In this document: positions 1 through 64,000 of the stretch, piece after piece | Position numbering within the stretch: the first letter of the stretch is position 1 | Layout of the letters: the number at the start of each line of letters is the position of its first letter | Assembly (NCBI GenBank): GCA_963816975.1 | Contig: CAWFMD010000006.1 | Coordinates: 1,374,465-1,438,464, forward strand | DNA from: an uncultured Solirubrobacterales bacterium | GTDB lineage: Bacteria > Actinomycetota > Thermoleophilia > Solirubrobacterales > JBBDJG01 | Length of the DNA: 64,000 nt | Reading direction: 5' to 3' | The notes under the pieces: generated by a model | What the model was told of the DNA's origin: nothing | What the model saw: the letters and a program-made list of their open reading frames with translations, nothing else | Database searches by the model: none | Position numbers and translations under genes: made by a program

Positions 1-1865
1 ACCTGGCGGCTCTGGTCGCGGGCTCCAAGTACCGCGGTGAGTTCGAGGAGCGCCTCAAGAAGGTGATGAAGGAGATCACCCAGCGCGGCGACATCATCCT
101 CTTCATCGACGAGCTGCACAACCTCGTCGGTGCGGGCGCGGCCGAGGGCGCGATCGACGCTGCCTCGATCCTGAAGCCGGCGTTGGCGCGTGGCGAGCTG
201 CAGACGATCGGTGCGACCACGCTCGACGAGTACCGCAAGTACCTGGAGCGCGACTCCGCGCTCGAGCGGCGCTTCCAGCAGATCAAGGTGGACCAGCCCT
301 CCACGGAGGAAACCGAGCAGATCCTGAAGGGGTTGCGCGAGCGCTACGAGCAGCACCACCGCGTGAAGATCACCGACGAGGCGCTGCACGCCTCGGCCGA
401 GCTTGCCGACCGCTACATCTCCGATCGCTTCCTGCCCGACAAGGCAATCGACCTGATCGACGAGGCCGCATCGCGGGCCCGCATCAAGGCGATGACCGCG
501 CCGCCCGTGTACCGCGACCTCGAGGACGAGATCGAGCAGACGCGGCGCGACAAGGAGGGCTCGATCGAGGCGCAGGAGTTCGAGAAGGCCGCCGGCCTGC
601 GCGACAAGGAGCGGCGCCTGACGAACAAGAAGCGCGAGCTCGAGGACCAGTGGCAGTCGGGTGAAGGCGGCGAGCGCCCCGAGATCGGCGAGGACGAGAT
701 CGCCGACATCGTCTCGATGTGGACGGGCATTCCGGTGTTCAAGCTGACCGAGGCCGAGTCCAAGAAGCTGATGCGCATGGAGGACGAGCTGCACAAGCGC
801 GTGATCGGGCAGCAGAAGTCGATCGAGGCGGTCTCCAAGGCGATCCGCCGCTCGCGCGCGGGCCTCAAGGACCCGAAGCGCCCGACCGGCTCGTTCATCT
901 TCCTCGGCCCCTCCGGCGTCGGCAAGACCGAGCTGGCCCGCACGCTCGCCGAGTTCCTGTTCGGCGACGAGGACGCGATGGTGCGGATCGACATGTCCGA
1001 GTACATGGAGAAGCACTCCGTGTCGCGTCTGGTCGGCTCCCCGCCCGGCTACATCGGCTACGACGAGGGTGGCCAGCTGACCGAGTCCGTGCGGCGCAAG
1101 CCGTACTGCGTGCTGCTGCTCGACGAGATCGAGAAGGCACACCCGGACGTGTTCAACATCCTGCTCCAGATTCTGGAGGACGGTCGGCTGACCGACGCGC
1201 AGGGCCGCACCGTGGACTTCCGCAACGCGATCGTGATCATGACGTCGAACATCGGCGCCGCCGACATCGCGCGGAACACGCCGCTGGGCTTCTCCGTCTC
1301 CGACGAGACCGGGATGACCTACGACGACATGAAGAACCGGATCACCGGCGAACTGAAGAAGGTCTTCCGGCCCGAGTTCCTCAACCGCCTCGACGAGGTG
1401 ATCGTCTTCCACAAGCTGTCCAAGGACGAGATCAAGCTGATCGTCGAGCTGCTGATGCGCCACCTGCGCAAGTCGATGGCGGAGCGCGAGCTACAGATCG
1501 AGATGTCCGAGGACGCCAAGGACTTCCTGGTCGAGAAGGGCTGGGACCCGGCCATGGGCGCACGGCCGCTGCGTCGCGCGATCCAGCGCTACATCGAGGA
1601 CCCGCTCGCCGACGAGGTGCTGAAGACTCCGCTGACCCCCGGTTCGACGGTGCTCGTGGAGCGCGACGAGGAGTCACGCCAGAAGGCTGCCGGCGGCGAC
1701 GGCGAGGAGGAGTTGAAGATCACCATCCTCGCGCCGGTCGAGAAGCCGCCGGAGGAGCAGCCGGTGCCGGTCGGTGGAGCTGACGAGGGCAACGAGCCCG
1801 ATGGCGACGCCGACGCGTCGGGCGACACGGGCGAGCAGCCCGAGCCGCCGCCCACCGAGAGCTAG
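1..1865 (+). CDS. clpC: ATP-dependent Clp protease ATP-binding subunit ClpC (5'-truncated at window edge; frame starts at nt 3)
   Basis: Frame of track ORF 63..1865 stays open back to nt 3 ([25 protein letters not shown]). Clp/Hsp100 hallmarks: UVR-like middle region ([13 protein letters not shown]), NBD2 Walker A GPSGVGKT, Walker [18 protein letters not shown]. Confidence 0.95.
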
Positions 1866-1899
1866 CCGGTCCGCGCGCTCCGCGGGCCGCGCCCCCGGA

Positions 1900-2694
1900 T
1901 CAGTCCTCGGTCTCGCCCTCGAACAGGGCGAACACGGCACCCTGCGGGTCGCGCGAAACCGCAATCCTGCTGCCCTGCAGGATCGACATCGGGCCGACCA
2001 TCACGGTGCCGCCCAGCTCGCCGATCTGCGTCGCACTGCGGTTCAGGTCAGCCGACGTGAAGTACGGCATCCAGTTGGGTGGGACGCCCATCTGCCGCTC
2101 CTGGTCGCCCAGCGCGCGGATGCCGCCATTCATCCTGGCGCCGTTGCGAATCGTCGTGTAGGGCGTCTCGTCGGTACCGACATCTTCGTAGGACCAGCCG
2201 AAGAGATCGGCATAGAAGCTCTTCGCCCGGTCGACGTCTGCGGTCGCAAGCTCGTTCCACGTGAGGCACCCGGGATCGTTGACGAGCTCCGCGCCGATGC
2301 TGGCGCGCGGCTCCCAGATGCACAGCGTCGCGCCGGTCGGATCCGAGCAGACGGCCATCCGGCCCGAGTCGAGCACGTCGAACGGGTCCGTCATGAGGTT
2401 TCCGCCGAGTTCGTTCACCCGCCCCGCCGTGTCGTCGGCGGACGCCACGGTCACGTAGTTGTTCCAGTGCGGCGGGATGCCGTGCGAGCGCTCCTGCTCC
2501 CGCTGCTCGGCGGCCGCGGCCACCGGCCTGCCGCGCAGCCGGAACATGCGGTACACGGAGCCGTCGCCGATCGGGCTGTCGGAGTGGTCCCAGCCCAGCA
2601 GCCCCTCGTAGAAGGCCGTGGCGCCCTCGCCGTCGCGGGTCGACAGGTCGACCCAGCTGAACGTGCCCGGAGCATGGCTCGTGCGCTCTCCCAT
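1900..2694 (-). CDS. VOC (glyoxalase/bleomycin-resistance/dioxygenase) family protein, two tandem halves
   Basis: Two similar halves (FSWVDLST..FYEGLLGW and LTWNELAT..FYADLFGW). ATG at 2694 (MGERTSHAPGTF) chosen. The 137 upstream codons of the track ORF are Arg/Ala/Pro-rich and run into the neighbouring gene. Confidence 0.8.
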   Translation of the reverse strand: MGERTSHAPGTFSWVDLSTRDGEGATAFYEGLLGWDHSDSPIGDGSVYRMFRLRGRPVAAAAEQREQERSHGIPPHWNNYVTVASADDTAGRVNELGGNLMTDPFDVLDSGRMAVCSDPTGATLCIWEPRASIGAELVNDPGCLTWNELATADVDRAKSFYADLFGWSYEDVGTDETPYTTIRNGARMNGGIRALGDQERQMGVPPNWMPYFTSADLNRSATQIGELGGTVMVGPMSILQGSRIAVSRDPQGAVFALFEGETED

Positions 2695-2735
2695 CGCGCG
2701 GCATGCTAGCCAACGGCCCGGGGACTGCTCGCGGC

Positions 2736-4940
2736 TCAGGAACGCTTGCGGCGGCGCCGCGCTCGGCGCAGGCGACGCGCGACACGCGCCGCCTCGCGCC
2801 GGTTCGCAGCCGGTGCGATCCGCACCGCGAGGCCCACCCGCCGGAACCTGCGCTGGTGCGCCAGCTGCACGGCGAGCGTGGGCCCGGGCCGGGGCGCGGA
2901 GGACTGCGCCTTCGGCCTCAGGATGTGCGCCGTGGCGCGCGGGCGCGCGCCGGTGGGCACGACCACGTACCCGGTCTCTTCGCCGGCGAGGTAGAAGTAC
3001 GCGACGTCGCGCAGGGATACCTGGCGCCGTTTCCGCTGCGGCTCGGCCAGCGTGACCCGGCGGCCGCCGCGCATCACCGCCTCCACGCGCGCGGTCTTGC
3101 CCCACGAGGGAAACATCACGTCAACCGTGTACCGCGCCCGGATGCGGCGCATCACGGCCCAGCGCGTCTCCACATGGCTCGGCGTGAACTTGTGCGTGGT
3201 GTCGATCACGACCTCGCGCGATTCCCGGCGGCCTTTCGCGACGAGGCTCTGGAAGGGCCCGGCGTATGGCCGGGCCGGATACGCCGGTGCAGCCGCCACC
3301 CGCCCCCGCGGTGAGGACAGCAGCGTGATCGGCGGGATCGGCGGCGCCACGGACCGCGGCCGCTGGGACGTGGCGATCTCCTGCTCACCACTGCGCACCA
3401 GCACGCCGAAGCTCGCCCACGGCCGGCCGCCCACGTTGGACACCACCCGCTGGTCGCCGTCATAGAGCCGGCACAGCTCCGTGCCGCCGTAGGGGAAGGC
3501 TCGCTGGTTGACCGGCACCACGGCGGTCGAGTAGCGCGGCGTGGTGATCGACAGGCGCCCGATGTCGGCATCGAAGGAGTACAGCGCAGGCGGCTCCTCG
3601 CCGCCCATCTCGCCCAGACCCAGCGCGATCGCGCGCGCCGCGTTCGCCTGCATGCGGGCGGCGAACAGCTCGCGGATGCTCGGGCCGAGCGGGGCGACGT
3701 TCACGTCGTAGAGGTTGGAGGGAGCGATCCCCTTCGCGTCGGGCGCCTCGCGCGAGAGCCGCTCGTACAGGCCGAGGCCGCGATCGAACATGTACTTCGC
3801 CCATGACCCGATCTCGGACCGGGCGTGAAAGCGCGGCGCCACGGCGATCGCCAGCAGTCCCTGCTGCGCGAGCGCCCAGGTGCGGCCGGCGTGCCAGCGC
3901 TTGAATCCGTAGCCGGTGTCCCAGTTCAGGTAGCCGCCATGGGTCCAGTAGGCGCACACGATGTGCTCGACCCAGGCCCGTAGCAGGCGGTAGTGATCGG
4001 GATGCAGCAGCGGCATGCCCGCGCGCACGGCCTGCTCGTGGTAGAGGATGAAGTGGCAGGTCTCGCTCGCATATTCGGCGCTGTCCACGTTGAACGGATG
4101 AGTCGGGGCCCGGTGGGGCAGATAGTGGAACCTGTAACCCGGCCCGAGGTTGGGCGAACCGCCCGGCGTGAGCGCGCGCGGGATGCCGTCGCAGAAGCGC
4201 GTCACCTGGGCGCGGTAGTCGTTGACGAGCAGCTCCGTGTCGCCCGTGATGCTCGCCGCATGGGCGTACAGCTCGCAGTTCCAGTTGACCTGGTTGAGGC
4301 GCACGTTCGGGAAGCGGAAGAACGGCCCGCGGGCGGCGCGGCTGACGCGGTCCGCGATCATGTCCACCGTCTCCTGCGGGAGTCGCAGCACGTCGCGTGC
4401 TCGCCACGCGTAGACGAGGGCCTCCGCAACCTTCGGATCGATCGACTTGTCCATCGCCGAGTCGCGGGTCCCGAGGCTCTCGACCCAGCCGGGGTTGTGG
4501 AACTGCGAGTCCCCGTCCGGCGACGCATCGCGCTCGCTCCACGGGGGCGACTCGCAGAGCCGCCGCGCGAGCGCGGCGGCGCGGCCGTCGTTGCGCGTCG
4601 GACCGACGTGGCCCGCGAGCGCGGCCACGGCGTGGGTCGTGAGCAACAGGGCGTTGTGGTAGATGCGGCCGACGGTGCTGTTGCCCGAGCCGTAATGCGA
4701 CCTGTCGTCCAGCCACAGGCCGTCGAAGTACGGTGCCAGCCAGTCCGCGAAGCGCCAGTAGTCGGCTGCCTTCAGCGGGGGCCGCGGGAGGCCGGGCGGA
4801 ACGAGGGCGCGATGCTCGGCTGCGTGGAACCCGAACGCGGGAGCCGGGACTGCGCCCAGGCCCCCGAGCGCCGCCGCACCGGCGCCCAATTGCGCGGAGC
4901 GCAGCATGAACTTCCTGCGTGTCAGCGATGGATCTGGCAT
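2736..4940 (-). CDS. Tat-signal secreted protein of unknown function (734 aa)
   Basis: N-terminus MPDPSLTRRKFMLRSAQLGAGAAALGGLGAVPAPAFG has a twin-arginine motif plus hydrophobic core. Coding-like composition throughout, with a very basic C-terminal tail (RRLRRARRRRKRS). Family not recognised with confidence. Confidence 0.75.
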   Translation of the reverse strand: MPDPSLTRRKFMLRSAQLGAGAAALGGLGAVPAPAFGFHAAEHRALVPPGLPRPPLKAADYWRFADWLAPYFDGLWLDDRSHYGSGNSTVGRIYHNALLLTTHAVAALAGHVGPTRNDGRAAALARRLCESPPWSERDASPDGDSQFHNPGWVESLGTRDSAMDKSIDPKVAEALVYAWRARDVLRLPQETVDMIADRVSRAARGPFFRFPNVRLNQVNWNCELYAHAASITGDTELLVNDYRAQVTRFCDGIPRALTPGGSPNLGPGYRFHYLPHRAPTHPFNVDSAEYASETCHFILYHEQAVRAGMPLLHPDHYRLLRAWVEHIVCAYWTHGGYLNWDTGYGFKRWHAGRTWALAQQGLLAIAVAPRFHARSEIGSWAKYMFDRGLGLYERLSREAPDAKGIAPSNLYDVNVAPLGPSIRELFAARMQANAARAIALGLGEMGGEEPPALYSFDADIGRLSITTPRYSTAVVPVNQRAFPYGGTELCRLYDGDQRVVSNVGGRPWASFGVLVRSGEQEIATSQRPRSVAPPIPPITLLSSPRGRVAAAPAYPARPYAGPFQSLVAKGRRESREVVIDTTHKFTPSHVETRWAVMRRIRARYTVDVMFPSWGKTARVEAVMRGGRRVTLAEPQRKRRQVSLRDVAYFYLAGEETGYVVVPTGARPRATAHILRPKAQSSAPRPGPTLAVQLAHQRRFRRVGLAVRIAPAANRREAARVARRLRRARRRRKRS

Positions 4941-5098
4941 CGAAGGCTGTGCAGCGGGCCGCGTGCTCAGGCTTGAACACGCGTGGGCCGGCGGCGGAGC
5001 GGTTTCCGGCCGGGTCTGCCCCGACAGGTTGTCAGGCCCGACGGGCGGCCGCGCCGCCGCGCAATAGCGTCGGGCGCGGCCCTTATGGTGACAAGGTC

Positions 5099-6529
5099 AT
5101 GGCCAAGCCTGTCGCCAGCTTCGCATGCACCGCCTGCGGCCAGGCCAGCCTGCGGTGGATGGGCCGCTGCCCGGGGTGCGGTGAGTGGAACACCCTGGTC
5201 GAAGAAAAGGCCGCCGATCGGCAGGCCGATCGGCGGGTTCGCGCTCGGGACCCGCGCGCATCGGGACGCCGGCGCGCGGCCGAGCCGCGCAAGCCGGTCG
5301 TCCTCGCCGACGTCGAGAGCGGCGCGGCCGACCGCCTGCGCACGGGCAGCGACGAGCTCGATCGTGTGCTCGGCGGCGGCCTCGTACCAGGCTCGGTCGT
5401 GCTGATCGGGGGCTCGCCCGGCATCGGCAAGAGCACCCTGATGAGCGCCGCCCTGGCGAACATCCAGGCCGCCGGCGCACGCTCGCTCTACGTCAGCGGC
5501 GAGGAGTCCGCAGCCCAGGTGAAGCTGCGCGCCGAGCGGCTCGGTCCCCATGCACTGGGCGTCCCGGTGCTGGCCGAGACCTCGCTCGAGGTGGTGCTCG
5601 CGTCGCTCGAGCAGGAGCGCCCGCAAGCTTGCGTGATCGACTCCGTGCAGACGCTCTGGTCGGCCGAGCTGACCGGCGCTCCGGGCAGCGTGGGACAGGT
5701 GCAGGAGGTCGCCGCGGCGCTCGAGCGCTTCGCCCGCGCGCACGGCTGCGCCATGATCCTGGTGGGCCACGTGACCAAGGAGGGCACCCTCGCCGGCCCG
5801 CGCGTGCTGGAGCACGCCGTCGATTGCGTCCTGCAGTTCGAGGGCGAGCGGGAGCGGAGCTTCCGGACGCTGCGCGCGCTGAAGAACCGCTTCGGGTCGA
5901 CCAACGAGATCGGGGTCTTCGAGATGCGCGCGGGGGGCCTCGACGAGGTCGCCGATCCCTCCGAGCGCTTCCTGCGCGATGCGGAGCCGGTGCCCGGTTC
6001 CTGCGTGCTCTGCGCGATGGAGGGCACGCGTCCGCTGCTGGTCGAGGTCCAGGCCCTGGTCGCACCCACGGACGTCGCGCCCCCGCGGCGGGTCGCGAAC
6101 GGCATCGACCGCAACCGGCTCAGCATGATCCTGGCTGTGCTGGCGCGCCACGGTGGGCCGTCGCTGGGAGCCGCGGACGTCTTCGTGAACGTGGCCGGTG
6201 GCGTCCGCATCGAGGAGCCCGGGGCCGACCTCGCCGTGGCGCTCGCGATCACGTCCGCCGCACGCAATGAGCCGCTCTCGGGCGGCGGGTCGCAGTCCGG
6301 GTGCTTCGGCGAGATCGGGCTGACCGGCGAGCTGCGCTACGTGGCCCATGCCGACCGGCGGCTGGAGGAGGCGGCGCGCTTCGGCCTCGAGCGGATCTTG
6401 CTCCCCGCGCGCTGCGGGGACGACGAGCTGCCGCCCGCCCGGAGGGCCCTGGCGGTGCCTGCGCCGACCCTCGCGCAGGCGCTTGCAGCGGCGCTCGGGA
6501 GCGGCGCGGAAGATCGCCGCGCGGCCTGA
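5099..6529 (+). CDS. radA: DNA repair protein RadA/Sms
   Basis: C4 zinc ribbon (CTACG..CPGCGEW), RecA-like Walker A GGSPGIGKST, LKNRFGSTNE motif, Lon-like C-terminal domain. ATG 5099 (MAKPVASFAC) preferred over track start 4919. Confidence 0.95.
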   Translation: MAKPVASFACTACGQASLRWMGRCPGCGEWNTLVEEKAADRQADRRVRARDPRASGRRRAAEPRKPVVLADVESGAADRLRTGSDELDRVLGGGLVPGSVVLIGGSPGIGKSTLMSAALANIQAAGARSLYVSGEESAAQVKLRAERLGPHALGVPVLAETSLEVVLASLEQERPQACVIDSVQTLWSAELTGAPGSVGQVQEVAAALERFARAHGCAMILVGHVTKEGTLAGPRVLEHAVDCVLQFEGERERSFRTLRALKNRFGSTNEIGVFEMRAGGLDEVADPSERFLRDAEPVPGSCVLCAMEGTRPLLVEVQALVAPTDVAPPRRVANGIDRNRLSMILAVLARHGGPSLGAADVFVNVAGGVRIEEPGADLAVALAITSAARNEPLSGGGSQSGCFGEIGLTGELRYVAHADRRLEEAARFGLERILLPARCGDDELPPARRALAVPAPTLAQALAAALGSGAEDRRAA

Positions 6530-6681
6530 GCCGAACCTGCTTCCCGGCCGGCCGGCGACCACGTGGCTTTAGTGCTGAATGTGACATGCTGCGGAGTCGC
6601 GTTCCGCATGGCGCCACGCTTTTCGGGCGGATTTCCAGCCAGACCGCGCTAACAGCGAAGTTTTCCTATCATTCGACGTCC

Positions 6682-7791
6682 ATGCGAGTAGGGGAAGAGT
6701 TAATCGAGGAGCTTCATTCTCGACAAGAACCCCGACTCCTCAGAGCATTGGAGATGGTCGCCCCGGGCACGGCGCTGCGGGAGGGCATCGACAACTGCGT
6801 GCTTGCTCGCACCGGGGCGCTGATCGTGATCGGCGACGAGGACGGCATGGTTCCGCTGCTGTCGGGTGGCATCAAGCTCGACATCGAGTACACGCCCGCC
6901 TTCCTCTACCAGCTCGCGAAGATGGACGGGGCCATCACGCTCACCCAGAACGCGACCAAGCTGATGTGGGCGAACGTGCAGCTCACCCCTGACCCGACGA
7001 TCCTCTCGCGCGAAACGGGAACGCGCCACCGCACCGCGGAGCGGGTCTCGAAGCAGACGGACGCGCTGGTGGTCTCGATCTCGGAGCGCCGCGAGGTCGT
7101 CACCCTGTTCGCCGGCGGAGCCAAGTACGTGCTCCAGGAGATCCCGGCCGTCCTCGCGAAGGCCAACCAGGCGCTGGCCACCCTCGACAAGTACCGGGCG
7201 CGCTTCGATCAGGTGTCCATGCGGCTGACCGCCCTCGAGTTCGAGGGCGGGGTCACGCTCCACGATGCGCTCACGGTGTTGCAGCGCTCCGAGATGGTGA
7301 CCCGCATGGCGGTCGAGATCGAACGCTACATCGTCGAGCTGGGGACCGAGGGGCGGCTGATCGAGATGCAGCTCGAGGAGATGCTCACGGGCGTCGCCGC
7401 CGACCGCTCCGCGCTTGTCAAGGACTACATCGTGGACCCGTCGGAAGAGGCGTTCGCGGCGGTCATGGAGTCGCTCCCGCGGCTTCCCAACCAGGACCTG
7501 CTGGACTTCGGCCGCCTGGGTGAGCTGATGGGTTACGACCGCAAGCTGAACACCCTGGACTTTCCCGTCACCCCGCGCGGCTACCGCATCCTGGGCCGCA
7601 TTCCTCGCCTCCCCGAGATGGTCGTGGAGAGCGTTGTGCGGGAGTTCGGAAGCTTCGACGTGATGCTGGCCGCGACAGCCGACGAGCTGGAGGCGGTCGA
7701 GGGCGTCGGTGAGCTGCGCGCGAAGGAGATCAGGGAGGGCCTCCGGCGCCTGCAGGAGATCAATCTTGTCGACCGCTACCTCCAGACATGA
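6682..7791 (+). CDS. disA: DNA integrity scanning protein DisA (diadenylate cyclase)
   Basis: DAC domain motifs (TGALIVIGDEDG, MDGAITL, GTRHRTAERVS), helical linker, C-terminal HhH-like region (VGELRAKEIREGL). ATG 6682 (MRVGEELIEEL). Confidence 0.95.
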   Translation: MRVGEELIEELHSRQEPRLLRALEMVAPGTALREGIDNCVLARTGALIVIGDEDGMVPLLSGGIKLDIEYTPAFLYQLAKMDGAITLTQNATKLMWANVQLTPDPTILSRETGTRHRTAERVSKQTDALVVSISERREVVTLFAGGAKYVLQEIPAVLAKANQALATLDKYRARFDQVSMRLTALEFEGGVTLHDALTVLQRSEMVTRMAVEIERYIVELGTEGRLIEMQLEEMLTGVAADRSALVKDYIVDPSEEAFAAVMESLPRLPNQDLLDFGRLGELMGYDRKLNTLDFPVTPRGYRILGRIPRLPEMVVESVVREFGSFDVMLAATADELEAVEGVGELRAKEIREGLRRLQEINLVDRYLQT

Positions 7792-7792
7792 G

Positions 7793-7818
7793 CCGTCCGC
7801 TCGTAAGCAAACGGACGG
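7793..7818 (+). terminator. Hairpin after disA (CCGTCCG-12 nt-CGGACGG)
   Basis: 7-bp GC-rich inverted repeat starting 2 nt after the disA stop. No U-tract. Confidence 0.35.
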
Positions 7819-7922
7819 CGGGGAAGCGGCACGGGCGAACCGCCAGCTAGAGGGCAACGCAGAAGCAGGGCAAAGCAGAACCGGCAGAACCAAAGGAGGA
7901 CACCATTCCCGAAGCAACACCA

Positions 7923-8471
7923 GTGGAGAACGGCGCGGTAGAGGTGGACGCGATCATCGTCAACTACAAGGTTGGCGACAAGGTCGTGTATCCGCATCAC
8001 GGCGCCGGAAAGGTCCTGAAGAAGGAGAAGCGGGCGATGATCGGCGAGATGCGCGAGTACCTCACGATCAAGATCCTGCACAACGACATGACGGTCATGG
8101 TGCCGAGCGCCAGCGCGGGGCGGGCAGGCCTGCGCCGGGTGATCGGCGAGGCCGAGGTCGAGCGGGTGCTGGGCGTCTTGCGGGACGACATGAGCCAGAT
8201 GCCGAAGAACTGGAATCGGCGCTTCAAGCACAACCGCGACAAGATGAAGACGGGGGACATCTTCGAGCTCGCCGAGGTGGTGCGTAATCTCGCGATTCGT
8301 GATTTCCAGAAAGGCCTCTCCACGGGGGAGAAGCAGATGTTCACGCGAGCCAAGAAGATCCTCGCGTCCGAGCTCATGTACGCGCTCGACATGGAGGAGA
8401 AGGACGCCGAGGACTACCTCGACGACCTGCTCGAGGAGACCAACACGGAGCGCGCAGGGGCCGCGAGCTAG
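7923..8471 (+). CDS. carD: CarD/CdnL family RNA polymerase-binding transcription regulator
   Basis: KVGDKVVYPHHGAGKV..EYLTIKI is the CarD_CdnL_TRCF signature. GTG 7923 is from the track. The start is uncertain (see the finding on an in-frame ATT at 7905 behind AGGAGG). Confidence 0.9.
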   Translation: MENGAVEVDAIIVNYKVGDKVVYPHHGAGKVLKKEKRAMIGEMREYLTIKILHNDMTVMVPSASAGRAGLRRVIGEAEVERVLGVLRDDMSQMPKNWNRRFKHNRDKMKTGDIFELAEVVRNLAIRDFQKGLSTGEKQMFTRAKKILASELMYALDMEEKDAEDYLDDLLEETNTERAGAAS

Positions 8472-8521
8472 TACTACTGGCGGGCTTTGACGCCCGGGCA
8501 TCACATCCGAGGAGGGCAGCG

Positions 8522-9208
8522 GTGGCCACGGCCCTCCTAGCGGCGGCGGGCGCCGGGGGACGCCTCGGCGCCGCCACGCCCAAGGCATTAGCCGAGGTCG
8601 CCGGCCGCGCGCTGATCGGGTGGAGCCTCGAGGCACTGGATGCCGCGGCCACCATCGACCGCGTCGTGATCGCCTTTCCGCCTGACTGGGAGGACGCCGT
8701 GCAGAAGGTCGCACGTCTCACCGCCCCGTCCGTGGAGATCTCGCTCACCCGTGGCGGGACGAGTCGCTCCCACTCGGTCAGGAACGCGCTCGCGGCGATC
8801 GAGGGCGCCGACGAGATCCTGGTCCACGACGCCGCCCGGCCGCTCGTCACTGCGGAGTTGATCGACCGCTGCGTGGAGCAGCGCCGCCAGTGGGACTGCG
8901 ACGGAGTGGTGGCCGCGGCCCGCGCGGTGGACACGATCAAGGAGGCCGACGCGGGCGGCCGGGTGATCGCGACCCTCGAACGCCGTCACCTGTGGGCGAT
9001 CCAGACACCGCAGGTGTTCACCGCCTCCGTCCTGCGTGAGGCGCTCGATCGCGGCGACCTCGACCGCGCCTACGACGACGCCCAGCTCGTCGAGGGGATC
9101 GGAGGCGACGTCAGGATCGTGGAGGCGCCGCGCCAGAACTTCAAGGTCACGACCCAGCACGATCTGCGGGTCGCGGAGTGGCTGCTCGAGGAGCGGCGCC
9201 GCGGCTGA
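8522..9208 (+). CDS. ispD: 2-C-methyl-D-erythritol 4-phosphate cytidylyltransferase
   Basis: N-terminal LLAAAGAGGRLG..PKALAEVAGRALI nucleotidyltransferase motif, with IspD-like length and order. GAGGAGGG lies 4-5 nt before GTG 8522. Confidence 0.9.
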   Translation: MATALLAAAGAGGRLGAATPKALAEVAGRALIGWSLEALDAAATIDRVVIAFPPDWEDAVQKVARLTAPSVEISLTRGGTSRSHSVRNALAAIEGADEILVHDAARPLVTAELIDRCVEQRRQWDCDGVVAAARAVDTIKEADAGGRVIATLERRHLWAIQTPQVFTASVLREALDRGDLDRAYDDAQLVEGIGGDVRIVEAPRQNFKVTTQHDLRVAEWLLEERRRG

Positions 9209-10029
9209 TGCTGACCGACTACCACACTCATCTGCGCCCCGACGCGCGCGACACTCCAGCCGCGCGGTACTTCACCGAGGACAACGTGCGGCGCTACCTC
9301 GAGGCCGCGCAGGGGCAGGGCATCGAGGAGCTTGGCTTCTCGGAGCACGTCTATCGCTTCCGCGAGAGCCTCGCGGTGTGGCGCCACCCGTTCTGGGTGG
9401 AGTGCGCCCAGGACTCGCTGGACGAGTACGTCGAGTTCCTGATCTCCATGCCGGTCAAGGTCGGCCTGGAGCTCGACTGGATCCCCGGGCGCGAGGAGCA
9501 GCTTGCGGCAATCGCCGATGCGTACCCCTGGGACTACATAATCGGGTCGGTGCACTTCATCGCAGACCGCGCTGTCGACCACGACGGATACGACATCTGG
9601 GCCACGTCGAGCCCCGACGAAGTGTGGTCTGCCTACTTCGATGCGCTCGGCGAGGCGGCCGCCAGCGGGCTCTTCGACGTGCTCGCGCACCCCGACCTCG
9701 TGAAGGTCTGGGGAAATGACAGACCGCGCCCGCCGCGGCCGGCGCGCGAGTACTACGAGCTGGCGATGGACCGGATCGCCGCCGCGGACGTGGCGATCGA
9801 GGTCTCCACGGCGGGGCTGCGCAAGCCCGTCGGCGAGATCTACCCGGAGCGCGAGCTGCTCGAGGCCTTCGCCGCTGCCGGCAAGCCCGTGTCGCTGTCC
9901 TCCGACGCGCACGAACCGGAGTGGATCGGCTACGGCTACGACCAGGCGGTGGCACTGATGCGCGAGTGCGGAATCGACCGCGTTTGCGTGTTCGAGGGCC
10001 GCCAGCGCCGCGAGGTCCCGCTCGGATGA
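9208..10029 (+). CDS. PHP-family histidinol-phosphatase-like protein (HisJ/HisK type)
   Basis: MLTDYHTHLRP start, plus SEHV, GSVHF, AHPDL and SSDAH metal-ligand motifs of the PHP fold. ATG 9208 overlaps the ispD TGA by 1 nt. Confidence 0.85.
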   Translation: MLTDYHTHLRPDARDTPAARYFTEDNVRRYLEAAQGQGIEELGFSEHVYRFRESLAVWRHPFWVECAQDSLDEYVEFLISMPVKVGLELDWIPGREEQLAAIADAYPWDYIIGSVHFIADRAVDHDGYDIWATSSPDEVWSAYFDALGEAAASGLFDVLAHPDLVKVWGNDRPRPPRPAREYYELAMDRIAAADVAIEVSTAGLRKPVGEIYPERELLEAFAAAGKPVSLSSDAHEPEWIGYGYDQAVALMRECGIDRVCVFEGRQRREVPLG

Positions 10030-10496
10030 GGTCCGGGATCGGCTACGACGTGCACCGGTTCGGTGACGGCCGCAGGCTCGTGCTGGGAGGGGTCGAGATT
10101 GCGGGGGAACGCGGGCTCGAGGGTCATTCGGACGCGGACGTGGTGACCCATGCCGTGGCGGACGCGTTGCTCGGCGCGGCCGGGCTCGGTGACATCGGCG
10201 AGCACTTCCCGGACGACGATCCGCGCTACCAGGACGCCGACAGCATCGACCTGCTGGCGCAGATCGCGCGAAAGCTCGGCGGCTGGCGGCTCGTGAACGT
10301 GGATGTCAGCGTGATCGCGGAGCAGCCGCGGCTCGCGCCGCTCAAGCGCGCGATGGCCGAGCGGCTGGCGGGCGCCCTGGGCATCGACGCGTCGTGCGTG
10401 AACGTGAAGGCCACGACGAGCGAGGGCATGGGCTTCGTCGGCCGCGGCGAAGGGATCGCCGCGTTGGCTGTGGCACAGATCGAGCGCGACGGGTGA
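10026..10496 (+). CDS. ispF: 2-C-methyl-D-erythritol 2,4-cyclodiphosphate synthase
   Basis: GIGYDVHRF, GHSDADV and DIGEHFPD motifs. ATG 10026 forms an ATGA overlap with the preceding stop. Confidence 0.95.
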   Translation: MRSGIGYDVHRFGDGRRLVLGGVEIAGERGLEGHSDADVVTHAVADALLGAAGLGDIGEHFPDDDPRYQDADSIDLLAQIARKLGGWRLVNVDVSVIAEQPRLAPLKRAMAERLAGALGIDASCVNVKATTSEGMGFVGRGEGIAALAVAQIERDG

Positions 10497-11890
10497 GCGC
10501 GGTACGCATCCACGACTCGCTGCGCGGGGAAGTGCGCGACCTCGAACCGCGGGAGCCGGGCAAGGTCGGCATCTACGCGTGCGGGCCGACCGTGTACGGC
10601 CGCATCCATGTGGGGAACGCGCGTCCCTACATCGTCTTCGCGCTCCTGAAGCGGTTTTTGGAGCACGAGGGATACGACGTGACCCTGGTCGAGAACATCA
10701 CCGACGTGAACGACAAGATCTACGACGCCGCCCGCACGGCGGGTGTGACCTCGGACCGGCTGGCGCGCGAGATGACCGCGGCCTATCGCGCCGATACCGA
10801 CCGGCTCGAGCTCGGCCGCCCCGATCGCGAGCCGCTGGCCAGCCAGACGATCGATCCGATCATCCATCTGATCGAGGCCCTGATCGAACGCGGCCACGCC
10901 TATGCGGCGCAGGGCGACGTCTACTTCAGCGTGCGCAGCTTCGACGGGTACGGCAAGCTCTCCAACCGTCGCCTCGAGGATCTGCTCCCGGCCGATCAGG
11001 GCGAGCCGGACGCCGAGCAGGTGCGCAAGCGCGACCCTCTGGACTTCGCCCTGTGGAAGGCGCAGAAGCCGGACGAGGACACCGCCTGGGACTCGCCCTG
11101 GGGCCGGGGCCGGCCCGGCTGGCACATCGAGTGCTCCGCGATGGCCGAGGAGATCCTCGGGCTCGAGTTCGACATCCACGGCGGCGGCTCCGACCTGATG
11201 TTTCCACACCACGAGAACGAGATCGCGCAGACCGAGGCGGGCCGGGGGGCACCGCTGGCCCGCTTGTGGATGCACAACGGGATGATCCGCTTCGGGGAGG
11301 AGAAGATGGCGAAGTCGGTCGGCAACGTCATGACGCTGGCGGACGCGCTCGACAGCTACGGCCGGGATGCGCTGATCGTCTACATGCTCGGCGGGCACTA
11401 CCGGCAGCCGCTGGCCTTCTCGGCGGAGCGGATGGAGGAAGCGCGGCAGGCGACACGGCGGCTCGCGGACTTCGCGCGCCTGGTGCGGCGCAGCGGCGAC
11501 CTCGTCGCAGGTGAGCCGGACCACGACGCCGCGGCGCTCGAGCAGGAGTTCTTCGCAGCCCTGCGGGATGACTTCAACACGCCGGAGGCGCTGGCGGCGC
11601 TGTTCAAGCTCGTCAGCGAGGGCAACCGCCGGATCGATTCCGGCCGCGCGCTGCCCGGCACGTGGTCCGTGCTGGGCGGGATGTTCGAGGTGCTGGGGCT
11701 GGAGGGCATGCTGGAAGAGCGCGAGGGCATCGACGAGGACGCCCTGCGCCTGGTGCAGGAGCGCGAGGACGCGCGCCTGGCGCGGGACTACAGCCGCGCC
11801 GACGCGGCCCGCGACGAGCTGCTCAAGCGTGGGTGGGAGGTGCGCGACACGTCGGAGGGCCCCGTGCTGGTGCCCGTCGCCGGAAGTTGA
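10493..11890 (+). CDS. cysS: Cysteine--tRNA ligase
   Basis: Class I aaRS motifs HVGNARPY (HIGH-type) and KMAKSVGN (KMSKS-type), plus CGPTVYG. GTG 10493 forms a GTGA overlap with the ispF stop. Confidence 0.95.
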   Translation: MSAVRIHDSLRGEVRDLEPREPGKVGIYACGPTVYGRIHVGNARPYIVFALLKRFLEHEGYDVTLVENITDVNDKIYDAARTAGVTSDRLAREMTAAYRADTDRLELGRPDREPLASQTIDPIIHLIEALIERGHAYAAQGDVYFSVRSFDGYGKLSNRRLEDLLPADQGEPDAEQVRKRDPLDFALWKAQKPDEDTAWDSPWGRGRPGWHIECSAMAEEILGLEFDIHGGGSDLMFPHHENEIAQTEAGRGAPLARLWMHNGMIRFGEEKMAKSVGNVMTLADALDSYGRDALIVYMLGGHYRQPLAFSAERMEEARQATRRLADFARLVRRSGDLVAGEPDHDAAALEQEFFAALRDDFNTPEALAALFKLVSEGNRRIDSGRALPGTWSVLGGMFEVLGLEGMLEEREGIDEDALRLVQEREDARLARDYSRADAARDELLKRGWEVRDTSEGPVLVPVAGS

Positions 11891-12594
11891 CCCTGTACGG
11901 CCGCAACGCCGTGCTGGAGGCTCTGCGGGGCCGCCGGAAGGTCCGCCGCGCATGGGTTGCCGACGAGCGCCTCGGCGCCACCGTTCGCGCCGCCGGCGTT
12001 CCCTGCGAGACGGCCGGCGCCGCGGCGCTCGAGGATCTCTGTGGCTCGTCCGCCCACCAGGGGATCGTGGCCGAGGTCGATCCGTACCCCTACTCGCAGG
12101 CGCGTGACCTGTTGAGCGGCGACCAGGCGCTCGTGGTCGCGCTCGACCAGATCCAGGATCCGCAGAACCTGGGCGCGATCTGCCGCAGCGCCGAGGGGGC
12201 CGGGGCGACCGGGGTAGTGATCCCGGAGCGCCGCGCCGTCGAGATCACCCCGGCGGTCTGCCGGGCATCCGCCGGCGCGGTCGAGCATCTGCCCGTCGCC
12301 CGCGTCCGCAACCTGGCCGACTTCCTCGCGGACGCCAAGCGCGCCGGCGCCTGGGTGTACGGGGCGGACGCGGCCGCGGCCCGGCTGTACACCGATGTCG
12401 ACTGGACCGGACCGGCGGTGCTGGTGCTCGGATCCGAGGGCCGTGGGGTGCGCCCGCGCGTGCGCGCGGCCTGCGACGACGTGATCGGCTTGCCCCTGCA
12501 CGGCAGGGTGGAATCGCTGAATGTGTCCGCCGCGGCGGCGGTTTTGCTGTACGAGGCTGTGCGATCTCGTGCAGTCGCAGCCCGGGACACTTGA
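11887..12594 (+). CDS. rlmB: SpoU/TrmH-family 23S rRNA 2'-O-methyltransferase (RlmB-like)
   Basis: LDQIQDPQNLGAICRSAEGAGA, LVLGSEGRGVR and LNVSAAAAVLLYE motifs. TTG 11887 forms a TTGA overlap with the cysS stop; the exact start is uncertain. Confidence 0.85.
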   Translation: MTLYGRNAVLEALRGRRKVRRAWVADERLGATVRAAGVPCETAGAAALEDLCGSSAHQGIVAEVDPYPYSQARDLLSGDQALVVALDQIQDPQNLGAICRSAEGAGATGVVIPERRAVEITPAVCRASAGAVEHLPVARVRNLADFLADAKRAGAWVYGADAAAARLYTDVDWTGPAVLVLGSEGRGVRPRVRAACDDVIGLPLHGRVESLNVSAAAAVLLYEAVRSRAVAARDT

Positions 12595-12618
12595 CAAGTC
12601 CACATAACTCCGTACACT
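12591..12618 (+). promoter_or_regulatory. Candidate sigma-70-type promoter for sigH (TTGACA-16 nt-TACACT)
   Basis: Perfect -35 hexamer TTGACA at 12591-12596, overlapping the rlmB stop. TACACT sits 16 nt downstream. A lower-GC 175-nt leader follows. Confidence 0.3.
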
Positions 12619-12769
12619 TGCCGCGCAAATCTAAGGTTGGACTTGAGGTTGAGCTTTAGGAAAGCCTGAAGCTTGGCTCGAGTCTCCAACGTCGAGGCGC
12701 CAGGGGAGGTAGCGCGCCACGGCCGAATCCACGCGATCCCGGACGGGGTCGCTAGGTGAGGAGGTTGCA

Positions 12770-13537
12770 GTGGCCGTTTCTCCCTCTCGCAGGGCCAGCA
12801 CGAGAGGCTCTGTTGCTGGTATGACCGCAGGGACAGCCGCCGGGCACGCCACGGCGCGAAAGCTCACACGGCGCGTCTCAGGTGCCGCGCCGCAGACCGC
12901 CCGGCGCAAGCAGGGTGCCTATCAGCCTGACGACGAGTACCTCGTGGCGCTCGCCAAACAGGGCGCTGCGCACGCGACAGACAGGCTCGTCCGCCGGTAC
13001 CACGGGTTCGTGCGCCTGAAGGCCTCGTCCTACTTCCTGATCGGGGGCGACTCCGACGACCTGATTCAGGAGGGCCTGGTCGGCCTGTACAAGTCGATCC
13101 GCGACTACCGCCCCGAGCGCGAGTCGAGCTTCCGCAACTTTGCGGAGCTGTGCATCACCCGCCAGATCATCACCGCAGTCAAGACGGCAACGCGCAACAA
13201 GCACACGCCGCTCAACTCCTACGTCTCGTTCAGCCAGACGCCGGCCGCGGGCGGGGAGGAGGGCGAGCCGACGATGGCGGACGTGCTCCCGGGCTCGACC
13301 GTCCACGATCCGGTGAACCAGGTGATCTCCGCGGAGGAGATCCGGAGCCTCGTGGGCTGCATCACCAGCGTGCTCAGCGAGCTGGAGAGCCATGTGCTCT
13401 CGCTGTACCTGGACGGCCGCTCCTACGAGGAGGTGGCGGAGCGGCTGGAGTGCGACACCAAGACTGTCGACAACGCGCTCCAGCGCGTGAAGCGCAAGGT
13501 CGGGATGCACCTCGACTCGCGGGCGGTGCCGCTCTAG
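12770..13537 (+). CDS. sigH: RNA polymerase sigma factor, Bacillus SigH (Spo0H)-type
   Basis: Long near-identical blocks to the SigH signature as I recall it: SYFLIGGDSDDLIQEGLVGLYKSIRDY, SFRNFAELCITRQIITAVKTATRNKHTPLNSYVS, LSLYLDGRSYEEV, VDNALQRVKRK. GAGGAGG lies 6 nt before GTG 12770. Confidence 0.9.
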   Translation: MAVSPSRRASTRGSVAGMTAGTAAGHATARKLTRRVSGAAPQTARRKQGAYQPDDEYLVALAKQGAAHATDRLVRRYHGFVRLKASSYFLIGGDSDDLIQEGLVGLYKSIRDYRPERESSFRNFAELCITRQIITAVKTATRNKHTPLNSYVSFSQTPAAGGEEGEPTMADVLPGSTVHDPVNQVISAEEIRSLVGCITSVLSELESHVLSLYLDGRSYEEVAERLECDTKTVDNALQRVKRKVGMHLDSRAVPL

Positions 13538-13547
13538 GCCGGGGCGA

Positions 13548-13829
13548 CTAGTTCTCAGCGCGCCTGGCGTAAACCGGCGCCGGGCGCGTGACATGGGTGC
13601 CGCCGTCGGCCTGCGGGCACGGAGCCGTCTTGCATCCCGCTCCGCCGCCGACCGGGCCGCGGCGCGGCCAGCGCGGCAGAGGCGGGAGCTTGCGGCGCGG
13701 CCCGCGATCCTCGCCCGTCGCCTCCTCCGGAAAGGGTTCCTGCTTGATCGCCCACCAGACGAGCCACAGGGCCGCGATCATCGGGATCTTCAGGATCACG
13801 ACCATGTAGAAGATGGTCCAGCCTTCCAA
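13548..13829 (-). CDS. Small membrane protein, unknown function
   Basis: N-terminal hydrophobic helix (IFYMVVILKIPMIAALWLVWWAI) followed by a Pro/Arg/Gly-rich tail. No family recognised. Confidence 0.45.
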   Translation of the reverse strand: MEGWTIFYMVVILKIPMIAALWLVWWAIKQEPFPEEATGEDRGPRRKLPPLPRWPRRGPVGGGAGCKTAPCPQADGGTHVTRPAPVYARRAEN

Positions 13830-13901
13830 GTACCTCTCTCCTTCGCGCTTGAGCCGCAGTCTAGCGCGGGCGCTGGGGGCGTCGATCGGGACCGGGGCCG
13901 A

Positions 13902-14909
13902 TCAGCGGCCGAACGTTTCGACGATCGCCTCGTGATAGGTGCGGATGCGGTCGGGGTCGGTCGCCACCACGGGTGCGCCGAGCAGCAGGCGGTCAGCGCT
14001 GCGCGCACGCGTCTCGAGCGCGGCGCGGCATTCGTCGGGGGTACCGGCGACGGCCATCTCGTCGAGCATCTCGTCGGTTACGAGCGCCGTCATCGCGGCC
14101 AGGTCGAAGCTCTTCCACAGATCCCTGATCCGGGCGGCGACGTCCGTGAACCCGTGCAGGTCCAGGATGCGGTCGTACGTGCGCACGGTCGCGTGGAACG
14201 CGATCTGGCGCTTCGCGTCTGCCCGCGCCTGGTCGCGGTCACCCGAGATCGCGAGCAGGACCCAATCGGCGACGGCGACGTCCGCGGGCGAACGGCGCGC
14301 GCGCGCGGCGCCCGCGGCGATCGCCGGGCGCATCACGTCTTGGATGTAGCGCACCGTGGCCATCGGGTGCGCGACGACCCCGTCCGCGATCGCGCCCGCC
14401 ATTCGCGTCATCCCCTCGTTGACCGCCGCGACATAGACGGGGACCCGCGGGCGGACCTGGCCGGCGCGGCCGTAGGGCCGCACGTTCAGGTTGATCAGCT
14501 CTCCCTCATACCGGACGCTGCCGGCCGCGGCTGCGTCCCATACGGCCCGGACCGCCTCGATCGTCTCGCGCAGCCGCGGGGCCGGCTGCTCGGCCGGAGC
14601 CCCCAGCCAGTCGGTGCGCATGCGCCGCGTGCCGGTTCCCAGTCCGAGCAGGAAGCGGCCGCCGGACATCTCGTCGAGATCGAGCGCGGTCACGGCGGTC
14701 AGCAGCGGCGACCGGCCGAACGCCCAAGCGATCGCGGTACCCAGCTCGATCCGCTCGGTCGCGACCGCCGCCGCCGCCAGCGCCAGCGCGCCCGAGTGGT
14801 TGTGGAACTCCGGCGCCCATGCGGAGTCGAAGCCGGCCTCCTCGGCCCGGCACGCGATCGCGACGTTCTCGCGCTGGGTGGGCAGCTCGAGCAGCAGGCC
14901 GAGGCGCAT
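13902..14909 (-). CDS. Luciferase-like monooxygenase (LLM) class oxidoreductase, probably F420-dependent
   Basis: AEEAGFDSAWAPEFH, GRFLLGLGTG and the overall LLM TIM-barrel pattern. Confidence 0.85.
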   Translation of the reverse strand: MRLGLLLELPTQRENVAIACRAEEAGFDSAWAPEFHNHSGALALAAAAVATERIELGTAIAWAFGRSPLLTAVTALDLDEMSGGRFLLGLGTGTRRMRTDWLGAPAEQPAPRLRETIEAVRAVWDAAAAGSVRYEGELINLNVRPYGRAGQVRPRVPVYVAAVNEGMTRMAGAIADGVVAHPMATVRYIQDVMRPAIAAGAARARRSPADVAVADWVLLAISGDRDQARADAKRQIAFHATVRTYDRILDLHGFTDVAARIRDLWKSFDLAAMTALVTDEMLDEMAVAGTPDECRAALETRARSADRLLLGAPVVATDPDRIRTYHEAIVETFGR

Positions 14910-15028
14910 CCCTGAGTTGTATCCGGCTGGCGCCGCAAGGAGGTGCCGGAGGCGTATGAACGGGTCGCCGCCGGGGACCGGCGGAGCGGCCGCGCTGACA
15001 AGGGCGACTGATACCCTCGCGCCCCCGA

Positions 15029-15580
15029 ATGACCGCCTATTACGTCCTCGGAATCGCCATGGTCCTGCTGGCGGTCGTGCTTTCCGCGATCGGCCTCACG
15101 CGGGAGGGCTTCCCGTCCAGCCGGGCGGGCGCGCGGGGGATCATGTTCGGGACCGCTGTCCTCGTGCTGACCGGGGCGGTCGTGCTGCTCCTCACGACGC
15201 ACAAGGAGCACCCGCGCGAGGAGGCGGCGGAAAAGGCGAAGCTGGCCGCCGAGCGCCGCGCGGAAGTGCCCGCCGGGGACGAGGCCCAGGGAGCAGGCGC
15301 CGAAACGACGGTGCGCGCGATCGAGAAGGAGTTCTCGATCGACCTCCAGGGGGGGAACACCCTGAAGCCCGGCAGCTATCGCTTCCGGGTCGCCAACGCG
15401 GGGAAGATCGAGCACGATCTCGCGATCGAGGGCGACGGCGTAGAGGAGAAGACCGCGCTGATCGGCCCGGGTGAAGAGGCCGCGCTGGAGGCGGATCTGA
15501 AGCCCGCGCAGTACCGCTTCTACTGCACCGTTCCGGGTCACGCGCAGTCGGGCATGGACATCAAAGTGGCGGTCCGATGA
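15029..15580 (+). CDS. Membrane-anchored cupredoxin (type-1 copper protein)
   Basis: N-terminal TM helices. C-terminal plastocyanin/azurin-like ligand set: H in EHDLAIEG, then C, H and M in FYCTVPGHAQSGM. Confidence 0.8.
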   Translation: MTAYYVLGIAMVLLAVVLSAIGLTREGFPSSRAGARGIMFGTAVLVLTGAVVLLLTTHKEHPREEAAEKAKLAAERRAEVPAGDEAQGAGAETTVRAIEKEFSIDLQGGNTLKPGSYRFRVANAGKIEHDLAIEGDGVEEKTALIGPGEEAALEADLKPAQYRFYCTVPGHAQSGMDIKVAVR

Positions 15581-15635
15581 GGGCCCGGACACCGCTCTTG
15601 GTCAGGTTCGCGGCGTAGTATCGTCCGCCCCCGGG

Positions 15636-16439
15636 ATGAGGCACCTTCGCAACCCGTACGTCCAGGTCGGCCTCTGGACCTCCGCGATCACGCTCATCGT
15701 GGGAGTGATCGTTTGGCAGGTTCCGTGGGAGCCCGAGCAGGCCTCCACCCAGGCCGGCCCGATCGACACCCTCTACGACGTGCTGGCGATCATCTCGGCG
15801 TTCGTGTTCGCGCTCGTGGTCAGCATCCTGATCGTCGCGGTCGTTCACTTCCGCAAGCGCGCGCCGGACGATCTGCGCGATGGTGAGCCCCTGCACGGCA
15901 ACACTCGCCTCGAGGTGGTGTGGACCACGATCCCGGCGATCCTGATGGTCGGCGCCGCGGTCTACAGCGGCCTGGTGCTGGCGGACATCGAGGAGACCAA
16001 GGCCAATCAGCGCACGATCGAGGTCACCGCGGAGCAGTTCGCCTGGACCTTCGAGTACACGGACGGCGAGCAGTTCCGGTCGGGTGAGCTGCACCTCGTG
16101 AAGGACGTCCCGTACTTCTTCAGGCTGACCGCGAAGGACGTGCTCCACTCATTCTGGGTCCCGCAGTTCCGGATGAAGAAGGACGCGGTTCCCGGCCTGA
16201 CGACGGACGTGCGCGTGACTCCCAGCCGGCTGGGCCGCTACACGCTCGCGTGCACGGAGCTGTGCGGATTGGGGCACTCCACGATGCGGGCCACGGTGAT
16301 CGTCGAGGACCAGGCCGCGTTCGATCGCTGGGCCCAGCGTCAGCGCAGCGGCGCCGGCCCCCAGCCCGGTGGGGTGGTCTCCCAGCAGGGCGGCCAGGCC
16401 GCCGGCGCCGAGTCACAGCAGCAGCAGGTCGCGCCGTGA
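15636..16439 (+). CDS. ctaC: Cytochrome c oxidase subunit II
   Basis: Two N-terminal TM helices, VLHSFWVP, and CuA site CTELCGLGHSTM. Confidence 0.9.
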   Translation: MRHLRNPYVQVGLWTSAITLIVGVIVWQVPWEPEQASTQAGPIDTLYDVLAIISAFVFALVVSILIVAVVHFRKRAPDDLRDGEPLHGNTRLEVVWTTIPAILMVGAAVYSGLVLADIEETKANQRTIEVTAEQFAWTFEYTDGEQFRSGELHLVKDVPYFFRLTAKDVLHSFWVPQFRMKKDAVPGLTTDVRVTPSRLGRYTLACTELCGLGHSTMRATVIVEDQAAFDRWAQRQRSGAGPQPGGVVSQQGGQAAGAESQQQQVAP

Positions 16440-16484
16440 TGCCCCGCGGGCCGCGCAACGGGTGCGATCGGAGGCGGGCCTAGA

Positions 16485-18455
16485 ATGGCCGGGATGGCGG
16501 TCGCCCAGCGCGAGATGAGTTTCCTGCGCCGCATGATGCAGCCGGGCTGGATCCGCGCCGCCTGGATGACGGTGGCCGGTGCCGCGTTCGCCTTCGGGCT
16601 GGTGGTCGGCATCCGGGCGCTGTACGGCACATACGTGCTCGAGGAGGACCCGCTCGTCACGGTCATCCTGATCGTCGCGCCGCTCGCGTTCCTGGTGGGG
16701 ATCGGAGGCTTCGATTACTGGGGCAGGTACATCGTGGGCGCGCCGACCAAGCCCGACGACCACTCGGATCACGGCGCCCGCAGCTGGAAGGACTACTTCA
16801 AGGTCAATACCGACCACAAGGTGATCGGTGTCCAGTACGTGGTCACGGCCCTGTTCTTCATGCTCGTCGGCGGCGCGCTGGCGGAGATGATCCGCGCGGA
16901 GCTTGCGCAGCCGGGGCAGCAGATCGTCGATCCGAACACCTACAACGGCCTGTTCTCGGTGCACGCCGCGCTGATGATCTTCCTGGTCATCATCCCGATC
17001 TTCGCGGGCCTCGCGAACTACGTGCTGCCGCTCATGATCGGCGCGCCCGACATGGCTTTCCCGCGCCTGAACGCGCTCAGCTACTGGCTGCTGCCCGTGG
17101 CCGGAGTGATGATGACCGCCAGCTTCCTCGTGCCGGACGGCGGTGCCTTCAACACCGGCTGGACTGCCTACGCACCGTTATCGGACAACGCGCCGCTGGG
17201 CCAGCAGTTCTTCACGATCGGCGTGCAGTTCGCGGGCACGTCCTCGATCATGACAGCGCTCAACTTCATCGTCACGATCATCACGATGCGCGCGCCCGGC
17301 ATGACGTTCTGGCGCATGCCGCTGCTGGTCTGGGCGAACTTCACCACGTCGCTGCTGGTCGTGATCGCGACACCGTTCGTCGCCGGCTCGCAGTTCCTGA
17401 TCCTGCTCGATCGCACGCTACAGGCGAACTTCTTCGACGCATCGCAGGGCGGGGACGTGATCTCCTACCAGCACATCTTCTGGTTCTACTCCCACCCGGC
17501 CGTCTACATCATGATGCTGCCCGGATTCGGGATCGTCTCGGAGGTGATCTCCACCAAGGCGCGCAAGCCGATCTTCGGCTATCGCCTGATGGCGCTGTCG
17601 CTGATGGCGATCCTGGTGCTGGGCTTCACCGTCTGGGCCCACCACATGTTCGTGTCGGGCATGTGGAGCTGGCTGCGCGTACCGATGATGATCACCACGA
17701 TGCTGATCGCGGTGCCGACCGGGATCAAGATCTTCTCGTGGCTCGCGACGCTGTGGAAAGGCGTGGTCGAGCTGTCCACGCCGATGCTGTTCGCGCTCGG
17801 CTTCATCGCGATGTTCACGCTCGGAGGCATCAGCGGGATCATGCTCGCCGCCATCCCGGTGGACATCCACACCTCGGACACGTACTTCGTGGTCGCGCAC
17901 CTCCACTACGTGCTGTTCGGCGGCAGCATCTTCACGATCTTTGCCGGCATCTACTACTGGTATCCGAAGATGACCGGGCGGATGTACGACGAGCGGCTCG
18001 GCAAGCTCCACTTCTGGATGACGTTCGTCGCCTTCAACGTCACGTTCGGGCCGATGCACTGGGTCGGGCTCGAGGGCATGCCGCGGCGCGTCGCGGACTA
18101 TGCCGACAAGTTCGCTGCATGGAACCTGGTCTCGTCGATCGGCGCCTTCTTCCTCGGGCTCGCGATGCTGGTGTTCGTCTACAACTTCGTCGCGAGCTGG
18201 GTCGGCGGGCCGCGCGCGCCCGGCAACCCGTGGCGGGCGCGCACGCTCGAGTGGCAGGTGTCCTCGCCGCCGCCGATCTTCAACTTCGACGAGATTCCCC
18301 AGGTGGTCGGCGGGCCCTACGAGTACGGCGTCCCCGGCTCGGTGCACGCGGTCCTGGCGGGCGGCGACCGCCAGGAGGTCGCGGTCGGGGCCGACGGCGC
18401 CGGGAACGGGCGGGCGGCGTCGCACGGCAACGGCAACGGTGCGCATCGGGAGTGA
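16485..18455 (+). CDS. ctaD: Cytochrome c oxidase subunit I (with about 105-aa N-terminal extension)
   Basis: Heme-copper oxidase subunit I motifs: NTDHKVIG, MAFPRLN, HPAVYI, WAHHMF, HLHYVLFGG. Confidence 0.95.
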   Translation: MAGMAVAQREMSFLRRMMQPGWIRAAWMTVAGAAFAFGLVVGIRALYGTYVLEEDPLVTVILIVAPLAFLVGIGGFDYWGRYIVGAPTKPDDHSDHGARSWKDYFKVNTDHKVIGVQYVVTALFFMLVGGALAEMIRAELAQPGQQIVDPNTYNGLFSVHAALMIFLVIIPIFAGLANYVLPLMIGAPDMAFPRLNALSYWLLPVAGVMMTASFLVPDGGAFNTGWTAYAPLSDNAPLGQQFFTIGVQFAGTSSIMTALNFIVTIITMRAPGMTFWRMPLLVWANFTTSLLVVIATPFVAGSQFLILLDRTLQANFFDASQGGDVISYQHIFWFYSHPAVYIMMLPGFGIVSEVISTKARKPIFGYRLMALSLMAILVLGFTVWAHHMFVSGMWSWLRVPMMITTMLIAVPTGIKIFSWLATLWKGVVELSTPMLFALGFIAMFTLGGISGIMLAAIPVDIHTSDTYFVVAHLHYVLFGGSIFTIFAGIYYWYPKMTGRMYDERLGKLHFWMTFVAFNVTFGPMHWVGLEGMPRRVADYADKFAAWNLVSSIGAFFLGLAMLVFVYNFVASWVGGPRAPGNPWRARTLEWQVSSPPPIFNFDEIPQVVGGPYEYGVPGSVHAVLAGGDRQEVAVGADGAGNGRAASHGNGNGAHRE

Positions 18456-18456
18456 C

Positions 18457-19323
18457 GTGGAGGCCGCGCAGTCGACACCGTCGCAGCAACCGGCACACGT
18501 GCTCGTCGTGGCGAACGAGACCGTCGGCGGGCAGAAGCTGATCGACGCGATCGAGCGCCGCGCCGCGCGCGGGCCGATCCGCTGCACCGTGGTGTGCCCG
18601 CAGAACACGCCGAGGCGCGGCTTCGTGGTCTATGACGACACAGCGCGCTCCGCCGCCCGTGTGCGCCTGGAGTTGATCCTGCAGCGCCTGCACGAGATGG
18701 GCATCGAGGCGCGCGGTGAGGTGATGGACCCCGAGCCCTATCTGGCGATCCAGGATGCGCTGCGCGAGTGGGGCGGGGACGAGATCATCATCTCCACCTA
18801 CGTCTATCCGCGCTCGGGACTGCTGCGCCGCGATCTGGTCGAGCGCATCGAGAAGTGGTCGGGCCTGCCCGTCGAGCACGTCGTGGTGGACCTGCGCGAG
18901 GAGCCCGTGCGCAACGTGCTGGTGCTCGCCAGCCAGACAGTCGGGGGGCGCAGCCTGATCGAGACGCTCGAGCGACGGTCGACATCTTCGCCGCACCGCT
19001 TCACGGTGATCCTGCCCCCCACGGGGCCCGACGACGACACCGCCCAGCAACGCCTCGACCACACTTTGGACGCGCTGCGCCGCGCCGGCCTCCGGGTGAC
19101 CGGATACGTGGCCGAGCCGGACCCGTTCAACAGCGTCATGAACGCGCTCGGGCACCACCCGGCTGACGAGATCGTGGTGTCGACGCTCCCGACCGGTGAG
19201 TCGCGCTGGCTGCGCGGTGACCTGATCGACAGGCTGCGCAAGGCGACGGCCCGCCCGGTCGAGCACGTGATTTCCGACCCGGCCGAGCAGGGATCGCAGC
19301 CCGCCGAGGCGGTGGCCGGCTGA
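18457..19323 (+). CDS. Uncharacterised protein made of two tandem copies of a ~125-aa alpha/beta domain, embedded in the cta operon
   Basis: GTG 18457 lies 1 nt after the ctaD stop, and the TGA overlaps the ctaE ATG. Internal duplication: HVLVVANETVGGQKLIDAIERR.. and NVLVLASQTVGGRSLIETLERR... The upstream part of track ORF 18100..19323 overlaps ctaD and is rejected. Confidence 0.75.
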   Translation: MEAAQSTPSQQPAHVLVVANETVGGQKLIDAIERRAARGPIRCTVVCPQNTPRRGFVVYDDTARSAARVRLELILQRLHEMGIEARGEVMDPEPYLAIQDALREWGGDEIIISTYVYPRSGLLRRDLVERIEKWSGLPVEHVVVDLREEPVRNVLVLASQTVGGRSLIETLERRSTSSPHRFTVILPPTGPDDDTAQQRLDHTLDALRRAGLRVTGYVAEPDPFNSVMNALGHHPADEIVVSTLPTGESRWLRGDLIDRLRKATARPVEHVISDPAEQGSQPAEAVAG

Positions 19324-19937
19324 TGGAGTCAGCCTCCGTCGCCGCAGGCGCGCACGCCCACGAGCATCACGGCCCGCCCGAGGCTCACAAGAGCTCGCGC
19401 ATCGACTCGCAGCTGCTGGGCGTCCTGCTCTTCATCATCTCCGAGGCGATGCTGTTCGGGTCGTTCTTCACGGCCTACTTCTTCGTTCGCGTCGTACAGA
19501 ACGAGCCGTGGCCGCCGGACCCGTTCGAGTACCCGGTCCTGGTGGCGAGCATGAACACGGCGATCCTGGTGTCATCGAGCTTCACGGTGCACTACGCGCT
19601 GCACTCGATCAAACGTGGCAACCGTCTCGGCATGCAGGTCGGGCTCGTGACGACGTTCCTGCTCGGGGCGATGTTCCTGCTCACGCAGGTGAACGAGTAC
19701 GTCAAGGCCGGTTTCGCGATCTCCGACGGCGCGTTCGCGTCCGTCTTCTACGGCCTCACCGGGCTGCACGGTGCGCACGTCTTCGTGGGGCTCACGCTGC
19801 TGGCGATCATGACCGTGCGCGCGTTTCGCGGCCACTTCAGTCCCGAAGCCCACATGGGCGTCGAGTGTGCGGGCATCTACTGGCACTTCGTGGACGTGAT
19901 GTGGATCGTCGTGTGGAGCACTGTCTACCTTTTGTAG
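19323..19937 (+). CDS. ctaE: Cytochrome c oxidase subunit III
   Basis: LGVLLFIISEAMLFGSFFTAYF, GLHGAHVFVG and YWHFVDVMWIV motifs. Confidence 0.9.
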   Translation: MESASVAAGAHAHEHHGPPEAHKSSRIDSQLLGVLLFIISEAMLFGSFFTAYFFVRVVQNEPWPPDPFEYPVLVASMNTAILVSSSFTVHYALHSIKRGNRLGMQVGLVTTFLLGAMFLLTQVNEYVKAGFAISDGAFASVFYGLTGLHGAHVFVGLTLLAIMTVRAFRGHFSPEAHMGVECAGIYWHFVDVMWIVVWSTVYLL

Positions 19938-20054
19938 CGAGTCCCATCCGAATCAGGGGGTGACGCGATCATCAATCCGCTCCGATCCGAGGAAGACGCT
20001 TTTCGGTTCACGCTGATCGTCGCGGCCCTGCTCGCACCGATCGCGCTGGTCGCG

Positions 20055-20639
20055 GTGATCTGGAGCACCGGCGCGGCGCTGGCCGTGGCCGGCGGTCTTG
20101 CGATCGGCGTCGTCGTCGGCCTGTTCATGCTGAAGCGGGACGAGCCGCGCGAGAAGATGCTCCTCGGCCGCCGCCTCGAGGACCGCCCTGACGGCCGCTA
20201 TCGGATCCTGGTGGTCGCCAACGAGACGCTGTCCGGCAGCGCCCTGCGCGCCGAGATCTCGCGCCGCGGGCACGGCGGGGAGGCCCACCTGAAGGTCGTG
20301 TGCCCGGCCCTCAACAGCAAGATCAAGCACTGGACCAACGAGGAGGACGCGGCCCGCGCGGCGGCCCGCGCGCGCCTCGAGACCTTGCTGGCGGGACTGC
20401 GCGGGGAGGGATTCGACGCCGACGGGGACATCGGCGACGACGACCCCGTGCAGGCCATGGAGGACGAGCTGCGGCGGTTCCCCGCCGACGAGGTGATCAT
20501 CTCCACCCACCCGCCGGGCCGTTCGAACTGGCTCGAGCGTGACGTCGTGGAACGGGCGCGGCAGACCTTCGCGATCGACGTCACCCACGTGGTGGTCGAC
20601 CTCGACCGCGAGGGCGTGGGTCCGGCGCCAGCTACTTGA
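20055..20639 (+). CDS. Membrane-anchored paralogue (third copy) of the cta-embedded domain
   Basis: Hydrophobic N-terminus, then RILVVANETLSGSALRAEISRR..DEVIISTHPPGRSNWLERDVVERA..VTHVVVD. The frame is open back to 19938, but no canonical start lies upstream of GTG 20055. Confidence 0.7.
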   Translation: MIWSTGAALAVAGGLAIGVVVGLFMLKRDEPREKMLLGRRLEDRPDGRYRILVVANETLSGSALRAEISRRGHGGEAHLKVVCPALNSKIKHWTNEEDAARAAARARLETLLAGLRGEGFDADGDIGDDDPVQAMEDELRRFPADEVIISTHPPGRSNWLERDVVERARQTFAIDVTHVVVDLDREGVGPAPAT

Positions 20640-21318
20640 CGGTCAGGTTGCCCTTCATGCCGGCCTGCTCGTGGCCCGGCACCGAGCAGTAGAACTCGTA
20701 CGTCCCGGCCTTCAGGTTCGCGCTCACCTCGGAGACCCCGCCGCCCTGCACGACGGGACCCTCGCCGTCGCCCTTGATCGCGATGTTGTGCGGCACGGAG
20801 GCGTCGTTCTTGGAGCGCAGCGTGATCTTGCCCGGCTTGGCGGTGGCGTCCTTGGCCTGATAGGCGAGCTGGCCGCTGGGGTCCGCCGGGATCGAGACCA
20901 CGTTGTTGGCGTCCGCCGCGGCGGTGCCGGAGGGACCGCCGGCGCCGCCTTCGGCCGCCTTGCCGATCGCACTCGCCACGTAGGCGCCCACGTCGCGCGC
21001 GTCGTCGCCCTTGTACAGGTCGGCCGGCATCTGGTTGCCCTGCGGCAGGTCGATCTGGTTCTCGACCACGGCCGCGATCGTGCTGCGCCCGAGGCCGTCC
21101 GCGATCGACTGCTTGAAGGCCAGGTCGAGGTTCGGCCCCTGCACGCCCTTTGTGCCGGCGTTCTGGAGGATGTGACAGGCGCCGCACTTCTGCGTGAAGA
21201 GCTCCTTGCCGCGGGCGAGGTCAGGCGGGTCCTGGCCGCCGCAGCCGGGGGCGGCCAGCGCGGTCGCGCCGGCGATCACGGCCGCGACCAGGGGGCTTCG
21301 GAGGGGCTTCGACAGCAT
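20632..21318 (-). CDS. Lipoprotein fusing a c-type cytochrome domain to a cupredoxin domain
   Basis: Lipobox LAAPGC, heme-c motif CGACH, distal Met candidate (GNQMPAD), then type-1 Cu ligands (PHNIAIKG, FYCSVPGHEQAGM). ATG 21318 (MLSKPLRS) preferred; the track start is TTG 21360. Confidence 0.8.
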   Translation of the reverse strand: MLSKPLRSPLVAAVIAGATALAAPGCGGQDPPDLARGKELFTQKCGACHILQNAGTKGVQGPNLDLAFKQSIADGLGRSTIAAVVENQIDLPQGNQMPADLYKGDDARDVGAYVASAIGKAAEGGAGGPSGTAAADANNVVSIPADPSGQLAYQAKDATAKPGKITLRSKNDASVPHNIAIKGDGEGPVVQGGGVSEVSANLKAGTYEFYCSVPGHEQAGMKGNLTVK

Positions 21319-21396
21319 CGGCGGTCGGGCATTATCCGCATTTCGGCGGTCGTGTGCCAAACGGGGGGCGCGTACGGCGCCCGATCGGCTACGCGC

Positions 21397-22815
21397 TCAG
21401 CAGCCCGACTGGGGGTCCGACGCGTTCGTCGGGGCACTCGGGCATTCCTCCCAGGTGCTGCGGGTGAAGCCCGACGCCGACCCGGACCCACCGCTGCCGG
21501 GGGGGTTGCTGCTGATGCCCGAGACGTCCCCCTCGACGAAGTTGAGGCCGTTGGTGGCGGTCACGCTCTGGGCGTAGATCGCTCCGTACCAGTTCGTCTT
21601 GTTCGTGAATTTGACGGGCGCATTCGGGGCGAAGAGTGCGGCCCCGAAGCCGGACTGGTTGCTGACGTTGATCTGGGCCGCACCGTAGTAGATGATCTGC
21701 AGCGCGGTCGGGTCGGCGGGCGGGCTGAGCGCCGGGTTGTAGTTCAAGTAGGAGGTATTGGTGATCGTGAACTTGCTGTCGCTGGAGCAGCTCGAGCCCG
21801 GGCGCGAGGATGAGTCGATGAACAACTGGACCTTTGCTCCGTTCAACAACACGATGCTTGTCTTGTTGCTGAACTTCACTTCGCAGAAGTTGAAGATCCA
21901 GTAGCCGCCCGAGCCCGCGCGCGGGTTCTGGCCGGTCAGCGTGAGGGTGGCGTCCCCGCTGTCCTCGAGGCTGCGCGTGCCGCTCGCCGGGTTGTAGTCG
22001 AAGCCGGCGGCGCTGCCGAAGACCGCCGCGTTGTCGTTGTTCGCGGCCAGCGCGGTGTTCGGATTGCCGATCAGCCCGTCGAAGCTGGGCGTCGGCCAGG
22101 GCGTCGGGTTGGGCGGCGCGACGTTGGGGGTGCCGCTGCACGAGTTCGAGATCGTCCCGCTCGGCCCCGGCGCGAAATCGATGCTCGAGGCCGAGCCCGA
22201 GGTCTTGCAGGACTTGAGCTTGAACTCGCCGTTCGTCGCGACCCGGCCCACGATGTCTCCGAAGCCGTTCTGGTTGATGTCGATCGAGCCCAGCCCCGAG
22301 AGTCCCAATCTCGGAAACAGCGGGGTGCTCGCTGCCGCGCTCGCGACCAGGGCCTCGAGGCGGCGCACCACGTTGCCGACCGTCCCGATCGAGGTGATGC
22401 ACCGCTGGATCGGCGTCGCGCCTCCGCTCTGCGCGGTCGTTCCGCCGCAGGCGGTCCCGGCGTCGAGCACGGGGGTCACGTAGTAGGAGTAGGTCGCGCC
22501 GTTGCCCGCGCCTGCGGTGGCCGGCGGGCACTCGCCGGGCGCCGCACCCGACGTGCCCGTCGCGACCGGCTGGTCCGTCAGGCACATGCCGGCTGCGGGG
22601 TCGACCTTGTTGAGGCGGTACCGCGCGATCTGCATGCCGGCCTCCGCCGCGCCGAGCGCGCGCTTCGCGCTGGTGTCCCGGCTCGCGGTGTTGTTGGCCT
22701 GGATCGACGCGCTGAGCACGACCGCGACCAGCAGGAGAACGACCGCCAGCACGGATACCGCGAGCGCCACCGCGACGCCGCTCTCGTCCCGGATCAGGCG
22801 GCGCGACACGCTCAC
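21397..22815 (-). CDS. PilX-N-like large pseudopilin/pilus-associated protein
   Basis: GTG 22815 forms a GTGA overlap with the upstream stop. RDESGVAVALAVSVLAVVLLLVAVVLSASIQ...AKRALGAAEAGMQIA matches the PilX N-terminal pattern. Gly/Thr/Ser/Asn-rich beta-type remainder. Confidence 0.7.
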   Translation of the reverse strand: MSVSRRLIRDESGVAVALAVSVLAVVLLLVAVVLSASIQANNTASRDTSAKRALGAAEAGMQIARYRLNKVDPAAGMCLTDQPVATGTSGAAPGECPPATAGAGNGATYSYYVTPVLDAGTACGGTTAQSGGATPIQRCITSIGTVGNVVRRLEALVASAAASTPLFPRLGLSGLGSIDINQNGFGDIVGRVATNGEFKLKSCKTSGSASSIDFAPGPSGTISNSCSGTPNVAPPNPTPWPTPSFDGLIGNPNTALAANNDNAAVFGSAAGFDYNPASGTRSLEDSGDATLTLTGQNPRAGSGGYWIFNFCEVKFSNKTSIVLLNGAKVQLFIDSSSRPGSSCSSDSKFTITNTSYLNYNPALSPPADPTALQIIYYGAAQINVSNQSGFGAALFAPNAPVKFTNKTNWYGAIYAQSVTATNGLNFVEGDVSGISSNPPGSGGSGSASGFTRSTWEECPSAPTNASDPQSGC

Positions 22816-23477
22816 GAGCCCTTCCTCGCGTTCGGGTCCGTTGCCACGGCGGAGAACAGCAGCGGCTTGCGGGCGCTGCCCGTGACCGTCACCGCCACCG
22901 TGATTCGCTTGTAGTCGGAGGTGATCGCCTGGTCCGCGGAGCTGGAGCACGATGTGCACGGGTCGTCGATCGAGGTGATGAACCTGTAGAGGCTCCCGGT
23001 CAGTCCCCCGGCGCTCCACGAGATCGGGCCGGGGGCCGTGGTCCCGCTCGCGTTGATCACCAGCGGGGCGACCGTCGCCGATGAGGCGGGGGCACTCTGG
23101 TCCCACTGGTAGCACGAGCTTGCGGAGGCGGGACAGCCCGAGGCGCCACTCGCGTAGACGTAGTAGCGGGGATCGCCCGGGTTCGTGCTCGCGGCGGGAG
23201 CCGCGTTGGTCGCGATCGATGCGTAGCCTCCCGCGAGCAGCCGTTCGAGGTCCTGCTGCGCGACGTGCGCGGCGGCCTGCTTGTTCTCCGAGCTGACGGT
23301 CAGCCTGCGGGAGCTGTCGAGCGCCATCGCCGCTCCCAGGAGGCCGACGGACAGCATCATGATCGCCACCAGCAGCTCGATCATCGTGAAGCCGCGCTCG
23401 TGGAGCAGCCGGCGGCGGGCCCGTCCAGCCAGGGGCGGCCCCGCGGTGGCGAGCGCTTTCAGCGCGTGCGACGTCAC
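22812..23477 (-). CDS. Type IV pilin-like protein with prepilin cleavage/methylation motif
   Basis: ERG/FTMIELLVAIMMLSVGLLG (G-1, E+5, hydrophobic helix). Track coordinates used. Confidence 0.8.
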   Translation of the reverse strand: MTSHALKALATAGPPLAGRARRRLLHERGFTMIELLVAIMMLSVGLLGAAMALDSSRRLTVSSENKQAAAHVAQQDLERLLAGGYASIATNAAPAASTNPGDPRYYVYASGASGCPASASSCYQWDQSAPASSATVAPLVINASGTTAPGPISWSAGGLTGSLYRFITSIDDPCTSCSSSADQAITSDYKRITVAVTVTGSARKPLLFSAVATDPNARKGS

Positions 23478-24088
23478 TGGGTTCCGAGATTCCTGGGGTA
23501 GAAGCCATCGTCCAGGGTGATGTTTCGGCTGTAGCCGGTCGAGCCTCCAGCGTTGGCGGGCACGACGACGGTGGCCTGGACGAACGTCGGATTAATCGCG
23601 TCCGGCGTGAAGCTGAAGACGCCCGGGTTGGACGGCGCCGCCGCGGTCCCGTTCAGGACCCGGTCCACGATCACAGGCGCGCTTCCGGTACTCGGCGCGG
23701 CCGTGAGCGTCGTGCTGGCAGCCCGCACGCACTGGCGATAGCTGACCCCCGAAGGCTGCACGTCGCACTTGTAGACGACGCGCGTCGGCACTCCCGCGAT
23801 CGCGATCTTGACGTCCATCGTGCTCGCGCTCGCCGCATAGATGGTGCTGGCCTGGCGCAGCTCGCGGGTCATGCGATGGAGGCCGACCTGGACCGCGCGG
23901 GCGGCTTGGCCGGCTGCGATCTCGCGCCTGGCGACCTTGTCCGTGACGTTGTAGAAGCCGAACAGCGACAGCATGACCACGACGAACCCCGACATCACTG
24001 CCAGCAGCTCGATCAGCGAGAACCCGGCCTCGCCGCCGAGCAGGCGCGCAGCTCCACGTGGAGCCTTCCGTGGCATCCAGTTGGACAT
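23474..24088 (-). CDS. Type IV pilin-like protein with prepilin cleavage/methylation motif
   Basis: GEAG/FSLIELLAVMSGFVVVMLSLFG. ATG 24088 (MSNWMPRKAPRG) chosen, because the track ORF start 24205 would run into the tRNA gene. Confidence 0.8.
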   Translation of the reverse strand: MSNWMPRKAPRGAARLLGGEAGFSLIELLAVMSGFVVVMLSLFGFYNVTDKVARREIAAGQAARAVQVGLHRMTRELRQASTIYAASASTMDVKIAIAGVPTRVVYKCDVQPSGVSYRQCVRAASTTLTAAPSTGSAPVIVDRVLNGTAAAPSNPGVFSFTPDAINPTFVQATVVVPANAGGSTGYSRNITLDDGFYPRNLGTQ

Positions 24089-24169
24089 TCGACCTATGTG
24101 TGATCGGCTACTTCGGCCCAGGGGTTGAGCGGAAACGCGGTTTTCCGTCGCCTCCCTCCTGACGCGCAG

Positions 24170-24242
24170 AGCCGGAGAGGGGACTCGAACCCCTGGCCCC
24201 GTCATTACAAGTGACGTGCTCTACCAACTGAGCTACTCCGGC
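24170..24242 (-). tRNA. tRNA-Thr (anticodon UGU)
   Basis: Minus strand reads GCCGGAGTAGCTCAGTTGGTAGAGCACGTCACTTGTAATGACGGGGCCAGGGGTTCGAGTCCCCTCTCCGGCT. Acceptor stem GCCGGAG/CTCCGGC, D arm GCTC/GAGC, anticodon stem CGTCA/TGACG with loop CTTGTAA, T arm AGGGG-TTCGAGT-CCCCT. 73 nt, CCA not encoded. Confidence 0.9.
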
Positions 24243-24667
24243 AGCTCGTAGTCCCGCGCCCACCGCACACGCTTGTCCTGGCCGTTTGCGGTGGGATCGA
24301 TTCGAAGGGTACCGCGGGACCGGGTGGTCTCATCGATCGGGATCGCGTAGATCCCCTTGGTCTCGGGACAGTGCACCATGAAGAGCTCCACCTGGTCCCG
24401 GTAGTCGCGTATCAACGTCTGCCTCGTGTTCACCCGGATGCTGCGCACGTTGAAGTCGATGCAGCCGTTGCGCAGGCGGCCGGTCTTGCACTGGACCCGG
24501 AGGAACGAGCCTTCGATGTCGAGCACCAGGTCGTAGCGCTGGTTCTGGCCGAATGGCAGCAGGACCCGTTAGCCGCGTCTCACGAGCTCGGCCAGGATCG
24601 TGGCCTCGGTCCGGCTGCCGACGTCCACCGGGTGGCGACTGGGTGTGGGCGCGGGAAGGGTTCTCAT
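24233..24667 (-). pseudogene. Small PD-(D/E)XK-type endonuclease gene interrupted by an in-frame TAA
   Basis: The frame reads MRTLPAPTPSRHPVDVGSRTEATILAELVRRG-TAA-RVLLPFGQNQRYDLVLDIEGSFLRVQCKTGR..., with nuclease core D..(D/E)xK as YDLVLD / VQCK. The stop codon is at 24569-24571. The 3' end overlaps the first 10 nt of tRNA-Thr. Confidence 0.6.
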
Positions 24668-24817
24668 CGGGCTTTCCCAGGCTATGGTGAGAGGCCTGAC
24701 GAGTCAGGACGCGGGTGTAGCTGGATCGTGCCGAGTTTCGCGCCGCGTGTGCTCGTCGCGGAGCGCGGCGCAGGGGCGCGCCCGCACGCGGCGAATCTCC
24801 TGTAACTCCGCATTCCG

Positions 24818-26497
24818 ATGCGGGGTATTCACCCTGTCGAGATGGACCTCGAGCGCGCCCACCAGATCGCCCGCGAACGCGGCCCCGTGATGCCCGTCTA
24901 TTGGGTGGTCCGCGCGATCCTCCAGCCGTTCTTCCACCTGTACTTCCGACTCGGACGCATCGGCCGGGAGCACGTCCCCGCGCAGGGCCCCGTGCTGCTC
25001 GCGTCCAACCACCGCAGCTTCGCGGACCCATTCCTGATCGGCTGCTGCCTCGGGCGTCCGCTGCGCTTCGTCGCGAAGCTCGAGTTGTTCGACAAGCGCT
25101 GGAAGGCCCGGCTCCTGCTGGCCCTCGGCGCCTTCCCCATCCGCCGCGGGGAATCCGACGAGGCCGCGATGGAGACGGCCCGGGTGATCCTCGAGCAGGG
25201 CGGTGCGGTCGGCATCTTCCCGGAGGGCACCCGCGTGCGGCCCGGTCCGCTGGGCGAGCCGAAGCGCGGCGTCGGCCGGCTGGCGCTCGAGACCGGCGCT
25301 CCCATCGTGCCCGTCGCGATCGTCGGCACGGAGGACATCCGCAAGGGCTGGCGCATCCGCCCGCGCCGCGTGACCGTCCGCTGCGGCCGCGCCCTGCGCT
25401 TCCCGCGCCCACTCGATCGCGAGCCCCGTCAGGCGGCCGCGCAGGAGATCTCCAACCGCGTGTGGTCGTGCATCTCGTTGCAGTGGGAATGGCTCGGGGG
25501 CCTGCAGCCGATCCGCCAGGCTGTCGTGGTCGGCGCCGGCAGCTGGGGCACTGCGGTGGCCACGCTGCTGGCGCGCTCAGGCACCACGGTGCAGCTCGGC
25601 TGCCGCACCGCGGAGCAGGCTCGCGACCTCGGCCTGAACCGCACGAATGCCGCGTATCTGCCGGGAGTCCAGCTGCCCGACAACGTGCGGGTCGTGATGG
25701 TCGACGATCTCCGCTTCGACGACGTGAGCCTGGTCTGCATGGCGGTTCCCTCCCGCTCGCTCGACGACGCGCTCGGCGCCATCCGGGCGCGCATCCCCGA
25801 CGGCCTCGGCGTGCTGGTGCTCTCGAAGGGCCTGCTTGCGCCGCACGGCACGCTGCCGAGCCAGCTGGTCGCCGCGCGCACCGGCGAACGGCCGACCGCA
25901 TGCCTCGGCGGGCCGGCTCATGCCGGCGAAGCGGTTCGCCGCGGCGCGCACGTGACCGTCGCATCTGCCGACCCGACGTTCGCGGCGCTGATCGCGAGCA
26001 GCCTGCGGCGCGCGGGACTTGCGTGCGACACGAGCCGCGACCTCGTCGGCATCGAGCTCGCAGGTGCCGCGAAGAACGCGGCCGCCCTGGCCGCGGGTGC
26101 GGCGATGGCGGATGGGCCGAACGCGGCCGGGGCGGCCGCGGGACGCGTCTACGAGGAGTGCCACGCGCTCGCCCACAAGCGCGGCGCGGCGGCCGCGAGC
26201 TTCACCGGTACGGCCGGCATCGGCGACCTGGTGGCCACCGTGCTCGCGGCACACAGCCGCAACCGGCGCGCCGGCGAGCTGCTTGCGCAGGGAGTCGAGC
26301 CCGGGGAGATCCCGCAGATCCTGGGCCAGGTTCCGGAGTCCCTGCATGCGGTACCCGTGCTCGCGCGGGCGATGAGCGAGGCGGGCGTCCGATCCACGGC
26401 GACCGAGCAGCTGGCGGCGCTCGCGGAGGGACGCATCGGCCCGGACCAGTGGGTCGAATTGGCGCGCCGCTCGCGCGCAGGGTCACGAGCCGCCTGA
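24818..26497 (+). CDS. plsC/gpsA: Fusion protein: 1-acyl-sn-glycerol-3-phosphate acyltransferase (PlsC) domain + NAD(P)H-dependent glycerol-3-phosphate dehydrogenase (GpsA) domain
   Basis: N-half: LLASNHRSFADPF (HX4D) and GIFPEGTR. C-half: VVVGAGSWGTAVATLLA Rossmann motif, NAAYLPG, GAAKNAAALAAG. One continuous frame with no stop between the halves. The start could be 24818 or 24842. Confidence 0.85.
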   Translation: MRGIHPVEMDLERAHQIARERGPVMPVYWVVRAILQPFFHLYFRLGRIGREHVPAQGPVLLASNHRSFADPFLIGCCLGRPLRFVAKLELFDKRWKARLLLALGAFPIRRGESDEAAMETARVILEQGGAVGIFPEGTRVRPGPLGEPKRGVGRLALETGAPIVPVAIVGTEDIRKGWRIRPRRVTVRCGRALRFPRPLDREPRQAAAQEISNRVWSCISLQWEWLGGLQPIRQAVVVGAGSWGTAVATLLARSGTTVQLGCRTAEQARDLGLNRTNAAYLPGVQLPDNVRVVMVDDLRFDDVSLVCMAVPSRSLDDALGAIRARIPDGLGVLVLSKGLLAPHGTLPSQLVAARTGERPTACLGGPAHAGEAVRRGAHVTVASADPTFAALIASSLRRAGLACDTSRDLVGIELAGAAKNAAALAAGAAMADGPNAAGAAAGRVYEECHALAHKRGAAAASFTGTAGIGDLVATVLAAHSRNRRAGELLAQGVEPGEIPQILGQVPESLHAVPVLARAMSEAGVRSTATEQLAALAEGRIGPDQWVELARRSRAGSRAA

Positions 26498-26535
26498 GCT
26501 CCGCGCCGTATGCCACCCCGGATACGCTCTGAGAG

Positions 26536-27102
26536 ATGGCCTCCAAGGCGCAAGAGAGTGGGTCGCCGGTGGACAAGGCGACCCTGGACCGCGACTTCTC
26601 CCAGTTCTACCGGGACCACCTGCGCGACGTCTACAACTACACGTACTACCGCACCGGCAACCACCACGACGCCGAGGATCTCACCACGCAGACGTTCATC
26701 CAGGCCTACCGGCACTTCGATCGCGCCCGCCGGGAGGCCCACGGCCGCCCCATGCGCCCGTGGCTCATCCGCATCGCCCACAACCTCGCGGCCAACTACT
26801 ACCGCGATCGCAAGCGCAAGCCTACGTCGGCGCTCGACGACGTCGAGGCGACGCTCGGGCAGCCACACGACACGGAGGACATCGTGGTCGGGCGCGAGGA
26901 GGCGGTGGCCGTGCTCAAGGGCGTGCAGTCACTGCCCGACGATCGCCGGGAAGCGCTCATCATGAGATTCGCGCTCGGAATGGACAACCGCGAGATCGCA
27001 CGCACGATGGGACGCACCGAGGGCGCCACGAAGGTGCTGATCCACCGTGCGATCAAGCAGCTCGAGCACGACCTGAAGCTGGAAGCGGGCGAGCAGGGCT
27101 GA
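26536..27102 (+). CDS. ECF-type sigma-70 family RNA polymerase sigma factor
   Basis: Region 2 (DAEDLTTQTFIQAY, WLIRIAHNLAANYYR) and region 4 HTH (REALIMRFALGMDNREIARTMGRTEGATKVLIHRAIKQL). Confidence 0.9.
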   Translation: MASKAQESGSPVDKATLDRDFSQFYRDHLRDVYNYTYYRTGNHHDAEDLTTQTFIQAYRHFDRARREAHGRPMRPWLIRIAHNLAANYYRDRKRKPTSALDDVEATLGQPHDTEDIVVGREEAVAVLKGVQSLPDDRREALIMRFALGMDNREIARTMGRTEGATKVLIHRAIKQLEHDLKLEAGEQG

Positions 27103-27485
27103 TGACCAACGCCGAGCCGGCACGGCGCGAGGGCGGCGGGCCCGGCCCCGAGATCATGCGGCTGCTGGAGCAGGCCCTGAAGCCCGTGGAGCCCCCGGCC
27201 GGGTTCCTGGGCCAGCTGGAGGGCCGTCTCGCCAACGTCGAGGCCGCGGCGCTCGAAGCGCTCGGGGAGGTCCGCGACTGGGAGCTGGACGCGATCCGGG
27301 ACCCGCGCAACTGGGTCCGGCCGGTCGCCGCGGTGGCGGTCGGCACGGCCGCGGGCGCCGCGCTGGTCGTGCTCGGCCTGCGCTCGCGCCGCCGGCGCAC
27401 GAGCGGCCTGCGGGGAATCGCGGAGCAGAGCGGCAAGGTGGCGAACGAGGCTTTCTCGTCCGCCCGCGGACTGATCCGTCAATGA
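27102..27485 (+). CDS. Putative anti-sigma factor / membrane protein coupled to the ECF sigma gene
   Basis: ATG 27102 overlaps the sigma gene TGA by 1 nt. 127 aa with one TM segment near the C-terminus (VAAVAVGTAAGAALVVLGL). No HxxxCxxC zinc motif. Confidence 0.5.
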   Translation: MTNAEPARREGGGPGPEIMRLLEQALKPVEPPAGFLGQLEGRLANVEAAALEALGEVRDWELDAIRDPRNWVRPVAAVAVGTAAGAALVVLGLRSRRRRTSGLRGIAEQSGKVANEAFSSARGLIRQ

Positions 27486-27687
27486 AAGCGGGCATGCCGG
27501 GGGCCCCGGCCCCCCGCGCGGCGCTGAAAATGATTGGGCAGCCGCCCCCTTCTTTGCTAGCTTTGACCCCGTCGGATGAGCGACGACCTTCCTCGAAGTC
27601 CCGGCGGACATAGCGCCGCCACGAAGGGCGAGCACTCGCCGGGACGAGCGGCGCGCAAGGCGCGCGTGCTGAGCTAGTCAGGAGCAT

Positions 27688-29019
27688 TTGACTGCGCTCC
27701 TCCTAGTCCTGCTGCTACTGCTGATCCTGCTGAACGGATTCTTCGTCGCTGCGGAGTTCGCGCTGGTTCGCGCACGGCGCACGCGCATGGAGGAGGCGGC
27801 GGGCGAGGGCTCGGGCAGCGCAAAGCGCGCGCTCCATCAGATGGACCACCTGAGCGAGTACCTGTCTGCCGCCCAGGTCGGAATCACGTTCACGTCGATC
27901 GGGCTCGGTTTCCTCGGTGAGCCGGCGATCGCGAGCTTGCTCGAGCCGGCGCTCGGTGGCGCCCTGGGCCACGGCGCGTCCGTCGCGATCTCCGTCGCGA
28001 TCGCCTATCTGTTCGTCACGTCTGCACACGTGATCGTCGGTGAGCAGGCGCCGAAGATGACAGCCATCACCCATGCCGAGCGGATCGCGCGCTTGTGCGC
28101 CCGTCCGCTGGAGTGGTTTCGGATCGGTCTCCACCCGGTCATCTGGGTGCTCAACAACGCGTCGAACTTCGTCGTCAAGCGGATCCTGCGAATCGACGTC
28201 GAGAGCGACGGCGAGGCCGCCACCGCCGAGGAGCTGCGGGTGCTGATCGGGCGCGGCGAGCGCTACGGTGAGCTCGACCCGAACGAGGCGGGCATGTTGG
28301 AGGGCGTGTTCCACCTCCACGAGCAGGAGGCGCGCCAGGTGATGACCCCGACGCCGGCGCTGGTAACCGTGAACAGCGAAGACACCGTCGAGACCGGACT
28401 GCGGCGCTGCATCACGTCCGGTCACACACGCCTGGTGGTGATCGAGGACGACAATGCGGATCGCGTGCGCGGAGTCGTGCACTCCAACCGCTTGGCGCAG
28501 ATCTTGATCGGCGAGGGACCGGAGGCGCCGCTCGCGCCGCTCGTGCGCGAGCCGCTGATCATGCCCGAGACGAAGCCGCTCGACGACCTGCTGGCCGACA
28601 TGCAGCGCCAGCGGACGTCGCTGGCCGTGATCGTCGACGAGTTCGGCCGCACGGCCGGGATCGTCACGATCGAGGACATCATCGAGGAGATCGTGGGGGA
28701 GATCGTCGACGAGACCGACCCGATGCTGTCATCGATCCGCCGCCTCGTGAACGGCGACTGGTTCGTGCGGGGTCATGTCTCGCTGGGCGACCTCGAGGAC
28801 GCCGGCATCCGCCTGCCCGTCGACTCCGACGCCTACACCTCGGTGGGCGGATATGTGTTCGGCCAGCTCGGGCGCCTGCCAAAGCGCGGCGATCAGATCA
28901 GCGCCAACGGGTACCTGATTCGCGTCGAGTCGGTGCGGGAGAACCGGGTCGAGGCGGTGCGGATCCACCCGACGGCGCCCGCGGCCCAGGGCCGCAGCGC
29001 GGCCCCGCGGGAGCCCTGA
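27688..29019 (+). CDS. CNNM/CorC/TlyC-family transporter-associated protein (DUF21-CBS pair-CorC_HlyC)
   Basis: LLNGFFVAAEFALVRARRTR (DUF21 start), CBS pair region, C-terminal CorC_HlyC-like domain. AGGAG lies 4-5 nt before TTG 27688. Confidence 0.9.
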   Translation: MTALLLVLLLLLILLNGFFVAAEFALVRARRTRMEEAAGEGSGSAKRALHQMDHLSEYLSAAQVGITFTSIGLGFLGEPAIASLLEPALGGALGHGASVAISVAIAYLFVTSAHVIVGEQAPKMTAITHAERIARLCARPLEWFRIGLHPVIWVLNNASNFVVKRILRIDVESDGEAATAEELRVLIGRGERYGELDPNEAGMLEGVFHLHEQEARQVMTPTPALVTVNSEDTVETGLRRCITSGHTRLVVIEDDNADRVRGVVHSNRLAQILIGEGPEAPLAPLVREPLIMPETKPLDDLLADMQRQRTSLAVIVDEFGRTAGIVTIEDIIEEIVGEIVDETDPMLSSIRRLVNGDWFVRGHVSLGDLEDAGIRLPVDSDAYTSVGGYVFGQLGRLPKRGDQISANGYLIRVESVRENRVEAVRIHPTAPAAQGRSAAPREP

Positions 29020-29046
29020 CCGCCGCCACTGCGGTTCCGCGAGTCC

Positions 29047-29065
29047 GTCCGCAGGCCTCTCTAGC
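29047..29065. repeat. Left arm of a 19-nt inverted repeat (GTCCGCAGGCCTCTCTAGC)
   Basis: Reverse complement of 29417..29435 with one mismatch. The arms bracket the small ORF 29113..29421. Confidence 0.7.
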
Positions 29066-29112
29066 TTGGCGGGCGTTGATCCTATGCCGACCCCGGGGGT
29101 GGCCTCAGGCCC

Positions 29113-29421
29113 ATGTGGTGCGCACGCTTCACCGATAGCCAGCTGGAGACCCTGAAGGATCTGATCCGGATCCAGGGAGAGATCGGTTCCGACCTCGAGG
29201 GCGCCCTGGAGGCTTTGGAGCTTGCCCGCTGGGACGACCTCCCCGAGGCGCAGCTTCCGTGGCCCCAGGTGATCGAGCTGGCCCAGCGCCAGGGCATCAG
29301 CGAGGCGGACGTCGTGTGGGACATGTCCGGGCGCCGCAAGGAGCCGGCCGCCCCGCGCGTGCGCAAGGCACGCAAGCCCGGGACGCGGGCGCCCAAGCGA
29401 GCCCGCAAGGCCGCCGGCTAG
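29113..29421 (+). CDS. Small hypothetical protein: acidic helical N-part with Lys/Arg/Pro/Ala-rich basic tail
   Basis: 102 aa, mostly high third-position GC. Tail RRKEPAAPRVRKARKPGTRAPKRARKAAG. No family recognised. Confidence 0.5.
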   Translation: MWCARFTDSQLETLKDLIRIQGEIGSDLEGALEALELARWDDLPEAQLPWPQVIELAQRQGISEADVVWDMSGRRKEPAAPRVRKARKPGTRAPKRARKAAG

Positions 29422-29435
29422 AGACGCCTGCGGAC
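29417..29435. repeat. Right arm of the 19-nt inverted repeat (GCTAGAGACGCCTGCGGAC)
   Basis: Pairs with 29047..29065 (18 of 19 positions). Contains the TAG stop of the small ORF. Confidence 0.7.
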
Positions 29436-29465
29436 TACGCAGATCCGGCGCCGCATGAGCCGTCC

Positions 29466-30305
29466 TCAGTAGTCGTAGAAGCCGGCGCCGGACTTGCGGC
29501 CCAGGCGCCCTTCGCCGACCAGTTCCTTGACGCGGCCGGGAGGCCGGTGCGCGGCGTCCCCCGTGTCCGCGTAGAGCGCCTCGCCGATTGCCGCGGCGAC
29601 GTCGATGCCGATCAGGTCCAGCAGCTGGAGCGGGCCCATCGGGTGCGAGGCGCCGAGCCTCATGCAGGCGTCGACCTGCTGCGGCTCCATTCCCGTGCGC
29701 TCGAGCAGCCGGACCGCGTCGAACAGGTACGGGAAGAGCAGCCGGTTGACCACGAATCCCGGCTCGTCGGGCACCTCGACGGGGGTCTTGCCGATGGCCT
29801 CGCAAAAGGCCGTCGCGCGAGTCCGCACCGGCCCGTCCGCGGTCGCGGGGAAGCACAGCTCGACGAGCTTCATCCTGGCCACCGGGTTGAAGACGTGCAG
29901 GCCGAAGAATCGCGCCGGGTCACCGCTCACGTCCGCAAGCCGGCCGATGCCGAGCGAGGACGTGGTCGTGGCGAGCAGCGCGTGGGGCGCCAGCAGGGCG
30001 CGCAGGGAGGGGAGCAGCTCGTGCTTCAGCGCCGGCTGCTCCGCGACCGCCTCGACCACGAGTGTCGCGTCGGCAAGCACATCCCGGTCAGTCGTGACGG
30101 TCAGCTGCTGTCCGTGCCTGTGGCTCAGGGCCTTGCGCGCGCGCCGTGCCGAGTCATCGCTGCGGGCCCACATCACGACGTCGCCGCCGTGTCCCATCAC
30201 GCAGGCCGCAAGCCCGCATGCGATCGTGCCCGAGCCCACGATGGCCACGCGCTCGGGAAAGGTCTGGAAGGCCGTGCCGCGGTCGCCCGCCCCTGGTTGA
30301 CTCAT
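29466..30305 (-). CDS. 3-hydroxyacyl-CoA (3-hydroxybutyryl-CoA) dehydrogenase
   Basis: VAIVGSGTIACGLA Rossmann motif, central HVFNPV block, C-terminal GRKSGAGFYDY. Confidence 0.9.
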   Translation of the reverse strand: MSQPGAGDRGTAFQTFPERVAIVGSGTIACGLAACVMGHGGDVVMWARSDDSARRARKALSHRHGQQLTVTTDRDVLADATLVVEAVAEQPALKHELLPSLRALLAPHALLATTTSSLGIGRLADVSGDPARFFGLHVFNPVARMKLVELCFPATADGPVRTRATAFCEAIGKTPVEVPDEPGFVVNRLLFPYLFDAVRLLERTGMEPQQVDACMRLGASHPMGPLQLLDLIGIDVAAAIGEALYADTGDAAHRPPGRVKELVGEGRLGRKSGAGFYDY

Positions 30306-30312
30306 GAGTCAA
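30297..30312. promoter_or_regulatory. Perfect 16-bp palindrome TTGACTCATGAGTCAA (candidate operator) in the divergent beta-oxidation promoter region
   Basis: Self-complementary 16-mer centred on the ATG of the 3-hydroxyacyl-CoA dehydrogenase gene, 103 nt upstream of the thiolase ATG. Related site at 39805..39824. Confidence 0.45.
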
Positions 30313-30414
30313 TGAAGTAACATAGCCGCTGCACGAGGCACCAAAACTTTCGCCGCGCCGAAGCTCCCCGAATGGACGTCGGAAGCGGCCGGCACGACAA
30401 TCGGAGGCGCACCG

Positions 30415-31599
30415 ATGCAGAACGGGACTGGCCGGGAAGTCGTGATCGTCGAGGCTGCACGCACACCGATCGGGCGCGGCCACCCCGAGAAGGGCTACTA
30501 CAAGAACACCCACCCGAACGAACTGCTCGGCAGGGCGTTCTCGGCCGTGATCGAGCGCTCCGGGATCCCGGCCCAGGACGTCGAGGACGTGATCACCGGC
30601 TGCGTCCAACAGCTCGGGGAGCAGGGCTTCAACGTCGGCCGCAACGCCTGGCTGCAGGCGGGCCTCCCGATCACCACCCCGGCAACCACCGTCGACCGCC
30701 AGTGCGGCTCGGCGCAGCAGGCGGTGAACTTCGGCGCCGCCCTGGTTGCGTCCGGCGTGCACGACGTCGTGATCGGCGGCGGCGTCGAGCACATGGGCCA
30801 CATCCCGATGGGCGTCACCTTCAACTTCGTGGACCAGGTCGGCTCCCCGTGGCCGGACGAGCTGATGGCCCGCTACAACCTCGTCCCGCAGGGCATCTCG
30901 GCCGAGATGATCGCCGACCAGTGGGAGATCCCGCGCTCCGAGCTGGACGAGCTGGGGCTGCGTTCCCACCGCAACGCCGCGCGCGCCACGGAGGAGGGCC
31001 GCTTCGAGCGCGAGACGATCCCGATGACCGTGAAGATGAACGGTTCGGAGGAGACCGTCGTGGCCGATCAGGGCATCCGCCCCGACACCAGCCTCGAGCA
31101 GCTGTCCCAGCTGAAGCCGGCGTTCAAGCAGGACGGCAAGGTGACGGCCGGCAACGCGAGCCAGATCTCCGACGGCGCCGCCGCGGTGCTGCTGATGACG
31201 CGCGAGAAGGCTGACGCATACGGCCTCAAGCCGCGCGCCCGCATCCTCGACCAGACCACGGTCGGGGTGGACCCGGTGATCATGCTGACCGGCCCGATCC
31301 CGGCAACCCACAAGCTGCTGGAGCGCAACAAGATGAAGATCGACGACATCGACCTGATCGAGATCAACGAGGCGTTCGCGTCCGTCGTCGCGGCCTGGCG
31401 GCGCGAGCTCGAGCCCGACATGGACCGCGTCAACGTGAACGGTGGCGCGATCGCGCTCGGGCACCCGCTCGGGTCGACCGGCGCACGCCTGATCACGACG
31501 CTGCTGCACGAGCTCGAGCGCACGGACAAGGAGATCGGCCTCGTGACGATGTGCTGTGGTGGAGGCCTCGGCACGGGCACGCTGATCCAGCGCGTCTGA
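30415..31599 (+). CDS. Acetyl-CoA C-acyltransferase (thiolase)
   Basis: VVIVEAARTPIGRG start, active-site region VDRQCGSAQQA, C-terminal NVNGGAIALGHPLGSTGARL and MCCGGGLG. Confidence 0.95.
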   Translation: MQNGTGREVVIVEAARTPIGRGHPEKGYYKNTHPNELLGRAFSAVIERSGIPAQDVEDVITGCVQQLGEQGFNVGRNAWLQAGLPITTPATTVDRQCGSAQQAVNFGAALVASGVHDVVIGGGVEHMGHIPMGVTFNFVDQVGSPWPDELMARYNLVPQGISAEMIADQWEIPRSELDELGLRSHRNAARATEEGRFERETIPMTVKMNGSEETVVADQGIRPDTSLEQLSQLKPAFKQDGKVTAGNASQISDGAAAVLLMTREKADAYGLKPRARILDQTTVGVDPVIMLTGPIPATHKLLERNKMKIDDIDLIEINEAFASVVAAWRRELEPDMDRVNVNGGAIALGHPLGSTGARLITTLLHELERTDKEIGLVTMCCGGGLGTGTLIQRV

Positions 31600-31606
31600 G
31601 GCGCCG

Positions 31607-32779
31607 GTGGACCTGACCCTGAGTCCCAGCGAGGAGGCCTTCCGCGACGAGGTGCGCTCGTGGCTGGCCGAGCATCACCCGGGCGCGGCCCCCGAGGACG
31701 AGAACGAGGCGTTCGAGTTCGCGCGCCGCTGGCAGCGCAAGCTGCACGACGGCGGCTGGGCCGGCGTCTCGTGGCCGGAGCAGTACGGCGGCCGTGGCGC
31801 CACGCTGATCGAGCAGGCGATCTTCTACGAGGAGATGGTGCGCGCCAAGGCGCCCCGAATCGCGAACGTCCTCGGTCTCGTGATGGGCGGCCCCGTCGTG
31901 ATCACGCACGGCACGGACGCGCAGAAGCAGCGCTACCTCGAGCCGATCCTGTCGGCCGAGGAGATCTGGTGCCAGGGATTCTCCGAGCCGGAGGCAGGCT
32001 CCGACCTGGCGTCCTTGAAGACCCGCGCCGTGAAGCGCGACGGCGGCTGGGTCGTGTCGGGGCAGAAGGTCTGGACCACCCTTGCCCACGAGGCGAAGTG
32101 GTGCATGCTCGTGGCGCGCACCGACCCGGACGCGCCCAAGCACCAGGGCCTCACCTACTTCCTGATGGACATGGAGCAGGACGGCGTCGAGGTCAAGCCG
32201 CTCGTGCAGATCACGGGCGAGGCCGAGTTCAACGAGATCTTCATGGACGAGGCCTACATCCCCGACGACAACGTCGTGGGTGGGGTGGGCAACGGCTGGA
32301 GCGTCGCGATCACGACCTTGATGAACGAGCGCGCCGGCCTCGCGTTCGCCGCCCAGGCGGCACTCGAGCTGGCGATGAGCAGGGCGATCGCGCTTGTGAA
32401 CACGACGTCGCGCAACGGCGGCCCGATTTCCGAGGACCCGGTGGTGCGCGACCGCCTCTCCCAGCTGTTCATCGAGTCCGAGATCTTTCGCGTGACGAAC
32501 CTCCGGGGGCTCACGAAGATCATGAAGAACGGCGTGCCGGGTCCCGAGGGTTCGCTCGGGAAGTGGCACTGGGCCGAGATCAATCAGCACCTGATGGAGC
32601 TGGTGATGGAGATCGAGGGCCCGTACTCGCAGTTCGCCGACGGCTCGCACCACTCGCTCGGCGGAGACTGGCAGTACCAGTACCTGCGCACCCGCGCAAA
32701 CTCCATCGAGGGCGGCACCACGGACATCCTCAAGAACATCGTCGCCGAGCGGGTCCTGGGCCTGCCGAAGCTCAGATAG
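31607..32779 (+). CDS. Acyl-CoA dehydrogenase family protein
   Basis: WCQGFSEPEAGSDLASL, GQKVWTT and C-terminal IEGGTTDILKNIVAERVLGLP. GTG start. Confidence 0.9.
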   Translation: MDLTLSPSEEAFRDEVRSWLAEHHPGAAPEDENEAFEFARRWQRKLHDGGWAGVSWPEQYGGRGATLIEQAIFYEEMVRAKAPRIANVLGLVMGGPVVITHGTDAQKQRYLEPILSAEEIWCQGFSEPEAGSDLASLKTRAVKRDGGWVVSGQKVWTTLAHEAKWCMLVARTDPDAPKHQGLTYFLMDMEQDGVEVKPLVQITGEAEFNEIFMDEAYIPDDNVVGGVGNGWSVAITTLMNERAGLAFAAQAALELAMSRAIALVNTTSRNGGPISEDPVVRDRLSQLFIESEIFRVTNLRGLTKIMKNGVPGPEGSLGKWHWAEINQHLMELVMEIEGPYSQFADGSHHSLGGDWQYQYLRTRANSIEGGTTDILKNIVAERVLGLPKLR

Positions 32780-32824
32780 GGCCGGCAATGAGCACGCTCA
32801 TTACCGGGTCTGGAGAGGGATGAC

Positions 32825-33970
32825 GTGAACTTCGACCTAACCGACGAGCAACAGATGCTGCAGGCCGCGGCGCGGGAGTTCCTCGCGGCGCGGTTGAAGT
32901 CCGAGCGGATCAGGGAGCTCGCCGAGTCCGACGACGCATTCAGCGAGGACCTGTGGCGCGAGATCAGCGATCTCAACTGGCCGGGTCTGATGATCTCGGA
33001 GCAGTACGGAGGACAGGGGCTGGGCACGGTGGAGCTGGCGGTGCTGATGGAGCAGCTCGGCTACGCACTCACGCCGGGGCCGATCCTCTCCAGCATCCTG
33101 GCCGGGATCGCGCTCGAGACCGCGGCCACCGAGGAGCAGAAGGAGCGCTACCTCGCGCCCCTCGCCACCGGCGAGCAGCGGGCGTCGCTGGCGCTCTGGG
33201 ACGCGGGGGCGGGCTGGTCGCCGAACGACATCACGCTGGAGCCCGAGGAAGCGAGCGGCGGCTACGTGCTGCGCGGCGAGAAGCTGTTCGTGATGGACGC
33301 CGCCCGGGCCGACTTCCTGATCGTCGGCGCGACGGGCGACCGACGGTTCATCGTCGCGCGCGACGCCGACGGCGTTTCGATCGCTCCCACCGAGACCATC
33401 GATGCGACCCGCAAGCAGTACGCCGTCAAGCTCGATGGTGTGCAGGTCTCAGCCGACGCGGCGTTCGGCGGTGACGGTGCGCTGGCCCCCGCGCGGGTGC
33501 GCGCTTTCACGGCGGTCGCGGCCGAGCTCACGGGAGTCGCCCAGCGCGCCATGGAGATGGCGGTCGAATACGCCAAGGAGCGCAAGCAGTTCGGCCGGCC
33601 GATCGGCTCCTACCAGGCCGTCTCGCACCGCTGCGCGCAGATGCTGCTGGAGACGGAGGCGGCGCGGTCGGCGGCCTACTACGCGGCCTGGGCGGCGGAC
33701 AACGAGCCCGAGACCGCCCCGCTCGCGGCGTCGATGGCGAAGGCGTATGCATCCGACGCCGGCGTCCGCGTCACGAACGCCTCGCTGCAGGTCCATGGCG
33801 GCATCGGGTTCACGTGGGAGCACGACCTGCACTTCTTCCTGAAGCGGGCCGCTGCCGACGCTGTGATGTTCGGCGACGCGCGCTGGCATCGCGAGCAGGT
33901 CGCGCGGATGGTGATCGACTCCCCCGGCGTCGGGGCCTCCGAGCCGACCGTGGTCGCGGCCGCGACCTAG
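32825..33970 (+). CDS. Acyl-CoA dehydrogenase family protein
   Basis: FDLTDEQQMLQAAAREF, YAKERKQFGRPIGSYQAV and LQVHGGIGFTWEHDLH. Confidence 0.9.
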   Translation: MNFDLTDEQQMLQAAAREFLAARLKSERIRELAESDDAFSEDLWREISDLNWPGLMISEQYGGQGLGTVELAVLMEQLGYALTPGPILSSILAGIALETAATEEQKERYLAPLATGEQRASLALWDAGAGWSPNDITLEPEEASGGYVLRGEKLFVMDAARADFLIVGATGDRRFIVARDADGVSIAPTETIDATRKQYAVKLDGVQVSADAAFGGDGALAPARVRAFTAVAAELTGVAQRAMEMAVEYAKERKQFGRPIGSYQAVSHRCAQMLLETEAARSAAYYAAWAADNEPETAPLAASMAKAYASDAGVRVTNASLQVHGGIGFTWEHDLHFFLKRAAADAVMFGDARWHREQVARMVIDSPGVGASEPTVVAAAT

Positions 33971-35478
33971 CGCGCGCGCTTGGCGGGCTTGGCCCGCGCG
34001 AGGTAGCGCTGGCCGGCGCGCACGGTGACGGTCTTGTGTTTGGCGATGTCGCGCACCTTGACCACGCCGCTGGTGACGCGCGTGAGGGTGCCGGCGCACC
34101 TGTCCTCGACCAGCCAGCGGGTGCCGCGCACGGTGGCCGCGCTGCGGCGTCCACGGGTCTTGTAGCGGCCCGTCGCGTTGCCCCACAGGCGGCGGCGGGG
34201 GCGGCGCTTGGCGCTCGCCTGCACGCCCCGGCCCGCGCGGCAGCGGGGCATCTGGCCGGCGAGCCTCAGCTCCACCAGTCCGTTCGCATTTTTGCGTTGC
34301 TGCCCGATGAACCGGCCGCCGTGGAAGACCCCCGACTGGATGCCGCCGGCAGGCGTGGCCGACGCGAGGCTGATGCGGCCCCGGCGCACATCGATCAGGG
34401 AGCCGACCGGCACCTGTGTGGCATCGGTCAGGGGCTTGAGCCGGCCCAGCCGCTTTCCGTGGCGGCGGGCCACCTTCACGACTCCCGAGACGCGCGCGAC
34501 GTTGAGCTCGCGGTAGATGTCGGGCGCGGCAAGCTGCGGTTGCGGCAACCCGGGCAGACCGGGAGAGGTGGTCTGGGGCGCCCGAGTGACGCCGACGGGG
34601 TTGTAGAACAGGCCGCCCGCGGACACCCCGGCCTGGGCGCCGGTGACGGTGTCGACACTGATCAGTCCACCGGATCCGCCGAACGCATCGGGGTCTGCCA
34701 CGAGCGCCGTGCCGGCCTCGGCGAACACACCCGCCGGGTCCTTGAGCGGGCTGCCCGCCGCCACCGGGGCGATGCTGCCGTTGGCGAGGCTGAGCGCCCA
34801 CAGGGACTCTTTCGTGGTGACGAGTACCCGGCCGTCCGGACTCACCGCGATGCCGCGCAGGGCGGAGCCGAACTGCGCTCCGGAGGCGACCTGCGACTGC
34901 ACCCCGGTCGTGGGGTCGATCCTGATCAACCCACCCTTCACGCTGTCCACCTTGGAATCGGCCACATAGATGACGCCGCCGGGCCCGACCGCGACGCCCA
35001 CGGGATCCACCAGCAGGCCATCGGCGCCGATCACCGTCTGGGCGCCGGTGGCCGGCTCGACGCGCACGACCTTGCCGCCCTCGTCGGAAACCAGCAGCGC
35101 GCCGTCGGCGGCGATTGCAACGCCCGTCGGCCTGTAGAAGTACCCCAGCTGAGCCACGACGGTCTGGGTCCCGGTCGTCGCGTCGATCGCCACAATCGCT
35201 CCCTTGCCGAGCGCGTGGCTGTCACTCACGAACAGCGTGCCGTCCGCGCGCGCGACGATCCCGGACGGCTTCTTCAGGTGCCCCTCCTTGGAAAGCAGTG
35301 TCTGGCCGCCCCCCGAGGTGTCGACCCGCACGACGCTGGCGCGCCCTTCGTCGACCACCAGCGCATCCGTGGAGGCGGCGAGCGCGGCGCCGGGCGTGGC
35401 CAGGGCGGCGGCGACCGAGAGCGCGATCGCGACCAGGGTGGCCCGCGGCGAGGGGCCGGGGTGGTGCAGGCTCAGCAC
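33967..35478 (-). CDS. Secreted NHL/beta-propeller repeat protein with C-terminal FecR-like domain
   Basis: GTG 35478, signal peptide (ATLVAIALSVAAALATPGAALA). Repeated units of the type P.G[IV]A....G.L[FL]V[SA]D (PSGIVARADGTLFVSD, PTGVAIAADGALLVSD, PVGVAVGPGGVIYVAD). Basic beta-rich C-terminus (VSGVVKV..VPVGSLIDV..). The upstream part of the track ORF overlaps the next gene and is rejected. Confidence 0.7.
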   Translation of the reverse strand: MLSLHHPGPSPRATLVAIALSVAAALATPGAALAASTDALVVDEGRASVVRVDTSGGGQTLLSKEGHLKKPSGIVARADGTLFVSDSHALGKGAIVAIDATTGTQTVVAQLGYFYRPTGVAIAADGALLVSDEGGKVVRVEPATGAQTVIGADGLLVDPVGVAVGPGGVIYVADSKVDSVKGGLIRIDPTTGVQSQVASGAQFGSALRGIAVSPDGRVLVTTKESLWALSLANGSIAPVAAGSPLKDPAGVFAEAGTALVADPDAFGGSGGLISVDTVTGAQAGVSAGGLFYNPVGVTRAPQTTSPGLPGLPQPQLAAPDIYRELNVARVSGVVKVARRHGKRLGRLKPLTDATQVPVGSLIDVRRGRISLASATPAGGIQSGVFHGGRFIGQQRKNANGLVELRLAGQMPRCRAGRGVQASAKRRPRRRLWGNATGRYKTRGRRSAATVRGTRWLVEDRCAGTLTRVTSGVVKVRDIAKHKTVTVRAGQRYLARAKPAKRAR

Positions 35479-35531
35479 CCTGGTGCTATCGGCCGGCGCG
35501 CATGCGGACTTGAGGCGCGGACGGGCCACGC

Positions 35532-37349
35532 CTAGCGACGCGGTGCCGTGGCGAGGGCCTTTGCCGGGCGCCGGCGAAGATCCCGCAGGGAGGTTCGCTC
35601 GCGCTCCATCCGCGGCGCCAGCGCGAGGAATCTCTCCACGAGCCGGGGGTCGAACGCCGTGCCGCTGCGCGCACGGATCTCGGCGAGCGCGGCGTCGAGG
35701 CTCCATGCGGGCTTGTAGGCGCGCTCCGACATGAGCGCGTCGAATACGTCGCAGATCGAGCAGATCCTTCCCGCCATCGGGATCTCCTCTCCGCGCAGTC
35801 CCGCCGGGTAGCCGCTGCCGTCCCACCGCTCGTGGTGCGTGCGGGCGATCACCTCGGCAACCTGGATCAGACGCGATCCTGAGCCCGCGAGAATCTCGCT
35901 GCCGATCTTCGTGTGGCTCCTCATGATCTCGCGCTCCTCGGCCGTGAACTCGCCCGGCTTGCGCAGGATCGCGTCGGGGATCCCGATCTTGCCGAGGTCG
36001 TGCAGGGCGCTCGCGTCCCGGAGGAGCTCGGCGTCGTCGACGCTCCAGCCGGCGTCGACTGCGAGTTGATAACAGAGCCGGCCGATTCGCTCGATGTGCT
36101 CACCGGTTTCGCGGTCGCGCGACTCCGCCGCCTGTCCGAGCCGGTACACGACCTCCATCTGGGTCTCGCGCAGCTCCGTGGTGCGCTTGCGCACCTCTCG
36201 CTCGAGCTCGTCCTTGCGATGCACGACGCGGCGGCGCTCGCTGCTCTCCGCAAGGTATGCGGCGGTGACCGCGGTCACGGTTCCGGTCATCAGTGCCGCG
36301 ATCGGATAGGTGAAGACCACGACCCACCCGGCGTTGAAGAGCTCCTGCGCGACGATCGCGTAGCCGATCGCCACCGAGGGAACGAGCACGACGAGCAGCC
36401 GCGCCCGCATGTAGGCGATTCCGAGCGTGGGTGCGAGCCCAAGTGCCAGGATCATGAGCAGGTCGATCCAGTCCGGCACGCTGCGCAGCGGGACACCGTG
36501 CATGGCGGTCCAGATCGCGTTCGCCTGGATCTCCGGTCCCGACATCGGATTCTCGTCTGACATCGGTGTCGGGTGGATGTCCTGCAGGGTCGACGCCGAC
36601 GCGCCCACCACGACCACCTTGTCGCGTAGCGCCGCGAAGGGGACGTCGCCTTCGACCAGGTCGGCGAAGGAGAAGGTCGGCACCGTTGCCGGGGGGCCGC
36701 GGTAGTCGATCCATGCGCCGCCGTGGTCGAACAGATGCCGCGGCGGCGGGTGTCCCGTCGCCTGGCCGGCGGTGGCCACGCCGAAGGTCTCGAGCCCGGC
36801 CTCCTCGTAGGCGATCTTGCGGACCACGCCCCCGCGGTCGACGGGGACGTTGCTCGCGGCGGCCCGGGCCCGCGCCCGCGCGACGTTGGCGTCGCCACCG
36901 AGCACGTTCGTGCGGCCCCGCTGGTCGACCTCCGTGGTGGCGAGCACCACATTGCCCGCCCGCCTGATCGCACGGTAGAGGGCAAGATCTTCGGCCGGCT
37001 TCGTGGGCTCCGTGAACTGGACGTCGTACGCGATCTGCCTGACGCCGGCCGCACGGAGCCGATCGATCGCGGTGGCGTGCAGCGAGCGTGGGAAGGGCCA
37101 CTGGATCTCCAGCCTGGAGAAGGTCACCTCGTCGATCGCGATCACGACTACGTCGTCGGGGGGATCCGCCTCGCGCAGTGTGAAGCGCATGTCGAGGCTG
37201 TCACCCTCCAGGGGTCCCCAGGCATCCGTCACGTACGCCAGGCAACTGAGGGCGACGGCGATCGTGGCCGCGAGCACCGTACCAACCCGACGGCCGGCCG
37301 CGCGGGTCGCGCGAAGGTCGCGCGCCCGACCCTTCGATCTCCTGCGCAT
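35532..37349 (-). CDS. CHASE2 sensor domain / HD-GYP domain signalling protein (putative c-di-GMP phosphodiesterase)
   Basis: Periplasmic CHASE2 pattern (VVVIAIDEVTF..WPFPRSLHA..YDVQF), three C-proximal TM helices, then HD-GYP (HIERIG, ALHDLGKIGIPD, HHERWDGSGYP). ATG 37349 chosen; GTG 37367 is possible. Confidence 0.85.
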   Translation of the reverse strand: MRRRSKGRARDLRATRAAGRRVGTVLAATIAVALSCLAYVTDAWGPLEGDSLDMRFTLREADPPDDVVVIAIDEVTFSRLEIQWPFPRSLHATAIDRLRAAGVRQIAYDVQFTEPTKPAEDLALYRAIRRAGNVVLATTEVDQRGRTNVLGGDANVARARARAAASNVPVDRGGVVRKIAYEEAGLETFGVATAGQATGHPPPRHLFDHGGAWIDYRGPPATVPTFSFADLVEGDVPFAALRDKVVVVGASASTLQDIHPTPMSDENPMSGPEIQANAIWTAMHGVPLRSVPDWIDLLMILALGLAPTLGIAYMRARLLVVLVPSVAIGYAIVAQELFNAGWVVVFTYPIAALMTGTVTAVTAAYLAESSERRRVVHRKDELEREVRKRTTELRETQMEVVYRLGQAAESRDRETGEHIERIGRLCYQLAVDAGWSVDDAELLRDASALHDLGKIGIPDAILRKPGEFTAEEREIMRSHTKIGSEILAGSGSRLIQVAEVIARTHHERWDGSGYPAGLRGEEIPMAGRICSICDVFDALMSERAYKPAWSLDAALAEIRARSGTAFDPRLVERFLALAPRMERERTSLRDLRRRPAKALATAPRR

Positions 37350-37474
37350 GTGAGTCCGTGAGAGCACGAGCTGACGAGTGCCCTGGGGGCGCCCGACAGT
37401 CGCATCGGCATCGGCTCGGCGGCGCTTGAGAACGATCGGCCCGCCCGCTCGCGCCAGTGCGGCGCGAGCTTCGG

Positions 37475-38242
37475 TCAGTCCGAGCCGGGGAGCCGACCTC
37501 CCACGAACTGGGTGAGGCCGGCCAGGCGCTGGCGGACGTCAATGAACCCGAGCGCGCGCAACGCGTCAACGAGTTCCTGCTGCTCGAACATGCGGATCCC
37601 CGCGGGCGCGGCGACTGCCCGCTCGAGCGCGCGCAACGCTCCCGTGCGCCCGTGGCTCGACGTGAACAGCGCGATGCGCCCGCCCGGGGCCAGCACGCGG
37701 CGCATCTCGTCGAGGGCCAGGTAGGGGTCGGGGAACAGGTTCAAGGCGGCGAAGCAGCACGCGGCGTCGAAGGACGCCGCTCGAAACGGCAGCGCGGCCG
37801 CGTCCGCGAACGCGAAGCACAGGTTGTCGATACCGGCGGCATGCGTCTCGCGCACCGCGCGTTCCAGCATCGGGCGGGAGGCGTCGACTCCCACCACGAG
37901 ACCGCCACCGCCTACGGCGTGGGCGAAGTCCCGCGAGAAGTTCCCGGGGCCGCAGGCGACGTCGAGCACGCCGTCACCCGGGCCGAGGCCCATCAGGAGC
38001 CTGGCGATCCGCTTCTCGTCCGCCATGCCCGGGCCGCCGATGCCCTTTGCCATCCGGCCCAGCGCGGGGCGCCACCAGCGCTCGTAGACGCGGGTCACCG
38101 GACCCGCCTGCATCAGGCTGCCGACCAGACCCGGCTGCTCGATGTCCCGGCCCAGTACCTCCAGATAGCCGTCGTGCAGGACCGCGTCGCGGTGATCGGG
38201 GCGCAGCAGCGGCCGCACCCGCTCGCAGGGGGAGCCGCTCAC
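37475..38242 (-). CDS. Class I SAM-dependent methyltransferase
   Basis: SAM motif I VLDVACGPGNFS and post-I VVGVDAS. GTG 38242 forms a GTGA overlap with the upstream stop. Confidence 0.85.
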   Translation of the reverse strand: MSGSPCERVRPLLRPDHRDAVLHDGYLEVLGRDIEQPGLVGSLMQAGPVTRVYERWWRPALGRMAKGIGGPGMADEKRIARLLMGLGPGDGVLDVACGPGNFSRDFAHAVGGGGLVVGVDASRPMLERAVRETHAAGIDNLCFAFADAAALPFRAASFDAACCFAALNLFPDPYLALDEMRRVLAPGGRIALFTSSHGRTGALRALERAVAAPAGIRMFEQQELVDALRALGFIDVRQRLAGLTQFVGGRLPGSD

Positions 38243-38523
38243 CCGGCGTCGCGACCGAGCCGGAGGCTCGGCAGCGGCTGTTCGTGCTCCTGCACGTGAC
38301 CGTCGCCCTGACCTTCGCGCGCGATGCGCTCGAGCCGCGCGATCGCGCGCTCCCCCTCAATGCGGGCGGGGTCTGCGGGCGGCAGGCTCGCGATCAGGCG
38401 CGCCACGCGATCGCGGATCTGGAGCGCAAAATGGGGAGTCGCGGGCCCCAGCAGCTCGCGCACGTCGTCGACCGTGACGCGGTGCTGCGGGGCGAGTCGG
38501 TCGGGTCGCTCTGCGCCGCTCAT
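38239..38523 (-). CDS. Small conserved-looking hypothetical protein (94 aa)
   Basis: ATG 38523 (MSGAERPDRL..VTVDDVRELLGPATPHFALQIRDRV). Only the last 94 codons of track ORF 38239..39831 look coding; the rest overlaps the next gene. Confidence 0.5.
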   Translation of the reverse strand: MSGAERPDRLAPQHRVTVDDVRELLGPATPHFALQIRDRVARLIASLPPADPARIEGERAIARLERIAREGQGDGHVQEHEQPLPSLRLGRDAG

Positions 38524-38549
38524 GCCCGCAAGAGTACGGCCCGCCGCTC

Positions 38550-39737
38550 CTACAGTCCCTCGTCGCGCACGCGCACGATCTCGGCCAGCTCGTCGATCCT
38601 GGCCTGCACGCCCAGGCTGATCGCGGACTCGTCTCCCAGGATCCAGGCGTGGTTGTAGACGCCCCGCACCGGGTCGAACCGGTAGCCGGGCTGGATGTCG
38701 AGCAGGTAGTCCTCCAGCGGCCCTGGGAGCTTGTCCTTGTCGTCGACGAGCAGCAACGGCCCATAGGTGCCGCTCCCTCCGAGCGCCGCAGCCGCGGCCG
38801 CGTCGCCCGTGCGGCCGGAGTTGGCGAACACGAGGCCGTGTCCGGGGTCGCGGACTCCCCAGCCGAAGGTCGCGTCGGAGTAGCGTGCGAACGCGATCGC
38901 GTTGGTCACGGGTGTGCTGCCCTGGATCCGCTTGACCGGGCCGAGCCGCCGCAGCGAGCGCTCCACTTCTGACGAGATCACGTGCTCGGGCCCGAGCACG
39001 TAGATGCGCGGCTGCTCGTGGCGGTTGATCGCCTGCCGCGTCGCGCGCGGCAGGGCGTTGCGTTCCGTGAAGAGCACCGAGTCGCCGGACTTGGCCGCCC
39101 ACGAAGCCGCGGGCATCGCGAACTGCGGCTGGTCCACCGAGACGATCACGACGTTGGCGGACGGGCGCTTCGCGACATCGGTGCGAAACGCGTCGATCGT
39201 GGCTGCGAGCCTGACCGGGTCGCCGCCCGCAATGCGGCGCGAGCGCAGCTCTCCCGGTGCCCGAGCGTCCCCGACCTCGATGGCCTGCGCGCCGCCCGCG
39301 TCGGGCGCCCCGGTCGGTTTGAGCGTGTCCAGGGCGGTCGCGGTGGCGCGCGGCAGGTCTCCGCCGTCGGTCAGCAGGATCGGGGCGCGCAGCGGCCGGC
39401 CCATCAGGGCGGCGGCCGCGATCGCCGCGCGCCAGTCGTCCCGGTCGACGAGCGTCACGGCCCGCGGGCGCGTGCCGCGGGTCTGCCCGGGATAGGTCGC
39501 GGCGGCCGTCCCGGCCGCGTCGGCGACCGCGTCCCGACCACCGACCCGCGTCGTGTTCTTGGTCGCGAGCGCGGGGAAGCCGAGCACGGCCTGGTTCGCG
39601 GTGTCCTCCTTGAGCTGGACCTCGACCGGATTGCCGTCGTCGCCGCACGCGCCGATCGCCAGCGCAAGCGCGACCATCACGATCACCGTCCCGGTCAGAT
39701 GCGCGCCTGTGCGGGGCTCCGCCATCGAGCGGCGCAC
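38550..39737 (-). CDS. Lipoprotein with three putative cell-wall-binding (CWB2-like) repeats
   Basis: Lipobox LAIGAC. Three repeats with R[VI].G.D....A pattern plus 'ILLTD..LP', 'VLFTERNALP' and 'LLLVDDKDKLP' segments, typical of cell wall binding repeat 2. Confidence 0.65.
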   Translation of the reverse strand: MRRSMAEPRTGAHLTGTVIVMVALALAIGACGDDGNPVEVQLKEDTANQAVLGFPALATKNTTRVGGRDAVADAAGTAAATYPGQTRGTRPRAVTLVDRDDWRAAIAAAALMGRPLRAPILLTDGGDLPRATATALDTLKPTGAPDAGGAQAIEVGDARAPGELRSRRIAGGDPVRLAATIDAFRTDVAKRPSANVVIVSVDQPQFAMPAASWAAKSGDSVLFTERNALPRATRQAINRHEQPRIYVLGPEHVISSEVERSLRRLGPVKRIQGSTPVTNAIAFARYSDATFGWGVRDPGHGLVFANSGRTGDAAAAAALGGSGTYGPLLLVDDKDKLPGPLEDYLLDIQPGYRFDPVRGVYNHAWILGDESAISLGVQARIDELAEIVRVRDEGL

Positions 39738-39804
39738 GATAGCGGCTGGACCTCCCGGGCCCGAAAGCTGGTTGACGGGGCCCGAGGGGGGTACACTTTG
39801 ACTT

Positions 39805-39824
39805 GGTTGACTCGTCAGTCAACC
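39805..39824. promoter_or_regulatory. Inverted repeat GGTTGACT-CGTC-AGTCAACC (candidate operator), preceded by an extra TTGACT half-site
   Basis: 8-bp arms with a 4-nt spacer, 60 nt upstream of the acyl-CoA dehydrogenase ATG. Same TTGACT/AGTCAA arms as 30297..30312. Confidence 0.45.
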
Positions 39825-39883
39825 GCCGCACGGCATGGCAGCCCGAGCGTCATGCGGCGGCCGAAGACTTGGAGCCGGAGCGG

Positions 39884-41215
39884 ATGGACTTTCGACTCAG
39901 CGACGACAGCCTCGAGTGGCAGCAGTACTGCCGGCAGTTCGCACGCGAGGTGGTGCGGCCTGCCGCTGCGCAGCACGATCGGGACGAGAGCGTGCCTTAC
40001 GACGTGATGCAGAAGGCCTACGAGTGGAAGCTCGCCGGCCTCGAGTGGATCCAGACGCTGCAGACGGACACGGAAGGGCTGAAGGGCGTCATCTACGCCG
40101 AGGAGGTCCACTGGGGCTGTGCGGGCATCGCACTCGCCATCTCCGCCTCCACGCTGTGCGCGGCGGGGATCGCCTCCTCCGGCACACCCGAGCAGATCGG
40201 CCGCTGGATCCCCGAGGTGATCGGCAACAAGGACGACCCCAAGATCGGGGCCTACGCCGTCACCGAGCCCGCTGCCGGCTCGGACGTGAAGTCGCTGCGC
40301 ACGACCGCCAAGCGCGACGGCGACGACTGGATCCTGAACGGCACCAAGACCTTCATCTCGAACGGCGGCATCGCGGATGTGACGGTCGTGGTCGCGACCG
40401 TCGACCCGGACCTCGGGCACCGGGGCCAGGCGTCGTTCATCGTGACCGGCGACAACCCCGGCCTGAAGCTCGGCCACAAGGAGTCCAAGCTCGGCATCCG
40501 TGCCTCACAGACCGCAGAGATCGTGCTGGAGGACTGCCGCGTCCCCGGCGACCACCTGCTGGGCGGCGAGGAGAAGTTGCAGCGCAAGCTCGAGCGGGCC
40601 CGCTCGGGCAAGAGCTCTGGTGCCTCCGGCGCGCTGGCGACGTTCGAGATCACGCGCCCGACCGTCGGCGCCTCTGCGCTGGGCATCGCGCAGGCCGCCT
40701 ACGAGTGGACTCTCGAGTACCTGCACGGCCGCACCGAGGACGGGCGTCCCCTGCTCCAGGAGCAGCGCATCCAGCAGGTGCTGGCCGACGTTGCGACCGA
40801 GATCGAGGCGGCGCGACTGCTGGTGTGGCGCGCGGCCTGGATGGGCCGCCATGGTGTGCCGATGACCGGCGGCCAGGGCTCCATGTCCAAGCTCAAGGGC
40901 GGCGACGTGGCGATGTGGGCCACCACGGAGTTGATGGACCTGGTCGGGCCCGCCGCGCAGTCGATGGACTATCCGCTCGAGAAGTGGTTCCGCGACGCCA
41001 AGATCTACCAGATCTTCGAGGGCACGGCGCAGATCCAGCGGCTGGTCATCGCCCGCATGCAGACGACCGAGTACACCGAGCGGCTGCAGTTCGCGCAGGA
41101 GGTGGCGGCCGCCGCCCAGGGCCAGGGGTCCGGCAACGGTGTCGTCTCGCAGGCGCCGGGCAACGCTCCGTCGGAGCAGCCCGCCGGCGCCGAGGCGCAG
41201 CGTGTCCCTGCCTAG
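39884..41215 (+). CDS. Acyl-CoA dehydrogenase
   Basis: AYAVTEPAAGSDV, GTKTFISNGG and IYQIFEGTAQIQRLVIAR. GGAG lies before ATG 39884. Low-complexity C-terminal tail. Confidence 0.9.
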   Translation: MDFRLSDDSLEWQQYCRQFAREVVRPAAAQHDRDESVPYDVMQKAYEWKLAGLEWIQTLQTDTEGLKGVIYAEEVHWGCAGIALAISASTLCAAGIASSGTPEQIGRWIPEVIGNKDDPKIGAYAVTEPAAGSDVKSLRTTAKRDGDDWILNGTKTFISNGGIADVTVVVATVDPDLGHRGQASFIVTGDNPGLKLGHKESKLGIRASQTAEIVLEDCRVPGDHLLGGEEKLQRKLERARSGKSSGASGALATFEITRPTVGASALGIAQAAYEWTLEYLHGRTEDGRPLLQEQRIQQVLADVATEIEAARLLVWRAAWMGRHGVPMTGGQGSMSKLKGGDVAMWATTELMDLVGPAAQSMDYPLEKWFRDAKIYQIFEGTAQIQRLVIARMQTTEYTERLQFAQEVAAAAQGQGSGNGVVSQAPGNAPSEQPAGAEAQRVPA

Positions 41216-41252
41216 CGCGCAAGAGATGTAAGCAACATCTAGCCTGAGCGCG

Positions 41253-42164
41253 ATGGCGCACGCGCACTCCCACGGGCTCGACGCGCGCCGGGCCGGCAAC
41301 CGCTCGCGGATGGCGATCGCGCTCGCGATCAACGTCGTGCTGCTGGTGGGCACCGTGGTTGGCGGGATCCTGACGGACTCGCTGGCGCTGTTGGCCGACG
41401 CCGGGCACCTGCTGTCGGACGTCGGGGCGATCGTGATCGGCCTGGCCGCCGCCCGCCTGGCGGCGCGCGCCCCGACCCCCGCGCGCACTTTCGGGCTGCA
41501 GCGCAGCGAGGTGCTGGGCGCGCTTGCCAACGGCGTGCTGCTGGTCGTGATCGCGGTGCTGATCGTGGTCGAGGCGGTCGGGCGGTTCGGGTCCGCGCCC
41601 GACGTGTCGGGCGGCGGGGTGCTGGCGGTCGGCCTGGCCGGCCTGGCCGGCAACATCGCGGCCACCTGGGTGCTCGCCGCGGGGGATCGCGCCGACCTCA
41701 ACCTCGAGGGCGTGCTGCGGCACTCCGCGGCGGACGCGCTCAGCTCGATCGGCGTCGTGGTGGCGGCGATCCTGATCCTGGCCGCGGGCTGGGACGAGGC
41801 GGACCCGCTCGCCAGCCTCCTGATCGCGGGGCTGATCCTCGTGGGCTCCTGGCGGCTGTTGAAGGAACCGGTCGACGTGCTGCTCGAGGCGGCGCCGCAG
41901 GGGACGGACGTGTCGGCGATCGGCACCGCGATGGCGGCCGAGCGTGACGTGGTCGAGGTCCACGACCTGCACGTCTGGACCGTCACGTCGGGGTTCCCGG
42001 CGCTCAGCGCGCACGTCGTGGTCTGTCCCGGCTGTGATCGCGATCGCGTGCTGCGGCGTGTGGAGGCGCTCCTGCGCGAGCGCTTCGGCATCACGCACGC
42101 GACCCTGCAGATGGTCGAGCACACTGCGGGTGACGGCCTGATCCAGGTCGAGCGCCGGGACTGA
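41253..42164 (+). CDS. Cation diffusion facilitator (CzcD/ZitB-like) metal efflux transporter
   Basis: His-rich N-terminus MAHAHSHG, TM2 motif SLALLADAGHLLSDV, C-terminal cytoplasmic domain (HDLHVWT). Confidence 0.9.
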   Translation: MAHAHSHGLDARRAGNRSRMAIALAINVVLLVGTVVGGILTDSLALLADAGHLLSDVGAIVIGLAAARLAARAPTPARTFGLQRSEVLGALANGVLLVVIAVLIVVEAVGRFGSAPDVSGGGVLAVGLAGLAGNIAATWVLAAGDRADLNLEGVLRHSAADALSSIGVVVAAILILAAGWDEADPLASLLIAGLILVGSWRLLKEPVDVLLEAAPQGTDVSAIGTAMAAERDVVEVHDLHVWTVTSGFPALSAHVVVCPGCDRDRVLRRVEALLRERFGITHATLQMVEHTAGDGLIQVERRD

Positions 42165-42184
42165 CCCGGCCGGCCCGGGCTGAG

Positions 42185-43000
42185 TCAGATGATCACCGGC
42201 ACGGTGCCGCCGTCGACGCTCCACGCCGCCCCGGCCACATAGGACGCGCGCTCCGAGCACAGGAACACGATCGCGCCCGCGATCTCCCCGGGTTCGGCCA
42301 TGCGGCCGATCGGCCGCCCGGCGCCGGACTTCAGCATCGCCTCCTGCGCGCCCGCCAGGCCCGAGAGGGCGGCCGACTGGTCGGCCAGCCCGCCCGCGCC
42401 GACCCACAATTCGGATTTGGTCGGCCCGGGGCACACCGCGTTGACGAGCACGCCGTCCGGCGCGCAGCGATCCGCCCACAGGCGTGAGAGTGAAAGCTGG
42501 GCGGCCTTGGCCACGGAGTACTCGGGCATGTTGGCGGACGGGCGCTTGCCCGCCGTGCTCGCGACATTCACCACGCGGCCCCAGCGGCGCGCGCGCATCC
42601 CCGGCACGAGCGCGCGCATCGCGCGGTGCGACGCCATCACGTTCAGCTCCCATGCGGCGCTCCAGTCCTCGTCGGGGACGTCGTCGAGGTCGCGCCAGCG
42701 CGCGGTGCCCGCGTTGTTGACGAGCACGTCGGGCTCGCCCAGGTCTGTGCGGGCCGCGCCGAGCATGCGCTCCCCGGCATCGGCGTCGGTCACGTCGCAG
42801 CGCAGGGCCGCGGCGCGGCCGCCCGCAGCGCGGCCGCCCGCAGCGCGGCATGTCTCGAGCGCTTGCGCGAGCGCATCGGGCGAGCGCGCCACGAGCAGCA
42901 CCGCAGCACCCTCCTCACACAGCGCCAGCGAGGTCGCCAGCCCGATGCCGCGGCTCGCGCCGGTCACGACGCACACCTTTCCTCCCAGGCCCAGATCCAC
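42185..43000 (-). CDS. SDR family oxidoreductase
   Basis: VVTGASRGIGLA (TGxxxGxG), NNAG, and YSVAK (YxxxK). Confidence 0.9.
   Translation of the reverse strand: MDLGLGGKVCVVTGASRGIGLATSLALCEEGAAVLLVARSPDALAQALETCRAAGGRAAGGRAAALRCDVTDADAGERMLGAARTDLGEPDVLVNNAGTARWRDLDDVPDEDWSAAWELNVMASHRAMRALVPGMRARRWGRVVNVASTAGKRPSANMPEYSVAKAAQLSLSRLWADRCAPDGVLVNAVCPGPTKSELWVGAGGLADQSAALSGLAGAQEAMLKSGAGRPIGRMAEPGEIAGAIVFLCSERASYVAGAAWSVDGGTVPVII
42813..42849. repeat. In-frame 15-bp tandem duplication (GCGCGGCCGCCCGCA, about 2.5 copies) inside the SDR gene
   Basis: Encodes the AAGGRAAGGRAA stretch of the protein. Confidence 0.6.
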
Positions 43001-43129
43001 GCGCAGCAGTCTAGGACTGGGCGCAATCTCTCGTGCAGCGGCGCGGCGCAGGGCAGGAAAACGCGCCGGCCCGCGTCTTGCTGCTAAGGTTCCCGCGCTT
43101 TTGCAGGCAAATCAGTTCTGGGAGGTACG

Positions 43130-43312
43130 AACCTTCTCGAGCCGCTGAGTTCTCCCCGTGGCGGCCAGGACGGCCAAGCGGGGCGAAGCGGGGGAACCAA
43201 AGGCCAGCAGTGGGCGCCGGTTGGCGCCCTCGGGGCTAATCGCCGCGAGCCTCTTCGACGGTGTAGCGCCAGCTCTTCCGGCGCGAGTCCGACAGCTAAC
43301 CCCGTAAGCGTT
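43130..43312 (+). promoter_or_regulatory. Candidate ydaO/yuaA-type (cyclic-di-AMP) riboswitch in the leader of the M23 peptidase gene
   Basis: The 322-nt non-coding leader contains the blocks I associate with this motif: GCCGCUGAGUUC, GCGGGGGAACCAAA, CGGGGCUAAUCGCC and the 3' signature GAGUCCGACAGCUAACCCCGUAAGCG, which ends 12 nt before the ATG. The 5' boundary is approximate. Confidence 0.65.
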
Positions 43313-43322
43313 GGAAAGAGAC

Positions 43323-44570
43323 ATGGTGGATCCAAGCCCTTCGGGCCCCAGCAGGGGCCTCGCACGAACAACCGATGCTCGTACGCCAAGGCAGGCAGCC
43401 GCGCTCGCGGCTGGGCTGTTGTTGAGCGCCCTCGCGCTCATCGCCCTTGCTCCCGATGCGTCGCGCTCCGCATCGCTCCAGGCGATCCAGGCGAACATCA
43501 CCGAGAAGCAGGACGCGATCGAGAATGCGCAGGCGCAGGAGGGCGTGCTCACCGGCGACATCAGCGCGCTGTCCCGGCGAATCCGCACGCTCACGCGAGA
43601 GATCGGGTCGCTGCGCCGGCGTGAGGCGCGCGTCCAGAACACGCTCGACGCGCGGCGCGCGCAGCTCGCCCGTGTGCAGGCGCGCTACCAGGTCGAGCAC
43701 CGGCGATTCGTGCGCTTGCGCAGGGAGCTGCACCGCTCGCAGATCGTGCTGGCGCAGCGCCTGATCGAGATCTACAAGTCGGACCAGCCGGACATGCTGT
43801 CGGTGATCCTCGAGTCCGACGGCTTCAACGATCTGCTCGTGCGCGCCGACTACATGAGCGCGATCGGCGAGCAGGACTCCGTGATCGTCGACAAGGTGCG
43901 TGCCCTGAAGAAGAAGTCCGCGCAGAAGCGGCTGCTGCTCGTCGTGCTGAAGTCGCAGGCCGAGGTGGCGGTGCGGGTGATCGAGGCAAAGCAGCGCGAG
44001 CTCGAGCAGGCACGCGCGGCGATCCAGGCCAACGAAGCCGATCTCGCATCGGCGCGGCGCTACAAGTTCGGCAAGCTCGGCAACGTGAAGGCGCATCGCC
44101 ATGAGCTGGAGGGTGACCTGCGCGAGTTGCAGGCCGCGTCGGCCCAGGTGACGAACCAGCTGCAGGCCGGGGGCCCCGCGCCCGCGGGCCCGATCCGCCA
44201 GGGCGGAGGGGGGTACATCTGGCCGGTGAACGGCCCGGTCGTGTCGCCCTTCGGGATGCGCTGGGGGCGCCTGCACGCGGGCGTCGACATCGCGGTGCCG
44301 GCCGGCACGCCGATTCGGGCCGCGGCCAGCGGCACGGTCGCGATGGCGGGGTGGATGGGCGGCTACGGGCAGTACACGTGCATCCAGCACGGCGGTGGCG
44401 TCGCCACCTGCTACGCACACCAGTCGTCGATCGGGGTCGGCGCGGGCGCGAGCGTCAAGCAGGGCCAGGTGATCGGGTCGGTCGGTTGCACCGGTCACTG
44501 CTTCGGCGACCACCTGCACTTCGAGGTCCGGATCAACGGGTCCCCGGTGGACCCGATGGGCTACCTCTAG
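43323..44570 (+). CDS. M23 family metallopeptidase with N-terminal signal/anchor and coiled-coil region
   Basis: C-terminal LytM/M23 motifs HAGVDIAVPAGTPI and GHCFGDHLHFEV. Long heptad-like region before them. ATG 43323 sits behind GGAAAGAG. Confidence 0.85.
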   Translation: MVDPSPSGPSRGLARTTDARTPRQAAALAAGLLLSALALIALAPDASRSASLQAIQANITEKQDAIENAQAQEGVLTGDISALSRRIRTLTREIGSLRRREARVQNTLDARRAQLARVQARYQVEHRRFVRLRRELHRSQIVLAQRLIEIYKSDQPDMLSVILESDGFNDLLVRADYMSAIGEQDSVIVDKVRALKKKSAQKRLLLVVLKSQAEVAVRVIEAKQRELEQARAAIQANEADLASARRYKFGKLGNVKAHRHELEGDLRELQAASAQVTNQLQAGGPAPAGPIRQGGGGYIWPVNGPVVSPFGMRWGRLHAGVDIAVPAGTPIRAAASGTVAMAGWMGGYGQYTCIQHGGGVATCYAHQSSIGVGAGASVKQGQVIGSVGCTGHCFGDHLHFEVRINGSPVDPMGYL

Positions 44571-44964
44571 GCGCCGGCGGGGGGTGGCGCTCCGCCGCCG
44601 GCCAGCCTCATCAGCAGCTGGTCGAGCCATCCGCTGTCTCGCAGGCCGCGCACGATGTTGTGCTGCTCCGAGCGCACGGGATGCAGCGGCACCTGCGTCA
44701 GGTGACCGATCCGCTCCGCGTGAGCGCGGTCGAGTTGGTTGTCGGCCCCGTAGTAGACGTGCGCTGGGCGGAGTCCCGCACGAAAGCAGCCTTCAGCCCG
44801 AGCCGCGAGATGGTCCGGAACAGCTCGAAGGGGGGAGCTCCGAACGCCCGCCGGAGCCCACCGAAGACCACGACCATGTGCGGTGAGTCATGGTCGAGAT
44901 CGACGAGCATGCCGGCATCGGGGTTGCGAATCCCCTGCAAGATTGCGTTGTCGTTGCCCGGCAT
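44533..44964 (-). pseudogene. Frameshifted small gene of unknown family
   Basis: Frame A, 44964 down to about 44757: MPGNDNAILQ..HMVVVFGGL..PPFELFR..AAFVRDSAQR. Coding signal then continues in the -1 frame from about 44754 to TGA 44533-44535: YYGADNQLDRAHAERIGHLTQVPLHPVRSEQHNIVRGLRDSGWLDQLLMRL. That frame has very high third-position GC and no start codon of its own. Confidence 0.45.
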
Positions 44965-45004
44965 TGGCGTGCAGTATCGCGCCCAAGCGCGATAATCGCC
45001 GCCC

Positions 45005-45766
45005 GTGCAGCCCGAGATCCAGCTAGGCCCGCTCGAGCTGAAGACGTTCGGGCTGATGTTCGCGCTCGGCTTCCTGGCCGCGGGCGCGGTGATCGCGCGC
45101 CGTTTCCTGGAGCTCGAGAAGCCTGCCGACTGGGCGTACGAGATGACCTTCTCGGCGCTGCTCGGCGGCCTCGTGGGCGCGCGTGTCTACTACCTCGCCG
45201 AGAACTGGTCGGACGTCCACGACGACTTGCTCGGCAACGTCTTCTCCGGATCCGGGCTGGTGTGGTACGGGGGAGCGATCGGGGGCGCGCTCGCAGTGTT
45301 CGCGTGGGCGTGGTGGCGTGGGTTCCTGTCGCTCGCGTTGCTCGACGTGGCGGCGGTGCCGCTCGCCCTCGGATATGCGATCGGACGCGTGGGATGCCAG
45401 CTGTCGGGCGACGGCGACTACGGTCGCGCGTCCGACCTACCGTGGGCGATGTCGTACCCCGACGGGACGGTTCCGACCAACGAGCAGGTCCACCCGACAC
45501 CCGTCTACGAGACGCTCGCAATGGGACTGGTCGCCTGGCTGCTGTGGCAATGGCGCGACCGGTTCAGGCCCGGCGTGCTGTTCGCGCTCTACCTGGTGCT
45601 GGCTGGGCTGGAGCGCTTTCTGGTCGAGTTCGTACGGCGCAACGAGGACACGGTCGCCGGCCTCACGACGCCGCAGGTGGAGAGCCTCGTGCTGATGTGC
45701 GTGGGCGTCGCGTGGATCGTGGTGGTTCGCCACCGCAAGGGCGGGCTCTCGCCCCAGCCGGCCTGA
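45005..45766 (+). CDS. lgt: Prolipoprotein diacylglyceryl transferase
   Basis: FGLMFALGF, GARVYY, GGAIGG, GRVGCQLSGDG and TPVYE motifs. GTG start. Confidence 0.9.
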   Translation: MQPEIQLGPLELKTFGLMFALGFLAAGAVIARRFLELEKPADWAYEMTFSALLGGLVGARVYYLAENWSDVHDDLLGNVFSGSGLVWYGGAIGGALAVFAWAWWRGFLSLALLDVAAVPLALGYAIGRVGCQLSGDGDYGRASDLPWAMSYPDGTVPTNEQVHPTPVYETLAMGLVAWLLWQWRDRFRPGVLFALYLVLAGLERFLVEFVRRNEDTVAGLTTPQVESLVLMCVGVAWIVVVRHRKGGLSPQPA

Positions 45767-45784
45767 TCGATCGTCACACAGCCA

Positions 45785-45819
45785 GGCGACGACGACGCCT
45801 CCCGTCGATCGTCGTCGCC
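45785..45819 (+). terminator. Hairpin terminator after lgt (GGCGACGACGA-13 nt-TCGTCGTCGCC, followed by CTTTCCC)
   Basis: 11-bp perfect stem starting 19 nt after the lgt stop, with a short T-containing tail. Confidence 0.5.
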
Positions 45820-45884
45820 CTTTCCCGGGCATCCTCCCTGTCCTCTACATAGCACCGACGCAGCCGCCTGGGGCGCGGGTTCGC

Positions 45885-46628
45885 CTACATCACTCGGGCG
45901 AGCCAGCGCAGCGACTCGCCCTGCAGCTCTGCGTCGTGCTGGGCCGAGCGGTGGTCGCCGCCCTCGAGCAGGACCAGGCGCTTGGGCTCGGAGGCCAGCT
46001 CGAAGAGCTGCTCCGAGTGCGTGTAGGGGACGACTTCGTCACCGCGCGCGTGGATCAGCAGCAGCGGCTTGGAGCCCATCCGCTGGACGGCCTCGCCGAC
46101 GTCACTGGTCTCCAGCCAGCCGGCGAGTGAGGGGGCGTCGATCCGCATCTCCGCCAGCGCGCTCCCCGCCGCCGCCGGCTTTCCCTCTGCGATTCGTCGC
46201 ACGTCGGCGGCCAGCATCCACTCGGCGGCCGGGCAGATCGCGACGACGGCCGCGACGCGCCGGCTGGCCGCTCCCGCATGGATTGCCATCAGTCCGCCCA
46301 TGCTGGAGCCACGCGCCGCGACCCTGCGTTCGTCCACCTCGGGCCGCGCGGCGAGCCACTCCGCGAGCAGGCGCAGGTCGTCCACGACCGTGGGGTCGAG
46401 GTCGCCGTCCGTCTCCCCGTGGCCGCGGTTGTCGAACGTCAGCGCCACGAAGCCGTGGTTCACGGCGGCGCGCGCGAAGTCCGCGTGATTCTCCTTGCGC
46501 GAGCCTGCACCGTGCATGACCATCACGGCGGGCCACGGTCCTGTCCCGGCAGGGCGCCACAGGCACCACGCGATGCCCGCGAGGCTGCCCGTCTCGTCCG
46601 GCGGCTGGATGTTCAACTCTGCGGTCAT
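45885..46628 (-). CDS. Alpha/beta hydrolase (dienelactone hydrolase / S9-like)
   Basis: VMVMHGAGS, nucleophile elbow GSSMGG, HARGDEVVP (Asp), GGDHRS (His). ATG 46628 (MTAELNIQ). Confidence 0.85.
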   Translation of the reverse strand: MTAELNIQPPDETGSLAGIAWCLWRPAGTGPWPAVMVMHGAGSRKENHADFARAAVNHGFVALTFDNRGHGETDGDLDPTVVDDLRLLAEWLAARPEVDERRVAARGSSMGGLMAIHAGAASRRVAAVVAICPAAEWMLAADVRRIAEGKPAAAGSALAEMRIDAPSLAGWLETSDVGEAVQRMGSKPLLLIHARGDEVVPYTHSEQLFELASEPKRLVLLEGGDHRSAQHDAELQGESLRWLARVM

Positions 46629-46629
46629 A

Positions 46630-47916
46630 ATGCGCGGCAGTATGGCGGCTACCGCTCTCAGCCACGCGTACCCGCTCGGAGCGCGCGTGAACGACCGCGG
46701 CCACCTCGAGGTGGGGGGCTGTGACGTCGTCGAGCTGGCCGAGCGCCACGGCACGCCCGCGTACATCTACGACGAGGACGACATCCGCGCCCGGGCGCGA
46801 GCGTACCTCGAGGCGTTCCGGTCGCGGACCGACGACTTCGAGGTGATCTATGCCTCCAAGGCGCTGCCCATCACTGCGGCCTACGAGGTCGTGGCGGACG
46901 AGGGTCTGTCGGTGGACGTCGCCTCCGGCGGCGAGCTGCATCTCGCGCTGCGAGCCGGCGTCCGTCCAAAGCGGCTCTTCATGCACGGCAACAACAAGAC
47001 CGAGGCCGAGCTGCGGATGGCATTCGATGCGGGCATCGGCTACCTCGTGCTGGACTCGTTCGAGGAGATCGAGCGAGCAGAGCGCCTGGCGCCCCGGACC
47101 CAGGACGTCCTGATCCGCGTCACTCCCGGCATCAAGCCCTCGACCCACAGCTATGTGCAGACGGGCCAGCTGGACTCCAAGTTCGGCTTCGGCCTGTCTG
47201 ACGGGCGCGCCACGGAGGCCGTGCGGCGCGTACGCGCCGCGCGGCGGCTCAAGCTCGTCGGCGTGCATGCGCACATCGGCTCCAACATCTTCGAGCTGGA
47301 GCCGTACACCCGCACGATCGAGCTGCTCGCCGACTTCGTCGACTTCGAGTGTCACCTGCTGAACGTCGGCGGCGGGCTCGGCATCGCCTACACCGCCGAG
47401 CAGGAGCCCGCTTCGATCGAGGACTACGTCGACGTCAAGGTGAAGGGCGTGCAGGCCGCGTTCGACCCGGTGCCCCGCGTGCTGATCGAGCCGGGCCGCT
47501 CGCTGGTCGGAAACGCCGGGATCACCGTTTACCGCATCGGCACCATCAAGGAGATCCCGGGAGTGCGCACATACGTGGCCGTGGACGGCGGGATGTCGGA
47601 CAACCTGCGCCCGATGCTCTATGACGCGCGCTATGACGCCGCGCTCGCGGACCGGCCCGACGCGATGGGCACGCAGCTCGCGACGATCGCCGGCATGCAC
47701 TGCGAGTCCGGCGACATCCTGATCAAGGAGGTCGCACTGCCGGACCCGCAGGTCGGGGACCTGCTGGTGACGCCCGCGACGGGCGCGTACGGGTATGCGA
47801 TGGCGAACAACTACAACGGGGTGCCGCGACCGCCGGTGATCTTCTGCCGAAATGGCGAAGCGCGCGTCGTCGTGCGGCGCGAGACCTACGAGGACCTGAC
47901 GGCGCGCGACGTATGA
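46630..47916 (+). CDS. lysA: Diaminopimelate decarboxylase
   Basis: GTPAYIYDED, YASKA (PLP Lys), HIGSNI, GGGLGIAY, EPGRSLVGNAG and CESGD. The start is ATG 46630 or ATG 46642. Confidence 0.9.
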   Translation: MRGSMAATALSHAYPLGARVNDRGHLEVGGCDVVELAERHGTPAYIYDEDDIRARARAYLEAFRSRTDDFEVIYASKALPITAAYEVVADEGLSVDVASGGELHLALRAGVRPKRLFMHGNNKTEAELRMAFDAGIGYLVLDSFEEIERAERLAPRTQDVLIRVTPGIKPSTHSYVQTGQLDSKFGFGLSDGRATEAVRRVRAARRLKLVGVHAHIGSNIFELEPYTRTIELLADFVDFECHLLNVGGGLGIAYTAEQEPASIEDYVDVKVKGVQAAFDPVPRVLIEPGRSLVGNAGITVYRIGTIKEIPGVRTYVAVDGGMSDNLRPMLYDARYDAALADRPDAMGTQLATIAGMHCESGDILIKEVALPDPQVGDLLVTPATGAYGYAMANNYNGVPRPPVIFCRNGEARVVVRRETYEDLTARDV

Positions 47917-49148
47917 CGGCCGCGCCTTTCCGCGTCGGCCTGCTCGGTCACGGAACGGTCGGTGCGGCGTTCGACTCACTCCTCGCCGAGCGCGCCGGTG
48001 CGATCGCCGCGGCGACGGGCCGCCGACCCGAGCTCGCCGGAGTGCTGACACGCGCGCGCGGGTCATTCGACGAGATCCTGCGGTCCTCCGACGCGATCGT
48101 CGAGCTGATCGGCGGCATCGAGCCCGCCCGCGAGTACGCGCTGCGCACGCTGGAGGCGGGCAAGCCGCTGGTGACCGCCAACAAGCAGCTGCTCTCACAG
48201 CATGGCGACGAGCTGTTCGCCGCGGCGCGCGCCGGCGCGGCACAGCTGCGCTACGAGGCGGCGGTCGCGGGCGTGGTCCCGGTGATCCGCGTGATGCGCG
48301 AGTCGTTTGCCGGCGCCCACATCGAGAAGGTGCACGGCATCGTGAACGGAACGACGAACTTCATCCTCAGCGAGATGGCACGCACGGGTGCGTCCTATGA
48401 GGACGTCCTGAGGCGCGCGCAGGATCTGGGCTACGCGGAGGCGGACCCCACGGAGGACGTGAACGGCAAGGACGCGGCCGCCAAGATGGCGATCCTGGGA
48501 CGGCTCGCGTTCCACGCGGAGGTGACGCTCGCCGACGTTCCCTTCGAGGGCATCGAGCAGATCACCTCGGACGACCTCGACTACGCCAAGGAGTTCGGCC
48601 TGGTGCTGAAGCTGCTGGGCGTGGCCGAGCGCCGCGACGGCGGCGTCAGCGTGCGCGTCTTCCCCGCCTTCCTGTATGGCGGGCACCCGCTCGCCGCGGT
48701 GGTCGGCCCGTTCAACGCGGTCACGCTGGAGTCGGAGGCGATCACCGAGGTGACGCTCTCGGGACCGGGCGCGGGGGGGCCGCAGACTGCGTCGGCCGTG
48801 CTCGGCGACGTGGTCTCGGTGATGAGCTCGGCGGGCATGGCGCTGGACCCGATCGAGCAGCCGCGCTTCCTGCCCGAGGAGGAGGTGGAGTCCGCGTTCT
48901 ACCTCTACCTCGAAGTCGAGGACCGCCCCGGGGTGCTCGCGCAGGTCGCCCAGGTGCTCGGGGATCACGAGGTCAGCGTGAAGAGCGTCGTGCAGAAGGG
49001 CATCGGCGAGAACGCGCGCCTCGTGATGGTGATGCACCGGGTCGCGGAGGGCCGCTTCCGCAGCGCGCTGGATGTCATCTCCGGGCTCGAGTTCCTGCGC
49101 TCGCGGCCGCGCTCGATCCGGGTGATCGAGGAGGAGTTCGTCTCATGA
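47913..49148 (+). CDS. hom: Homoserine dehydrogenase
   Basis: [27 protein letters not shown]-terminal ACT domain. ATGA overlap with the lysA stop. Confidence 0.95.
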
Positions 49149-49161
49149 GGAGGGGCTATTC

Positions 49162-50199
49162 GTGAGTGAGATGACGGCGGCGGGCCGAGTCCCCCTGATC
49201 GAGCGTTACCGCGACCGCCTGCCGGTCGCAGCGGACACTCCTGTCGTGTCGCTGATGGAGGGCTCCACTCCGCTGATCCACGCGCCGCGGCTGTCTGAGC
49301 GCATCGGCGTCGAGACGCACCTCAAGTTCGAGGGCATGAACCCGACCGGCAGCTTCAAGGACCGGGGCATGACGCTCGCGGTGTCGTGGGCCAAGGCCAA
49401 GGGGGCGGAGGCGATCATCTGTGCCTCGACGGGCAACACGGCCGCCAGCGCCGCGGCCTATGCGGCGCGCGCGGGCATGCGGGGTGCGGTGATCGTGCCG
49501 GAGGGCAAGATCGCGCGCGGCAAGCTGGCCCAGGCGGTGATGCACGGCGCCCGCGTGATCTCGCTGCGCGGCAACTTCGACCAGGCGCTGGAGCTGGTGA
49601 AGCAGATCGTCGAGCGCCAGCCGGTGGAGCTCGTCAACTCCATCAACCCCTACCGGATCGAGGGCCAGAAGACCGCGGCGTTCGAGGTTTGTGACGAGCT
49701 GGGTGCCGCGCCCGACGCGCTCGCGATCCCGGTCGGGAACGCGGGCAACATCACGGCCTGGTGGCAGGGCTTCGTCGAGTACGGGCAGGGCAGGCCACAT
49801 TTGTACGGGTATCAGGCCGAGGGCGCCGCGCCGATCGTGCTCGGCCACCGCGTCGAGCACCCGGAGACCGTCGCGTCCGCGATTCGCATCGGCAACCCGG
49901 CCCGCTGGAAGGAGGCGGAGGCCGCGCTGGACGACTCCGGCGGGAGCATCTCCGCTGTCCGTGACGCGGAGATCCTGGACGCGCAGCGCTGGCTGGCGTC
50001 GAGTGAGGGCGTGTTCTGCGAGCCCGCCTCGGCCGCGTGCATCGCGGGAGTGCTGAAGTCGCCGCCGGCGCACGCGGCGCTGCTGGTGTGCGTGCTGACC
50101 GGCCACGGGCTGAAGGACCCGGAGACGGCGCTGGCCGCGGTCGAGGTCACGGTCTGCGACCCCGACTACGCCGCGGTCGAGCGCGCGGTGCTCGGCTGA
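49162..50199 (+). CDS. thrC: Threonine synthase
   Basis: PLP motif [16 protein letters not shown] and [17 protein letters not shown] lies 5-6 nt before GTG 49162. Confidence 0.95.
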
Positions 50200-51062
50200 T
50201 GGGACGCCGCCGCCGGGTGCGCGTGCCCGGCTCGTCGGCGAACCTCGGGCCCGGCTTCGACGCGATGGCCGCCGCCGTGTCGGTCCACCTCGAGCTGGAG
50301 GTCGAGGAGACCGGCACGTTTGCCGTGGACCCCGGCGACGCCGGGCTGCCCGCCGGCGCGGACAACCTGTGCGTGCGCGCGTTCGCGCAGCTGCATCCCG
50401 TCGACGGCCTGAGCTTCAAGGTGCGCTCGGAGATCCCGCTGGAGGCGGGCCTGGGATCGAGCGGCGCGGCGATCGTCGCCGGGCTGGTGGCGGCGGACCA
50501 CATGTACGAGCTCGCGCTGGAGCGCGACGAGCTGATGGGCCATGCGGCCGCGGTCGAGGGGCATCCCGACAACGTGGCCGCGTCGCTGTATGGGAGCTTT
50601 GTGATCTGCGCGAACGGATCGGTCACGGTGATCGAGCCACCGGCGGGGCTGGAGGCGGTCGCGGTGGTGCCCGCCGAGGCGGTGCCGACGGGCGCGGCCC
50701 GTGCAGCGCTCCCCGACCAGGTGCCGCTGGCGGACGCGACTTTCAACGTCGCGCGGGCGGCGACGCTGGCACTGGGGCTTGCCCGCGGCGACCTCGCGGA
50801 GATCGCGCGCGGCCTCGACGATCGCCTGCACCAGCCACACCGGCGGCGGCTCTACCCGCGGTCGATGGAGCTGGTCGAGCGCGCGGCCGAGCTGGGCGCG
50901 CTGGGTGCCACGATCTCCGGCGCCGGCCCGAGCGTGCTGTTCTGGGTGTTCTTCGAGCAGACCGGCGCGCTCGTGGAGCGGCTCCGCGCGGAGGTCGATG
51001 GCTGGGCCGACATCCGGCGGCTCAACTTCGTCGCGCTGGGCGCGGACGTCGCCGAGCTGTAA
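50199..51062 (+). CDS. thrB: Homoserine kinase
   Basis: VPGSSANLGPGFD and GHMP kinase motif PLEAGLGSSGAAIVAG. ATG 50199 overlaps the thrC TGA by 1 nt. Confidence 0.9.
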   Translation: MGRRRRVRVPGSSANLGPGFDAMAAAVSVHLELEVEETGTFAVDPGDAGLPAGADNLCVRAFAQLHPVDGLSFKVRSEIPLEAGLGSSGAAIVAGLVAADHMYELALERDELMGHAAAVEGHPDNVAASLYGSFVICANGSVTVIEPPAGLEAVAVVPAEAVPTGAARAALPDQVPLADATFNVARAATLALGLARGDLAEIARGLDDRLHQPHRRRLYPRSMELVERAAELGALGATISGAGPSVLFWVFFEQTGALVERLRAEVDGWADIRRLNFVALGADVAEL

Positions 51063-51080
51063 GGCGCCCCCGCCCCCCGC

Positions 51081-51119
51081 GTGTGCAGATGAGCGCGCAT
51101 AGCGCGCTCATCTGCACAC
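51081..51119. terminator. Perfect 18-bp-stem hairpin (GTGTGCAGATGAGCGCGC-ATA-GCGCGCTCATCTGCACAC) between convergent genes
   Basis: Lies between the thrB stop (51062) and the stop of the convergent SDR gene (51119-51121). No U-tract on either side. Confidence 0.55.
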
Positions 51120-51994
51120 TAAGGGCGGGCGGCGGAGCTTTCGGCCGCGGCGGCCGGGCCGTCGCCGGCCACCTCGGCCTCGGTCAGCCGCACCGCCTCC
51201 GCGATCTTGGCGCGGTTGCCGCGCTGGCTGAGCGGCTGAAGCACTCCCCGCAGCCAGGTCATGGGAAGCACCCAGCGGGGCGCATAGACCTTGTCGGCGC
51301 GGCGCGACACGCCGCGCTCGATCGCCCTGCCGGCCGCCGCCAGTGGCGCGGTGCCGCCAAACGGGCCCGGTGTGGCGTCGCGCAGCAGCTGGGCGGCCGG
51401 GCTGTCGAGACCCTCGCGCACCATGTCGGTGTCGATGAAGCTGAAGTAGGCCACGCCGACGCGCGCGCCGGTGTGGGCGATCTCGGCGCGCAGGCTGTCC
51501 GCGAACGCCTCGACGCCGGCCTTGGTCGCGGCGTAGTGGGCGAGCATCGGCGGGTGCAGCGCCGCGGCCAGCGACGCGATCGGCAGGATGTAGCCCTGTC
51601 GCGCGATCACGTGCGGCAGCGTTGCGCGCACCGTGCGCCACACTCCGATCAGATTCACCTCGATCGTGCGCTCGAACGCGGCCGGGTCGATCGTCGCCAC
51701 CGTGCCGAACGGCGCGATCCCGGCGTTGGCGATCACGACGTCGATGCCGCCGAAGCGCTCGACGGTCTCGGCGACTGCGCGGTCGAGCGCCGCGCGGTCG
51801 GTGACGTCTGCCTCGAACCACGCCGCCTGGGCGCCGATGCCCTCGGCGACCTGTCGCAACAGGTCCGGCTCCAGCCCGACGAGCGACACCCGCGCCCCCC
51901 GCTGCGCCAGCCGCTGCGCCGCCTCGGCGCCGATGCCGCGGGCGCCGCCGGTGATCAGCACGACCTTGTCGCGGATTTCGTAGCTGCCGGCCAT
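51119..51994 (-). CDS. SDR family oxidoreductase
   Basis: LITGGARGIGAE, NAGI and YAATK (YxxxK). Confidence 0.9.
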   Translation of the reverse strand: MAGSYEIRDKVVLITGGARGIGAEAAQRLAQRGARVSLVGLEPDLLRQVAEGIGAQAAWFEADVTDRAALDRAVAETVERFGGIDVVIANAGIAPFGTVATIDPAAFERTIEVNLIGVWRTVRATLPHVIARQGYILPIASLAAALHPPMLAHYAATKAGVEAFADSLRAEIAHTGARVGVAYFSFIDTDMVREGLDSPAAQLLRDATPGPFGGTAPLAAAGRAIERGVSRRADKVYAPRWVLPMTWLRGVLQPLSQRGNRAKIAEAVRLTEAEVAGDGPAAAAESSAARP

Positions 51995-51997
51995 CGG

Positions 51998-52846
51998 CTA
52001 CGCCGCGTCGGAGGTGCGCGCCGAGACCGGCGCCGTGGTCACCATCTCCTCGCGCAGCGCCCGCAGCCGCTCGCGCGACTCCTCGTCGTCGAGCCGCGCC
52101 AGCAGCTCGTCCGCGAGGCGGATGTAGTCGCCGCCCAGCTCGGGGCGGTAGTCGAGGATCGACACGCCGCGCTCTGCGGACTCGGGATACCGCACCGATC
52201 GCCGGATCACTGTGGTGAAGACCTTGTCGCCGAAGCTCTCGCGCATGTTCGCCAGCGTCTCGCGCGTGTGGACCATGCGCATGTCGGCCATGTTCAGCAC
52301 CACGCCGAGCCACTGGAGGCCCTCGTTGAGGTTCTCGCGCGCCAGCTCCATCACCTCCAGCACCTGCTCCACGCCCTGCAGTGAGAAGTACTCGCCCTCG
52401 GCGCTGACGAGCGCGTGGGTTGCGGCGACGAGCGCGTTGACGGTCAGCAGCCCGAGCGCCGGCGGGCAGTCGATCACGACCAGATCGTGCTGGCGGCGCG
52501 ACTCCCGCAGCGCGTGCTTGAGCGTCAGCTCGCGTCCCATCTTGCCACTCAGCACCAGCTCCGCCTCCGCCAGGCCGAGGTTCGCGGGGATCATGTTCTT
52601 GTGGATCGCGTCGACGGCGCGGGCGCGCCCCGCGAGCACCTCGCCGATCGTCGGGGAGGCGTCGGGATCCACGTCGAAGTAGTCCGACAGGTTCCCCTGC
52701 GGGTCGAGGTCGACCGCGAGCACGTCCAGGCCGACGCGCCGCAGCACGTCGGTGAGCGTCCTGACCATGGTCGTCTTGCCGGTACCACCCTTCTGGGAGA
52801 GCACCGTCACGACGGGACATGGCGAGGGGAGGATGGTCGGGCTCAC
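51998..52846 (-). CDS. ParA/MinD-family P-loop ATPase (orphan ParA-like)
   Basis: Deviant Walker A SQKGGTGKTT, VDLDPQGN, and Walker B VVIDCPP. GTG 52846 chosen (AGGA 9-12 nt upstream); the track ORF extends to 53005. Confidence 0.85.
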   Translation of the reverse strand: MSPTILPSPCPVVTVLSQKGGTGKTTMVRTLTDVLRRVGLDVLAVDLDPQGNLSDYFDVDPDASPTIGEVLAGRARAVDAIHKNMIPANLGLAEAELVLSGKMGRELTLKHALRESRRQHDLVVIDCPPALGLLTVNALVAATHALVSAEGEYFSLQGVEQVLEVMELARENLNEGLQWLGVVLNMADMRMVHTRETLANMRESFGDKVFTTVIRRSVRYPESAERGVSILDYRPELGGDYIRLADELLARLDDEESRERLRALREEMVTTAPVSARTSDAA

Positions 52847-52987
52847 GACCGTTTCATCCTGCCTGTGATCGGGCCCGGATCGCACGGCGGCAAGCCGTGC
52901 GGCCGGAGATTTTCCCGCAAATTCCGATAAGAACGCCTTCCTCCGGCTCGCCGCTCCGGCGAGTCGTTCCGCGACTGGGCTGCGGAC

Positions 52988-52993
52988 TATAAT
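52988..52993 (+). promoter_or_regulatory. Perfect TATAAT hexamer 62 nt upstream of gltB (candidate -10 box)
   Basis: GGACTATAATTCC stands out in an otherwise GC-rich divergent intergenic region. No convincing -35 hexamer seen. Confidence 0.25.
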
Positions 52994-53054
52994 TCCGCCT
53001 CCCACGAACCCGTCGCGCGCCCGCTCGGAGAAGGCGTGGAACCCGGGAGGATAG

Positions 53055-56000
53055 ATGAGCGCTCATTCTTCGAAGCTGTCCGAGCAGGACGCGGCCGTGC
53101 CGGTGCAGCAGCGGCGCGGACACTACTCGTCGACCCAGGCCTACCGGCCGCTGCGGCGTCCCGAAACGGTCGAGGACAAGGACGCCTGCGCCCTGTACGC
53201 GGCGGTCCGCAAGGACGGGCGCGCCACCCACGACGTGATCGAGAAGGGCTTCGTCGCCCTCCAGAAGATGCTGCACCGGGCGGGCAACGTGGACGGTGAA
53301 GGCGATGGCTGCGGGGCGATGATCGACATCCCCCGTGCGATCTGGCAGGAGGAGGTCCGCGCCGGCGGGCACGCGCCCCGCCTGGCGCTCGACCCGGCAT
53401 TCGCGGTGGCGCATGTCTTCGTGGCGCGCGCCGCGGACTACGAGCAGGTCAAGCAGCGTGCCCGGCAGATCCTGCACCGCAACGGCCTGCGGGTGCTGGC
53501 GGAGCGCGAGGACCGGGTCACGAGCGCCGCGCTCGGGCCGACCGCGCGCGAGGAGGAACCGCACTTCTGGCAGATCGGCGTGCTCGTCCCCGACGCCGAC
53601 GGCCGCGATCGCGTCTTGTTCGACGTCGCGATCGAGATCGAGAGCACGCTCGATGCGCATGTCGCCTCCCTTTCGGCGGAGAGCGCCGTGTACAAGGTGA
53701 TGGGCGCGCCGCTGGTGTTGCAGGGCTACTTCGAGGACCTCGGTGACCCGCGCTGCGAGACCGTCTCGCTGCTCGGCCACAACCGCTACTCGACCAACAC
53801 GTGGCCGTCGTTCATGCGCGTGCAGCCCTTCTCCGTGCTCGGCCACAACGGCGAGATCAACACGGTCGCACGGCTACGGGCGGAGTCCCGCATGCTGGGC
53901 GTGCCGATTCGCGACGACTCCTCCGACTCCCAGGACCTGAACCGCCTGATCGAGACCCTGATCCACCGGCGCGGGCTCTCGCTGCCTGAGGCGATGGAGC
54001 TGGCGGTGCCGCCGATCGTGCACGAGATCCGCCAGTTTCCCGAGGGGCTGCGCGGGTTCTATATGTACCTGAGGCAGGCGATGGGCCCGTTCGCGCAGGG
54101 TCCGATCGCGCTGATCGCGCGCAACGGCGACGAGTACGTGTTCTCGGTCGACGCGCTCGGGCTGCGCCCGCTGTGGGAGATCCACGCGGAGGACTCGTAC
54201 GTGTTCAGCTCGGAGCCGGGCGTCGTGGCGCTCGCCGACATGACGGGTGAGCCGAAGCCGCTGTCGCCGGGGGAGAAGGTGATGGTGCGTGTCAAGCGCG
54301 ACAAGGCCGCGCGGCTGTTCGACCACCAGGAGCTGCAGCAGCTCGTGCACAAACGCTGGCTCGAGCGCACGGGCGGCGAGGCCGTCGCGGGGTTCGAGCA
54401 GGCGATCCCCACCGGCGGACCGCTGGAGGGGCCGGAGATTCCCGGCTACGACTCCGCGGGGCCGTCCGAGCCGGTGAAGGTGGAGGACAGGATCCTGGCC
54501 GGGATGGGATGGCAGCGCGACGACACCAAGCTGGTCCAGCAGATGGCCTCCAGCGGGGCCGAGCCGATCGGCTCGCTGGGCTACGACGGTCCGCTCGCCT
54601 CCCTGTCGGACGAGCGCCAGAACCTCGCCGACTACTTCAAAGAGACGGTCGCGGTCGTCACGAACCCCGCGATCGACCGCGAGCGCGAGATCGAGCACTT
54701 CTCCTGCCGCGCGGTGTTCGGCGCGCGGCCGTCGATCGACCGCCCGCAGGACGACCCGCGCACGATCGAGACGGCGTTCCCCGTCCTGCTGGGCGGCCAC
54801 CACGACATGGCGCCACTGTCGGACAAGACCTACCGGCGCGTCGCCCGGGGCCACAAGACCTATCTGCTCGAGGACCTGTGGGAGGGCTTCCGCGGGCGCG
54901 CGGGGGTGATCGACATCTCGTGCCTCGAGGCCGAGACGGTCGAGGGTGCGCTCGAGCGACTCAAGTTCGAAGCGGCGAAGAAGGTGCTCGACGGCTGCGA
55001 GCTGCTCGTGCTCTCCGACCGCACGGCGTTCGACGGGCAGCGCCCGTGGATCGACCCGCACCTGGCGCTGGCCGCGGTCGATCGCGCGCTGCGCGAGTAC
55101 CGCGTGGAGCCGGGCGAGGAGAACCTGCGCCGGCGGACGTCGATCGTGCTGCGCTCCGGCGCGATTCGCAACGTGCACGACGTCTGCATGGCGCTCGGCC
55201 TGGGCGCCGACGGTGTGTGCCCCTACGTGATGATCGAGGTCATCTGCGTCGACGATTACCGCAGCGACATCTCCAACATGTGCTCAGCCCTGCGCAAAGG
55301 GATGGAGAAGGTGATCTCGACGCTCGGGATCCACGAGCTGCGCGGCTACGCGCGGCTGTTCTCGGCGATCGGCCTGCGGCCGGAGCTGGTCGAGATCTTC
55401 GGTACGCCCGGCTACTACGGCTCCGCCGGTGCGGGCACCGGGTTGGCGGAGCTGAACGCCGAGTCGGCCGTGCGCCAGCGCATCCTCGCCGGGCAGGAGG
55501 ACGGCAAGCCCGCCAAGACGTTCCGCTTCTACCCGAAGGTCTACAAGTCGGCGATCGCGGCTGCGAACGGCAGCGCGACCTTCGAGGAGTACTCCGCCAA
55601 GGTTCGCGAGTTGGAGCGCGAGCATCCGATCTCGATGCGGCATGTGCTCGACCTGAAGTCCGACCGGGCTCCGATCGAGCCCGACCGGGTCGACCCCGGC
55701 GTGGGCCGGCACTCGTACCCGATCGTGATCTCCTCGATGTCGTTCGGATCACAGGGCGAGACGGCCTTCCGCGCGTATCCGGAGGCGGCCAAGCGCGTCA
55801 ACATCGTGTGCGTGAACGGCGAGGGCGGTGAGATCCGCGACATGTACGGCAAGTACCCGCTGTGGCGCGGCCAGCAGGTCGCCTCGGGCCGGTTCGGCGT
55901 GACCTCCGAGATGCTCAACTCCTCCTACCTCGTCGAGATCAAGATCGGGCAGGGGGCGAAGCCGGGGGAGGGAGGCCACCTCCCGGCGAAGAAGGTCTCC

Positions 56001-57818
56001 GAGAAGGTCGCCGCTGCGCGTAATGCGGCACCCGGCACCGACCTGATCTCCCCGTCGAACAACCACGATCTCTACTCGATCGAGGATCTCGCAGAGCTGA
56101 TCGACGAGCTGAAGACCGCAAACCCCGATGTGCGTGTCTCGGTGAAGGTCCCGGTGGTGCCGAACATCGGCACGATCGGGGTCGGCATCGCGAAGGCGGG
56201 GGCCGACATCATCACCCTGTCGGGCTTCGAGGGAGGCACGGGCGCCGCGCGCCAACATGCGCTGCGCCACGTCGGGCTGCCCTCGGACATCGGCACCCGC
56301 GCGGTGCACCTCGCGCTGCTCGAGACGGGCATCCGCAACCGGGTCGAGATCTGGGCCGACGGCGGCTACCGGCACGGCTGGGACATCGTGAAGCTGCACT
56401 GCCTGGGCGCGAATCGCGTCGCCTTCGGGACGCTCGCGATGGTCTCCCTGGGCTGCACGATCTGCCGCGGCTGTCAGCTCGACACGTGCCACGTGGGCAT
56501 CGCGACGCAGATCGAGAACATGGCGGAGGCCGAGGAGAAGGGCCTCAAGAAGTTCACGCCGCAGGAGTTCGAGCTGGCCGCCCAGAACAGCGCCCGCTTC
56601 TTCGCAGGGATGGGCGAGGAAGTGCGCCAGATCGTCGCCGGGCTCGGCTACGAGCGCGCCCAGGACCTGGTGGGGCGCAGCGATCTGCTCGTGCAGTCGC
56701 GCGCCAAGGAGGCGATCGACCTGACCGAGATGATCCGCCCGCTCGAGGAGATGCTCGACCTCGAGCCCATCGACATGCCGGCTTCCGCCGAGGAGCAGCG
56801 CGAGGCGGCCGGGCTGATCGTTGCGCAGCCGATCCGCATGGCGGTCAAGCAGGCTTCACGCGAGATCGCCGCGCTGGCCACAGAGGTTTGCGGCGGCCCC
56901 GTCAGCATCGGTGGCGGTCACGGACCCACTGCGAGCGCGGCCGAGGGCACGGTGTCGGTCACTCACAGCGGTCGCATCGCCCACGAGTACGAGCGGGCCG
57001 TGGATGCCAATGACCGCGTCCTCGGTACGGCGCTTGCGGGCGCGCTGTCGCGGGCGCGCATCTACCGTCCCGACGACTCACCCCCCTCGACGATGGACTC
57101 GGTCGCGGACCTGCACTTCAACGGCGGGTCGATCGGCGGCTCCGGGCTTGGCGCGTTCAACGTGTGGGGCATCGACATCCGCGTCGAAGGCGGGGCTCAG
57201 GATGGCGTCGGAAAGACGATGTTCGGCGGCACGATCGCGGTCATGAAGGGGCGTAACCGGCTGGGCGAGCGCGTCAACGGATCGGTCGGCAAGTCGTTCG
57301 CATATGGCGCTCAGCGTGGGCGGTTCTTCGTGCAGGGCTCCGCGGACTCGCGGTTCTGCATCCGTCTCTCGGGTGCGGACGTCGTGATCGCGGGCGAGCC
57401 CGACGGGCCGATCCGCGACGACGTCGGCGGAATCGCCGACCGCGCCAACATCAAGGGCTTCGCGTTCGAGTACATGACGTCGGGCCGCGCGGTGGTGCTC
57501 GGCGACATCGGTCCGTGGGCCTGCGCGGGCCAGACCGGCGGGCGCGTCTACATGCGCGTGAACGACGAGTGGGGGCTCGACCGCGAGGCGCTCGAGCGGC
57601 GGCTCGGCAAGGGCGCGCTGGTCAGCCTCCAGACGCTCGACCCGGAGGGCATGGCGGACGTGAAGGAGTTGCTCGGGCACTACGCGCATGAGCTGGAGCG
57701 CTCCGAGCAGCACGAGGAAGCGCAGCGTGTGCGCGCGCTCGCGGCGAACGCGCAGGCGCACTTCCTGATGTCGGTGCCGGAGCGCGAGCAGACGGACCCG
57801 AGCGTTTCGACCGAATGA
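53055..57818 (+). CDS. gltB: Glutamate synthase large subunit (all four GltB domains, 1587 aa)
   Basis: Class II amidotransferase region (LGHNRYSTNTWPSFMRVQPF, LGHNGEINT), central domain, FMN/Fe-S domain (GEGGE, KIGQGAKPGEGGHLP, SGFEGGTGAA, cysteine cluster CTICRGCQLDTC), C-terminal GXGXG beta-helix domain. GGGAGG lies before ATG 53055. Confidence 0.95.
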   Translation: MSAHSSKLSEQDAAVPVQQRRGHYSSTQAYRPLRRPETVEDKDACALYAAVRKDGRATHDVIEKGFVALQKMLHRAGNVDGEGDGCGAMIDIPRAIWQEEVRAGGHAPRLALDPAFAVAHVFVARAADYEQVKQRARQILHRNGLRVLAEREDRVTSAALGPTAREEEPHFWQIGVLVPDADGRDRVLFDVAIEIESTLDAHVASLSAESAVYKVMGAPLVLQGYFEDLGDPRCETVSLLGHNRYSTNTWPSFMRVQPFSVLGHNGEINTVARLRAESRMLGVPIRDDSSDSQDLNRLIETLIHRRGLSLPEAMELAVPPIVHEIRQFPEGLRGFYMYLRQAMGPFAQGPIALIARNGDEYVFSVDALGLRPLWEIHAEDSYVFSSEPGVVALADMTGEPKPLSPGEKVMVRVKRDKAARLFDHQELQQLVHKRWLERTGGEAVAGFEQAIPTGGPLEGPEIPGYDSAGPSEPVKVEDRILAGMGWQRDDTKLVQQMASSGAEPIGSLGYDGPLASLSDERQNLADYFKETVAVVTNPAIDREREIEHFSCRAVFGARPSIDRPQDDPRTIETAFPVLLGGHHDMAPLSDKTYRRVARGHKTYLLEDLWEGFRGRAGVIDISCLEAETVEGALERLKFEAAKKVLDGCELLVLSDRTAFDGQRPWIDPHLALAAVDRALREYRVEPGEENLRRRTSIVLRSGAIRNVHDVCMALGLGADGVCPYVMIEVICVDDYRSDISNMCSALRKGMEKVISTLGIHELRGYARLFSAIGLRPELVEIFGTPGYYGSAGAGTGLAELNAESAVRQRILAGQEDGKPAKTFRFYPKVYKSAIAAANGSATFEEYSAKVRELEREHPISMRHVLDLKSDRAPIEPDRVDPGVGRHSYPIVISSMSFGSQGETAFRAYPEAAKRVNIVCVNGEGGEIRDMYGKYPLWRGQQVASGRFGVTSEMLNSSYLVEIKIGQGAKPGEGGHLPAKKVSEKVAAARNAAPGTDLISPSNNHDLYSIEDLAELIDELKTANPDVRVSVKVPVVPNIGTIGVGIAKAGADIITLSGFEGGTGAARQHALRHVGLPSDIGTRAVHLALLETGIRNRVEIWADGGYRHGWDIVKLHCLGANRVAFGTLAMVSLGCTICRGCQLDTCHVGIATQIENMAEAEEKGLKKFTPQEFELAAQNSARFFAGMGEEVRQIVAGLGYERAQDLVGRSDLLVQSRAKEAIDLTEMIRPLEEMLDLEPIDMPASAEEQREAAGLIVAQPIRMAVKQASREIAALATEVCGGPVSIGGGHGPTASAAEGTVSVTHSGRIAHEYERAVDANDRVLGTALAGALSRARIYRPDDSPPSTMDSVADLHFNGGSIGGSGLGAFNVWGIDIRVEGGAQDGVGKTMFGGTIAVMKGRNRLGERVNGSVGKSFAYGAQRGRFFVQGSADSRFCIRLSGADVVIAGEPDGPIRDDVGGIADRANIKGFAFEYMTSGRAVVLGDIGPWACAGQTGGRVYMRVNDEWGLDREALERRLGKGALVSLQTLDPEGMADVKELLGHYAHELERSEQHEEAQRVRALAANAQAHFLMSVPEREQTDPSVSTE

Positions 57819-57847
57819 TTCGCAGAATCACTCGGTCGGACAGCTAG

Positions 57848-57873
57848 CCGTCAGTCTGCGCGCAGACTGACGG
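57848..57873 (+). terminator. Perfect 26-nt palindrome CCGTCAGTCTGCG/CGCAGACTGACGG followed by GTTTGG
   Basis: Starts 30 nt after the gltB stop, between convergent genes. Confidence 0.55.
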
Positions 57874-57907
57874 GTTTGGTCGGGACGCGGTCGCTTCAGG
57901 GGCGGCG

Positions 57908-58471
57908 TTACGCTGCCGCGGGCGTGGCGGGCGTGCCGGTGGACACCGCGCTGTGCGTGGTGTCCACGAAGTGCAGGCGGTAGCGGCCGACGACCAGCTC
58001 GTCGCCGTCGCGCAGGTCGTGCCACTCGACGCGCTCACCGTTCAGGAAGAGGCCGTTCAGCGAGCGATCGTCGAGCACGCGCACGCGGCCGGATTGCCGG
58101 CACACGAGCGCGTGCCGGCGCGATACCGTGGAGTCGTCGAGCCGGATGTCCGCCGCGAGGCTGCGGCCGATCCGGGTCCACTCCCGTACGATCGGGATCA
58201 CCGAGACGCGCTCCTCGTCACGGAACGCCAGGTACTGGCCGGGGCCGCCGACCCCGTCCCGCACCGCGTCGAGCCACCGCACGTCGTCGTCGTGCAGGTC
58301 GCTCGTGTCGGGTTCGGCCACGTCGAACATCGACGTGCGTGCGAAATTGGCCTTGCCGCAATGCGGGCACTCGGGGATGTGGTCGAGGATCTGGAGCGCG
58401 ACGTGGAAGCCGCACTCCTGACAGCGGAACGATCCTGCTCCTGCGAGCGTTCCGGTCGTGTAGCTGTCCAT
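57908..58471 (-). CDS. Zinc-ribbon + FHA domain protein
   Basis: N-terminal CxxC..CxxC (FRCQECG..ECPHCG). C-terminal FHA (IGRSLAADIRLDDSTVSRRHA..LDDRSLNGLFLNG). GAGGAGG lies before ATG 58471. Confidence 0.85.
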   Translation of the reverse strand: MDSYTTGTLAGAGSFRCQECGFHVALQILDHIPECPHCGKANFARTSMFDVAEPDTSDLHDDDVRWLDAVRDGVGGPGQYLAFRDEERVSVIPIVREWTRIGRSLAADIRLDDSTVSRRHALVCRQSGRVRVLDDRSLNGLFLNGERVEWHDLRDGDELVVGRYRLHFVDTTHSAVSTGTPATPAAA

Positions 58472-58624
58472 CGGCCCTCCTCGGGTTGTCTGCCAGCATG
58501 CGTCCGTGCCGGCCCTTCGAGCGCGGGCCCAATGCAGCTCCCTCAAGAACTTGTGGCCATTCTAACTGCCGGCTCGCCAAGGCCTGACGGGTCCGCGACG
58601 CGCGCGTCCGGCAAATGACGCAAA

Positions 58625-59128
58625 ATGCGCGTCCGCATGCGCGCTTTTGAAGTCTCACGCACCGTCGATGCCCCGCGCGAGCGCATCTTCGACTACCTGT
58701 CGAACTTCGCCAACCACGTGGAGTTCTCCGATCACTACCTGGATGACTTCCGGATCGGGCGGCTGGACTCGACGGGAGTCGGCGCATCGGCGAGCTTCCG
58801 CATGAGCTTCCCACTCGGCCGCCGCTGGGGAGACGCGGCGATCACAGAGCTGGACCGGCCACACAGGATCGTGCTCGAGGGGCGCAGCGGCCGCATCGGC
58901 CGGATCCCGACGCGCGCCGAGTACCGGCTGATCCCGGCGGACCACCACATGACGCGGGTCGAATACGAGTTCGAGACGCGGCCCCGGAATCCGGTGGACC
59001 GCTTGAAGGAGGCGCTCGGGATGCGAGGCTGGCTGCGGCGCAAGGCACGCCGCGGGTTGGGCCGCATGGCGCGCGCCATCGAGGATGGAACCGCTTCCAC
59101 CCACGCGGTCAGACCGGCGGCTGGATAG
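58625..59128 (+). CDS. SRPBCC (START/polyketide cyclase-like) superfamily protein
   Basis: FEVSRTVDAPRERIFDYLSNFANHVEFSD is a typical SRPBCC N-terminal pattern. Size about 165 aa. Confidence 0.7.
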   Translation: MRVRMRAFEVSRTVDAPRERIFDYLSNFANHVEFSDHYLDDFRIGRLDSTGVGASASFRMSFPLGRRWGDAAITELDRPHRIVLEGRSGRIGRIPTRAEYRLIPADHHMTRVEYEFETRPRNPVDRLKEALGMRGWLRRKARRGLGRMARAIEDGTASTHAVRPAAG

Positions 59129-59141
59129 ACTTCCGCGCTCG

Positions 59142-59705
59142 ATGGACCGGGTGCGCACGCTTCCGTGGCTCCCCGCCGCACTGGTCGCGGCGGCGCTCAT
59201 GACCACTCTCGCGCTTGCCGCCTGTGGCGCGGAGGAGAACAAGCTCGAAGGCGCCGAGGGGGAGTTCATCGCCGTCGGCGATGCGGACTACCAGGTCCAG
59301 CTCACCAGGCTGCTCAATCCGGAGGAGCGCCCGGACGACGCTTTCCTGCGGGGCCAGGCAGAGCTGCCCGCGGATGAGGCCTACCTCGGCGTGTTCGTGC
59401 GCATCGAGAACGACGGCGACGCGCCGCACCAGTCGCCCCGTGACATGAAGGTCATCGACACGCAGGACAACGAGTACCTGCCGCTCGACACGACGCAGAG
59501 CGGTTTTGGGCTGGACTTCGGAAGCCCGATCCCGCCCGATGACGTGGCGCCGCCCCCGAACTCGCCCGCGTCGTTCAGCCCGACGTCGGGCGCCCTGATC
59601 CTGTTCAGGGTGAAGCTGGATTCTGCGACCGACAACCTGCCGCTGGTGCTCGAGATCCCGGTCGAGGGCCAGGATGAGCCCTCGCGGATCACGCTGGACG
59701 TCTGA
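59142..59705 (+). CDS. Lipoprotein of unknown function (beta-sandwich-like)
   Basis: ATG 59142, lipobox LALAAC, beta-rich body (YLGVFVRIENDGDAP, LILFRVKLD). Confidence 0.65.
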   Translation: MDRVRTLPWLPAALVAAALMTTLALAACGAEENKLEGAEGEFIAVGDADYQVQLTRLLNPEERPDDAFLRGQAELPADEAYLGVFVRIENDGDAPHQSPRDMKVIDTQDNEYLPLDTTQSGFGLDFGSPIPPDDVAPPPNSPASFSPTSGALILFRVKLDSATDNLPLVLEIPVEGQDEPSRITLDV

Positions 59706-59712
59706 CGCCGGC

Positions 59713-60069
59713 CTATTCCTCCAGGTCGCTCGCCAGGGGGTACCCGAGCGACGCACCGATGAGTATGCAGAGCGCCCCGATCACGGCCAGCCAGCCTCCC
59801 AGAGTCTCACTGCCCTCAGCGATCAGCCGCGAAAAAATGACCACCGCCGCGCCGGTTGCGACCGCCCAGTACCAGCTCCGGCCGAGGCCACCGCGTGCGG
59901 CGATCACTGCGCCGACGGCGGCCAGCACGAGGCCGGCGATCGCGGTCCCGAAGGGGTCGAACACGACCAGCAGCGCGCCCAAGGACGCGATCAGGATGCC
60001 GGCCCGCGTGACTCGCACCGTGCCGGGGTCACGCCGGATCGGCCGCGTGAGTGCGCCGGAACCCTCCAT
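59713..60069 (-). CDS. Small integral membrane protein
   Basis: Three or four hydrophobic segments (AGILIASLGALLVVF, IAGLVLAAVGAVIAA, WAVATGAAVVIF, WLAVIGALCILIGA). ATG 60069 chosen. Confidence 0.5.
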   Translation of the reverse strand: MEGSGALTRPIRRDPGTVRVTRAGILIASLGALLVVFDPFGTAIAGLVLAAVGAVIAARGGLGRSWYWAVATGAAVVIFSRLIAEGSETLGGWLAVIGALCILIGASLGYPLASDLEE

Positions 60070-60122
60070 GCCGTGCACTCTATAACGCGCCACGCGCACG
60101 ACGCGCAAAAAAGGGGAGCCGC

Positions 60123-61268
60123 ATGACCGCGGTCGACTGGATCATCATCGGGTTCGTCGCGCTGATGGCGCTCTGGGGCTACGGCCAGGGCCTTGTGATC
60201 AGCGCCCTGTCCCTGGCGGGATTCGCGTGTGGCGCATTTGCCGGCAGCCGGCTTGCTCCGCTGCTGCTCGAGCAGGGATCCCAGTCTCCCTATGCGCCGC
60301 TCTTCAGCCTGGTGACCGCGCTGCTGGTCGGGGGCGTCGTGGCGATCCTGTTCGAGGCTGTGGGCGTGGGGATCCGGCGCCGTCTGTCGTTCCGGCTTGC
60401 CGAGGTGGTGGACGGCGTCGGCGGCGCCGCCCTGGTCGCCACGCTGGCGCTCGGGCTCGTGTGGATCATCGGCGCGGTCGCGCTCCAGACGCCCGGTGCG
60501 CGGCAGTACCGGCAGGACATCCAGCGGTCGGCGATCCTGCGCAAGCTGAACGAGGCGCTGCCGCCGTCGGGCCCGATCCTGAACGCGCTCGCCCGGGTCG
60601 ACCCGTTCCCGCAGATCACCGGCCCCGAGGCGGATGTCCCGCCGCCCAACCGGCGCATCCTGCGCGACGGCCAGGTGCGCGCGGCGGCCGACAGCGTGGT
60701 GCGCGTCCTCGGTGTCGCCTGCGGCCTCGCCGTGCAGGGCTCGGGATGGGTGGCGGCGCCGCAGGTGGTGGTCACCAACGCCCATGTCGTCGCCGGCGAG
60801 GACGACACGACCGTGAAACTCGACGGGGGGGACGAGCTCGATGCCCAGGCGGTCGTCTTCGATCCCGACAACGACGTCGCCGTCCTGCGCGTGCCGGGAC
60901 TCGACGCCCCAGTGCTCGACCTGCGTCTGCAGGGAGACATCGGCGAGCAGGTGGCGATCCTCGGGTATCCGAAGAACGGGCCCTATCGGGCAGAGCCCGG
61001 GCGGCTCGGTGAGACGCGCACCGTGATCAGCCGGGACGCCTACGGCAACGGCCCGGTCAGGCGGCGCATCACGTCGCTGCGCGGGCGGGTCCGGTCGGGC
61101 AACTCGGGCGGACCGGTCGTGGACGCGACCGGAGGAGTCGTCGCGACCCTGTTCGCGGCCACGACAGCGGGCACCCAGGGTGGGTTCGGCATCCCGCCGG
61201 GAATCGTGAGATCCGCGCTGCGCAAGGTCTCCCGGGGGGCTGTGGACACCGGTCCCTGCGTGCGTTAG
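60123..61268 (+). CDS. MarP-like membrane serine protease (CvpA-type TM domain + trypsin-like S1 domain)
   Basis: N-terminal four-helix CvpA-like region (VDWIIIGFVALMALWGY). S1 protease triad context: TNAHVV (His), DVAVL (Asp), GNSGGP (Ser). GGGGAG lies before ATG 60123. Confidence 0.85.
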   Translation: MTAVDWIIIGFVALMALWGYGQGLVISALSLAGFACGAFAGSRLAPLLLEQGSQSPYAPLFSLVTALLVGGVVAILFEAVGVGIRRRLSFRLAEVVDGVGGAALVATLALGLVWIIGAVALQTPGARQYRQDIQRSAILRKLNEALPPSGPILNALARVDPFPQITGPEADVPPPNRRILRDGQVRAAADSVVRVLGVACGLAVQGSGWVAAPQVVVTNAHVVAGEDDTTVKLDGGDELDAQAVVFDPDNDVAVLRVPGLDAPVLDLRLQGDIGEQVAILGYPKNGPYRAEPGRLGETRTVISRDAYGNGPVRRRITSLRGRVRSGNSGGPVVDATGGVVATLFAATTAGTQGGFGIPPGIVRSALRKVSRGAVDTGPCVR

Positions 61269-61347
61269 GGCGGCATCCACCCGCTATCTGGAGCCGGGTC
61301 GCGCGCGCGGGCCCCGTTCCGTCGGGCGTCCTTCCTATGTTTGCGGC

Positions 61348-61803
61348 ATGTCGCTTTGTTTCATGGAGCCCGCCGAGGCGATTCGGGTGATCGCGGAGTC
61401 CATCGGCCGCGAGGCGCGGCGCGCCCTGCTGGCCGCGGTGATCGAGTCGTGGGTCGACGACATCCCCGAGCACGAGCTCGCCCAGCACTACGCGAAGGCG
61501 GTCAGCGATCTCGACCACGAGGATCTTTCGATGCTTGCGGCCTGGCACGCGACGCTCGAGGTTGGCACTCCCGTGCCGAGCCCCGAGTTCCTCGTCGGTG
61601 TCTTCGACGGCCTCGGCGAGCACCGGCGCGACGTGCTGAAGCTGGCCGCGCGCTTCCGCGGGGACGAGGCGTTCCTGGCCGGCGTCGGGGAGGAGGAGGC
61701 GCTTGACATCGTGTTGCCGTGGCTCTCGCACGAGCGGCTCGAGCACCTCTGCGCCAAGGCTCTGCAGATCTACGTCGACGACCGCATCGGCGGCCAGAAC
61801 TAG
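61348..61803 (+). CDS. Acidic cytoplasmic hypothetical protein
   Basis: 151 aa, helical, coding-like composition. No family recognised. The start could be 61363. Confidence 0.5.
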   Translation: MSLCFMEPAEAIRVIAESIGREARRALLAAVIESWVDDIPEHELAQHYAKAVSDLDHEDLSMLAAWHATLEVGTPVPSPEFLVGVFDGLGEHRRDVLKLAARFRGDEAFLAGVGEEEALDIVLPWLSHERLEHLCAKALQIYVDDRIGGQN

Positions 61804-61805
61804 AT

Positions 61806-61831
61806 CGAGTTTCGCTTAGCCGCGAAACTCG
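61806..61831. terminator. Hairpin CGAGTTTCGC-TTAGCC-GCGAAACTCG between convergent genes
   Basis: 10-bp perfect stem starting 3 nt after the stop at 61803 and ending 12 nt before the convergent stop at 61843. Confidence 0.5.
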
Positions 61832-61842
61832 GGAGTTCTGAG

Positions 61843-62496
61843 CTACCCGCCGAGCGCCGCCCTGATCTCGGGGATGGCCTGCTCGTTGGAAACGAACCGG
61901 ACCGCGGCCAGGCCGAGCTCGCGTGCCGCCTCGACGTTCAGCTCGTTGTCGTCGATGAACAGGCACTGCGAGGGCTGCAGCGCTTGATCCAGCCGTTCGA
62001 TCGTGAGCCTGTAGATCTCCGGCTGCGGCTTGCGCATCCCCACCCACGCGGAGTCGACCACCAGCTCGAAGATCTCGTCCACCGGGAGCTTCGCGCGCCA
62101 CAGCTCCTCCCACTCGCGCACGTTGTTGGTGAGAATCGCCATCCGGTAGCCGCGTTCGCTCAGCTCCCGCATCAGTTCCAGCATCGGCTCGTTGGCCTGG
62201 AGAGCCTCGAACCAGATCTCCCGGAACCGGTGCAGCGTCGGGCGATGGCCCAGCTCGAGCTCCAGTCCCCAGGCCAGGTCCTCGAGGAACTGGCGCTCGG
62301 TGAGCTCGCCGCGCTCGAGCCGGAACAGCGGGTACTCGCCGTCGCGCTCGGCGACGCGCTGCATGCCCCGGCCGAGCTGCTCCATCGATATTCCCGTCTC
62401 GTCCTGGAACGCCGCGAAGGCCTCCACGAGCTTGCTGGTCAGCACTCCGCCGAAGTCGCTGATCACGGCACGGATCCCGTCGGATCCCGGGCCCAT
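61843..62496 (-). CDS. HAD-superfamily hydrolase (subfamily IA-like)
   Basis: Motif I VISDFGGVL, motif II ILTNN, motif IV FIDDNELNVEAA. ATG 62496 forms an ATGA overlap with the upstream stop. Confidence 0.85.
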   Translation of the reverse strand: MGPGSDGIRAVISDFGGVLTSKLVEAFAAFQDETGISMEQLGRGMQRVAERDGEYPLFRLERGELTERQFLEDLAWGLELELGHRPTLHRFREIWFEALQANEPMLELMRELSERGYRMAILTNNVREWEELWRAKLPVDEIFELVVDSAWVGMRKPQPEIYRLTIERLDQALQPSQCLFIDDNELNVEAARELGLAAVRFVSNEQAIPEIRAALGG

Positions 62497-63203
62497 CACG
62501 GAGCGGGTTCCAGCTCGTACGTGCCCCAGGCCGGCCGGCCCATCAGCGTCCAGCGAAAGAAGGTGATGGCGAGCGTTGCGCCGTTCAGCGGCATCGGGCC
62601 TCCCGAGATCGCCTCCCCCGACAGGCGTGCCGGAAGCTCGTCGCCGGGCCGGTAGAGCTCGGCTCCGGCCTTTTTCGGGAGTCCGTCCGCCCCGTAGATC
62701 GTGGAGAGCCGCACCTCCTCGAACACCTGCGCGCCGGTTCCGCCCTGCGCGGAGATCTCGCATGCCGCGACCAGCTCGTCGCCGTGCGGCGACGCACTGT
62801 CGGGGCGGATCGCGGCGACGCTCACGAGTGAGCCCTCGGCGGTGGCGGCGGTCACGAACCGGCGCCGCCGTGCGCCGACGGGGTCAGCCGTGGAGCGGGT
62901 TCGCAGGGCCAGTCCGTGCAACGACTTGGGCCGCCCACCGACGGCCATCGTGCCCTCCACCTCGCACAGCTGCATGGACCGGTCGACTCCGGCGGCCGCG
63001 CCCTGCGCCAGTGGCGCCAGCGTGACGTCGATGGTCACGCCCTCCGCTTCCACTCGCGCGCGCGCGTCGCCGAGCTCGACAGCCGGCCCGCGCGCGGCCG
63101 TCACCGTGCCCTGCGCGAACACGAGCGCGGCGTGCCCCCGAATGGCCGCGAACAACTCTCGCTCCGGGGACCAGACGTCGAGTCCGGCCAGCTCGCCGCT
63201 CAC
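62496..63203 (-). CDS. Hypothetical protein (235 aa)
   Basis: GTG 63203 forms a GTGA overlap with the fxsA stop. Beta-rich, coding-like composition. The upstream part of track ORF 62496..63716 overlaps fxsA and is rejected. Confidence 0.5.
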   Translation of the reverse strand: MSGELAGLDVWSPERELFAAIRGHAALVFAQGTVTAARGPAVELGDARARVEAEGVTIDVTLAPLAQGAAAGVDRSMQLCEVEGTMAVGGRPKSLHGLALRTRSTADPVGARRRRFVTAATAEGSLVSVAAIRPDSASPHGDELVAACEISAQGGTGAQVFEEVRLSTIYGADGLPKKAGAELYRPGDELPARLSGEAISGGPMPLNGATLAITFFRWTLMGRPAWGTYELEPAP

Positions 63204-63673
63204 CGGCCGGGAGGCTCCAGGCTGCGGGGCGGCTGCGGCTCCACCGGCTCTGCATGCGGGCGCGGCCGCGGCGGGGGAGAGCCTGGCTGCACCACCACGC
63301 CGGCCCAGCGCAGCGGCCCGCGGCGGGCCAGCATGCGCGTGATGGCGCCCGCGATCGCCGTGCGGGTGGGCGGGAGCAGCAGCGAGAGGCCCACCACATC
63401 CGAGATGAAGCCTGGTGTGAGCAGGAATGCTCCGCCCATCATCACGAGCGCACCGTGCAGGATCTCGCGGTGCGGCATGCGCCCGCCCGCCAGCGCCTCG
63501 CGGAAGGAGGCCCAGACCCGCCGGCCCTGCGATCGCAGCAGCATCGCGCCCACGATCGAGTCCACGATCAGCAGCCCCACGGTCGGCAGGGCCCCGATCG
63601 CCTGGCCGACCTGGATGATCACGTAGATCTCCGCGATCGGCACGAGGATGAACAGCAGGATCAGGAAAGGCAT
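63200..63673 (-). CDS. fxsA: FxsA family membrane protein
   Basis: MPFLILLFILVPIAEIYVIIQVG..LLTPGFISDVVGL is the FxsA signature. Confidence 0.85.
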   Translation of the reverse strand: MPFLILLFILVPIAEIYVIIQVGQAIGALPTVGLLIVDSIVGAMLLRSQGRRVWASFREALAGGRMPHREILHGALVMMGGAFLLTPGFISDVVGLSLLLPPTRTAIAGAITRMLARRGPLRWAGVVVQPGSPPPRPRPHAEPVEPQPPRSLEPPGR

Positions 63674-63713
63674 CCCCGGCAGGGTACCGAGGGGCGTTGT
63701 CTACAATCGCGGA

Positions 63714-64000
63714 CATGGCTGACGAAGCAACGCAAAGCGGCGCACCCGACCGCGACGACGTCTGGGAGGCGCTCGAGAACGTGATCGACCCCGAGCTGGG
63801 GCTCGACTTCGTCTCGCTCGGGCTCGTCTACGACGTCGAGCTGGAGGGCAACGACGTCCACATCACGTTCACGCTCACGTCACCGGGATGCCCGATCGGG
63901 CCCCAGGTGACCGAGCAGATGAAGGAGTACGTGAGCGAGGTCGCGGGCGTCGAGAAGGTCTTGCCGAAGATGATCTTCACGCCACCGTGGTCCCCGGAGA
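63714..64000 (+). CDS. DUF59 / SufT-PaaD-like Fe-S cluster assembly protein (3'-truncated at window edge)
   Basis: VWEALENVIDPELGLDFVSLGLVYDV..TLTSPGCPIG. TACAAT at 63701-63706 ends 7 nt before ATG 63714, so a leaderless or near-leaderless transcript is possible. Confidence 0.8.

What the first reader, a model, noticed from the sequence alone, without database searches (positions are those of the whole stretch)
33967..37349. CHASE2-HD-GYP sensor in an operon with a secreted NHL-propeller/FecR-domain protein
The upstream gene combines an extracytoplasmic CHASE2 domain with a cytoplasmic HD-GYP domain (HHERWDGSGYP). That domain is the less common class of c-di-GMP phosphodiesterase. The next gene starts 53 nt downstream. 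It encodes a signal-peptide protein with NHL-type beta-propeller repeats and a basic FecR-like C-terminal domain. From memory, CHASE2 sensors are often paired with FecR-domain proteins in other phyla, but the ligand and the logic of the pair remain unknown. The NHL propeller fused to FecR could be the actual ligand-binding partner. No GGDEF or EAL gene is visible in the window.
Basis: partly seen in the sequence, partly recalled or inferred. Interest (0 to 1): 0.45.

Follow-up and report, generated by a model that had tools for sequence, protein, structure and literature searches.

The report
CHASE2 phosphodiesterase with secreted FecR-like partner
A membrane sensor enzyme predicted to break down the bacterial signal c-di-GMP lies next to a gene for a secreted propeller protein, and that protein's tail domain is found beside such sensors again and again, so it is probably the sensor's outside antenna; the pairing is real and conserved, but it is of a kind already noticed and still untested.

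Summary
Gene 1 (35532-37349, minus strand) is a CHASE2 receptor. It has one TM helix, an acidic ectodomain, three TM helices, a coiled coil and an intact HD-GYP domain. All PmGH-type metal ligands, the GYP motif and the c-di-GMP-type RxxK signature are present. Gene 2 starts 53 nt downstream (33967-35478). It encodes a signal peptide, a six-bladed NHL propeller, a linker and a 180-aa, pI ~12 all-beta C-terminal module. Pfam does not call FecR in this protein. However, homologous modules reach the Pfam FecR threshold, and the AF2 model's best PDB matches are FecR-type anti-sigma periplasmic domains. The invariant Gly-Thr also maps onto the FecR self-cleavage site. The pair is conserved in both gene orders in all 7 relatives' CHASE2-HD-GYP loci examined. 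Across Thermoleophilia the module carries many different N-terminal heads. It sits beside CHASE2 genes with either HD-GYP or cyclase outputs, and it co-diverges with the adjacent CHASE2 domain. The likeliest mechanism is that the FecR-like module docks on CHASE2 and the propeller supplies ligand recognition; this is inferred, not shown. CHASE2/FecR neighbourhoods and the CHASE2-HD-GYP architecture are already in the literature, uncharacterised. I class this as a new variant of a known kind, of moderate interest.

The parts
35532..37349 (-). Gene 1: CHASE2-HD-GYP transmembrane receptor, 605 aa (ATG 37349, TAG 35532-35534)
   Evidence: ORF list and translation. Pfam CHASE2 7.9e-46, HD_5 1.8e-31, HD 8.1e-18. 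An identical protein, P0121, is in the public collection on a 1.72-Mb contig.
37218..37289 (-). Predicted TM helix 1 (aa 21-44), preceded by a basic cytoplasmic N-terminus
   Evidence: Kyte-Doolittle window-19 hydropathy
36432..37244 (-). CHASE2 extracytoplasmic domain (aa 36-306); the ectodomain is acidic (pI 5.0, 34 D+E against 24 K+R)
   Evidence: Pfam PF05226 coordinates (converted); charge
36267..36479 (-). Hydrophobic block for TM helices 2-4 (aa ~291-361), followed by a charged helical linker
   Evidence: Hydropathy; reading the block as three helices is an inference from the usual CHASE2 topology
35640..36134 (-). HD-GYP catalytic domain (aa 406-570). It contains RETGEH (36096-36113), LHDLGK (35988-36005), SHT (within 35901-35921), HHERWDGSGYP (35805-35837) and CDVFDAL...RAYK (35733-35753 onward).
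   Evidence: Pfam HD_5. phmmer against PDB: PmGH 4mcw 8.5e-55, V-cGAP3 5z7c 3.9e-40, PA4781 4r8z 2.9e-37, with residue-by-residue alignments. Motif coordinates. RxxK signature.
35479..35531 (-). 53-nt intergenic spacer between gene 1 and gene 2; no terminator-like site
33967..35478 (-). Gene 2: secreted NHL-propeller / FecR-like-module protein, 503 aa (GTG 35478, TAG 33967-33969)
   Evidence: An identical protein, P0001, with the same start is in the public collection.
35377..35478 (-). Sec-type signal peptide (aa 1-34, ...GAALA|AS); no lipobox, no twin-arginine
   Evidence: Read from the sequence; AF2 helix 11-26 followed by a low-confidence segment. No dedicated predictor was available.
34582..35364 (-). 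Six-bladed NHL beta-propeller (aa 39-299), acidic (pI 4.9)
   Evidence: Pfam NHL 7.4e-13. AF2 gives 24 strands with pLDDT ~90-98. Foldseek matches six-bladed propellers, including the M. tuberculosis PknD sensor domain 1rwi (26-28% id). pI.
34510..34581 (-). Pro-rich disordered linker (aa 300-323)
   Evidence: AF2 pLDDT <50 for aa 303-314; sequence
33970..34509 (-). C-terminal FecR-like module (aa 324-503): all-beta, pI ~12, two invariant Cys (C413, C461)
   Evidence: Alignment A1. 5 of 34 homologous modules hit Pfam FecR, best 3.5e-7; P0053 scores 27.4 bits against a cut-off of 24. AF2 pLDDT 93. Foldseek top hits are 4m0h/4m0n and PupR 6ovk_R. The family has 6541 50%-identity clusters.
34120..34125 (-). 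Invariant Gly452-Thr453 (RGTRW), positionally equivalent to the FecR Gly181-Thr182 self-cleavage site
   Evidence: Invariant in A1 and A2. Both map to about position 73 of Pfam FecR. FecR cleavage site from PMC12036975. Cleavage here is untested.

Best explanation
This is a two-gene extracytoplasmic sensing unit of a Thermoleophilia-type actinobacterium. What is shown: gene 1 encodes a CHASE2 receptor whose cytoplasmic output is a catalytically complete HD-GYP phosphodiesterase with the c-di-GMP-type RxxK signature. Gene 2 encodes a secreted protein made of a six-bladed NHL propeller, a flexible linker and a very basic, remotely FecR-related beta module. The two genes travel together in evolution. 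What is inferred: after Sec export, the FecR-like module docks on the acidic CHASE2 ectodomain of gene 1. The propeller head binds the actual external cue, of unknown chemistry. Occupancy or release of the partner changes the conformation of CHASE2. That change is passed through the three-helix membrane block and the coiled coil to the HD-GYP domain, raising or lowering c-di-GMP hydrolysis. On this view CHASE2 reads a protein partner rather than a small molecule. The FecR-like module is then a common plug that lets different sensor heads couple to CHASE2 receptors with different outputs (HD-GYP here, class III cyclases elsewhere). The invariant Gly-Thr suggests the module may also self-cleave as FecR does, but this part is speculative.
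For: Domain identities are. The catalytic residues and RxxK signature are intact. The pair is conserved in both gene orders with unrelated flanks in 7 of 7 homologous loci. In 76 genome loci found through the module alone, 39 of 59 resolvable module genes or arrays have a CHASE2 gene directly next to them. All 42 CHASE2 ORFs in those 1.41 Mb lie within 3.3 kb of a module. The partner CHASE2 proteins carry either HD-GYP or Guanylate_cyc outputs, so the link is to the CHASE2 input domain. The module is constant while the N-terminal heads vary: NHL, FG-GAP, PKD, beta-helix, FN3, TSP3, DUF11, Calx-beta. Module and adjacent CHASE2 distances correlate (Mantel r 0.84, 0 of 2000 permutations), and modules cluster by partner type. 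Charge is complementary: module pI ~12, CHASE2 ectodomain pI 5.0. The same CHASE2 plus FecR-domain neighbourhood occurs in proteobacteria and Campylobacterota (PMC5192318, PMC9239204, PMC5498481). In authentic FecR/PupR this domain region mediates protein-protein signalling (PMC12036975; 6ovk).
Against: There is no direct evidence of a physical interaction, and no complex prediction could be run. About a third of module genes or arrays (20 of 59) have no CHASE2 neighbour, so the module must also work in trans or do something else. The Mantel correlation is also expected from simple co-inheritance of adjacent genes. The window protein itself does not hit Pfam FecR. The structural match is weak in absolute terms (TM ~0.33, E 6e-3), and hhalign against E. 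coli FecR was not significant. The extreme basicity and the adhesin-like variety of heads would equally suit a cell-envelope anchoring domain. No module-CHASE2 fusion protein was found among the candidates checked. In S. meliloti, deleting the FecR-domain neighbour did not abolish signal perception by the CHASE2 cyclases (PMC5498481 section heading).
Confidence: 0.5

Rival explanations
1. The basic C-terminal module is mainly a cell-envelope anchoring or sorting domain. It would hold many kinds of secreted surface proteins (adhesins, propellers, beta-helices) on anionic wall polymers or the membrane. The CHASE2 genes lie nearby because the second-messenger pathway regulates or monitors this surface-protein repertoire, not because the module is the receptor's ligand.
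For: The module is almost always at the extreme C-terminus of proteins of 176-1698 aa with very diverse, adhesin-like heads, in 6541 50%-identity clusters. Its pI is ~12. 20 of 59 module genes or arrays have no CHASE2 neighbour. Arrays hold up to 8 such genes. A CWB2 wall-binding protein is also encoded two genes upstream in the window.
Against: The module's homology and fold point to FecR-type signalling domains, not to known anchors. Immediate adjacency to CHASE2 is far above what the flanks show elsewhere. Modules co-diverge with, and cluster by, CHASE2 partner type. The FecR-domain/CHASE2 pairing recurs in Gram-negative phyla where the FecR proteins have other anchors such as LysM or lipoprotein signals.
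Confidence: 0.2
2. The partner acts as an inhibitor that is removed by proteolysis, in the manner of FecR. The module self-cleaves at Gly452-Thr453 and the fragments stay associated on CHASE2. A cue sensed by the propeller triggers dissociation or degradation, which switches the HD-GYP domain. This is a mechanistic variant of the best explanation.
For: Gly-Thr is invariant in 34 of 34 and 18 of 18 aligned homologues and is kept in 189 of 194 full-length modules. It maps to the same Pfam FecR profile position (~73) as the FecR Gly181-Thr182 self-cleavage site (PMC12036975).
Against: The mapping rests on profile coordinates, not on a residue-level alignment. The seed loci were found with a pattern that contained GT, which biases the count. 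Gly-Thr is conserved in the FecR Pfam family generally, and self-cleavage has only been shown for anti-sigma factors. No protease gene is conserved next to the pair.
Confidence: 0.15
3. The HD-GYP domain acts on another cyclic dinucleotide such as 3'3'-cGAMP, or acts mainly through protein-protein contacts rather than c-di-GMP hydrolysis. The unit would then not be a c-di-GMP module.
For: HD-GYP enzymes include the cGAMP-specific V-cGAP3 (5z7c, E 3.9e-40) and M. xanthus PmxA, whose operon also encodes a FecR-domain protein. No GGDEF motif was found in the window.
Against: The specificity signature is the canonical R-A-Y-K (RxxK), not RxxQ/N, and 116 of 120 family members have RxYK. The best structural relative is the c-di-GMP enzyme PmGH (8.5e-55). 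Relatives encode GGDEF proteins close to such pairs.
Confidence: 0.1

Closest known systems
CHASE2 sensor + FecR-domain protein gene neighbourhoods. Examples: the Burkholderia 'BiofilmReg' operon RR / LysM-FecR (COG4254) / CHASE2 histidine kinase; P. aeruginosa PA4035-PA4036 (locus tags partly from my own recollection; the paper's InterPro label names PA4035); the Campylobacterota CHASE2 adenylate cyclase cluster with a FecR-domain protein; S. meliloti cyaD1 with SMc02177.
   Same: An extracytoplasmic FecR-family domain protein is encoded next to a CHASE2 transmembrane receptor, and the pairing is conserved while the cytoplasmic output varies (PMC5192318, PMC9239204, PMC5498481). The mechanism is unknown in all of them.
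   Different: Here the output is HD-GYP rather than a kinase or cyclase. The partner's other domain is an NHL propeller rather than LysM or a lipoprotein anchor. The FecR-like domain is a divergent, pI ~12, two-cysteine C-terminal module that Pfam mostly misses. The host is a monoderm actinobacterial lineage (from general knowledge of Solirubrobacterales; not tested here). In that lineage the module is fused to dozens of head types and forms multi-gene arrays.
CHASE2-HD-GYP domain architecture (Galperin & Chou, bioRxiv 10.1101/2021.11.05.467447)
   Same: The architecture is the same: an extracytoplasmic CHASE2 domain followed by HD-GYP. In that survey, 18 of 19 Pfam CHASE2-HD combinations were HD-GYP. 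The window protein belongs to a populous family, with at least 120 clusters at 53% identity or more.
   Different: Nothing structural differs. That survey states that no such protein has been characterised experimentally and, in the passages that mention CHASE2, does not discuss the partner gene (only those passages were read).
FecR / PupR / FoxR cell-surface-signalling anti-sigma regulators
   Same: They share the central 'FecR' beta domain (Pfam PF04773) with its conserved Gly-Thr. The best structural matches of the module are periplasmic domains of this family: 4m0h/4m0n and 6ovk_R.
   Different: The window protein has no N-terminal anti-sigma domain (DUF4880), no TM helix and no FecR_C/STN domain, all of which E. 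coli FecR has. No ECF sigma factor or TonB-dependent transducer is among the 10 neighbouring genes scanned (29466-33970 and 37475-44567). It is a soluble secreted protein.
M. xanthus pmxA operon (MXAN_2063 FecR-domain lipoprotein, MXAN_2062 LysM-FN3, PmxA HD-GYP)
   Same: A membrane HD-GYP phosphodiesterase is co-transcribed with a secreted FecR-domain protein (PMC8844925).
   Different: The PmxA sensor is Cache-HAMP, not CHASE2 (PMC4877007). PmxA carries RxxQ and prefers 3'3'-cGAMP (bioRxiv 10.1101/600031), whereas the window enzyme has RxxK.
M. tuberculosis PknD extracellular sensor domain
   Same: It is a six-bladed NHL propeller used as an extracellular sensor head in an actinobacterium, with 26-28% identity in the Foldseek alignment. 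As far as I recall its ligand is also unknown.
   Different: In PknD the propeller is fused directly to the transmembrane kinase. Here it is on a separate secreted polypeptide joined to a FecR-like module.

Membership tests
CHASE2 domain receptors (PF05226) | Significant match to the CHASE2 profile above the curated cut-off | tested here: met
   157.1 bits against a cut-off of 26.3, E 7.9e-46, profile 6-254 of 257
CHASE2 domain receptors (PF05226) | Topology of TM helix, extracytoplasmic domain, hydrophobic membrane block, cytoplasmic output domain | tested here: met
   Hydrophobic segments at aa 21-44 and 291-361 flank the CHASE2 match, and HD-GYP follows. Reading the second block as three helices is inferred.
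HD-GYP c-di-GMP phosphodiesterases | HD_5/HD-GYP profile match and the HD and GYP motifs | tested here: met
   HD_5 at 109.6 bits against a cut-off of 27.2; LHDLGK and HHERWDGSGYP are present
HD-GYP c-di-GMP phosphodiesterases | Full set of metal-binding residues as in the active enzyme PmGH (E, H, HD, H, HH, D) | tested here: met
   The residue-by-residue phmmer alignment to 4mcw (E 8.5e-55) shows all of them conserved
HD-GYP c-di-GMP phosphodiesterases | Rxx(K/R) guanine-recognition signature (as opposed to RxxQ/N of cGAMP-specific enzymes) | tested here: met
   R-A-Y-K aligns with the PmGH R-P-Y-K, and 116 of 120 family members have RxYK
HD-GYP c-di-GMP phosphodiesterases | Measured hydrolysis of c-di-GMP to pGpG/GMP | not testable with these tools
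   Needs an enzyme assay
FecR domain (PF04773) | Profile match above the curated cut-off in the protein itself | tested here: not met
   No FecR hit for gene 2 at E<=0.1, nor for its isolated C-terminus at E<=10. There is only a weak NCBIfam Lsa33 match at aa 445-491, E 0.001.
FecR domain (PF04773) | Homology to proteins that do pass the profile (transitive membership) | tested here: met
   Modules 40-64% identical to the query's hit PF04773 in 5 of 34 cases, best 3.5e-7. P0053 scores 27.4 bits against a cut-off of 24 over profile 51-97. The full-length homologue P0010 gives a weak hit at the same place.
FecR domain (PF04773) | Fold similarity to solved FecR-family periplasmic domains | tested here: inconclusive
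   The top 4 of 350,542 chains are FecR-type anti-sigma domains (4m0h, 4m0n, 6ovk_R; probability 0.96-1.00). However, E is 6e-3 to 0.16 and TM is ~0.33.
FecR domain (PF04773) | Conserved Gly-Thr at the FecR self-cleavage position | tested here: met
   Gly-Thr is invariant. It maps to profile position ~73, as does E. coli FecR G181-T182. Cleavage itself is not testable here.
FecR-type anti-sigma factors (cell-surface signalling) | N-terminal cytoplasmic anti-sigma domain (DUF4880), a single TM helix, and a C-terminal FecR_C/STN domain | tested here: not met
   None of these is found in gene 2, while E. coli FecR shows all three Pfam domains in the same kind of scan. Gene 2 has a cleavable signal peptide instead.
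FecR-type anti-sigma factors (cell-surface signalling) | Adjacent ECF sigma factor and TonB-dependent transducer | tested here: not met
   The 10 neighbouring genes scanned (29466-33970 and 37475-44567) encode a methyltransferase, a CWB2 protein, beta-oxidation enzymes, a cation efflux protein, an SDR and an M23 peptidase
NHL-repeat six-bladed beta-propellers | NHL repeat profile matches and a closed six-blade propeller | tested here: met
   NHL at 48.3 bits against a cut-off of 20. The AF2 model has 24 strands over aa 39-299 at pLDDT ~90+. Foldseek matches six-bladed propellers including PknD 1rwi.
CHASE2 / FecR-domain partner pairs | Adjacency conserved across relatives independently of flanking genes | tested here: met
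   7 of 7 homologous loci; 39 of 59 resolvable module arrays; Mantel r 0.84
CHASE2 / FecR-domain partner pairs | Physical or functional interaction between the FecR domain and CHASE2 | not testable with these tools

The most novel reading that the evidence does not exclude
CHASE2 domains may not be small-molecule receptors at all. Their cognate 'ligand' would be the FecR-like domain of a secreted partner protein. In Thermoleophilia this has been elaborated into a plug-and-socket system. A single basic FecR-like module (more than 6500 protein clusters) is fused to dozens of interchangeable sensor heads. Up to eight such proteins are encoded in a row ahead of one, often double-CHASE2, cyclase or phosphodiesterase, possibly with FecR-style Gly-Thr self-cleavage as the switch. 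The window's pair would be the minimal one-head, one-socket version.
Probability: 0.3. Interest if true: 0.75.

Novelty: new variant of a known kind. Interest (0 to 1): 0.45.

Why it matters
No direct ligand for a CHASE2 domain turned up in the papers consulted here. The best-studied case, the S. meliloti CHASE2 cyclases, depends on an outer-membrane protein and a plant protein signal. A survey also states that no extracytoplasmic-sensor HD-GYP enzyme has been characterised. If the FecR-like module is the CHASE2-binding element, the question of what CHASE2 senses becomes directly testable with two soluble domains. This simple pair (one receptor, one partner, an enzymatic read-out) would be a convenient model, and an isolate with the same arrangement, Miltoncostaea marina, is available. 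It would also give a function to a large, mostly unannotated C-terminal domain family of soil actinobacteria. If the module is only an envelope anchor, the finding reduces to a correct but ordinary annotation.

Tried and rejected
- Direct Pfam scan of the isolated C-terminus at E<=10 gave nothing.
- A profile search of A1 against PDB sequences gave only chance-level hits.
- hhalign of A1 against E. coli FecR was not significant (probability 0.3) and aligned a different segment. A local pairwise alignment was also uninformative.
- The look-up of encoding contigs for the window's own protein found it not on record. The listing of cluster members gave no names or accessions, so the source organism is inferred only from its relatives.
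- The promoter and terminator scan was uninformative in this 70% GC DNA.
- I searched for Rosetta-stone fusions of the module to CHASE2 among proteins with a non-C-terminal module. None was found: they are module-FN3-module or head-module proteins.
- I considered that M. xanthus PmxA is the same architecture and rejected it, because its sensor is Cache-HAMP.
- I considered that gene 2 is a FecR-type anti-sigma factor and rejected it, because it lacks the anti-sigma domain, a TM helix and FecR_C.
- I considered cGAMP specificity and think it unlikely given the RxxK signature.
- I considered that the upstream methyltransferase and CWB2 genes belong to the unit. They are not conserved in the homologous loci.
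- My first GGDEF regular expression was too strict and found nothing; it was corrected.
- Neighbours of the 'orphan' module genes showed no common theme.

Full report
**Observation.** The window is ~70% GC throughout. On the minus strand, an ATG at 37349 opens a 605-codon gene ending at TAG 35532-35534. Fifty-three nucleotides later, a GTG at 35478 opens a 503-codon gene ending at TAG 33967-33969. Both proteins exist with exactly these boundaries in the public protein collection, on one 1.72-Mb contig (P0121 and P0001). Gene 2's stop overlaps by 4 nt the stop of a convergent acyl-CoA dehydrogenase gene, so gene 2 is the last gene of its transcription unit.

**Gene 1.** Pfam gives CHASE2 (E 7.9e-46), then HD_5 (1.8e-31) and HD (8.1e-18). 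Hydropathy places one TM helix at aa 21-44, before the CHASE2 match. A hydrophobic block at aa 291-361 follows it and is compatible with three helices. After that come a charged helical linker and the catalytic domain. Against PDB sequences the catalytic half is closest to the active c-di-GMP phosphodiesterase PmGH (4mcw, E 8.5e-55), followed by V-cGAP3 and PA4781. In the printed alignment every metal ligand (E..H, HD, H, HH, D) and GYP is conserved. The Rxx(K/R) guanine-recognition motif separates c-di-GMP enzymes from the RxxQ cGAMP-specific PmxA (bioRxiv 10.1101/600031). Here it is R-A-Y-K, and 116 of 120 family members have RxYK. So the domain is predicted to be catalytically competent and c-di-GMP-directed; the activity itself is untested. 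The family is populous, with at least 120 clusters at 53% identity or more, all CHASE2+HD_5. The architecture has been catalogued, with the remark that no such protein has been characterised (bioRxiv 10.1101/2021.11.05.467447).

**Gene 2.** The N-terminus reads as a Sec signal peptide: one Arg, a hydrophobic core and A-L-A|A, with no lipobox. Pfam finds NHL repeats (7.4e-13). An AF2 model built on 18 homologues (pLDDT 87) shows a 24-strand, six-bladed propeller at aa 39-299. It is followed by a disordered Pro-rich linker (aa ~300-323) and a separate all-beta domain at aa 324-495. Foldseek matches the propeller to six-bladed propellers in general and, among bacterial ones, to the PknD sensor domain. 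The propeller is acidic (pI 4.9). The C-terminal domain has 45 K+R against 8 D+E, pI ~12.

**Is the C-terminal domain FecR-like?** Directly, it is not detected. Pfam finds nothing in it, even at E<=10, a profile search against PDB sequences gives nothing, and hhalign against E. coli FecR is not significant. Indirectly, the answer is yes.
- A homology search showed that the last ~180 aa form a sharply conserved module (45-55% identity) at the extreme C-terminus of proteins with quite different N-terminal domains.
- Of 34 aligned modules (A1), 5 hit Pfam FecR on their own, best 3.5e-7.
- One of them, P0053, passes the curated threshold (27.4 against 24 bits) over profile positions 51-97.
- The AF2 model of the module (pLDDT 93, pTM 0.87) finds FecR-family periplasmic domains as its four best PDB matches out of 350,542 chains. 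These are two crystal forms of a Parabacteroides anti-sigma factor and the PupR cell-surface-signalling domain. The scores are weak, however (E 6e-3 to 0.16, TM ~0.33).
- The module has an invariant Gly-Thr and two invariant cysteines. By profile coordinates the Gly-Thr falls at about position 73 of Pfam FecR. That is the same position as Gly181-Thr182 of E. coli FecR, where FecR self-cleaves.

I therefore accept 'FecR-like' as a remote-homology statement. I reject membership of the anti-sigma factor family, because DUF4880, the TM helix and FecR_C are all absent and no ECF sigma or TonB-dependent transducer gene is nearby.

**Is the pairing conserved?**
- Starting from gene 2 orthologues, P0008 has NHL-module then CHASE2-HD_5 with a 10-nt gap, and P0007 has CHASE2-HD_5 then NHL-module. 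The flanking genes are unrelated.
- Starting from gene 1 homologues (P0122, P0126, P0207, P0210, P0212), each has a module-bearing gene immediately adjacent, confirmed with my module HMM. Together that is 7 of 7 loci, including the cultured Miltoncostaea marina.
- Starting from the module alone, a scan of one genome per species gave 408 confirmed stretches. The 76 loci kept are from Thermoleophilia (Solirubrobacterales, Gaiellales, Thermoleophilaceae) or MAGs labelled only 'Actinomycetes', apart from one Gemmatimonadales MAG.
- In those 76 loci (1.41 Mb) I found 214 modules grouped into 78 single genes or same-strand arrays. Of the 59 that are not cut by a locus end, 39 have a CHASE2 gene directly next to the last module: 25 co-directional and 14 convergent.
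- All 42 CHASE2 ORFs in this DNA lie within 3.3 kb of a module.
- The adjacent CHASE2 proteins carry either HD-GYP or class III cyclase domains. Several are ~1100-aa proteins with two CHASE2 domains.
- Distances among modules and among their adjacent CHASE2 domains correlate strongly (Mantel r 0.84, 41 pairs, 0 of 2000 permutations). Modules are more alike within a partner type (57-69% for the three main types) than between types (42-49%).
- A caveat on these counts: the seed pattern contained GT...C, and co-inheritance alone produces such correlations.

**Mechanism.** Across this lineage, and in the proteobacterial and campylobacterotal cases in the literature, the constant elements are the FecR-family domain and the CHASE2 domain. 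Both the partner's other domain and the receptor's output vary. The economical reading is that these two domains are the functional interface. The module would dock on the CHASE2 ectodomain, which is acidic here (pI 5.0) against the module's pI ~12. The head, here an NHL propeller, would provide ligand recognition, and the state of the complex would set HD-GYP activity. The domain identities, intact active site, conserved adjacency and co-divergence are shown. Docking, the direction of regulation and the nature of the cue are inferred. The Gly-Thr conservation allows a FecR-style self-cleavage and release variant, which is speculative.

The main rival is that the module is an envelope-anchoring domain for surface proteins and that the CHASE2 link is regulatory. 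The rival is favoured by four things: the extreme basicity, the adhesin-like heads, the size of the family (6541 clusters at 50% identity, 3742 of them at E<=1e-30), and the third of module genes that lack a CHASE2 neighbour. I found no module-CHASE2 fusion that would settle the matter.

**Comparison and novelty.** The CHASE2/FecR-domain neighbourhood is already described, without a mechanism, for Burkholderia/Pseudomonas (LysM-FecR with a CHASE2 kinase), for Campylobacterota (a CHASE2 cyclase cluster) and beside S. meliloti cyaD1. The CHASE2-HD-GYP architecture is catalogued. The M. xanthus pmxA operon couples a FecR-domain lipoprotein to an HD-GYP enzyme, but through a Cache sensor and with cGAMP preference.

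Three things are different here: the combination of an NHL head, a divergent basic two-cysteine FecR-like module and an HD-GYP output; the actinobacterial host; and, in relatives, the modular head-swapping and multi-gene arrays. I class it as a new variant of a known kind. For a specialist the window's pair is a sound, unsurprising annotation. Its value is as a minimal, tractable model for asking what CHASE2 senses.

Noticed in passing
L004 1506-18413; L059 477-13862; L069 12-13865; L023 3380-20222; L012 8265-20552; L014 3587-19565: Tandem same-strand arrays of 5-7 genes. Each gene encodes a different N-terminal domain plus the same FecR-like C-terminal module. The arrays end in a CHASE2 gene, often a ~1100-aa class III cyclase with two CHASE2 domains. 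Other arrays reach 8 genes but run off the fetched DNA (L029, L050).
   Followed up: partly
L049 910-4218: A module gene is followed 4 nt later by a 921-aa PAS-GGDEF-EAL protein whose first ~360 aa have no Pfam match and do not hit my CHASE2 HMM. This may be a different sensor type paired with the module.
   Followed up: partly
L003, L006, L025, L037, L045, L056, L060, L073 and 12 more loci: About a third of resolvable module genes or arrays (20 of 59) have no CHASE2 gene within ~2.6 kb downstream or ~4.5 kb upstream. Their neighbours are unrelated (APH kinase, methyltransferase, EamA, ThiG, CMD, RibD_C).
   Followed up: partly
protein library: The module profile finds 6541 cluster representatives (50% identity) at E<=1e-3 and 3742 at E<=1e-30, in proteins of 176-1698 aa. 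Most module-only proteins in the list carry no Pfam annotation, so this is a large, effectively undescribed domain subfamily.
   Followed up: partly
window 29466-33970 and 39803-41215: The sensor pair is embedded among fatty-acid beta-oxidation genes: a 3-hydroxyacyl-CoA dehydrogenase, a thiolase and three acyl-CoA dehydrogenases. The homologous pairs elsewhere have different neighbours, though L083 also has two acyl-CoA dehydrogenases nearby.
   Followed up: no
window 38550-39737 (-) and 43308-44567 (+): There is a secreted protein with CWB2 cell-wall-binding repeats two genes upstream of the pair, and a PcsB-like coiled-coil plus M23 peptidase further on. Both are envelope proteins and are not conserved next to the pair in relatives. 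M. marina does have a PG_binding plus M23 peptidase right after its CHASE2-HD-GYP gene (L080 7967-9169).
   Followed up: no
window 37475-38242 (-); L006 11113-12123: A SAM-dependent methyltransferase (Methyltransf_25/11) lies 125 nt upstream of gene 1. A methyltransferase of the same Pfam families follows an orphan module gene in L006. This is probably coincidence.
   Followed up: no
window 53055-57815 (+): A 1587-codon ORF with strong coding signal (GC3 0.93) that I did not examine.
   Followed up: no
L080 2576-4891 (Miltoncostaea marina CP064655): A 771-aa HDOD-HD-GGDEF-HD_5 protein is encoded divergently, just upstream of the module/CHASE2-HD-GYP pair. So a c-di-GMP cyclase-type protein sits beside the homologous pair in a cultured relative.
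   Followed up: no
L007, L031, L005, L001, L054: Two or three module/CHASE2-HD-GYP pairs stand in tandem in the same locus, indicating duplication of the pair as a unit.
   Followed up: partly

Follow-up and report, generated by a model that had tools for sequence, protein, structure and literature searches.

Results

Genetic organization of the locus

Within the window (the whole 64-kb stretch of DNA analysed in this study), positions 43323..44570 (+) are occupied by an M23 (LytM-type) peptidoglycan endopeptidase gene. Its 415-aa product consists of a PcsB-type coiled coil (Pfam CC_PcsB, 27 bits) and an M23 peptidase domain (Peptidase_M23, 114 bits), which agrees with the first-pass annotation of this gene as encoding an M23 cell-wall peptidase. 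The ATG at 43323 is backed by three related loci (L002, L005 and L006). An identical 415-aa protein (P0001) is present in a public collection, and the nearest relatives (81-92% identity) originate from metagenome-assembled genomes of Solirubrobacterales, which assigns the window to Thermoleophilia (Actinomycetota). At the N-terminus a charged stretch precedes a hydrophobic segment, and the protein was therefore read as secreted or membrane-anchored. Over its full length it resembles the EnvC component of FtsEX-EnvC structures (e.g. 8hd0_E, query 29-414). The LytM domain of EnvC is degenerate. Judging from an alignment with 12 relatives, the catalytic residues of the M23 protein are, unlike those of EnvC, intact: H318 and D322 (HxxxD), H366 and H399 show no variation, H397 is almost invariant, and these positions are what we take to be the metal/catalytic motifs of M23 enzymes.

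The M23 gene appears to be monocistronic; the next gene, lgt, begins 435 nt downstream. On the other side lies an SDR gene (42185..43000, −), with which the M23 gene has a common intergenic space of 322 nt (43001..43322). It had been proposed that these 322 nt constitute the leader of the M23 gene. The stretch is indeed non-coding, but because the SDR gene is upstream and divergent, it represents the whole intergenic space and not necessarily a 5'UTR.

The presence of a c-di-AMP synthase in the same window, also claimed in the first pass, was confirmed: the ORF at 6682..7791 (+, start approximate) encodes DAC (92 bits), DisA-linker (165 bits) and HHH (HHH_2) domains, and was thus identified as disA, coding for a diadenylate cyclase. 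This gene directly follows radA (approximately 4919..6529; RadA-type domains were found in the upstream ORF) and is placed 36 kb from the riboswitch described below. The rest of the window carries chromosomal housekeeping genes (clpC-like, carD, cysS, cox1, thiolase, acyl-CoA dehydrogenases, lgt, hom, thrC and others); neither ftsEX nor any c-di-AMP gene besides disA was recognised within it.

A sigma-70 consensus scan of 42900..43500 revealed no promoter-like site. In the alignment with close relatives there is an almost invariant block, extending from about 43062 to 43140, which contains a putative extended -10 promoter element, TGCTAAGGT (TGnTAnnnT; 43082..43090, +), kept as TGCTAAGGT, TGATAATGT or TGATACAGT in six relatives whose M23 proteins show 65-86% identity. 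The conserved block with its -10-like element points to a transcription start near 43097, which would give a 5'UTR of about 225 nt. The segment preceding the aptamer (43097..43142, +) carries CTTTTGCAGGCAAATC and a GGGAGGU/ACCUUCU hairpin (43120..43138) that is present in predicted folds. This leader hardly varies between the window, L001, L004 and L002, and parts of it are kept in L005 and L006.

Identification of a c-di-AMP riboswitch

Both strands of the 64 kb were compared with all 4227 Rfam families using cmscan. A match to RF00379 (c-di-AMP riboswitch) was found at 43133..43325 (+), with a score of 62.3 bits (E = 4.8e-12), i.e. 24 bits above the gathering score of 38; the match spans model positions 1-134 of 134 and thus covers the full model. 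The ydaO-type riboswitch suggested in the first-pass annotation has therefore passed the Rfam threshold test, and the three strings quoted there are located on the + strand where they had been placed: GCGGGGGAACCAAA at 43188..43201, CGGGGCTAATCGCC at 43231..43244 and GAGTCCGACAGCTAACCCCGTAAGCG at 43285..43310, the last being followed by TTGGAAAGAGAC and then by the ATG at 43323. Relaxing the cutoff to E <= 1 brought up no second riboswitch anywhere in the 64 kb; at this level the scan yielded just two extra sub-threshold matches, elsewhere in the window and obviously spurious.

The RF00379 consensus blocks CGCUGAAU, GCGGGGGAACC, GGGGYGAAUC and GAGCCCGNCAGCUAACCYCG are all present in the window, each with at most one substitution, and they are invariant or nearly so across the 29 related leaders described below. 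Every hallmark of RF00379 that is amenable to computational testing was seen in the element. Moreover, it is sense-oriented (+) and precedes a gene of a type belonging to the known regulon, in an organism with DisA. In our opinion the window element is almost certainly a bona fide c-di-AMP riboswitch aptamer and, given its conserved core sequence, it is predicted to bind two c-di-AMP molecules specifically.

Architecture of the aptamer

The Rfam extent of the aptamer is 43133..43325 and its structured core, from P1 to P1, is 43143..43310 (all strands described here are on the + strand, and the helices are numbered by order of appearance, according to our own scheme). P1, taken from the Rfam alignment, is formed by CGCU (43143..43146) and AGCG (43307..43310). 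Among the 29 leaders it occurs as CGCU/AGCG, CGCC/GGCG or UGCC/GGCA, one of its pairs being CG in 19 and UA in 10 of them. The P2 hairpin (43150..43187) has the base UUC/GAA (43150-52 with 43185-87) and the extension CCCCG/CGGGG (43154-58 with 43179-83); its length differs among the relatives, and all three pairs of the helix base change on both sides in the 29 leaders. The 5' strand of a long-range helix, GCGGGG (43188..43193), is followed by the conserved GAACC and pairs with CCCCGU (43300..43305). This helix agrees with the Rfam consensus, and its pairs are mostly invariant in the 29 leaders (97.7% of cells paired).

Inside the short helix of the Rfam model there is a variable insertion hairpin, GGGCGCC-GGUU-GGCGCCC (43212..43229), which forms a perfect 7-bp stem in the window and is missing or different in most relatives. 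The second half of the pseudo-two-fold fold (43233..43290) is closed by GGG (43233-35) with UCC (43288-90) and contains two helices: P6, CGCCG/CGGUG (43241-45 with 43259-63), with compensatory changes at all five pairs, and P7, GCGCC/GGCGC (43266-70 with 43280-84), with such changes at two of four pairs. The P7 loop (43271..43279) carries a putative anti-Shine-Dalgarno sequence, AGCUCUUCC, with the core CUCUU (43273..43277). It is the predicted 5' strand of a pseudoknot, of which the 3' strand would be the Shine-Dalgarno region GGAAAGAG (43313..43320), a purine tract at positions -10..-3 before the ATG.

Conservation and covariation in Thermoleophilia

One genome per GTDB species was scanned by M23 protein alignment, which yielded 80 loci, nearly all of them from Thermoleophilia or unclassified Actinomycetota (one was labelled Acidobacteriota). 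Of the first 20 loci scanned, 14 have an RF00379 match immediately 5' of the M23 gene (53.5-76.6 bits), as do 14 of 15 further loci bearing the CAGCTAAC core (38.9-81.5 bits). The 29 leaders were used to build a clade-specific covariance model (R1), which recognized the element in 29 of the 80 loci as well as in the window (74.8-119 bits; 108.9 bits for the window element), and 28 of these 29 leaders reach the Rfam gathering score. The other 51 M23 loci gave no convincing R1 match (best E = 0.17), which indicates that this regulation is specific to some lineages. All five relatives with more than 60% protein identity and available upstream sequence carry the element; the M23 proteins of the element-bearing genomes are 46-86% identical.

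The first-pass annotation had proposed a search for covariation in orthologous leaders, and these proved to contain the same element with compensatory base changes. In the 29-leader alignment, 25 nested pairs in six helices are 96.3% paired and 14 of them change on both sides, a level of pairing and covariation reached by none of 500 shuffles. When the 3' partners were slid by 1-3 columns, pairing fell to 38-46%; this comparison is somewhat biased towards the unslid register, as the pairing scheme had been carried over from the window sequence as aligned to Rfam. Judging from these alignments, the leaders share a selected RNA structure of the RF00379 type.

Predicted pairing of the P7 loop with the Shine-Dalgarno sequence

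The loop of P7 is complementary to the tail of the aptamer: CUCUU (43273-77) pairs with AAGAG (43316-20), and CC (43278-79) with GG (43313-14) across one bulged A. The duplex between the window loop CAGCUCUUCCG (43270..43280) and the tail UUGGAAAGAGAC, which directly precedes the ATG at 43323, has an energy of -8.1 kcal/mol and consists of five contiguous pairs and two more beyond the bulge. The Shine-Dalgarno tract ends 2 nt 5' of the ATG. The P7 loop is long (9-11 nt) in 14 of the 30 aptamers, that of the window among them. In all 14 the start codon follows P1 at a distance of 9-14 nt (12 nt in the window), and in each of them the best loop/tail duplex falls within -13..0 relative to the start codon.

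Since the tails in the MAFFT alignment were 1-2 nt out of register, per-sequence duplex energies and a cross-pairing matrix were used instead of pair counting. The strands are CCUCUUU/AAAGAGG in L002, CUCUUUCG/CGAAAGAG in L016 and CUCUUUCG/CGAGAGAG in L044, and compensatory variants were identified in L036 and L078 (CUCAC/GUGAG) and in L021 and L023 (UCCUC/GAGGA). Cross-pairing between the types is poor: the L036 loop gives -9.0 kcal/mol when paired with the L036 tail, as against -3.0 to -3.9 for the other tails. Only two independent compensatory events lie behind this covariation. Shuffled purine-rich tails match the window duplex energy in 15% of trials, mononucleotide shuffles of such tails being a weak control (p = 0.008-0.37). 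Taken together, these data argue with moderate confidence for a loop-tail pseudoknot in which the Shine-Dalgarno sequence is the 3' strand.

Comparison with the crystallised RNAs 4QLM/4QLN is consistent with this arrangement. Their 3' half aligns base for base with the window, both in GAGYCCGNCAGCUAACCYCG and where the loop and tail strands lie. In 4QLM, CUCCUUCG forms the last hairpin loop and CGAAGGAG the 3' tail; the two are exact complements (8 bp) and are homologous in position to the window strands. The RNA-Puzzles paper mentions a stable pseudoknot in the 4QLM structure, the strands being unnamed (PMC5393176); from the complementarity, this is probably the loop-tail pairing. The 4QLM construct is minimised, lacking the long P2 and the insertion hairpin, and has an 8-bp pseudoknot. 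The window RNA differs from it by two extra hairpins and by a shorter, bulged pseudoknot, which would double as the Shine-Dalgarno sequence.

Expression platform and folding

The few nucleotides that separate the aptamer from the ATG contain no terminator-like site. The only + strand candidate is a hairpin at 43396..43413 that resembles a terminator and has a weak T tract; it lies inside the coding region, 86 nt beyond P1. This hairpin has no conserved counterpart in L001, L004 or L002 and overlaps no aptamer strand; it was judged to be a chance feature and rejected as an expression platform.

The minimum free energy of the whole leader is no better than that of shuffled sequence (z = 0.21), and folding of the single sequence did not reproduce the aptamer; single-sequence folding is uninformative for such GC-rich RNA. 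When free and constrained folding were compared, the free fold had the lower energy (-119.5 vs -110.2 kcal/mol). The unconstrained fold pairs 43270-81 with 43311-25 without the aptamer helices. The anti-Shine-Dalgarno and Shine-Dalgarno strands are thus already paired in the free fold, and energy models therefore cannot show ligand-dependent masking.

Discussion

We propose that the region 43143..43310 is a functional c-di-AMP aptamer acting as a translational OFF switch of the M23 gene, a reading to which we assign a probability of about 0.7. The lack of a terminator, together with a pseudoknot that uses the Shine-Dalgarno sequence, makes this the best-supported mechanism. DisA would produce c-di-AMP and, when the nucleotide is abundant, two molecules would bind to the pseudo-two-fold RNA. 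Their binding is expected to lock P1, the long-range helix and the pseudoknot between the loop (CUCUUCC, 43273-79) and the tail (GGAAAGAG, 43313-20). As the tail of the pseudoknot is the Shine-Dalgarno sequence, the folded, ligand-bound RNA would hide the ribosome-binding site, and synthesis of the M23 hydrolase would drop. Such a switch could operate without a separate expression platform. Binding of the ligand is predicted from the conserved core, and the OFF direction is suggested by the precedents of B. subtilis kimA, S. coelicolor rpfA and C. glutamicum nlpC. The step affected is probably the initiation of translation; in our reading the element would act at this level rather than at that of the mRNA.

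A genuine c-di-AMP aptamer might instead exert its control mainly at the transcript level, the bound ligand either speeding up mRNA decay or provoking early termination, whether Rho-dependent or non-canonical, with the loss of translation being secondary. Untranslated GC-rich nascent mRNA is a plausible substrate for Rho, and the terminator-like hairpin at 43396..43413, with its weak T tract, is available within the coding region. Furthermore, the S. coelicolor rpfA member is reported to cut transcript abundance without a canonical terminator (PMC10117811; discussed in PMC9960051). On the other hand, only 12 nt separate P1 from the ATG, with nothing terminator-like among them, and the hairpin in the coding region is neither kept in L001, L004 and L002 nor in competition with any aptamer strand. 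The Shine-Dalgarno sequence itself being the predicted pseudoknot strand also speaks for translation, and we regard control mainly at the transcript level as rather unlikely, though some effect of Rho or of decay on the transcript, primary or secondary, may exist.

Two architectures occur among the relatives, distinguished by the length of the P7 loop (long or short), which suggests that the platform is evolving. This might be taken to mean that the window aptamer is a relic or has altered specificity, so that it gives no response to c-di-AMP, recognizes another dinucleotide or works as an ON switch. We find this very improbable: the conserved Rfam blocks are intact and the score is well above the threshold, purifying selection and compensatory changes are seen among genomes that share only 46-86% identity in the M23 protein, DisA is present, and the characterised members discussed in PMC9960051 are all OFF switches for c-di-AMP. 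That the leader folds no better than its shuffled versions would also be expected of a chance match in GC-rich intergenic DNA. The E-value of 4.8e-12 in a scan of both strands with 4227 families, the placement 5' of the gene in the proper orientation, and the occurrence of the element at the same place in 29 independent genomes, with covariation, reduce that explanation to a negligible one. The translational OFF switch is therefore the reading that we prefer.

The RF00379 prototype, B. subtilis ydaO/kimA (and ktrAB), shares with the window element the aptamer class, the conserved blocks, the nested helices and the loop-tail pseudoknot, and it is an OFF switch responding to c-di-AMP (PMC9960051). 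The Bacillus members possess an intrinsic terminator and precede genes for potassium transporters (PMC9960051), whereas in the window there is no terminator, the ATG follows P1 by 12 nt, and the target is a peptidoglycan peptidase.

The closest precedent is the nlpC (cg2402) riboswitch of C. glutamicum, which also combines c-di-AMP made by DisA with a cell-wall peptidase gene and the absence of a canonical terminator. When placed in an artificial operon, this riboswitch repressed the first reporter cistron alone and left the transcript level unchanged; the authors proposed a CTCC/GGAG pseudoknot between a pyrimidine tract of the aptamer and the ribosome-binding site (PMC9960051). In C. glutamicum the translational repression is indicated by experiments, while in the window the pairing with the ribosome-binding site is backed by comparative sequence data. 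The two systems differ in their targets (an NlpC/P60 peptidase heading a seven-gene operon vs a coiled-coil M23 metallopeptidase encoded by an apparently monocistronic gene) and in their hosts (Mycobacteriales vs Thermoleophilia).

In Streptomyces, the element precedes six or seven hydrolase genes in each genome (PMC10117811). The rpfA genes of S. coelicolor and S. venezuelae resemble the present case in that cell-wall lytic enzymes are under the control of DisA-made c-di-AMP. RpfA is a lytic transglycosylase-like Rpf, reported to be regulated through a lower transcript level or premature termination (PMC10117811), whereas the window gene encodes an M23 protein. Nearly all ydaO-preceded genes in Actinobacteria are cell-wall related (PMC9960051). 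The pattern by which the first-pass annotation linked the motif to cell-wall hydrolase genes in Actinomycetota thus matches the published data (PMC9960051, PMC10117811).

A full-text literature search retrieved no paper joining a ydaO riboswitch to M23. Earlier work has already described the riboswitch class, its cell-wall regulon in actinobacteria and the translational mode, and the element is not a new mechanism variant: our understanding of the c-di-AMP riboswitch class is unchanged, and a standard Rfam-based pipeline would annotate it. What is added is a securely identified c-di-AMP riboswitch with its target in Thermoleophilia, a soil class with almost no experimental genetics, and an extension of the c-di-AMP restraint of cell-wall hydrolases in actinobacteria to a coiled-coil M23 endopeptidase. 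In addition, the comparative data provide sequence-level support for burial of the Shine-Dalgarno sequence by the riboswitch's own pseudoknot in terminator-less members, so far proposed only for Corynebacterium.

A more far-reaching version can be put forward tentatively, and we consider it doubtful rather than probable. The conserved pseudoknot strand may have been recruited in this clade as the Shine-Dalgarno sequence, tying the c-di-AMP made by DisA to an EnvC-like septal M23 hydrolase which, being catalytically intact, is possibly FtsEX-associated; sister lineages might have swapped in an undescribed module with a short P7 loop, no pseudoknot and, ahead of the M23 start, the conserved element of about 95 nt (or a uORF) described below. 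If true, this would be the most compact translational form of the c-di-AMP riboswitch class.

Related aptamers with a short P7 loop

A short P7 loop, of 3-7 nt, occurs in 15 of the related aptamers; loops of this size were judged too short for a loop-tail pseudoknot. In nine of these 15 loci, of the Solirubrobacteraceae type (L015, L018, L031, L045, L047, L055, L060, L065 and L072), the M23 start is located 95-170 nt downstream of the aptamer, and the gap is filled by a strongly conserved element of about 95 nt, CCCTGCANNNTGCAGGATTCNTTGCATGCTCCATAAC. This element is absent from the window and matches no Rfam family, and RNAalifold predicted only 13 weak pairs in it, with no covariation. It can be read as a uORF of 28-46 aa, whose TAG stop abuts the M23 start. 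Its third codon positions are invariant, it contains the codons ATA and GCA, which are expected to be rare where third codon positions are about 90% GC, and it includes a CCUGCA-NNN-UGCAGG palindrome; these three features suggest that the constraint on the 95-nt element operates at the nucleic-acid level.

Leader sequences of the M23 peptidase genes

We identified nine Solirubrobacteraceae-type relatives in which the P7 hairpin of the c-di-AMP aptamer carries a loop of only 3-4 nt. The loop-tail pseudoknot, i.e. the pairing of an anti-Shine-Dalgarno P7 loop with the 3' tail holding the Shine-Dalgarno (SD) sequence of the M23 gene, is therefore judged impossible in these loci. Between the aptamer and the M23 start they contain a strongly conserved element of ~95 nt with the pattern GAAAAuCCCUGCA-nnn-UGCAGGAUUCnUUGCAUGCUCCAUAAC...GGAGGGCGCCUAGnAUG, which is absent from the window. 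In the coordinates of each locus, it is located at L015:2412-2512, L018:2436-2536, L031:2355-2455, L045:1762-1862, L047:2424-2524, L055:2295-2395, L060:2433-2533, L065:2295-2395 and L072:2475-2575.

The element can be read as an upstream ORF of 28-46 aa that contains the motif SLQxAxFxACSIT and ends in a stop codon directly adjoining the start codon of the M23 gene. The third codon positions of this reading are invariant and it uses ATA and GCA, codons which we expect to be rare in these relatives; this suggests that the element is constrained at the RNA or DNA level. No Rfam family matched the ~95-nt element, and RNAalifold revealed no covariation within it. The element may be an expression platform or operator that has not been described before.

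A different arrangement was found at the 3' ends of the aptamers of the Thermoleophilaceae-type relatives (L007, L009, L011, L013, L022, L034 and L064). Here P7 has a short or divergent loop, of 3-7 nt (14 nt in L022), and the distance from the outer helix P1 to the start codon is still just 9-24 nt. It is conceivable that the ribosome-binding site of these relatives is paired with the loop of the P6 hairpin.

The region located 5' of the window aptamer (43097-43142) is nearly invariant among relatives with 81-86% protein identity. A short palindrome, TTTGC-AG-GCAAA, spans 43101-43112. Further 3', an SD-like GGGAGG (43120-25) forms a hairpin with ACCUUCU (43132-38); this motif is retained as GGGAGG/GGAGG also in L005 and L006. 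This leader could serve as a decoy that pairs with the anti-SD loop when no ligand is bound; alternatively, it could be a protein-binding site.

In the part of the M23 gene that encodes the signal peptide, a GC hairpin followed by a weak T tract (43396-43413, + strand) resembles a terminator. Its lack of conservation in the closest relatives led us to reject this assignment, and the hairpin most likely arises incidentally from Ala/Leu codons.

Distribution of the aptamer

The c-di-AMP aptamer is absent upstream of the M23 gene in 51 of the 80 homologous loci (L008, L010, L012, L014, L017, L019, L020 and 44 more among L024-L080). Some of these (e.g. L030, L041) share an MKK...FW-type N-terminus with the riboswitch-bearing Thermoleophilaceae genes. 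This pattern, drawn from homologues that may be orthologues or paralogues, indicates repeated gain or loss of the aptamer within the class.

Other genes of the window

The c-di-AMP synthase gene disA forms a pair with radA, followed by carD (4919-8471). A clpC-like gene (63-1865) precedes this group and cysS (10394-11890) follows it, as is typical of actinobacterial genomes. In the longest radA ORF, which opens at 4919, the zinc ribbon begins with residue 68, so translation probably starts ~60 codons further downstream.

The product of 35532-37367 (- strand) joins a CHASE2 sensor domain to an HD_5 (HD-GYP-like) domain, and we take it to be a candidate membrane-bound cyclic-dinucleotide phosphodiesterase. 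The adjoining gene (38550-39737, - strand) encodes a protein with CWB2 cell-wall-binding repeats. A CNNM/CorC-type transporter-like protein (27688-29019, + strand) contains CBS domains, a type of domain that acts as a c-di-AMP receptor in certain proteins of Firmicutes. Finally, a single ORF (24818-26497, + strand) combines a PlsC-like acyltransferase domain with NAD-dependent glycerol-3-phosphate dehydrogenase (GpsA), and appears to be a gene fusion joining two consecutive steps of phospholipid synthesis.
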